From assembly GCA_025359865.1 (NCBI GenBank), contig JANYDH010000166.1, positions 1 through 24,000 on the forward strand: a stretch of 24,000 nucleotides of DNA, given 5' to 3'. The translations under genes were made by a program, and so were the position numbers. This DNA comes from Actinomycetes bacterium. Its GTDB lineage: Bacteria; Actinomycetota; Acidimicrobiia; Acidimicrobiales; Ilumatobacteraceae. The notes under the pieces are model-generated. The model saw nothing but the letters and a program-made list of their open reading frames with translations, had not been told where the DNA came from and did no database searches. Each line of letters opens with the position of its first letter. Position 1 is the stretch's first letter. Shown in pieces: positions 1-24,000 of the stretch.

Positions 1-126
1 TAGCAGTACGACTGATGGCAGCACCGGGTTGGCCGTGCCGAGCGTGGCCATCTCGACGCGACCATTGCGACCGATTGCCGCTGCCGAATACGTGGTGCCG
101 AGATCGACACCGAGTTGATATCCCAC
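1..126 (-). CDS. Hsp70-family (DnaK-like, non-canonical) protein. Only the N-terminal 42 codons are present; the gene runs off the window start
   Basis: My own minus-strand translation from GTG at 126-124 gives (M)GYQLGVDLGTTYSAAAIGRNGRVEMATLGTANPVLPSVVLL. This contains the G(I/V)DLGTT phosphate-1 signature of Hsp70/actin-fold ATPases at the expected distance from the N-terminus. A purine-rich GGGAAGG lies just upstream. The ORF is too short to appear in the ORF track. Confidence 0.6.
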   Translation of the reverse strand, partial: MGYQLGVDLGTTYSAAAIGRNGRVEMATLGTANPVLPSVVLL

Positions 127-289
127 GTCACCTTCCCTGGTCTGGTGCGCTTGAGTGGAAGCCGTGACTGAGCACAATGGTTGGATTAGAGCGATCCCCA
201 GCTTCGAACTCGATCCCCATGGAGGGGGCCGAAGCTTCCTCCTCGTTCTGCCCTCATTATAGGCGAACCGTCAAGTGGACCGCGGCCTA

Positions 290-774
290 TCAATCGGGCG
301 TCGAGATGCCCGATGTTGTAACACCGCGACTGTCGCGTTCGGAGTTGATCGCGGCGTGGATGGTCAGCCGGTGCAGCCGCACCAGCCCGGTCATGTCGGT
401 GCCCTGTACACCCGGCGCGGTTTTCCACTCCATCGATGTAGCCGCCCGCCAACACCCATGCGACCGGGGTGCGATGCAGTCGCGCCCAGTCGAACACCAT
501 CCGTTCCCGTTCGACCACTATCTGTTCGTCGATGCCGGGCACGCTAGCCCGTTGATCGTGCAGTAGCCCTTGCCGCGGCTGGCGGTCGCGTGATGCAAAC
601 CGCTGGACAGCGAACCGGCCACCTCGCCCGTCGCCAGTTCGAGCGGAGATCCGCCGAGCACGGCATCGGCATAGGCGGCATCGTGGGCTAAGACGCGGCG
701 AGGGCCGCAGCCTTACCGAACGTGTCGAACGCAGCCCCGGTGTTGCGGTACTGCTCGCTGAACCAGGTGCGCAC
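290..774 (-). pseudogene. Decayed histone-deacetylase/acetoin-utilisation (HDAC) family gene, with frameshifts and a large internal deletion
   Basis: Consecutive family-like pieces lie in three different minus-strand frames. Positions 774-691 give ...AFDTFGKAAALAAS then a stop. Positions 712-542 give ...VLAHDAAYADAVL...SGLHHATASRGKGYCTINGLA, which resembles the HDAC active-site block GxHHA...G(F/Y)CxxN. Positions 533-438 give IDEQIVVERERMVFDWARLHRTPVAWVLAGGY, which resembles the C-terminal (G)GGY block. Positions 400-338 give TDMTGLVRLHRLTIHAAINSE. The HHA and GGY blocks are about 45 codons apart, against roughly 150 in intact family members. No single frame is open across the region. Confidence 0.35.
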
Positions 775-3441
775 CTAGCCGCCCTGCGGGTTGGAGATCC
801 GCCACCGGTATTCGTTCTTGTCCAGTCGGTACACGATGTCGGTGGTGTTCTGATCCCAGTCGCGAGCCAACCAGCAGATCTCGCGGCTTGCCGACCCGGT
901 TTCGCCGAACACGGGTTCGCTGGTGGCCCGCCCGGTCGTGACTGCCAGATCAGGGTTCGCGATCCGCGCACCGTAATGCAGTGACACCTCGGCCGGCACG
1001 AACCCCAATGGGCCAAGGCCCTGCACGTCGAACAGCACACACAGATGACCGAACCCGGTGACCGGGTCGCGAGGCGTGATCCGCGACCCATCGACCACGA
1101 TCGAATCATCGAGGCCCGGAAGTGGCGGCGACGTAGTTCCCGGCGGCGACGATGTCGGTGGCGCTGTCGTTGCTGGTGCGGCCGTTGTGCTGGTGGTGGT
1201 TGCCGGTGTTGCGACGATCTCGGAGTTGCGTCGGCCGACCAGCACGATCACCGCCCCCACACCGGCCGCCACCACAAGCACTCCGAGCAAGAACTGAGGC
1301 ATCCGGGTCTGACGTTGCCGCGGGTACGTCTCCAGTGAAAGCGGGCGCGGTGGCGGCGCATCTCGCCCCGCTCCCAGCGAACGTCGCGCTTCGAAGCCAG
1401 CGCCCTTCAGCACGTCGAGTAAGGCATCACTGCGGGCTTCGGAAATGAGTTGGCCCAGTTCAGCGGCAGCGATCGGTGGCGTGCGCCTGGCGAGGCGAAC
1501 CGGCTCGGGACGAAACAGACCATGTCCGGTGGGGGCCTGGAGCACCCGGGGGTCGATCGGTAACTGGAACACTGGCGGGGCCAGGGTTGGCTCATCCAAC
1601 TGCGTTTCGACCTGATTCAGCGCCCAGATCAGGTCGTCGACCGAATGCGGGAAATCGGAATCGCGGCGGGCCATTCGCGACCGTTGTGCAAACGCCCGTT
1701 CAGCGGCAGGGCGATCTGCGTTGCTCGGTAGGCCGAGGATGAGATACGGCTGGCGTCGCGCTCCAAATGCTTCCGTGGCGTTGACGACGCCAAGATTGGA
1801 CTTCAACTTCTCGTCGTCATTGTCCAGCGAAGCCGAGAGCAACGATTGCCGAGCGTCTTGATCCCGACCCAGGAGCCAATGCGTACAAGCCAGCATGTTG
1901 TGAGCTTCGGTACGGGCAGGCCCGAACTCCGCAAGCCGCAACGCCTGTTTGCCGCAGGTCATCGCCCCGTGCAGGTCCGATGCCCACAAGCAGCGCTGCG
2001 TGCGACGAGCCGCCCACCACGCGAGGAACCTTCGCGCCGACCCGCCTTCCGGAGGGTCCCATGCGAGCGCTTCTTCGGTGAGGATCCGCTCAAGTAGACC
2101 CCACAGCGACTCATCGTCGGTGATCAGGTCACCCAGGTTGTCGACTGTTGGCGTGGCGAGAAACTCGGCAAGCACGTCGACGACTGGGCCTCCGACGTCG
2201 CGGAGAAGGTCATTCGCTTTGTGCTCGGCGACGAGTGTGCGAATTGACGCGATCAACGCGCTGTCAGGTCGGGTGGGCGACGGATCTGGGATCCGTCCGG
2301 CAAGCAGCACTCGTCGGTCACGTTCCTGTTCGAAATCGAGCATGTCGACTTCTTCATCGCTGAGCGCCAGCGGGTCGGTCCTGGCGGCGACGTAGGCGAC
2401 CCGCTCGCGATCCATCATCCGCAACGACTCGTCAGCAATGTGGAACTCGCGCTCGAGCAGGTCGTCGATGACCGAGAGCGGCACCTTGGCCGGCAGCTGT
2501 ACCGGTTCTGCCCGATCCCCCGCACCGGCCAACGCACGCAACGTGGTGACCGCAACAGAAGCAAACCCAACGGGAAGGGTAGCGATGGCGTCGAACGGTT
2601 CGGGCTTGGCCAACCATTCGACGAGCGGCGAACTTCGCCCCGACACTTTTGCGGCACCAGCCAGCGGCGACGTCGGCTCAACTGCCAGTAGTCGCTTTTC
2701 GAGCACCCCTCTCGCCCGGCGACCGGTTGCGGCGATCGGTGCGCCGGTACACAACACCAGCAGCCCCACCGCGGGCGCATACCTGCCGAGCGGGAGTTGA
2801 CCGAGGTGTTCCACAGCCTGGTCGAAGCGCTGAACGCGCAGATCTGCCAATGCAGACCACCAATGGATTTCGGCCGCCGACAACGGCAGCTGACCGATCG
2901 GAGCAGAGACCCCTACCGCAGCAAGATCCGCGGCCACACGGCGGGCGTAGTCGAGCCTGCCGCCTACAAATGTGGAAACGAGGATGCCGCGGGTTGCCAC
3001 CGACGACGTGAGCACAGGAAGCGGGAGGTGTTCCAGCGCGACGAGTGCGGCCCCCAGCCGGGACGACATCGCCGACAGGCCACGCACGCGTGTGAAATGT
3101 CGAAGTTGGCGCGCCGGGATCTTGCGTACCAAGCCGTTCTCGGTGAAAAGCGTTGCGCCGTGGGGGCTGTCGACCACGGCGATTGCGGCCCTCGAGCCGC
3201 GACCCCCGCCGAGGTACCCGACGCTAAGCGTTTCATCGGTGATGTCCTCGGCAGGTGCCATCGCCAGCGAAACACCACACAACTGACATGCCGCCTCGGC
3301 ACCCACGGGTGTGCCAGCGACCGCACTCGCGTCAACGCCCGCGTCAACGCCCGCGCCTGCGACGGGGTCAAGGACGGTCTTGAGCGCCCAACCGCATGCG
3401 AAGCACATCGAATTTTCACTCTGAAGGTCGGGTCCTTCCAT
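775..3441 (-). CDS. Large hypothetical membrane-anchored protein (888 aa): N-terminal CxxC...CxxC zinc-ribbon-like motif, helical/TPR-like region, J-domain-like segment lacking HPD, one TM helix, Thr/Pro-rich linker, about 110-aa C-terminal extracytoplasmic domain
   Basis: ORF with an ATG start and GC3-rich codon usage. CFAC(aa 13-16)...CQLC(aa 52-55). Aa 565-594 read PYLILGLPSNADRPAAERAFAQRSRMARRD, which resembles J-domain helices I-II but has RRD where HPD is expected. RQRQTR followed by MPQFLLGVLVVAAGVGAVIVLVG (aa 714-736) indicates a positive-inside TM helix. This is followed by TPATTTSTTAAPATTAPPTSSPPGTTSPP. Confidence 0.75.
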   Translation of the reverse strand: MEGPDLQSENSMCFACGWALKTVLDPVAGAGVDAGVDASAVAGTPVGAEAACQLCGVSLAMAPAEDITDETLSVGYLGGGRGSRAAIAVVDSPHGATLFTENGLVRKIPARQLRHFTRVRGLSAMSSRLGAALVALEHLPLPVLTSSVATRGILVSTFVGGRLDYARRVAADLAAVGVSAPIGQLPLSAAEIHWWSALADLRVQRFDQAVEHLGQLPLGRYAPAVGLLVLCTGAPIAATGRRARGVLEKRLLAVEPTSPLAGAAKVSGRSSPLVEWLAKPEPFDAIATLPVGFASVAVTTLRALAGAGDRAEPVQLPAKVPLSVIDDLLEREFHIADESLRMMDRERVAYVAARTDPLALSDEEVDMLDFEQERDRRVLLAGRIPDPSPTRPDSALIASIRTLVAEHKANDLLRDVGGPVVDVLAEFLATPTVDNLGDLITDDESLWGLLERILTEEALAWDPPEGGSARRFLAWWAARRTQRCLWASDLHGAMTCGKQALRLAEFGPARTEAHNMLACTHWLLGRDQDARQSLLSASLDNDDEKLKSNLGVVNATEAFGARRQPYLILGLPSNADRPAAERAFAQRSRMARRDSDFPHSVDDLIWALNQVETQLDEPTLAPPVFQLPIDPRVLQAPTGHGLFRPEPVRLARRTPPIAAAELGQLISEARSDALLDVLKGAGFEARRSLGAGRDAPPPRPLSLETYPRQRQTRMPQFLLGVLVVAAGVGAVIVLVGRRNSEIVATPATTTSTTAAPATTAPPTSSPPGTTSPPLPGLDDSIVVDGSRITPRDPVTGFGHLCVLFDVQGLGPLGFVPAEVSLHYGARIANPDLAVTTGRATSEPVFGETGSASREICWLARDWDQNTTDIVYRLDKNEYRWRISNPQGG

Positions 3442-3543
3442 TGCTCCCCAATGGGTTCGTCAGACGGCGGGACACTAATCGACTACAGCGCGGTTGAAGC
3501 TACCAATCATCATTGTTGGTTCGAGCGGGGTCGTCCCGAATAC

Positions 3544-4278
3544 TTACACGACCGTGACAGCGAACCGTCCAATGCCGGCGAACACTGCAGCGGCAGCCTG
3601 CATGTCGGCAGCTGATGCCTCGTTCAGCTCCGGCATCATTGGCCGGACCCCGTGACACCGGAACCCGATCAGCTTGACCCGCATCGCCGGGTCGACGGCG
3701 GCCAGCCAGGCCGCTGTGCGGTGTAAGAGCGCGGGATTGTCGTTGACGCCGGGCACGAGTAGCAGTCGAACCTCATAGAGCCGACCAGCGCGCTGAAGGT
3801 ACCGGATCGACTGCAGCACCTGATCGTTCGGCTGGCCCGTCAGGCGATAGTGGATCTGCGGATCAAGGCACTTCAGGTCGACCATCGCCCCATCCATCAC
3901 GGGGAGCAGATCGTCCCACGTACGCTCATCAGCCGCTCCATTGGTGTCGACGAAACAGGTCAGCCTCTGCAAGCCGGCGTCGTGGTTGATCGCAGTGAAC
4001 AATGCCCCGACGAACGACGCCTGCTGCGTCGCCTCTCCTCCCGACACCGTGATGCCTGACAGAAAGGGGGCCGCTTGCCCAATCTGTGTGAGGAGTGACT
4101 CGATGGTCCTCAGGCGGGCTTTCGACGCACCATCGATCGGACAGGCGATCGTTTGCGGGTTGTGGCAGGCGACGCAGTTGAAGTTGCAACCCTGGAGGAA
4201 CACCACGAACCGGTTGCCAGGCCCGTCCACACAGGAGAACGAGACGGTGTCAGCGACGAAGCCGTGGAGCGAGCTCAT
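3544..4278 (-). CDS. Glycyl-radical-enzyme activating enzyme (radical SAM, PflA/YjjW-like), 244 aa
   Basis: From the internal ATG at 4278 the protein reads MSSLHGFVADTVSFSCVDGPGNRFVVFLQGCNFNCVACHNPQT, which contains the CX3CX2C radical-SAM cluster motif at the N-terminus as in GRE activases. ITVSGGEAT matches the GGE SAM-binding motif. The size fits the family. The 130 upstream codons of the 374-aa track ORF overlap the preceding gene out of frame and look like non-coding translation. Confidence 0.85.
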   Translation of the reverse strand: MSSLHGFVADTVSFSCVDGPGNRFVVFLQGCNFNCVACHNPQTIACPIDGASKARLRTIESLLTQIGQAAPFLSGITVSGGEATQQASFVGALFTAINHDAGLQRLTCFVDTNGAADERTWDDLLPVMDGAMVDLKCLDPQIHYRLTGQPNDQVLQSIRYLQRAGRLYEVRLLLVPGVNDNPALLHRTAAWLAAVDPAMRVKLIGFRCHGVRPMMPELNEASAADMQAAAAVFAGIGRFAVTVV

Positions 4279-5800
4279 GGCAGCCGACACGCTGTACAGC
4301 ACGTTCAGAGAGGTGGAAGGCGGCTTCCGACCCGGCCGCGAGGTAGTCGCTGGCGTGGCGCGCCCCAGATACGGCAATGTCGACGAGGTCGCGCTTGCGA
4401 ACGAGATAGCCGGTGATCCGGATGAACTCGTTCGAGTCCAGATTGAAGGTGAAGTCACGCATCCCCGACTCCAATGCCCCGCGGATGATGTCGACCACCG
4501 CCTGTGGGTTGCGGACCGCAGTCTCGTCGAAGTGGACGATGTCGCTGATACCAGCGGGAAACAGGCGGTGATGCGGTGCGCAGGTGGCGATGTGTTGAAG
4601 TAGCGGCGGTTCTTCGCCGACCGGGATGCGGGTGCCAGCAGTGACATTCTGGTCAAGATCGATGCCACCTTGGGAATGCAATGAGGCGGTTCCGTTACCT
4701 CCGGCGCAATACGGCTGGGGACGGGCCGCGACCAGTTCGGCCACCCGCTCGATCACGCGGTACGAGACCTGATCGGCGGACACGTCGTGTCCGTACCGGC
4801 CCGAGCCGCCCTCACATTCGATCAACCGGTTGACGGCTTCGGCCAGACCGAACACACCGAACATTGCCGTGAACCTGTCGATCGAGATCAATCCCTCCGT
4901 CGCCAGCCAATTCGTCTCGAAGAAGTGTTGCTGATCAACCAGGCTGCGCACGCGGGCCTCGATCAGTTCCGAGGTGAGCGCCACATACTGAGGGAGCGTG
5001 TCGGCGAGAAAGGCATCGACGCCGCCCGAATGACGCAGTACCACCTCGGCCAGATTCAGCCGCACGAGCGTGTGAGCGCCGCCTCCGATCTTCAGCGAGT
5101 TGTAACAGCTCACAGCGGCGTATCGCGGGCCGTGATCGCCGACCATCATCGGGTGATTGACGAAGTGAGGCTTCCCAGTCTCGAACACGGTGTGGACGGC
5201 GTCGAGCAGCAAGTCGTCCGGCGTCAGCAACGGATCGACTTTCAACGTGATGTTCGGCACCACTTGCCGCAGTGAACGCTCAACGCGCAGGATTGACCGG
5301 GTGATCCGGCTGTCGGTGGGGCCGAGATCGAGATGAACGAATGCATCAGGCAGCATCCGGTCGAGGCCGATCCAGAATCGGCGAAGCTTGTCATCCAATT
5401 GTTCGTCGGTGATGCCGTCGACGAACCGTGCAAGTACCTTGTCGAGGTCTCCCAAATACACCGGGTAGGTCGTCACCGACGGCACGTGGGTGTACATGAT
5501 CTGTAGGAACGCCAACGCGTCGTCCAAGACGAGTGGTGCATCGAGCTCGAGATGCTTCGACCCGTTGGCGAGCGCCAATTCGTAGTCGGGCAGCACGTAG
5601 CGCGGCGTGAAGGGAGCGTGGCCCTCATACAGGTCGCAGATCACTCGCTTGTCGAGCGCTTCGCGACATTCGGGCGACAACGCCGGGTAGTCGAGGGCAT
5701 CGGTCGCTAGCGCGGCCAACCGGCGAACCTTCTGGTCGTAGCCGAGTGCACCGTCTTGGACCAGCGCGAGTACCAGGTCGCGGAACTCGTTCATCTCCAT
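4250..5800 (-). CDS. Short glycyl radical enzyme, YjjI family (DUF3029-like), 516 aa
   Basis: The C-terminal segment FIRITGYLVRKRD matches the glycyl-radical motif R-[VI]-[ST]-G-Y-x-V-R of PFL-type enzymes. The gene sits immediately upstream of, and overlaps by 29 nt, a GRE activase. Its length of about 516 aa is typical of the YjjI clade, whereas classical GREs are 750-850 aa. Start chosen at ATG 5800 (MEMNEF...), preceded by GGAGGTGA with 4-nt spacing (7 nt after the GGAGG core). The track ORF begins at GTG 5845. Confidence 0.72.
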   Translation of the reverse strand: MEMNEFRDLVLALVQDGALGYDQKVRRLAALATDALDYPALSPECREALDKRVICDLYEGHAPFTPRYVLPDYELALANGSKHLELDAPLVLDDALAFLQIMYTHVPSVTTYPVYLGDLDKVLARFVDGITDEQLDDKLRRFWIGLDRMLPDAFVHLDLGPTDSRITRSILRVERSLRQVVPNITLKVDPLLTPDDLLLDAVHTVFETGKPHFVNHPMMVGDHGPRYAAVSCYNSLKIGGGAHTLVRLNLAEVVLRHSGGVDAFLADTLPQYVALTSELIEARVRSLVDQQHFFETNWLATEGLISIDRFTAMFGVFGLAEAVNRLIECEGGSGRYGHDVSADQVSYRVIERVAELVAARPQPYCAGGNGTASLHSQGGIDLDQNVTAGTRIPVGEEPPLLQHIATCAPHHRLFPAGISDIVHFDETAVRNPQAVVDIIRGALESGMRDFTFNLDSNEFIRITGYLVRKRDLVDIAVSGARHASDYLAAGSEAAFHLSERAVQRVGCHELAPRLRR

Positions 5801-5896
5801 CAGGTCACCTCCACGCATGCATGGACAACCAACATCAGCCGTCACTTCGACGCTACGACGCCCACGACAATGCGACCAGAGTCAAAGGTCACCACT

Positions 5897-5939
5897 GTCG
5901 TTGCCTGTGCCGTTGCCTGTGTCGTTGCCTGTGTCGTCT
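5897..5939. repeat. 12-nt tandem repeat, 3 full copies plus a partial copy (plus strand gtcgttgcctgt / gccgttgcctgt / gtcgttgcctgt / gtcgtct)
   Basis: Read directly from the sequence. It lies in the rpsG - GRE intergenic spacer. The mRNA-sense unit is ACAGGCAACGAC. Confidence 0.85.
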
Positions 5940-5958
5940 GGGCGAACCCAAACGACAC
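5931..5958 (-). terminator. Strong hairpin 6 nt after the rpsG stop codon: 12-bp stem with a UUCG tetraloop and no U-tract
   Basis: The minus-sense sequence is GUGUCGUUUGGG-UUCG-CCCAGACGACAC, giving 11 Watson-Crick pairs plus one G-U pair. The 3' arm is the first (partial) unit of the adjacent 12-nt repeat array. Without a U-tract it could be an mRNA 3'-end stabiliser or processing site rather than a classical intrinsic terminator. Confidence 0.4.
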
Positions 5959-5964
5959 GACCGG

Positions 5965-6435
5965 TTACCAGCGGTAGTGCGCGAAGGCCTTGTTGCTCTC
6001 GGCCATCTTCTGCATGTCGTCACGACGCTTGATCGCCGCACCGAGGCCGTTGGCCGCATCGAGGATCTCGCCGCCGAGGCACTCGGCCATCGTCTTTTCG
6101 CGACGCTTGCGGCTGAAGTCGACTAGCCACCGGATGGACAATGTGCCAGCACGTCGCGGGCGAACCTCGACAGGCACCTGATACGTGGCGCCACCGACGC
6201 GGCGGCTACGCACCTCGAGGGGCGGCTTGATGTTGTCGATGGCACGCTTGAGCGTGGCAATCGGCTCAGCACCAGACTTCTCTTCGACGATTTTCAACGC
6301 GTCGTAGACGATCTTTTCGGCAACAGTGCGCTTGCCGTGGAGCATGACCTTGTTGATGATCTGGGTGACCAACAACGAACGGTAGAGCGGGTCGGGAGTG
6401 AGCTCACGACGCTGGGCGGGACCTTTACGGGGCAT
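5965..6435 (-). CDS. rpsG: 30S ribosomal protein S7
   Basis: [44 protein letters not shown]...KAFAHYRW is a canonical S7 sequence from end to end. The gene lies directly downstream of rpsL. Confidence 0.97.
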
Positions 6436-6468
6436 CTGACATCACGCTTTCTTGGTCTCGACCGAGGA

Positions 6469-6840
6469 CTACTTGGCCTTCTTGGCGCCGTAACGGCTGC
6501 GGGCCTGCTTGCGGTTCTTCACTCCGGCTGCGTCGAGCGCGCCACGAATGATCTTGTAACGCACGCCCGGCAGGTCGCGGACGCGACCACCGCGCACGAG
6601 CACGATGGAGTGCTCTTGAAGGTTGTGGCCCTCGCCGGGGATGTAGGCGGTGATCTCGACACCGCTGGAGAGACGGACACGAGCCACTTTACGCAGCGCG
6701 GAGTTCGGCTTCTTCGGGGTGTTGGTGTACACGCGAGTACAGACGCCGCGGCGTTGCGGCGAACCCTTGAGTGCAGGAGTCTTGGTCTTGGAGAACTTGG
6801 TGCTGCGTCCCTGACGGACCAGCTGCTGAATTGTGGGCAC
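6469..6840 (-). CDS. rpsL: 30S ribosomal protein S12
   Basis: (V)[56 protein letters not shown] is canonical S12. The start is placed at GTG 6840, since S12 proteins begin MPTIQQL. The track ORF's 5 extra codons (MKGAC) are probably not translated. Confidence 0.95.
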
Positions 6841-6922
6841 GCATGCGCCTTTCACTGTGTTGAACTACGGTGGCCTGACGGCTACCTCGAGAGCACCGTT
6901 CACCGGCGCACAGGACCGTGTA

Positions 6923-6951
6923 ATGCTAGAGGCGCGCAGCCCATGAGGCAA
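6923..6951 (-). promoter_or_regulatory. Candidate sigma-A type promoter for rpsL-rpsG
   Basis: The minus-sense sequence is TTGCCT - 17 nt - TAGCAT (TAnnnT -10 type), about 80 nt upstream of the rpsL start. This is a motif match only. Confidence 0.3.
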
Positions 6952-7004
6952 CCTGCCCGGCAAGCCGTTGAGGGAACCTCAGTCGAGTTTCTTGATGACG
7001 CCGC

Positions 7005-7142
7005 TCAGTTGAGCACGATGGCGGCGAACCCGGCCATGATCGCCACAGCGAACCACGGAAAAGGGCTACGGGTGACTACCGCGTGCGGCGTCGGGTCGTG
7101 ATGCATCACGCTCACGTGTCGGTGTCTCAGATGTCCGGTCAT
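7005..7142 (-). CDS. Hypothetical small His-rich membrane protein (45 aa)
   Basis: MTGHLRHRHVSVMHHDPTPHAVVTRSPFPWFAVAIMAGFAAIVLN has 7 His in the first 21 residues followed by a C-terminal hydrophobic helix. The ATG is preceded by GGAGG with 8-nt spacing. Third codon positions are GC-rich like the real genes here. An alternative GTG start at 7202 would give 65 aa. Confidence 0.4.
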   Translation of the reverse strand: MTGHLRHRHVSVMHHDPTPHAVVTRSPFPWFAVAIMAGFAAIVLN

Positions 7143-7244
7143 GGGGTGCACCTCCGCGTCGCATCGTGCGGAACAAGCCGTTCCGTCGAAATGTGTCCCC
7201 ACGATGGTCCGTCGCCATCACGCCGGTGCCAGGAGGCTGACCGC

Positions 7245-7279
7245 GAAACGAGACCCGGGAGGTGAGTCCCGGGTCTCGT
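7245..7279 (-). terminator. Intrinsic terminator candidate downstream of rpoC
   Basis: The minus-sense sequence is ACGAGACCCGGGA-CUCACC-UCCCGGGUCUCGU followed by UUUCG. This is a perfect 13-bp GC-rich stem about 50 nt after the rpoC stop, with a short U-tract. Confidence 0.55.
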
Positions 7280-7329
7280 CGATGAACGAACTGATTTTGC
7301 CTTGCGGGCAGGCACCGAAGGCCTCAACG

Positions 7330-11211
<3,882 letters not shown>

Positions 11212-11243
11212 CGCAGTTCCTCTTTTCGTCTTGTCAGGTCTGA

Positions 11244-14200
11244 TCAGTAGCTGCGCTCGCGGCGTGCTGCCCGCTCACGGTCGTCTTCGTCGGTGCCGCG
11301 TTCGTTGCGACTGATATCGATGCCGAGTTCTTCGGCGGCGCGGAACACGTCTTCGTCGATCTCGCGCATCTCGATCTCGGTACCGTCAGCTTGCAGCACC
11401 TCGACGTTGAGGCACAACGCCTGCATCTCCTTCATGAGCACCTTGAAGCTCTCGGGGATGCCCGGCTCGGGAACGTTCTCTCCCTTGACGATCGACTCAT
11501 AGACCTTGACTCGGCCGAGCACATCGTCGGACTTGATCGTGAGCAGTTCTTGCAGGCAGTACGCCGCACCGTAGGCCTCGAGGGCCCACACTTCCATTTC
11601 ACCGAAACGCTGGCCGCCGAACTGAGCCTTACCACCAAGCGGCTGCTGGGTGATCATGCTGTACGGGCCGGTGGAACGGGCGTGGATCTTGTCGTCGACC
11701 ATGTGCGCCAACTTGATGATGTACATGTATCCAATGGTGATCCGGTTGTCGTACGGGTCGCCTGTGCGGCCGTTGTACAACACGGTCTTACCATCGGTAC
11801 CGATCAGTCGGTCGCCGTCCACCGTCTCGGGATTGATGTTTTCGAGAATGCTCTGGATGGTCGGGTGCTTGCCGGCGGTTTCATCCTCATCCCAGTGGGC
11901 ACCGTCGAACACCGGCGTGGCCACGAACATCGACGGCTTGGTGTTGGGGCGGGTCTTGGTCTCGGTGCCGCGGATCGGTTCGTCGCCAACCTTGACGCCG
12001 CCGTTCTTGACGTCGGTCCAGCCCCAGCGGGCTGCGTAACCGAGGTGTGCTTCGAGCACCTGGCCGACGTTCATGCGGCTCGGCACGCCGAGCGGGTTGA
12101 GGATGATATCGACCGGGCTGCCGTCAGATGTGTAGGGCATGTCTTCGACCGGAAGGATCTTGGAGATGACGCCCTTGTTGCCGTGGCGACCAGCGAGCTT
12201 GTCACCCACCGAGATCTTGCGCTTCTGGGCAACGTACACGCGCACCAACTGGTTGACGCCCGGGGGCAACTCGTCTCCCTCGGCACGGTTGAACACCTTG
12301 ACGTCGATGACCTTGCCGTTTTCACCGTGCGGCACCTTCAGGCTGGTGTCGCGCACCTCGCGGGCCTTTTCACCGAAGATCGCCCGCAGCAGACGCTCTT
12401 CCGGCGTGAGCTCGGTCTCACCCTTTGGCGTGACCTTGCCGACGAGTACATCGCCGGGGCCGACTTCAGCACCGACGCGGATGATGCCACGATCGTCGAG
12501 ATCGCGCAGGATGTCGTCGGACAGGTTGGGGATGTCACGGCTGATCTCTTCCGGTCCCAGCTTGGTGTCACGGGCATCGACCTCGTGCTCATGAATGTGG
12601 ATCGACGTGAGTACGTCGTCTTTCACGAGCCGCTCGCTGAGGATGATGGCGTCTTCGAAGTTGTAACCCTCCCATGGCATGAGGGCCACGAGTAGGTTCT
12701 TACCGAGCGCCAGTTCGCCATGATCGGTCGATGGACCGTCGGCGAGGATGGTGCCCTTTTCGATCTTTTCGCCTTCGACCACGCGTACCCGGTGGTTAAT
12801 GCAGGTGTCTTGGTTGCTGCGCCGGAACTTGGCGAGTTTGTAGGTCTGCTTGCCGGTGTCGTCGTACTGCACGGAGATGGAATCGCCACTGACCTCGGTG
12901 ACCCTGCCAGGGCCGGTGGCCTGGATGAGATCGGCCGCGTCACGCGCCGCACGGTCTTCGATACCGGTACCGATGTATGGCGCTTCAGCGCGGACCAAGG
13001 GCACGGCCTGGCGTTGCATGTTGGCACCCATGAGCGCCCGGTTGGCATCATCGTGCTCAAGGAACGGGATGAGTGCAGTCGCTACCGACACGATCTGGCG
13101 CGGGCTGACGTCCATCAACTGCACCTCGTCGGGCGTGACAGAGGCGATGTCGGTCGTCGCCGCAAAGAACGCTTCGGCTTCGAGCATCTGCTTGAGGTCT
13201 TCGAGGCTGGCCGCCTGGGGGCTGCGGCGACACAGGATGCGGTCGGTCTTGAACGATCCATCTGCGTCGATCGGTGTGTTGGCCTGGGCGACGACGTACT
13301 TCTCTTCCTCGTCGGCGGCCATGTACCGAATCTCGTCGGTGACCTTGCCATTGACGACCACACGATACGGCGTCTCGATGAAGCCGAACTCGTTGACACG
13401 GGCAAACGTGCTGAGTGCGCCGATCAGGCCGATGTTCGGGCCTTCCGGGGTCTCGATGGGGCACATCCGGCCGTAGTGACTGAAGTGCACATCGCGGACT
13501 TCGAAGCCGGCACGCTCACGACTGAGCCCGCCGGGCCCGAGGGCCGACAGACGACGGCGGTGGGTGAGACCGGACAGCGGATTGACCTGGTCCATGAACT
13601 GCGAGAGTTGGCTGGTACCGAAGAACTCTTTGATGGCCGCAACGACGGGGCGAATGTTCACCAAGGTGGTCGGCGTGATGGCCTCGACATCTTGGGTGGT
13701 CATCCGCTCGCGAACGACGCGCTCCATGCGGCTGAGGCCGATACGAACCTGGTTCTGGATCAGTTCGCCTACCGAACGGATACGGCGGTTGGCAAAGTGG
13801 TCTTGGTCGTCGAGGCTGTATCCGGGCTCTTGCTTGACGAGGTGGAGCATGTAGCTGAGTGCAGCCACCACCTCACACCGGCTGAGCACATCCTGGTCGT
13901 CGGTGGGCAGGTCGAGCAGCGGTCCGCTCAGCCCTGGGGGCCCGGCCACCGTGGGCTCGTCACTCGTGAGGCCGAACAGTTCGCCCAGCTTGGCAACTTC
14001 GGAGCCGAGCTTGCGGTTGAGCTTGTAGCGACCGACGCGCGACAAGTCGTACCGGCGGTTCTCGAAGAACGCGTTACGGAAGTAGGCACGGGCGGACTCG
14101 ACCGTGGGCGGCTCACCGGGGCGGGCACGCTTGTAGATCTCGACCAATGCCTCGTCCTGGGAGGGGGCGATGTGGCGCTCTTTTTCCCACTGCCCTTCGA

Positions 14201-14888
14201 GAAAGTCGAAGTGGTTGACGAACCGGTCGATGAAACCCGGGGCGTGCTCTTCGTCGTAACCGAGCGCACGCAACAGCACGAAGATGCCCATCCGGCGCTT
14301 GCGGGCAATACGGGTACCGGCGGTGACGTCCTTGCCGGGCTTGTGCTCGACATCGAACTCCATCCACTCGCCGCGGTATGGGTGCACCGTGCCCTTGACA
14401 AGCTGGTGCTTGCTGAGGTTGCGCAAACGGTACCGCTCGCCGGCTTCGAAGATGACGCCAGGGCTACGCACCAGTTGGCTGACGACGACACGCTCGGTGC
14501 CGTTGATGATGAACGTTCCCTTTTCGGTCATCATCGGGAAGTCGCCCATGAAGACGGTCTGTTCTTTGATTTCTCCGGTGTTGCGGTTCATGAACCGAGC
14601 GCGCACGAAGATCGGCGCGCTGTACGTCATGTCCTTTTCTTTGCATTCGGCCACCGTGAACTTGGGCGGCGGACGGAGATCTTCGTCATCCGGATCGAAC
14701 TCGAGTTCGAGCTGCAGCGACTCGCTGAAGTCCTTGATCGGCGAGATGTCGCGGAATGTCTCTGCGAGTCCCTCGTTCAGGAACCACACAAAGCTCTCAC
14801 GTTGCACGGCGATCAGGTCGGGCAACTCCAATGGATCTTGAAGGTTGGCGAACGAATAACGTTCGCGGGAGGTGGAACGAGAGGCCAC
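11244..14888 (-). CDS. rpoB: DNA-directed RNA polymerase subunit beta
   Basis: 1214 aa. Contains [30 protein letters not shown] (the rifampicin-cluster region) and ...[23 protein letters not shown] start with a GAGGAG Shine-Dalgarno sequence 7 nt upstream. Confidence 0.98.
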
Positions 14889-14981
14889 AGCTTCACTCCT
14901 CGAGGTCGGGCGGCAAGGGGACGCGCGCGGTCATACCGACAAGAGCAAGATGACGGAACACACAACGCACGGCAACCGGTG

Positions 14982-15011
14982 ATCCTATCCACATGGGACG
15001 ACCAACGTCAA
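14982..15011 (-). promoter_or_regulatory. Candidate promoter for rpoBC
   Basis: The minus-sense sequence is TTGACG - 18 nt - TAGGAT, about 95 nt upstream of the rpoB GTG. This is a motif match only. Confidence 0.3.
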
Positions 15012-15144
15012 CCGTCGACGGCCTTTGGCCGAACGGTTCATCCGATGGGAGAACGGTAAGCCCGAATCCGTCAGAAAGTCAAGGATTTCGATCCAATCCT
15101 CGACAACTGACGCGCCGGCTGGCGCCATCAGGCAGACTCAGATC

Positions 15145-16419
15145 ATGCAGGAGGCCGGCCCAGCGGGCGTTGATCACTGGTTGGCGATTCTCTCAGGCCC
15201 GCGCACCTGGATCGACGACGACGCCGGCCGGTCAGGCGTACAGCGACTTGCCGGGGGCCTGCAAATCCTGGCTGCGCTGTGCGCCTCCAGCGCTGTCGTC
15301 GCGCTGTGGGCCCGCAACAGGCCCGCTGGCACCCAGGTCGTGGCGCGCCTCGCCCCATTCGGACTGGGCTTGGCGATGGTAGGGATGATCGCTCGATCGC
15401 TCATCGAAGGGCTAGGCGTCGAGCGAACGGCATCGGCACTGTGGCGGAATGTGCCGACCCGTGGGCTTCTCGCGTTGCTGCTGTTGGGTTCGTTGTACGC
15501 AATGACGCCAGGCTGGCCGGCACTCGTGTCGTGGCCGCTCGGCGTTGCAATTGGCTGCGATGTTGCGGCAACAACTTCATTGATCGGCTGGACCTTGTCC
15601 CCGCTGGGGTGGTGGACAGCGTTCCTGCGTTCACCATTGCACCTCGGGGTGATCGGCGGACTCGTCGGCGCCGCCGTTGCCAACGACTCCGGCGGGACGG
15701 TCGCCAACGCGCTACCGGTGTACGCCGTGATCCAGACTTGGGTGTTCGTCGCGGCGATGACCATGTGGTGGCTCCGCCGGATCCGGGTATCGGAACGTAC
15801 CGGCGTGCTCGACGCGATCCGCCAGACAGCCCACCTCGAGCGACGACGAAGCGCTCACTGGTTGCACGACGATCTGCTCGCCGAGCTCCGCCTCGTCACG
15901 ATCAAGGTGCAAAGCGGTAAGGCCAACCTCGCTGAGGTGGAAGTCCTCCTCGACGACCTCGACTTTCAACTCCGCGTCCGCCAACTCGACCAATTGCTGG
16001 ACTCAGGAACGATCCGGGTCGGTGAGGCGCTGCAACCGTACATTCGTCGTGCTCAGAATTTCGGCGTCGAGATCGTGGCCGTGCCGTCATATGACACGGC
16101 GTCGCTGACGCTGGAGCCCGAAGCCGGCAGGCTGTTCAGCCATGCAGCCGCAATTCTCACGTCGAACGCACTCAACGCAGGCGCCCACCGCCTTGGCTTC
16201 CACATCGACGGGAACACATCGCTGCTCACCCTCACCATCACCGACGACGCCGGGGGCTTCGATGCCTCCGAACTTCCCGCCGGTCGCGGCTTGTGGACGC
16301 TCGCCCAGGATCTCGGCGCCACCAATGTGACTGTGCACCCCGTCGACGGCGGCAGTCGGGTCGAGGCAGTCATCCCGCTCCACACGAAACAAGATCATGG
16401 CGCAACTGCTGCTGGTTGA
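15145..16419 (+). CDS. Sensor histidine kinase, HisKA_3 (NarX/DesK-like) type, with a polytopic membrane N-terminus and no obvious periplasmic domain
   Basis: Several hydrophobic helices occupy the first ~230 aa. The H-box ERRRSAHWLHDDLLAEL is followed by a HATPase_c-like C-terminus (NALNAG...ITDDAGGFD...GRGLWTLAQ). Start chosen at ATG 15145. The track ORF start at 15025 is a TTG, and the true start is uncertain. Confidence 0.8.
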   Translation: MQEAGPAGVDHWLAILSGPRTWIDDDAGRSGVQRLAGGLQILAALCASSAVVALWARNRPAGTQVVARLAPFGLGLAMVGMIARSLIEGLGVERTASALWRNVPTRGLLALLLLGSLYAMTPGWPALVSWPLGVAIGCDVAATTSLIGWTLSPLGWWTAFLRSPLHLGVIGGLVGAAVANDSGGTVANALPVYAVIQTWVFVAAMTMWWLRRIRVSERTGVLDAIRQTAHLERRRSAHWLHDDLLAELRLVTIKVQSGKANLAEVEVLLDDLDFQLRVRQLDQLLDSGTIRVGEALQPYIRRAQNFGVEIVAVPSYDTASLTLEPEAGRLFSHAAAILTSNALNAGAHRLGFHIDGNTSLLTLTITDDAGGFDASELPAGRGLWTLAQDLGATNVTVHPVDGGSRVEAVIPLHTKQDHGATAAG

Positions 16420-17104
16420 CGACGCGAGTGCGCTCGCCGAACTCTTCGCGGACGTGATCCGCTCGACGCTCGGCCATGAGGTCGCCGTCGCCGTGACGCT
16501 GCGCGACGTGTCAGCCGTGCTCGGTCGGCTCTCTCGCCTCGATCTTGCTGTGGTCGATCTGTCGTTTCCACAGGAGCCGGGAAGCGGCCTCGATGCGCTG
16601 GTCGAGATTCACGCGGCGCGGCCCGAAGCGCTCCTCGCAGTCATCACCCAAGGCGATGACTGGGTCGCTGAACTCCTGCGCGATGCCTGGGAGCTGCTAC
16701 CGGTCGCCACCGTGATCTCGAAGAGCGCTCCGCTCGCGTACCAACTCGATGCGATCAGCCAAGTCATCGAGCACGGTTGCGCTCCAATCGACCCGGCGAT
16801 TCAGCCGTTGCTCCCGCTTCACCGGCCCTCGGCTCGTACCGTCGCTCGATTTGGCGAACTCGTTCAACATGCCGGGCACGCCAAGCTGTGGAACGCACTG
16901 CTCGCTTCGACCGACCCGTCATACAAGCAGATCGCTGACCTGTCCGGGTTGAAACTGAACACAGTGAAGAATTACCGCGTTCAACTGTTACCCGAACTCG
17001 AAGTCCACGGCTTGCACGAGCCGACTCTGCGCCAGATGCGCGACTTCGCGGTGCGCTGCAAAGCCTTTCTCACACCATTCCTCAACGTGGCCCCAACAGT
17101 GTGA
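16397..17104 (+). CDS. Response regulator: REC domain, extended linker and a C-terminal LuxR/NarL-like HTH
   Basis: LLLVDD, DLAVVDLSFP (phospho-acceptor Asp context), AVITQG and ISKS are REC landmarks. The C-terminal SYKQIADLSGLKLNTVKNYRVQLLPEL resembles a LuxR-type HTH. The ATG overlaps the kinase 3' end by 23 nt. Confidence 0.8.
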   Translation: MAQLLLVDDASALAELFADVIRSTLGHEVAVAVTLRDVSAVLGRLSRLDLAVVDLSFPQEPGSGLDALVEIHAARPEALLAVITQGDDWVAELLRDAWELLPVATVISKSAPLAYQLDAISQVIEHGCAPIDPAIQPLLPLHRPSARTVARFGELVQHAGHAKLWNALLASTDPSYKQIADLSGLKLNTVKNYRVQLLPELEVHGLHEPTLRQMRDFAVRCKAFLTPFLNVAPTV

Positions 17105-17463
17105 ACCGCTGGGTCACCTCGTCGATCGCCTTTTCAATCGGGCTCGGAGGTTCATTCGTGGCGTTCACCAGCAACGAGTCGACCCTCAACGCAGTCAACC
17201 AGGGCGCCAAGCTTGGCCCAGCAACGGTGACGAGCTACTGCCAGGAGCGATTCGGTTCAACCGGCTTCGGCGTGTTGCCGCTGCTGCCAACAGGCAGGTG
17301 GAGCTGTACGAGTGCGGTCAATGGGCTGTTCAACACCGTCGACGTCGACCTCGACGAGGTCTGTGGGCAGAAGTACGGCAAGCCGGCATACGCCGCAGTG
17401 TTCGATGCGTCCACGCCGTTCGGCTGGGACTGCCGTCGCGGCCAATCTCCAGCGCCGGGGTGA
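17101..17463 (+). CDS. Hypothetical small exported/membrane-anchored protein with 4 Cys (120 aa)
   Basis: The GTG start forms a GTGA overlap with the regulator's stop codon. There is an N-terminal hydrophobic segment (VTSSIAFSIGLGGSFVAF) and four spaced cysteines. I recognise no family. Confidence 0.55.
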   Translation: MNRWVTSSIAFSIGLGGSFVAFTSNESTLNAVNQGAKLGPATVTSYCQERFGSTGFGVLPLLPTGRWSCTSAVNGLFNTVDVDLDEVCGQKYGKPAYAAVFDASTPFGWDCRRGQSPAPG

Positions 17464-17503
17464 CCCACACACCTCGCCCGTCGTTAACTTGCCCGGCATT
17501 AAC

Positions 17504-19096
17504 TCAGCCTGCGGCATTGGCCTTTTCGAAGACGGCAATCAACTCATTTGCCTGGCGAGTCAACTGCACCAGCGTCTCATGCGCCGTGGTCGTTCCCGAG
17601 ACCAACGCTTCTGTCGCGGCGAAGAGCAATCGTTCGATCTCTTTGTCCGGGCCGTACAGCGCTCCAGCGGTCGCGTCGCTGCCTGAGGTGGAGACCAACT
17701 GGTCGTAGGCCACGCGGAACTGTGGATGCGCTGCCCAGGCGCGTTGCACCGAGGGGTCATCGGCGACGATTTCGCTCGGCGGAACGTAACCGGTAACAGC
17801 ATCGAGCGGGCCTAGGTGTTCCGGACGGACCAGCCACAGTGCAACGTCGTTCGCCGCGCCGACTCGTGACGGATCGCCGTTGTCGATCAGCCACAACGCG
17901 TTGCCTCCGACGAGAGCGCCCACGCCCGGCCCAGGCATAGGACCAACCCCAACCTCGATGCCAGGGAACGATCCCGACTCGACAAACTGGATGACATCAC
18001 CCAAAGAACCCGACGTGTGCACCACCATCGCGCCCCCGGAGGCGGGTGTCCCGACCTGGATCAGATCGTCATAGGTCGAGTTGTTCCCACCGATGAATTG
18101 CCCGTCGCCAGTGGCGACGAGATCGGACAGCCACTGCAGCGCCGTCTCGTTGTCCGGCGTCACATAGTCGACCGTTATCCCATCGCCATTTCGACCGTTG
18201 GCAGGGCTAGCGACGAGATCACCGCGTTGTGCTGACCACTGGTTGATGACCATCGAGGCGTACCAGGTGGTAACTACCATGCCAAAGGGTCGTGCGCCCG
18301 ACGTGACCAGCTGCCGAGACGCAGCGCGCACCTGCTCGAGGGTGGCTGGCGGATGCGCTGGATCGAGTCCCGCAGTCCGAAACGCCGCTGCGTCGAAGAA
18401 CAACACCGGTGTGGACACACCGTAGGGATACGCCTGCATCACGCCGCCGCTGCTGTAGGTCGCGGCGACGACCGGGAGCAGACCCGCGTTGATGTCCGCC
18501 TGCCCAGCGCACTCGCCTGGCGCAACCGTGAGGTTGTTCGTCATGAACCGTTTCATGGCCGACGGTGCTTGGATCACCAGATCTGGCCATGCCGAGCGTT
18601 CGGTCTCCGCGAGATGGGCCATGAGCGACTCGGAGCCGCCCTGCCAGGTGACCACCAGCGTGATGGAAGGGTGGGTGGCGTTGAACTCGGCCACCTGGCC
18701 ATCGAACGTATCGGGGCCCGCATAGCCACCCAACGAGTGCCAGACGCTGACGTCGGTATGGCCCTGCGCAGCTGAACACCGACTCGCTGCAGGCAACGCC
18801 GCTGTCTCGGGATCGGTTTCGGGCTCGGTTTGTTCCTGCGTGCCGTTCGGTTCGGTGGCGGTGGCCGGTTGGGCGTCGGTGGCCGGCATCTCCGGCGTCT
18901 CCGTCGTCTCGGTCGTCTCGGTCGGCGACGTTCGCGAAACGCTAGCGGTGGACAGATCAGCCCCCGGGGCCGAAGTACCACTGCCCGAACAGGCCACCAG
19001 GACAACGACGCCGAACAACCCCAGCGTCTTGTTCAAACGCACGCTACGAACTCGGTGGCGAGGCGTCGCTGCTACATCTCGGTGGTGCACGATCAC
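17504..19096 (-). CDS. ABC-transporter extracellular solute-binding lipoprotein (family 1, sugar/glycerol-phosphate-like); orphan, with no permease or ATPase nearby
   Basis: Lipobox LVAC within RLNKTLGLFGVVVLVAC|SGSG, followed by a TETTETTETPE-type low-complexity linker. The core contains YPYGVSTPVLFFDAAAFRTAGLDP, typical of SBP_bac_1 proteins. The track start is GTG 19096. GTG 19042 (VRLNKT...) would give a more typical signal peptide. Confidence 0.82.
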   Translation of the reverse strand: MIVHHRDVAATPRHRVRSVRLNKTLGLFGVVVLVACSGSGTSAPGADLSTASVSRTSPTETTETTETPEMPATDAQPATATEPNGTQEQTEPETDPETAALPAASRCSAAQGHTDVSVWHSLGGYAGPDTFDGQVAEFNATHPSITLVVTWQGGSESLMAHLAETERSAWPDLVIQAPSAMKRFMTNNLTVAPGECAGQADINAGLLPVVAATYSSGGVMQAYPYGVSTPVLFFDAAAFRTAGLDPAHPPATLEQVRAASRQLVTSGARPFGMVVTTWYASMVINQWSAQRGDLVASPANGRNGDGITVDYVTPDNETALQWLSDLVATGDGQFIGGNNSTYDDLIQVGTPASGGAMVVHTSGSLGDVIQFVESGSFPGIEVGVGPMPGPGVGALVGGNALWLIDNGDPSRVGAANDVALWLVRPEHLGPLDAVTGYVPPSEIVADDPSVQRAWAAHPQFRVAYDQLVSTSGSDATAGALYGPDKEIERLLFAATEALVSGTTTAHETLVQLTRQANELIAVFEKANAAG

Positions 19097-19138
19097 AGTC
19101 TGACCCGCCCGGAAACTATTCCCGCTTCAACGACAGCA

Positions 19139-19175
19139 CTGCCCGGGTCGCTCGAAGCAGAGACAACCCGGGCAG
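19139..19175 (-). terminator. Hairpin terminator/attenuator candidate downstream of rplL
   Basis: Perfect 10-bp inverted repeat CUGCCCGGGU - 17 nt - ACCCGGGCAG, 55 nt after the rplL stop, followed by the moderately U-rich UGCUGUCGUU. Confidence 0.5.
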
Positions 19176-19229
19176 TACATGGAACTTTTGATAGGGAGGG
19201 CCGCATCAGGCAGCCACCCCCTAGTGAAA

Positions 19230-19607
19230 TCACTTGACTTCGACGGTAGCTCCGGCCTCGGCCAGCTTCGACTTGGCCGCCTCGGCGGCCTCCTTGGTGA
19301 CCTTTTCGAGCACGGCCTTCGGCGCGGCATCGACCAGATCCTTGGCTTCCTTGAGGCCCAGGCTGGTCAGCTCACGCACGACCTTGATGACCTGGATCTT
19401 CTGGGCACCTGCGGCGGAGAGGATGACGTCGAACTCGTCCTGCTCTTCTTCGACTGGGGCAGCAGCGCCAGCACCCGCAGCAGCGACAGCTACCGGAGCT
19501 GCGGCGGTGACGCCGAACTTCTCTTCGAACGCGTCGAGCAGTTCCTTCAGCTCGATGACGGTCAGGTTGGCGATGGCGTCGAGGATCTCGTCCTTGGTGA
19601 TTGCCAT
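19230..19607 (-). CDS. rplL: 50S ribosomal protein L7/L12
   Basis: [33 protein letters not shown]..., an Ala-rich hinge, then [23 protein letters not shown]...EAGATVEVK. Canonical L7/L12. Confidence 0.96.
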
Positions 19608-19621
19608 GATGGTTTCTCCCT

Positions 19622-19663
19622 TACGAATTGTTGACTACGAATTGTTGACTACGAATTGTTGAT
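19622..19663. repeat. 14-nt tandem repeat x3 in the rplJ-rplL spacer (plus strand tacgaattgttgac x2, then tacgaattgttgat)
   Basis: Read directly from the sequence. The mRNA-sense unit is (G/A)UCAACAAUUCGUA. The last copy abuts the rplL Shine-Dalgarno sequence (AAGGGAGAAACCAUCAUG). Confidence 0.9.
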
Positions 19664-19683
19664 GCAGCTGACCCGGGACGGTG

Positions 19684-20217
19684 TCAGGCCGCTTCCTTTT
19701 GATCGATGAGCGCCTTGAGGCCATAGGCCAGATTACGCGGCAACGCCTGCAGTAGGCCGGCTGTCTTGACGAGCGGGGCCTGCAATGCGCCTGCGAACTG
19801 AGCGAGGAGAACCTCACGGCTCGGCAGTTCGGCGAGGGACTCGATATCGATGGCTCGCAATGCCTTGCCGGCCATCACGCCGCCCTTCAGGACGAGCAGC
19901 GGGGTGGCCTTCGATGCGTCTCGCAATGCCTTGGCCACCGCGGCTGGATCTCCGCTGACGAATGTGATGGCAGTAGGACCGCTGAGCAATTCGCTCAGCG
20001 ACGCAACGCCTGCACGCTCGGCGGCAAAACGGGCCAGGGTGTTCTTGTACACCTTGAACTCGCCTCCGCCGGCGCGAAGCTGGCGACGCAGTGCTGCCAG
20101 CTGGCCAACGCTGAGACCGCGATATTCCGCCACGAAGACCGCATCGGCGGCCTCCAGCTTGGCCGTGATCTCATCGACCACGGCAACCTTTTCGACTCTT
20201 GGATTGTCGGTTGTCAT
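19684..20217 (-). CDS. rplJ: 50S ribosomal protein L10
   Basis: MTTDNPRVEKVAVVDEITAKLEAADAVFVAEYRGLSVGQLAALRRQLRAGGGEFKVYKNTLARFA is canonical L10. ATG 20217 is preceded by GAGAGGAGG. The 40 upstream codons of the track ORF are leader sequence. Confidence 0.9.
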   Translation of the reverse strand: MTTDNPRVEKVAVVDEITAKLEAADAVFVAEYRGLSVGQLAALRRQLRAGGGEFKVYKNTLARFAAERAGVASLSELLSGPTAITFVSGDPAAVAKALRDASKATPLLVLKGGVMAGKALRAIDIESLAELPSREVLLAQFAGALQAPLVKTAGLLQALPRNLAYGLKALIDQKEAA

Positions 20218-20447
20218 TTTCCTGTACACCTCCTCTCGGGGGGTGACGTAGCTCTCGCTACGACTTGGGGTGCCCGCGTGAGCGAACACCCCGAGGAGCA
20301 AGAGTTCCGTAAGGAACACGAACCACTCGGAAAGCATTCACCTCGGCTGGTGGGGCGAACCCATTGACCCGTGAGGGACCAGCGGTCTGCGGCGAGCGAC
20401 CGTATTTCGATTGAACCTACAGGCTACCGCCTACCGGTGGCTGATCG
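20218..20447 (-). promoter_or_regulatory. Structured 230-nt rplJ 5' leader (candidate L10-L12 autoregulatory leader and/or internal promoter)
   Basis: An unusually long spacer after rplA. Hairpins visible in the mRNA sense include GUUCC-UUAC-GGAAC, GGGGUG...CACCCC and CGUAGC-GAGA-GCUACG (GNRA loop). The function is inferred from the known L10 leader autoregulation in other bacteria and has not been matched to a covariance model. Confidence 0.3.
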
Positions 20448-21152
20448 TCAGCCCGTGGGCAGTTCGGGGCGAAGGCGACTCGGGTCGACCTTCACGCCGG
20501 GTCCCATGGTCGAACAGACAGTGATCTTGCGCAGGTAGCGACCTTTCGCTGCAGCTGGCTTGGCGCGCTGGAGTTCGTCGATCACGGCACGGAAGTTGGC
20601 TTCGAGCGCTTCTGGTTCGAAGCTGACTTTGCCGAGCGGTACATGCACATTGCCGTACCGGTCGGTGCGGTATTCGACCTTGCCACCCTTGAACTCGGCA
20701 ACAGCGCGGGCGACGTCGTGGGTGACGGTGCCGGTCTTCGGGTTCGGCATCAAACCACGGGGCCCCAACACGCGACCAAGACGACCGACGAGCGGCATCA
20801 GGTCGGGCGTGGCGATGGCCACGTCGAAGTTCATGTTGCCCTTTTCGATTTCGGCGGCGAGATCTTCGGCACCAACGAACTCGGCACCCGCTGCTCGGGC
20901 TGCTTCGGCCGCTTCGCCGGAGGCGAACACGGCGACGCGGACATCCTTACCGGTACCGCTCGGCAAGGCCACCGTGCCACGGACCATCTGCTCGGCCTTG
21001 CGCGGGTCGACGCCTAGCCGCATCGCAATCTCAACGGTCTCGTCGAACTTTGCGTTGGCCATGCTCTTCACCTTGGCCAGGGCCTCGGTTGGCGTGAACT
21101 GTGCATCACGGTCGAACTTTTTGACCGCATCGGAATACTTTTTACCGGACAT
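20448..21152 (-). CDS. rplA: 50S ribosomal protein L1
   Basis: [69 protein letters not shown] is canonical L1. Confidence 0.96.
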
Positions 21153-21204
21153 TGCTGTCTCCCTCGGGTTGACGTCGGCCGGGCGAGGTGGTCCCAGTCC
21201 AAAC

Positions 21205-21326
21205 GTGGTGGTGTGATGTAGCGGTGTGATGTAGTGGTGTGATGTAGTGGTGTGATGTGGTGGTGTGATGTAGCGGTGTGATGTAGCGGTGTGATGTAGC
21301 GGTGTGATGTAGCGGTGGCTGATCAG
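21205..21326. repeat. 13-nt tandem array: 8 full copies plus degenerate flanking copies, filling most of the rplK-rplA spacer
   Basis: Plus-strand units start at 21210, 21223, 21236, 21249, 21262, 21275, 21288 and 21301. They read ggtgtgatgtagc (x5), ggtgtgatgtagt (x2) and ggtgtgatgtggt (x1). A degenerate 9th unit, ggtggctgatcag, contains the rplK stop codon. The period is not a multiple of 3. Confidence 0.92.
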
Positions 21327-21748
21327 CCGACTTTGAGGCCCATCGAACGGGCGGTGCCGCGCACCTGCTGCTTGGCAGCTTCCAGGTCGTACGCGTTGAG
21401 GTCGGGCATCTTGATCTTGGCGACCTCTTCGATGTCGCTCTCGGTGACCGAGCCAACCACCGTCTTACCAGGGGTCGCGGACCCCTTCGGCAGACCGGCC
21501 TTCTGACGCAACAGCACCGGGGTCGGTGGGGTCTTCAAAATGAACGTGAACGTACGGTCTTCGAAGATCGTGATCTCAACCGGGATGATGGTGCCGACCT
21601 GCGACTCGGTAGCAGCGTTGTACTGCTTCACGAAGTCCATGATGCCGATGCCGTGCGGCCCGAGCGCAGTACCGACGGGCGGTGCTGGGGTGGCCTTACC
21701 GGCCGGGATCTGGATCTTGACGATCGCAGTGACTCTCTTTTTTGCCAT
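21323..21748 (-). CDS. rplK: 50S ribosomal protein L11
   Basis: [48 protein letters not shown] is canonical L11. Confidence 0.97.
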
Positions 21749-21784
21749 GACTGGTTCCTTACCTGTGGATCGCCGTCGCTGCGC

Positions 21785-22510
21785 TTACAGCTTCGAGACT
21801 TGACTGAAGTCCATCTCCACCAAGGTCTCGCGACCAAAGATGTTGACGAGCACCTTGAGCTTCATGTGGTCGGCGTTGATCTCGGCGATCGTGCCGGCAA
21901 AGTCCGCGAACGGACCTTCCTTGACACGGACGCTTTCGCCAACGTCGTAGTCGAACTTCGGCTTCTTGCGAGCGGGCAGGCCACCCGTGCCGTCGCCCTT
22001 TGCGGCGAGGAACGTCTGCACCTCGCGGCGCGATAGCGGCGTCGGCTTCTGACCGTGGCGGCTCTGGCCGACGAATCCGGTGACACCTGGGGTGTTACGG
22101 ACGCAATACCAGCTCTCGTCGTCCATTTGACAGCGCACGAGGATGTAGCCGGGGAAGACCTTCTTCTGGACGGTCTGCTTGCGACCGTTTTTGTACTCTT
22201 CGACCTCTTCCATGGGGATGACCATCTCGTAGATGCGATCCTCCATGTTCATCGACTGGATCCGCGCGCCGAGGTTGGCCGTGACCTTCTTTTCATACCC
22301 GGACTGGGTATGGACGACGTACCACGCCCCAGGTTTGGTCCAGGGATCGTCGACGATCGGGGCTTCCTCGTCGGGCTCCGTCTCTTCACCTTCAGCATCC
22401 GCGCTGAGGTCGAACGTCACGTCGACCGTGTCGTCGGTACCCAGTTCTTCGGCGTCCAGTGCTTCGGCGTCCAGTGCTTGTGTTTCCTGCATCGTGGTCT
22501 CGTCGTTCAT
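21785..22510 (-). CDS. nusG: Transcription termination/antitermination factor NusG (with an acidic N-terminal extension)
   Basis: [14 protein letters not shown] marks the NGN domain and [22 protein letters not shown] the KOW motif. The gene follows secE. Confidence 0.95.
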
Positions 22511-22524
22511 GTCAGTCGTTCATC

Positions 22525-22824
22525 TCAGTCGTACAACCATCCGGAGAGAACTCCGAAGAGGGAATCGAGCCCGCCAACAAAGGCGGTGTAGATGACCACC
22601 GTGACGAGCACGATGATCGAGAATCGGCGGACCTCTGGCCATTTCGGCCACGCCACCTTGCGCATTTCATCGCGGACCTCGCGCATGTACTGCGCTGGGG
22701 TGACATGCTCCTCGGAGGGACGTCGGGCTGGTGCCGGGGCGCGCGTTGGCTGCCCCTGGTCGTTCAGGTCGCCGCTTTTCTTCAGTGAACGCTTCTGCTC
22801 ACGGTTGAGGTCATCGAGTGACAT
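22525..22824 (-). CDS. secE: Preprotein translocase subunit SecE
   Basis: MREVRDEMRKVAWPKWPEVRRFSIIVLVTVVIYTAFVGGLD shows the conserved E-x-x-K-V-x-W-P motif followed by a single TM helix. The gene sits between tRNA-Trp and nusG. Confidence 0.9.
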   Translation of the reverse strand: MSLDDLNREQKRSLKKSGDLNDQGQPTRAPAPARRPSEEHVTPAQYMREVRDEMRKVAWPKWPEVRRFSIIVLVTVVIYTAFVGGLDSLFGVLSGWLYD

Positions 22825-22863
22825 GTACGGTGTCGCCTTTCCGGCGGTCCGGTGGGATCTGGG

Positions 22864-22936
22864 CAGGGCAGGAGGGACTCGAACCCCCGACCGTCGGTTT
22901 TGGAGACCGATGCTCTACCAACTGAGCTACTGCCCT
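22864..22936 (-). tRNA. tRNA-Trp (anticodon CCA), 73 nt; 3' CCA not exactly encoded
   Basis: Folded by hand. Acceptor AGGGCAG/CTGCCCT. D-stem GCTC/GAGC. Anticodon stem TCGGT/ACCGA with loop CTCCAAA. T-stem GGGGG/CCCTC with loop TTCGAGT. Discriminator G. Confidence 0.92.
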
Positions 22937-23030
22937 CTGTGGGGCCAGCCAACGCTACCAGCCAGCCCCGAGGGTGCCTCCGATGTGGCCAAGGAGAGCT
23001 TCAAAAGCGCTCCCCAACCACAAGGGTGAT

Positions 23031-23195
23031 CTACCGGGTTTCCTTGTGCGTCGTGTGTCGACGGTCATGTGAACAGTACTTCTTCATCTCGAGGCGTTCA
23101 CGGTCGTTGACCTTGGACTTCATCGTGATGTAGTTGCGGCGCTTGCACTCTGTGCACTCGAGGGTGATCTTCACCCGCTTGTCGTTCCTAGCCAT
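23031..23195 (-). CDS. rpmG: 50S ribosomal protein L33 (54 aa)
   Basis: My own translation (below the ORF-track size cut-off) is [54 protein letters not shown]. It has the L33 pattern including CxxC...C and the ...HKE(T/S)(K/R) end. GGAGAA Shine-Dalgarno sequence upstream. Confidence 0.9.
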
Positions 23196-23213
23196 ATCAG
23201 GTTCTCCGTCTGG

Positions 23214-24000
23214 TCACTTGATGATCTTGGTGACGCGGCCGGCGCCAACGGTACGGCCACCTTCACGAATGGCGAAACGCAAACCCTCATCCATCGCGAT
23301 CGGCTTACCCAACTCCACCGTGATCGCCACATTGTCACCCGGCATCACCATCTCCGTACCCTCCGGCAACTGAATCGTCCCAGTCACATCAGTCGTACGG
23401 AAAAAGAACTGCGGCCGATAATTATTGAAAAACGGCTTATGACGCCCACCCTCACCAGACGTCAACACATACACCTGACCCTCAAAATTGGTATGCGGCG
23501 TAATACTCCCCGGCTTACACAACACCTGCCCACGCTCAACATCTTCCTTCTTCGTACCACGCAACAACGCACCAACATTATCCCCAGCCTGACCCTCATC
23601 AAGAATCTTCCGGAACATCTCCACACCAGTACAAACCGACTTCTGCGTAGTCCGCAAACCAACGATCTCCACCTCATCACCAGTATGAACACGACCCTGC
23701 TCGATCTTGCCCGTCACCACCGTCCCACGACCAGTAATCGTGAACACATCCTCAATCGGCATCAAAAACGGCTTATCCAACTCACGAACCGGCTGCGGCA
23801 CCGACTCATCACACGCCGCCATCAACTCCATGATCTTCTCCTGCCAAACAGGATCACCCTCCAACGCCTTCAACGCCGACACCCGAACCACCGGAGCATC
23901 ATCACCCGGGAACTCATACTCGCTCAACAACTCGCGAACCTCAAGCTCAACCAGCTCCAACAACTCCTCATCATCAACCATGTCAGCCTTATTCAACGCC
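23214..24000 (-). CDS. tuf: Elongation factor Tu, C-terminal ~260 codons; the gene continues beyond the window end
   Basis: (L)[47 protein letters not shown] ... [21 protein letters not shown] is canonical EF-Tu domains I (end), II and III. Codon usage is strongly atypical upstream of ~23280 (see findings). Confidence 0.97.

Follow-up and report, generated by a model that had tools for sequence, protein, structure and literature searches.

The window, a 24,000-nucleotide stretch of DNA from an Ilumatobacteraceae contig, in all likelihood carries a functional YjjI/YjjW system, an oxygen-sensitive radical enzyme with its activase. Our analysis points to a self-contained two-gene cassette situated directly after rpsG, probably equipped with its own promoter, in which the activase has been reduced to the architecture of a pyruvate formate-lyase activase (PFL-AE). 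The system is a mildly unusual member of the YjjI/YjjW family and not a new kind of system; since that family is already known and named, the locus is no discovery in itself. The genes of the locus are arranged as follows.

775..3441, minus strand: 888-aa open reading frame, 102 nt downstream of the activase gene
3544..4278, minus strand: short form of a yjjW-like activase gene, encoding a 244-aa single-domain radical-SAM enzyme
4250..4278, minus strand: overlap of the yjjI 3' end and the yjjW 5' end, 29 nt, read from the sequence
4250..5800, minus strand: yjjI, encoding a 516-aa YjjI-family glycyl-radical enzyme (GRE)
5965..6435, minus strand: rpsG (S7), the upstream neighbour, from its translation and the Ribosomal_S7 match of identical proteins in related contigs L086-L093
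6469..6855, minus strand: rpsL (S12), from its translation and the Ribosom_S12_S23 match in L086

Identity and predicted fold of YjjI

The first-pass annotation had read the larger gene as a YjjI-type glycyl-radical enzyme, and profile searches bear this out. The protein scored 643.8 bits against TIGR04040 (curated cutoff 498.3; residues 10-502, model positions 3-496 of 497) and matched PF11230 far beyond chance (E = 1.4e-186, model positions 1-484 of 485), and along its entire length it is 47% identical to E. coli YjjI. Within the open reading frame at 4250-5845, initiation at the ATG at 5800 gives the 516-aa protein (MEMNEF...), and the near-identical contig L086 has the same start annotated. 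A GTG start at 5845, which would yield 531 aa, was rejected in favour of this ATG by the position of the Shine-Dalgarno sequence and the N-termini of homologues. At E <= 0.01 Pfam reported only PF11230 for the window protein, with no match to Gly_radical (PF01228), PFL-like (PF02901) or NRDD; some relatives carry precomputed matches to PF02901 and PF13597 which, where a strength is given for them, are weak or faint.

The radical glycine corresponds to G464 (codon 4409-4411) within RITGYLV, and the sole invariant cysteine is C232 (codon 5105-5107) within VSCYNSL. G464, C232, R461, N234 and further residues are invariant in alignments of 19 and 38 sequences covering 30-78% identity, as are T463 and the run S231-C232-Y233-N234, and R[IV]TGY[LM]V was found in 86 of 86 loci. 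Variation of this glycine among homologues, named at the outset as grounds for abandoning the assignment, was thus not observed. The fingerprint does not end the protein as first described: the glycine motif EFIRITGYLVRKRD occupies residues 457-470 and is followed by 46 more. Comparison with L086, a 98.9%-identical relative, gave a pN/pS of 0.10 for yjjI, and the gene is under clear purifying selection with all invariant residues intact.

An AF2 model of YjjI (pLDDT 90, pTM 0.89) placed G464 and C232 each at the tip of a beta-hairpin, that of the cysteine being formed by strands 227-230 and 234-237. The predicted fold is that of the glycyl-radical superfamily, a ten-stranded beta/alpha barrel with Gly and Cys finger loops. 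Foldseek returned 137 PDB matches at E <= 0.001, the best 50 of which were all NrdD or PFL-like GREs; the top 20 were all class III ribonucleotide reductases (RNR), with E down to 7e-18 and TMq of 0.62-0.75, followed by a second tier of PflD, HypD and other GREs (TMq 0.57-0.72). The structure prediction proposed with the original assignment yielded a GRE fold, nearest to NrdD and then to the PFL-like enzymes. A sequence search of the PDB with YjjI produced only a spurious match (E = 0.54), which was discarded.

Judging by homology and by the chemistry of the family, under anoxia the activase would bind one [4Fe-4S] cluster via C31, C35 and C38 and reductively cleave S-adenosylmethionine, and the 5'-deoxyadenosyl radical so formed would take a hydrogen from the G464 residue in YjjI, generating a stable glycyl radical. 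This in turn would transiently oxidise C232, on the finger loop opposite, to a thiyl radical, which would abstract a hydrogen from the substrate. The two reading frames overlap by exactly the 29 nt first reported (4250-4278). Of 86 loci, 33 show the same overlap with the start codon at -29, E. coli among them, and in most of the remainder the overlap is 4-26 nt. The 29-nt overlap would probably couple the translation of enzyme and activase.

An activase without the ferredoxin-like domain

The downstream gene had been described as encoding a textbook GRE activase. Its hallmarks are in place, namely the cluster motif C31-x3-C35-x2-C38 at 4165-4188 (CNFNCVACHN), SGGEAT at residues 79-84 (noted earlier as GGEAT), and Pfam matches to Radical_SAM and Fer4_12; what departs from the textbook is the missing ferredoxin-like two-cluster insert of E. 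coli YjjW, and no Fer4_7 match was returned by Pfam. The best NCBIfam match was TIGR04041 (YjjW), but the score of 237.0 bits, obtained in two stretches, fell below the cutoff of 250.2, so that the YjjW profile search put forward in the first-pass annotation came out short. Long relatives score 314-396 bits against this model and other short forms 212-228. Against TIGR02493 (PFLA) the activase scored 136.6 bits, far under the cutoff of 231.75 and 100 bits behind TIGR04041.

From the cluster motif to GGE, the window protein has 41 residues with one cysteine, compared to 81-85 residues with 7-8 cysteines in long forms. When aligned with E. coli YjjW, L001 and P0365, the window protein has a sharply bounded gap of 41 aa, its junction lying after I44 (approximately 4144-4146); the long form P0365 is 77% identical, and the trailing CP.D..KA is retained across the gap. 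An assembly error was considered as the source of the short form and rejected, as the same 244-aa gene is present in the independently assembled L086, the 87%-identical relative P0364 shares the short activase with an open reading frame, and short activases occur in 32 of 76 actinobacterial loci, conserved across deep divergence. In both trees the window is placed among lineages with the long form, and the domain loss in its lineage is independent of the other short forms. By sequence, the protein is a YjjW derivative whose single-domain state is secondary: a clean, lineage-specific, in-frame deletion of 41 aa took out the ferredoxin-like auxiliary-cluster domain and left a PFL-AE architecture, and such losses recur in Actinomycetota. 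The AF2 model of the activase (pLDDT 91.9) superposed on E. coli PFL-AE over the whole length with a TM of 0.82-0.85, an rmsd of ~2.9 A and 27-28% identity. The absence of auxiliary activase features had been flagged beforehand as evidence against the system. The missing insert does touch on this point, yet activase function is left unrefuted because PFL-AE and NrdG also have no ferredoxin-like domain (PMC13450708) and the model superposes on PFL-AE.

It is improbable that the deletion inactivated the system in a presumably largely aerobic lineage, leaving YjjI as a remnant beyond activation. Such decay would be in keeping with the loss of a domain that E. coli YjjW and the nearest long forms possess, with the score under the family cutoff, and with a pN/pS of 0.50 for the activase against L086 (13 nonsynonymous and 9 synonymous differences, both small counts) compared to 0.10 for yjjI, a value that could reflect relaxed constraint after the deletion; furthermore, in 4-hydroxyphenylacetate decarboxylase the ferredoxin-like domain is reported, as cited in PMC13450708, to be necessary for a lasting radical. 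However, yjjI is clearly under purifying selection with its invariant residues intact, the reading frame is preserved exactly across the deletion, and the two genes keep open frames in two independent assemblies and in P0364. Ferredoxin-less YjjW is also maintained alongside intact yjjI in at least three other actinobacterial lineages, PFL-AE and NrdG function without the domain (PMC13450708), and the activase model is confident and PFL-AE-like.

With a functional short activase as the preferred reading, the family offers a natural experiment, comprising forms with and without the ferredoxin-like domain within one orthologous family. The loss in the window's lineage looks recent, its closest long-form relative being still 77% identical. 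Since the role of the domain is stated as unknown in a 2026 review (PMC13450708), matched short and long pairs could test it, and the repeated natural loss, if borne out, would show the domain to be dispensable for glycyl-radical installation in the YjjI/YjjW family. The short forms score below NCBI's YjjW cutoff, and JGI annotates them as 'pyruvate formate lyase activating enzyme', a label that could mislead by implying a formate-lyase metabolism for these Actinomycetota.

Gene neighbours and candidate substrate

YjjI/YjjW is widespread, with matches in more than 595 species-representative genomes; the genome scan for relatives used a profile built from 7 sequences. To our knowledge, every other glycyl-radical enzyme of E. 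coli has a known substrate, leaving YjjI as the last without one. In agreement with the earlier statement that no substrate is established for the clade, the literature search found no paper characterising YjjI, YjjW or DUF3029 or giving experimental data on the family, and neither the literature nor the PDB held a paper or solved structure assigning a YjjI substrate; a 2026 GRE review apparently does not mention the family by the name YjjI (PMC13450708). Regulatory data are consistent with anaerobic expression in E. coli and Yersinia: E. coli yjjI is directly activated by FNR (PMC3688515), and Yersinia yjjI is 4.3-fold up without O2 (PMC3792023). In E. coli and Salmonella, yjjI falls into one cluster with narGHJI, with NarL/FNR-like motifs in common (PMC3228777).

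The survey of homologue neighbours suggested by the first-pass annotation returned yjjW as a universal partner and nucleoside genes as a recurrent one; no other pathway partner is universal across phyla, and most other contexts consist of heterogeneous housekeeping genes. Lhr helicase, multicopper oxidase, argCJ, fumarase and the CCA-adding enzyme were considered as partners and set aside as lineage-specific neighbours only. In approximately 20 Propionibacteriales loci a divergent Bmp/PnrA-ABC-permease-cdd-add cluster lies by yjjI, and in L043 transporter genes stand between yjjI and yjjW. Proteiniborus carries Bmp-ABC-permease-permease-rpoN-yjjI-yjjW on a single strand, a Bmp homologue is encoded upstream in both L076 and L082, and E. 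coli yjjI is divergent from deoCABD. Genes for nucleoside uptake or catabolism near yjjI amount to about four strong cases (plus L066, weak) among approximately 40 neighbourhood types, against a rough chance expectation of about 0.6, which makes the link suggestive and short of decisive. These neighbours, found in about four independent lineages, are the best functional lead, albeit a weak one.

The NrdD-like barrel, the single catalytic cysteine, the absence of the NrdD reductive cysteine and Zn site, and the nucleoside neighbours together prompt a tentative proposal: in cells growing anaerobically, a nucleoside, a nucleotide or a pentose phosphate may be the substrate of YjjI, which would transform it by non-reductive radical chemistry of the dehydration or lyase type. 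A little more speculative is the combined reading in which YjjI would be NrdD-derived and act non-reductively on such a substrate (e.g. by RNR-like 3'-H abstraction, then 2'-dehydration or elimination) and the activase could dispense with its ferredoxin-like domain.

A role in nitrate or nitrogen-oxide-linked anaerobic metabolism, with nucleosides not the substrate, appears doubtful. The co-clustering with narGHJI and the shared NarL/FNR-like motifs (PMC3228777) would fit it, as would L177, in which napA-G-H-B-D is followed after 187 nt by yjjI-yjjW in the same orientation; however, this is one genomic adjacency among approximately 40 context types, co-expression with nar could reflect shared FNR control, and no nitrogen-metabolism gene was found beside yjjI in 80 actinobacterial loci. 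Very unlikely is an alternative anaerobic ribonucleotide reductase, i.e. YjjI as a minimal NrdD producing deoxynucleotides. The nearest solved structures are indeed all NrdD, relatives show weak Pfam NRDD matches, genomic ties to nucleoside metabolism exist, and enzyme and activase form a stand-alone pair as in nrdDG. Yet the position of NrdD C175 falls in a gap of YjjI with no cysteine nearby (profile alignment of low confidence, P = 47%), and C232 is the sole invariant cysteine; a CxxC...CxxC Zn site ahead of the glycine loop (no CxxC pairs in 400-516) and an ATP-cone are both missing, sequence identity to NrdD is 13-16%, and both nrdDG and yjjIW are kept in E. coli. Furthermore, E. coli nrdD mutants do not grow under strict anaerobiosis, so yjjI is no substitute for nrdD.

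What is added here for YjjI is a high-confidence model that resembles NrdD and has one catalytic cysteine, along with a recurrent, modest link to nucleoside genes; together these narrow a substrate screen. Were the nucleoside reading true, it would represent an unrecognised anaerobic nucleoside route for facultative and for nominally aerobic bacteria, many Actinomycetota of soil and freshwater among them.

Placement after rpsG and comparison with known systems

That fusA-tuf normally follow rpsG, as first stated, holds for related loci: among metagenomic loci with an S7 60-78% identical to that of the window, EF-G (P-loop motif AH[IV]D[AHS]GK[TS]T) followed rpsG within ~375 nt in 71 of 76 informative cases. 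The L098 locus was considered as an exception to the normal order and rejected, EF-G lying ~750 nt further downstream. In the window the rpsG stop codon ends at 5965 and yjjI starts 164 nt further on, on the same minus strand, matching the distance of about 165 nt initially given. This adjacency is kept in 8 further clade contigs (L086-L092 and L001) with diverged spacers, and in L001 a 1.5-kb DUF222 insertion, a reverse-oriented gene, separates rpsG from yjjI. Among 81 actinobacterial yjjI loci rpsG adjacency is common to L001 only, and no ribosomal genes were found near yjjI in the 80 other actinobacterial loci or in 9 from other phyla. The adjacency is confined to one small Ilumatobacteraceae clade. 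The yjjI-yjjW pair is mobile as a two-gene cassette and is common in Actinomycetota, in diverse surroundings. Its embedding in a translation locus, at first described as unusual, is a clade-specific accident: in one clade the self-contained cassette would have landed directly after rpsG, where the usual rpsL-rpsG-fusA-tuf order is interrupted. The spacer contains the following elements.

5801..5964, minus strand: rpsG-yjjI spacer, 164 nt, with six variants from related contigs aligned
5805..5812, minus strand: Shine-Dalgarno sequence GGAGGTGA, 5 nt before the ATG at 5800
5850..5893, minus strand: putative yjjI promoter, with GGTGACCTTTGACTCTGG (5876-5893), a 17-nt spacer and the -10-like TAGCGT (5850-5855)
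5896..5937, no strand assigned: 12-nt tandem repeat, 3.5 copies, minus-strand unit CAACGACACAGG, TRF score 77
5931..5958, minus strand: hairpin just 3' of the rpsG stop, 12-bp stem, UUCG loop and no U tract, from the MFE fold

The hairpin and repeat array reported between rpsG and yjjI were thus both recovered. Folding of the whole spacer gave z = -2.4. Related contigs have a hairpin at the same place with a different sequence in each, that of L001 being a canonical GC stem with a T run, and the structure in the window is probably the 3' end or terminator of rpsL-rpsG. The repeat is present in ~2.5 copies in L086 and L087 and ~5 in L088, while L090 has another repeat. The promoter blocks are invariant across six diverged spacers, with a 17-nt gap that varies in sequence and is constant in length; GGAGGTGACC, at the Shine-Dalgarno sequence, is likewise invariant in six of six spacers, and L001 retains the promoter layout behind the DUF222 insertion and the canonical rpsG terminator. 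A generic sigma-70 scan returned no promoter, and terminator-like sites were no commoner than in shuffles, so the promoter proposal draws solely on cross-contig conservation. Rfam at E <= 1 over 3300-7400 gave only a chance, sub-threshold snoRNA match, leaving the spacer without a known riboswitch or leader.

On this pattern of conservation, yjjI probably has its own promoter in the spacer and would be expressed mostly from it, so that co-transcription with rpsL-rpsG is not needed. Co-transcription as the main mode is unlikely, and some read-through from rpsG may occur. The earlier suggestion of partial co-transcription with the str operon loses ground to the hairpin after rpsG in every clade member and the conserved promoter-like block directly upstream of yjjI. 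It is extremely improbable that the pair is co-transcribed with rpsL-rpsG for a translation-related task, e.g. modification of a ribosomal component or oxygen sensing for the translation apparatus, since the shared strand, the short distance and an adjacency outlasting spacer divergence are set against the ribosome-free surroundings of the other loci, the hairpin or terminator after rpsG, the conserved promoter-like element before yjjI and the reverse-oriented gene tolerated in L001.

The 888-aa open reading frame downstream of the activase gene is syntenic in L086 (98.7% identical) and L001 (52%). It had no match in Pfam, NCBIfam or the PDB (the last by sequence search), and it is absent from the other 80 yjjI loci and so not linked to yjjI elsewhere.

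As a self-contained cassette, the system most resembles E. coli YjjI (b4380) and YjjW (b4379), the pair covered by TIGR04040/TIGR04041 and PF11230 (DUF3029), with which it shares the R[IV]TGY glycine loop, the SCYNSL cysteine loop, a 516-aa YjjI, the gene order and the 29-nt overlap with the activase. E. coli YjjW differs in its length (287 aa compared to 244 aa) and in its CxxCxxCxxxCP ... CxxCxxCxxxCP ferredoxin-like insert, which the window activase does not have, and the pair neighbours deoC in E. coli and rpsG in the window.

Class III RNR is similar in that the YjjI model matches NrdD best in structure, glycyl-radical enzyme and dedicated activase form a two-gene unit in both, and NrdG, like the window activase, has no ferredoxin-like domain (PMC13450708). 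In contrast to NrdD, YjjI has no C175 equivalent (alignment P = 47%), Zn-ribbon or ATP-cone, and its finger loop from the Cys to the conserved (R/S)LNL strand is shorter. PflA (PDB 3CB8/3C8F/8FO0) shares the single-domain architecture, with 245 aa to the window's 244 aa, although the partner of the window activase is YjjI and not PFL and, below the TIGR02493 cutoff, the likeness is structural only. The PFL-like GREs (PflD, YbiW, HypD, CutC, and glycerol and propanediol dehydratases) share the superfamily fold with YjjI, whose single catalytic cysteine is as in the dehydratase and lyase classes, but YjjI is ~250-300 residues shorter and carries C-Y-N where these enzymes have a Cys-x-Glu motif.

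Family membership and genomic setting of the yjjI-yjjW pair

The assignment of the 516-aa protein to the YjjI family was borne out by profile searches, with the Pfam YjjI-like model PF11230 matched along its whole length (E = 1.4e-186) and the NCBIfam model TIGR04040 "YjjI family glycine radical enzyme" scoring 643.8 bits, above its cutoff of 498.3. The gene starts at ATG 5800, a start also called for yjjI of a near-identical contig, with a Shine-Dalgarno sequence (GGAGGTGA) 5 nt upstream. The protein shared 47% identity with E. coli YjjI over its full length and 74-79% with numerous MAG proteins of Ilumatobacteraceae and other Actinomycetota, which places the window in an Acidimicrobiia (Ilumatobacteraceae-like) genome. 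The glycyl-radical motif EFIRITGYLVRKRD, previously placed at the end of the protein, actually spans residues 457-470 and is not the C-terminus. Conservation of the radical glycine in RITGY held among homologues, with R[IV]TGY[LM]V present in 86 of 86 loci examined. Furthermore, G464, R461, T463 and the loop S231-C232-Y233-N234 were invariant in alignments spanning 30-78% identity, C232 being the sole invariant cysteine. All sequence-level defining features tested were present, and the enzyme is a bona fide family member. The family is compact (482 clusters at 50% identity with E <= 0.001 among 1.84 billion representatives, many of them fragments) and common, occurring in at least 595 species-representative genomes in a genome scan, including nominally aerobic genera (e.g. 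Dactylosporangium, Nocardioides). The family is already known, and another member will not surprise specialists.

Annotated features of the window
21785-22510, minus strand, nusG
21323-21748, minus strand, rplK
20448-21152, minus strand, rplA
19684-20337, minus strand, rplJ
19230-19607, minus strand, rplL
17504-19096, minus strand, extracellular solute-binding protein, 530 aa
16397-17104, plus strand, ORF with a weak response-regulator receiver match
11244-14888, minus strand, rpoB
7330-11211, minus strand, rpoC
6469-6855, minus strand, rpsL
5965-6435, minus strand, rpsG
4250-5800, minus strand, yjjI, 516-aa ORF
3544-4278, minus strand, yjjW-like activase, 244-aa ORF
775-3441, minus strand, 888-aa ORF

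The rplL-rpoB adjacency usual elsewhere was split by about 4.3 kb (15000-19100) carrying the solute-binding protein gene and the plus-strand ORF; this genome thus has more than one break in its ribosomal/RNAP super-operon. Short tandem repeats occupied several gaps of this locus, e.g. between rplK and rplA (13-nt unit, 8.3 copies, 21210-21317) and between rplJ and rplL (14-nt unit, 2.9 copies, 19622-19662); another (12-nt unit, 2.3 copies, 3328-3355) lay within the 5' end of the 888-aa ORF. This ORF had no relative in Pfam, NCBIfam or PDB and was kept 3' of yjjW only in the near-identical locus L086 (98.7%) and the more distant relative L001 (52%). By eye it comprises N-terminal Cys pairs, one hydrophobic segment (FLLGVLVVAAGVGAVIVLVG), a Thr/Pro/Ser-rich linker and a C-terminal domain.

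EF-G is the normal follower of rpsG, as the first-pass annotation had stated: of 76 informative metagenomic loci (S7 60-78% identical to that of the window), 71 had its P-loop motif no more than about 375 nt past rpsG, and in one further locus EF-G lay about 750 nt further on. L086, from an independent assembly (GCA_043788465.1, 98.9% nucleotide identity), had the window's order, rpoB-rpoC-rpsL-rpsG-yjjI-yjjW-890-aa, and in all six short contigs with identical S7, YjjI started 150-200 nt past rpsG behind diverged spacers. The order was also retained in L001 (GCA_963853535.1; YjjI 76% identical), with a reverse-oriented DUF222 gene (8690-9901) between rpsG and yjjI. The DUF222 family is often linked with HNH and mobile elements. 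Gene calls over the 10 kb downstream of yjjI in L001 included no EF-G, and none was found in the annotated parts of the window; the region is therefore a breakpoint or has received a large insertion, and a simple gain of two genes does not account for it. In the 80 remaining actinobacterial yjjI loci, the cassette lay in about 30 different contexts, none with rpsG or rpsL nearby. The rpsG-adjacent location is real and clade-specific, and probably without functional meaning. The metagenomic contig with the nearest S7 (80%) outside the window's clade (L095, 968-2496) lacked both EF-G and YjjI in the first 1.5 kb past rpsG, suggesting that the str operon may have been broken earlier, or in more lineages, than yjjI was inserted.

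Transcription and overlap of the two genes

The 164-nt rpsG-yjjI spacer contained both elements noted in the first-pass annotation, a hairpin directly 3' of the rpsG stop codon (12-bp stem, UUCG loop) and a tandem repeat (12-nt unit, 3.5 copies, 5896-5937). Copy number, and even the repeat unit, differed among the closely related contigs L086-L090. A hairpin followed rpsG in each clade member, with differing sequences, and L001 carried a canonical GC-rich stem and T run (intrinsic terminator) at this point. Alignment of six spacers revealed an invariant block, GGTGACCTTnGnCnCTnG, and, ahead of the yjjI start codon, an invariant GGAGGTGACC; T(G/A)G(Y)C(S) and TA(S)(S)GT are separated by a stretch that is variable in sequence and constant in length, at 17 nt. 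Downstream of its DUF222 insertion, L001 retained ACCTTCGTCCCT, 17 nt, then TACGTT only 6 nt before ATGGAGATG. Conserved blocks with a fixed gap, kept past the DUF222 gene, point to a dedicated promoter pattern, and on this spacer conservation yjjI-yjjW most likely has its own promoter. A generic sigma-70 scan detected no promoter pattern upstream of yjjI, and no Rfam family matched. As to the proposed partial co-transcription with the str operon, read-through from rpsG is possible but not required.

The yjjI and activase ORFs overlap by exactly 29 nt, as first described. Of 86 loci, 33 had a start codon at -29 from the yjjI end, among them E. coli K-12 (L002, 7516-7544), and other loci mostly overlapped by 4, 8, 11, 20 or 26 nt. 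The overlap is a family trait, not specific to the window, making translational coupling probable across the family. Its exact length, common to E. coli and many Actinomycetota, implies that the C-terminal tail of YjjI and the N-terminus of YjjW are constrained together. In a Propionibacteriaceae MAG (L043, 10001-17633) the otherwise overlapping pair was split by the ATPase, permease and Bmp genes of a nucleoside-type ABC transporter.

Fold, gene neighbourhoods and candidate chemistry of YjjI

A PDB sequence search with YjjI returned no detectably related chain. In the AlphaFold2 model (38 diverse homologues; pLDDT 90, pTM 0.89), C232 and G464 each sit at the tip of a separate beta-hairpin, where glycyl-radical enzymes (GREs) are expected to carry their Cys and Gly finger loops. 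Class III ribonucleotide reductase, NrdD, took all of the top 20 places in a fold search (13-16% identity, TMq 0.62-0.75, E down to 7e-18), followed by PflD, YbiW, HypD and other PFL-like enzymes. A weak profile comparison with E. coli NrdD (P = 47%, E = 2e-4), anchoring YjjI GGGxHTLVRLNL on NrdD GRNNLGVISLNL, gave no cysteine at the YjjI position matching NrdD C175, and the Zn-binding CxxC pairs and ATP-cone of NrdD were absent. Together with the single cysteine, these results make YjjI an NrdD-like barrel with a different active site.

According to established GRE chemistry, the activase [4Fe-4S] cluster would cleave SAM, the 5'-deoxyadenosyl radical would generate a radical at G464 of YjjI, and this would be relayed to C232 as a thiyl radical that would take hydrogen from the substrate. 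In E. coli, yjjI is directly activated by FNR (PMC3688515); in Yersinia intermedia it is 4.3-fold up anaerobically (PMC3792023); and it co-clusters with narG in E. coli and Salmonella (PMC3228777). A literature search found no paper assigning a YjjI substrate.

The only universal yjjI neighbour was yjjW, and the only recurring neighbourhood theme was nucleoside genes. About 20 Propionibacteriales loci carried a divergent Bmp/PnrA-type ABC transporter, then cytidine deaminase and adenosine deaminase, and the transporter genes that separate yjjI from yjjW in L043 belong to this theme. Proteiniborus (Clostridia) encodes Bmp-ABC-permease-permease-rpoN-yjjI-yjjW on a single strand, a Bmp homologue lies immediately upstream in two further loci (L076, L082), and E. 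coli yjjI is divergent from deoCABD; L066, with deoA at 6 kb, is a weak case. The count of about four strong cases (plus L066) in about 40 distinct context types, against a rough chance expectation of about 0.6, is suggestive only. Unrelated contexts comprised AddAB with CheW, topoisomerase III, arginine deiminase genes, an ETF/lactate cluster, Ku/LigD, argCJ, fumarase and Lhr helicase.

Fold similarity to NrdD, the lone cysteine and the nucleoside-gene association lead to a tentative, low-confidence best guess that a nucleoside, nucleotide or pentose phosphate may be the substrate of a non-reductive radical reaction of YjjI. A nitrate-linked role is unlikely; in its favour, a periplasmic nitrate reductase cluster (napA-napG-napH-napB-napD) precedes yjjI-yjjW by 187 nt on the same strand in one locus (L177, 303-8374), echoing the E. 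coli co-expression with narG (PMC3228777). It is just as doubtful that the system is decaying and inactive: yjjI is under purifying selection (pN/pS 0.10 between the window and L086; rpoC 0.008). The activase value of 0.50, calculated from few changes (13 nonsynonymous, 9 synonymous), hints weakly at relaxed constraint. Despite the fold matches, a true ribonucleotide reductase is highly improbable, and YjjI was not filed as one given its single-cysteine site and the missing C175 equivalent, Zn CxxC pairs and ATP-cone. The NrdD-like, nucleoside-linked picture offers a concrete handle on an open question.

Absence of the ferredoxin-like domain from the activase

The 244-aa activase carries the radical-SAM motif CNFNCVAC and SGGEAT, and to this extent its description as a textbook GRE activase was accurate; it fell short in lacking the ferredoxin-like insert and scoring below the YjjW cutoff. 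Its best family was YjjW (TIGR04041), matched in two pieces at 237 bits (cutoff 250.2). E. coli YjjW (287 aa) has about 41 residues with two Cys-rich ferredoxin-like motifs that the window activase lacks, and an alignment of relatives likewise showed a gap of about 41 residues. An assembly artefact was ruled out, since L086 encodes the same 244-aa gene and a relative, P0364 (87% identical), is also 244 aa.

Short activases occurred in 32 of 76 actinobacterial yjjI loci; in these, the stretch from the cluster motif to GGE spanned 36-43 residues with 0-1 Cys, against 81-85 residues with 7-8 Cys in the 44 long forms. Scores against TIGR04041 were 212-237 and 314-396 bits, respectively. In neighbour-joining trees of YjjI and the activase core, the window short form nested inside a long-form clade (L001, L003-L006, L021), and the YjjI tree required at least four long/short changes overall. 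P0365 is the closest long form, with 77% identity over aligned columns; compared with it, the window activase lacks exactly VCNNCGECV...DACIAA, and the window kept the trailing "CPIDGASKA", matching "CPIDATPKA" in P0365. The nesting and the exact gap show that the window lineage lost the domain through its own clean in-frame deletion. Most actinobacterial long YjjW proteins (L003-L060) had just seven insert cysteines, with a second motif of C-x3-D-x-C-x3-C, not CxxCxxCxxxC; eight were kept in E. coli YjjW and one Acidimicrobiia group. The second auxiliary cluster site may already have been degenerate in lineages later losing the domain.

JGI names short forms (P0366, P0375, P0377 and others) "pyruvate formate lyase activating enzyme". 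This label, combined with a score under the NCBI YjjW cutoff, is likely to lead metabolic inference for these Actinomycetota astray. Most GRE activases have a ferredoxin-like domain, only PFL-AE and RNR-AE being without it, and the role of the domain is unexplained (2026 review, PMC13450708). Matched long and short activases provide a concrete handle on this open question. By sequence, the short activase is a YjjW derivative that fails the YjjW cutoff and lacks the insert; its AlphaFold2 model (pLDDT 91.9) could be superposed along its entire length on PFL-AE of E. coli (TM 0.82-0.85, rmsd about 2.9 A), and the enzyme is predicted to look and work like PFL-AE.

Follow-up and report, generated by a model that had tools for sequence, protein, structure and literature searches.

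Synonymous codon usage poor in cytosine sets tuf apart from its neighbouring genes in an Ilumatobacteraceae contig and recurs in related Acidimicrobiia

The duplicate elongation factor Tu (EF-Tu) genes tufA and tufB of Salmonella and E. coli undergo concerted evolution (PMC5485169, PMC6053082), and the tuf genes of the Acidimicrobiia described here resemble them in that the two copies found in one relative (L177 and L178) are near identical over the coding sequence only and in that mosaic alleles occur. The location of one copy, after genes for tRNA-Thr and tRNA-Met and before secE-nusG-rplKAJL-rpoBC, likewise recalls the thrU-tyrU-glyT-thrT-tufB arrangement of E. coli. However, gene conversion explains the uniformity and the mosaics but not a coding sequence nearly free of synonymous cytosine (C), and one tuf copy is visible in the genome studied here. 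No comparable recoding of enterobacterial tuf was found in the literature searched, nor was any description of the pattern itself.

Strand asymmetries associated with transcription or replication, in which cytosine deamination leaves the coding or leading strand with an excess of G and T, have been reviewed (PMC2031905, PMC10030826). The tuf skew has the same sign (G and T abound on the sense strand and C is scarce) and affects a very highly expressed gene, but its GC skew of +0.4 to +0.5 stands against values below 0.25 elsewhere in the sequences scanned, except for one repeat spacer, and it is confined to one coding sequence in which the change at four-fold degenerate sites is mostly C to G. 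Codon bias in highly expressed genes is another familiar phenomenon, and the fitness effects of synonymous codons have been measured in Salmonella tuf (PMC4786093). Here too the bias of tuf is the strongest in its region, A-ending codons are missing and C is kept in the weakly pairing codons of Phe and Ile, but the bias is opposite to that of the translation genes of the same genomes and employs GAT, AAT, CAT, TAT and TTG; TTG and T-ending two-fold codons in a GC-rich genome are not predicted by ordinary tRNA-based optimisation. Among the activities that act on RNA, Rho loads on C-rich, G-poor molecules. In mycobacteria, RNase E cuts RNA directly on the 5' side of cytidines, and most mRNAs decay at a rate limited by this enzyme (PMC10641625). 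A C-poor, G-rich message would suit escape from either, and mycobacteria and Acidimicrobiia are both Actinomycetota; the likeness is one of logic only, and these specificities are known from organisms other than Acidimicrobiia.

The window (the whole stretch analysed, 24,000 nucleotides of contig JANYDH010000166.1) contains on its minus strand the 3' 787 nt of the tuf coding sequence (positions 23214-24000, including the stop codon TGA at 23214-23216), recognised from its intact translation and its homologues; this is the C-terminal two thirds of EF-Tu, the 5' part lying beyond the edge at 24000. A sequence-only reading of this DNA had described the protein as still an intact EF-Tu, and indeed the 261 codons are translated without a stop. 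The closest homologues (90-93% identity) are elongation factor Tu by their JGI names and carry PF00009, PF03144 and PF03143, so that the assignment rests on the GTPase domain, domain 2 and domain 3 in an intact frame. The top-scoring homologue (P0001) was set aside as uninformative, being an internally duplicated ORF of 450 residues on a contig of 2 kb (L174), probably the product of an assembly collapse. The 18-nt spacer downstream of tuf (sense strand ccagacggagaacctgat; 23196-23213, minus strand) holds a GGAG Shine-Dalgarno sequence for rpmG, which encodes ribosomal protein L33 (23031-23195, minus strand) and whose ordinary codon usage (C3, the share of C at third codon positions, 0.42; T3 0.09) marks the 3' limit of the recoding. 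The gene for tRNA-Trp(CCA) is located at 22862-22936 on the same strand, as part of the conserved gene order tuf-rpmG-tRNATrp-secE-nusG-rplKAJL. The window's own str operon ends at rpsG without a tuf gene, and a single tuf copy is visible. Exact searches aimed at extending the contig past 24000 had no match for nusG, and for rplK matched 1-kb contigs only.

The C-poor pattern of tuf in the window is real and highly significant. Wobble positions of the 240 codons at 23280-23999 (minus strand) comprise A 0.00, C 0.07, G 0.56 and T 0.36, compared with C3 of 0.31-0.51 and T3 of 0.09-0.24 in the 18 other window ORFs tested (when tuf was set against the other window genes in Fisher tests, p was 4e-34 for the C/T contrast and 2e-13 for the A/G contrast). 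The sequence-only reading had drawn attention to synonymous recoding of tuf, to the near-exclusive use of TTG for Leu and to a plus strand starved of G, and all three observations are borne out: TTG accounts for 18 of the 21 Leu codons (the others being two CTT and one CTG), the GC skew of the plus strand is -0.3 to -0.56 between 23250 and 24000, and the sense strand of tuf is 16% C and 38% G where that of rpoBC is 31.5% C and 30% G. The near-total switch from C to T that was also claimed is incomplete for Phe (TTC 7, TTT 4) and Ile (ATC 7, ATT 6), and the statement that G-ending codons are untouched proved wrong: G3 is raised, since C in the four-fold families gives way to G as well as T (C 0.08, G 0.63 and T 0.29 over Val, Ser(TCN), Pro, Thr and Ala). 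A-ending codons are essentially missing. Arg remains encoded by CGN and never by AGR, and thus the avoidance of C is not absolute. The residual C-ending sites of this segment are not clustered (runs test p = 0.71).

The recoding is limited to the tuf coding sequence and affects neither EF-Tu itself nor the flanking genes nor the leader. Within the window only tuf deviates in wobble composition; rplL, rplK, rplA, rplJ, rpmG and rpoBC have C/(C+T) ratios of 0.74-0.82 and rarely use TTG, in agreement with what had been read from rpmG, rplK, rpoB and rpoC by eye. Similarly, around the tuf genes of L177, L178 and L179 the neighbouring fusA, rpmG, rpsJ, rplKAJL and rpoB have ratios of 0.48-0.92 against 0.27 for tuf, and the 3' end of fusA directly upstream of tuf is normal in L103, L012, L099 and L091. 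Ribosomal-protein genes, rpoBC and fusA in fact run in the opposite direction to tuf (0.81-0.92), so other highly expressed genes do not share its usage and the view of tuf as a special case survives. In about 300 kb of related loci, an absolute GC skew of at least 0.25 over 300 nt was reached by tuf alone, with the sole exception of the AC-repeat spacer between rplK and rplA in the window. The leaders of tuf genes are rich in A and C, with GC skews of +0.10 to -0.33 that are negative in most loci.

The same pattern, in varying degree, was found in at least 20 independently assembled tuf genes of Acidimicrobiia, derived from short as well as long reads (L013, L103, L108, L175, L177/L178 and the intermediate genes). 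The extreme cases (the window, L175, L013, L103, L108 and L177/L178) have 75-93% protein identity to one another, and in a rough neighbour-joining tree of 261 EF-Tu residues they are spread over several clades, mixed with normal genes. A C-avoiding tuf is a lineage-wide trait in a set of Acidimicrobiia comprising Ilumatobacteraceae and relatives, and is no defect of one contig. Horizontal transfer from outside the lineage was rejected, as the recoded genes fall inside the EF-Tu diversity of Acidimicrobiia, in several sub-clades with 75-84% mutual protein identity. Falling genomic GC content was likewise rejected as a cause: the low-GC relatives L026 and L098 raise A3 and T3 symmetrically and still have C3 of about 0.42.

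The rule that emerges is avoidance of C in favour of any other base, and no mere C-to-T switch. In four-fold families, normal genes have C 0.63, G 0.35 and T 0.02, intermediate genes C 0.20, G 0.68 and T 0.12, and extreme genes C 0.05, G 0.64 and T 0.30, with four-fold G as high as 0.87 in L099 and 0.80 in L177; in the low-GC relative L179 the values are C 0.05, G 0.21, T 0.61 and A 0.14. The choice between G and T at these sites is nearly randomised between lineages while C stays absent in each. Thus, G takes the place of wobble C wherever a G-ending synonym is available, and T does so otherwise, and CTN codons of Leu give way to TTG, the fraction of which climbs from 0.06 in normal to 0.86 in extreme genes. 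This rise means that C is avoided at the first codon position too, and points to the nucleotide, more than to wobble decoding, as the target. Overall, C at codon positions 1 and 2 amounts to 0.175 and 0.242 in recoded genes versus 0.18 and 0.225 in normal ones, and the amino-acid composition of EF-Tu is unchanged.

Towards the stop codon the pattern ends within the gene. A sharp breakpoint had been placed at about 23280; there is a real change-point near the stop, but the best position for it is 23246/23247, 10 codons before the stop (permutation p < 0.0005), with C in 21 of the 114 C- or T-ending codons upstream and in all eight downstream. The last 10 sense codons (23217-23246, minus strand), GGC GCC GGC CGC GTC ACC AAG ATC ATC AAG, form a C-ending tail, recognised from the change-point and by comparison with relatives, and the codons at positions -11 to -21 from the stop (23247-23279, minus strand), CGT TTC GCC ATT CGT GAA GGT GGC CGT ACC GTT, form a mixed zone. 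L013 and L103 likewise have a change-point 9-10 codons before the stop, and the C-ending tail recurs, unchanged or almost so, in L175, L001/7/8, L060 and L091. The relatives with a change-point at this place are only 79-93% identical in protein sequence, and a change-point common to such diverged genes is for the most part no junction; rather, C-ending codons of the ancestral state persist over the last 10 positions, here and in relatives alike. Four of the eight tail sites are preceded by T or followed by A, a context that generally keeps C. We considered a conserved RNA element in the tail and rejected it, there being no consistent hairpin across relatives and no excess of synonymous conservation (0.67-0.81, versus up to 0.84 elsewhere in the gene). 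The C-ending state of these 10 codons is not accounted for by a model of selection on the tuf mRNA.

Whether the boundary arose because the gene recombined with, or was converted by, a paralogous or foreign tuf, as the sequence-only reading had proposed as one option, depends on what is known of recombination in this clade. Tuf alleles do recombine: the two copies L177 and L178 are separated by 35 kb on a single 3.57-Mb contig, are both recoded and differ at 1 of 1185 nt, their identity beginning at the ATG and ending about 17 nt past the stop, and seven intermediate alleles are mosaics of more and less recoded blocks (runs test p <= 0.017). Gene conversion thus holds both copies recoded where two exist, and more and less recoded alleles recombine into mosaics. 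In the window, separate comparison of the 3' end and the remainder of tuf did reveal a switch of nearest neighbour, though at about 23400 and not about 23280 (informative-site permutation p = 0.0008 against L001 and p = 0.013 against L007): the 3' 186 nt (23214-23399, minus strand) are 0.925 identical to the L001 type versus 0.866 to L175, whereas the rest is 0.890 identical to L175 versus 0.802 to the L001 type. The four C-ending codons of the mixed zone are common to the L001 type and T-ending in L175, the closest relative, and an L001-like segment of about 190 nt can account for them. The last 190 nt or so of the window's gene may therefore be a recombinant tract resembling a less recoded allele, a comparison confounded by the C/T trait itself in that the informative sites are partly the very sites in question, so that shared retention of C is difficult to separate from shared ancestry. 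Against recombination as the origin of the boundary, the pure C run of the last 10 codons, with the same change-point codon, is present in L175, L013 and others and so implies no junction peculiar to this contig, no second copy is visible and the window's str operon lacks tuf, and the C-free state of any tuf allele is left unexplained; we regard this origin as possible but doubtful. It is extremely unlikely that the contig instead joins the tuf genes of two organisms near 23280. Mis-joins across tuf do occur, since tuf is a 1.2-kb repeat in some relatives and one identical tuf occurs with each of the four possible flank pairings across different short-read assemblies, and the tuf of L174 is internally duplicated; but the recoding and the C-ending tail co-occur in many independent short- and long-read assemblies, including the 3.57-Mb contig, neither the pattern (at least 20 recoded loci) nor the change-point (L013, L103, and the tail of L175) is unique to this contig, the protein reads through intact, and the body of the gene is nearest to an Ilumatobacteraceae-type tuf, the lineage to which the flanking genes belong as well.

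Two further explanations concern the recoding itself. The third option of the sequence-only reading was strand-asymmetric mutation, by which a heavily transcribed or recombining tuf would lose sense-strand C to deamination whenever that strand is single-stranded, be it in the transcription bubble, an R-loop or a conversion intermediate, and purifying selection would leave only the synonymous C-to-T changes; positive feedback between R-loops and G-rich transcripts could give specificity for one gene. The excess of G over C and of T over A on the sense strand is as expected, the skew coincides exactly with the duplicated and converted segment in L177/L178, and the changes in two-fold pyrimidine-ending codons and from CTG to TTG are C-to-T changes. 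Deamination is nevertheless unlikely. C at four-fold sites is replaced first and mainly by G, a transversion, and the amino-acid composition is unshifted: codon positions 1 and 2 lose no C, even at 173 variable amino-acid columns, where drift at weakly constrained non-synonymous sites would be looked for. Nor does the skew extend over the whole transcript, as the transcribed leaders are C-rich and fusA, rpmG, rpsJ and the ribosomal-protein genes, which are probably transcribed together with tuf or expressed at similar levels, are not even partly affected. In addition, C is kept most after T and least after G, which is the order of the codon-anticodon strength rule established for highly expressed genes and probably not that of the 5'-neighbour preferences of known deaminases. 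A translational optimum specific to tuf, in which the tRNA pool or its modifications favour T- and G-ending codons for the most abundant protein, could draw on the facts that tuf alone in the window is strongly codon-biased (A3 0.00 versus about 0.10 elsewhere) and that C is kept mainly in Phe and Ile, as the same strength rule predicts. It is nonetheless highly unlikely, for the preferred codons are not common to other highly expressed genes in the window, L178 or L177, where the ribosomal-protein genes, rpoBC and fusA go the other way. A single tRNA with G34 normally reads both NNC and NNT, and the change from CTG to TTG, together with the use of G, T or even A as substitute according to genomic GC, fits avoidance of a nucleotide better than preference for a tRNA.

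We infer that what drives the loss of C is selection acting on the tuf mRNA itself, and neither a C-to-T mutation bias nor ordinary tRNA-based codon optimisation. As a whole, the proposal that the loss of C from tuf is lineage-wide, is driven by selection for an mRNA low in C and high in G, and is kept uniform between copies by gene conversion has in our judgement about an even chance of being right. Low C content may shield the very abundant tuf mRNA from a C-directed process, for which actinobacterial RNase E and Rho are the candidates; evasion of either could raise EF-Tu far above the products of neighbouring genes that are probably transcribed together with tuf, and gene conversion would pass the recoded state between tuf copies. 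The body of the message is depleted of C to the extent given above, consistent with evasion of this kind. In contrast, neither the mycobacterial RNase E motif RNCNU (z = +0.74) nor YC, the dinucleotide known to be bound by Rho (z = +1.55), is depleted in tuf beyond codon usage under synonymous-codon permutation. The C-rich, G-poor leaders also sit awkwardly with a model of pure evasion of RNase E or Rho, unless processing is meant to take place in the leaders. Weaker mRNA structure was rejected as the benefit: predicted folding energies per 120 nt are -31 to -37 kcal/mol for recoded genes and -44 to -45 kcal/mol for GC-rich normal ones, but recoded genes fold no less strongly than GC-matched controls with symmetrised wobble positions (e.g. 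-34.0 versus -33.7), and thus the skew itself brings no structural gain. Only tentatively, the pattern may be framed more broadly as a gene-specific, cytosine-free synonymous code that arose in several lineages under selection on the mRNA, renders tuf a poor substrate for RNase E or Rho, allows EF-Tu to be made in excess and spreads by gene conversion.

Some consequences are practical. The use of tuf as a marker gene, or as a reference for the codon adaptation index, would mislead in this clade of Acidimicrobiia, and as a 1.2-kb repeat tuf is a place across which short-read contigs can be mis-joined. More generally, codon usage in bacteria normally reflects a genome-wide mutation bias together with tRNA selection scaled to expression, and tuf runs counter to both here, in many lineages and in both copies. 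If selection at the level of the mRNA is the cause, these genes would constitute a natural experiment on how the specificity of RNase E or Rho feeds back on the coding sequences of Actinomycetota, and would suggest a rule for designing messages that are stable and strongly expressed in GC-rich hosts. If the cytosine-free code is real, it would represent a new route, readable from sequence, by which the specificity of a nuclease or a terminator shapes codon usage.

The tuf gene that runs off the end of the window (minus strand, stop codon at 23214-23216, open at the window end) encodes the C-terminal part of EF-Tu as an intact 261-codon translation, and its closest homologues (90-93% identity) contain all three EF-Tu Pfam domains. 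Between 23280 and 23999, the third-position fractions are A 0.00, C 0.07, G 0.56 and T 0.36, and 18 of 21 leucine codons are TTG, whereas the 18 other window ORFs that were examined, including rpmG (18 nt downstream of tuf), secE, nusG, rplK, rplA, rplJ, rplL, rpoB, rpoC, rpsL and rpsG, have C fractions of 0.31-0.51 and T fractions of 0.09-0.24. Tuf differs from all other window genes in C versus T (Fisher test, p = 4e-34) and in A versus G (p = 2e-13), and C and G make up 16% and 38% of its sense strand, compared with 31.5% and 30% in rpoBC. Arginine is still encoded by CGN. The sequence-only reading of this codon usage is borne out overall, with three corrections: not nearly every synonymous C has become T, as about half of the Phe and Ile codons keep C; G-ending codons are not untouched but increase, because C gives way to G as well as to T; and the statistical change-point lies 10 rather than about 21 codons before the stop codon (C in 21/114 C- or T-ending codons upstream and 8/8 downstream, p < 0.0005).

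To gather related loci, the rpmG product was looked up by exact match, the collection was scanned twice and a protein search was run. The lineage is the Acidimicrobiia, with Ilumatobacteraceae as the closest named genomes, and many of its tuf genes, from independent assemblies, are recoded as in the window. Extreme cases are L175 (third-position C 0.04, T 0.42; 93% protein identity with the window), L013 (C 0.09, T 0.44), L103 (C 0.08), L108 (C 0.07) and L177 and L178, two copies on one contig (C 0.11, G 0.60). L001-L010, L012, L060, L091, L093, L095, L099 and L101 are intermediate (C 0.20-0.37 where the reading frame is intact); L011, L016, L018, L020, L092 and L094 are normal Acidimicrobiia tuf genes (C 0.48-0.63). 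Several EF-Tu sub-clades of a rough neighbour-joining tree hold recoded genes, with normal genes in between, and protein identity among recoded genes is only 75-84%. The recoding is neither an artefact nor a one-off.

The recoding is strictly confined to tuf and to its coding sequence. In 300-nt windows across roughly 300 kb of related loci, an absolute GC skew of at least 0.25 was found in tuf alone, plus one repeat spacer of the window. C/(C+T) in L178, L177 and L179 is 0.27 in tuf and 0.48-0.92 in the adjacent fusA, rpmG, rpsJ, secE, nusG, rplKAJL and rpoB, and the 3' end of fusA is normal where it lies directly upstream of tuf (L103, L012, L099, L091). The leaders preceding tuf are rich in A and C and poor in G and T, the reverse of the coding sequence. 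A promoter-like motif, TTC(T/C)TTGACAAC(C/T)CACA, which includes a TTGACA -35-like hexamer, is conserved 35-45 nt upstream of the start codon (L175, about 9950-10000; L091, about 3545-3600; L012, about 5545-5600); its presence in the fusA-tuf spacer and in stand-alone contexts alike suggests that tuf has a strong promoter of its own.

A/C-rich tandem repeats also occupy spacers between translation genes (window 21153-21322, in the minus-strand sense, 19608-19683 and 5846-5964). Between rplK and rplA, a 13-nt unit, CACCGCTACATCA or CACCACTACATCA (C 0.44, G 0.14), is repeated about nine times; three copies of CAACAATTCGTAGT lie between rplJ and rplL and four of GACACAGGCAAC in the spacer after rpsG, and the tuf leader of the relative L013 contains (CAAGCAGCAA)n. 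Such repeats may act as leader or processing elements that lack structure.

The base that replaces C depends on the genome. At four-fold families (Val, Ser(TCN), Pro, Thr, Ala), C, G and T fractions are 0.63, 0.35 and 0.02 in normal, 0.20, 0.68 and 0.12 in intermediate, and 0.05, 0.64 and 0.30 in extreme tuf genes; G reaches 0.87 in L099 and 0.80 in L177, and L179, a relative with low GC, shows C 0.05, G 0.21, T 0.61 and A 0.14. The substitute follows genome GC, and C alone is excluded. That G is the first substitute argues against strand-specific deamination of C to T, one of the explanations offered from the sequence alone, as do the C-rich transcribed leaders, the lack of even a partial effect in adjacent genes that are likely co-transcribed or similarly expressed, and the unchanged C at codon positions 1 and 2 (173 variable columns included), with unaltered amino-acid composition. 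Ordinary translational optimisation is unlikely, since the same genomes' other translation genes prefer C to T and seldom use TTG, one tRNA normally reads both NNC and NNT codons, and CTG to TTG removes a first-position C. Reduced mRNA secondary structure was ruled out: controls of matched GC content, in which the wobble bases were symmetrised, fold no more strongly than the recoded genes. The four-fold choice between G and T is nearly random between recoded lineages, yet C is absent in each, which implies a force that persists and not one event passed on by descent.

The C-ending tail of tuf is common to relatives. C occupies 25/202 C- or T-ending codons before and 7/7 after a change-point 9-10 codons from the stop in L013, and 30/164 before and 5/5 after in L103; in L175, nearest to the window and the most extreme of the relatives, C ends 7/170 such codons in the body and 7 in the last 10 codons, and the tail opens GGC GCC GGC CGC GTC ACC AAG ATC as in the window. 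The tail is thus neither a contig-specific junction nor, as had been proposed, the mark of a chimeric assembly. C is retained more often with T before or A after (26% versus 6-14% otherwise in extreme genes; 78-83% versus 31-58% in intermediates), which accounts for half of the tail (GTC-A, ACC-A, ATC-A, ATC-A); the GGC GCC GGC CGC run falls outside this rule and is not explained by it. No hairpin consistent across relatives was found in the tail, nor any excess synonymous conservation at the tuf 3' end.

A separate comparison concerns the 3' end of the gene. The last 186 nt of the window gene are closer to the L001-type allele (identity 0.925) than to L175 (0.866), and the body is closer to L175 (0.890 versus 0.802), with a breakpoint near 23400 in an informative-site test (p = 0.0008 versus L001, p = 0.013 versus L007). 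Codons -11 to -21 from the stop form a mixed zone (23247-23279), where the four C-ending codons are also present in L001 and are T-ending in L175. A short recombinant tract at the 3' end is therefore plausible, but suggestive rather than proven because the informative sites overlap the C/T trait in question.

Exchange between strongly and weakly recoded alleles by recombination is part of the picture, as C- and T-ending codons are clustered in blocks in seven intermediate alleles (runs test, p <= 0.017); the same test found no such clustering in extreme alleles. A 3.57-Mb contig carries two recoded tuf genes (L177 and L178) on the same strand, 35 kb apart, one after tRNA-Thr and tRNA-Met and before rpmG-tRNATrp-secE-nusG, the other upstream of rpsJ; they differ at 1/1185 nt and are identical from the ATG to about 17 nt past the stop. 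The gene for a second EF-Tu protein, P0047, lies at 3001-4185 in each of L179-L183, with 2-8 nt differences between contigs, and across different assemblies occurs in all four combinations of two upstream (fusA, or YajQ plus an acetyltransferase) and two downstream contexts (rpmG-secE-nusG, or rpsJ plus a trypsin-like protease), which could be real rearrangement by recombination at tuf or short-read mis-joins at a 1.2-kb repeat. In L091, L103, L179 and L181, tuf connects the str operon with the secE-nusG cluster (rpsL-rpsG-fusA-tuf-rpmG-tRNATrp-secE-nusG); in L179 and L181 this order could likewise reflect mis-joins. L174, an NCBI contig of 2 kb (GCA_047520425.1), has a tuf ORF of 450 aa (582-1934) in which the region around residues 140-200 is duplicated as two different sequence variants; two tuf alleles seem to have been collapsed into one during assembly.

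The str operon of the window is truncated (3544-6855) and lacks fusA and tuf: after rpsL (6469-6855) and rpsG (5965-6435) comes a gene for a YjjI-like glycyl radical enzyme (4250-5845), which shares about 420 nt, read in a different frame, with a radical-SAM activase ORF (3544-4668). Unrelated genes (15025-19096) separate rplL from rpoB, with ORFs of 464 aa (no Pfam hit) and 120 aa, a weakly response-regulator-like ORF below the Pfam cut-off, and a 530-aa solute-binding protein.

Identity of two copies over the coding sequence only, together with the mosaics, amounts to classical tufA/tufB concerted evolution (PMC5485169, PMC6053082), and the tRNA-tuf-secE-nusG layout resembles the E. coli tufB operon (PMC6735719). 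Transcription- or replication-associated asymmetry has the sign of the tuf skew but not its size, sharp limits or C-to-G component. No description of tuf-specific C-free codon usage was found in the literature searched; we regard the pattern as a synonymous bias particular to one gene and shaped, on the favoured reading, at the level of the mRNA.

We give about even chances that selection at the nucleic-acid level, in general, drives the recoding, with cytosine in the tuf message being selected against; RNase E or Rho as the specific effector, the candidate C-directed activities in this phylum, is less probable. Rho loads on RNA rich in C and poor in G. In mycobacteria, RNase E cuts directly 5' of cytidines and is limiting for most mRNA decay (PMC10641625). 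Beyond what codon usage accounts for, tuf shows no depletion of RNCNU or YC motifs, and the C-rich leaders and C-ending tail would fit evasion of these factors only under extra assumptions. In L175, whose tuf is the most extreme in its recoding, a PemK/MazF-family endoribonuclease toxin gene (2128-2454) lies 7.5 kb upstream of tuf, which is probably incidental. On the candidate mechanism, a C-poor, G-rich tuf segment between C-rich spacers could outlive the neighbouring fusA, rpmG or rpsJ segments and the tRNA precursors upstream, and this longer life would account for the large excess of EF-Tu.
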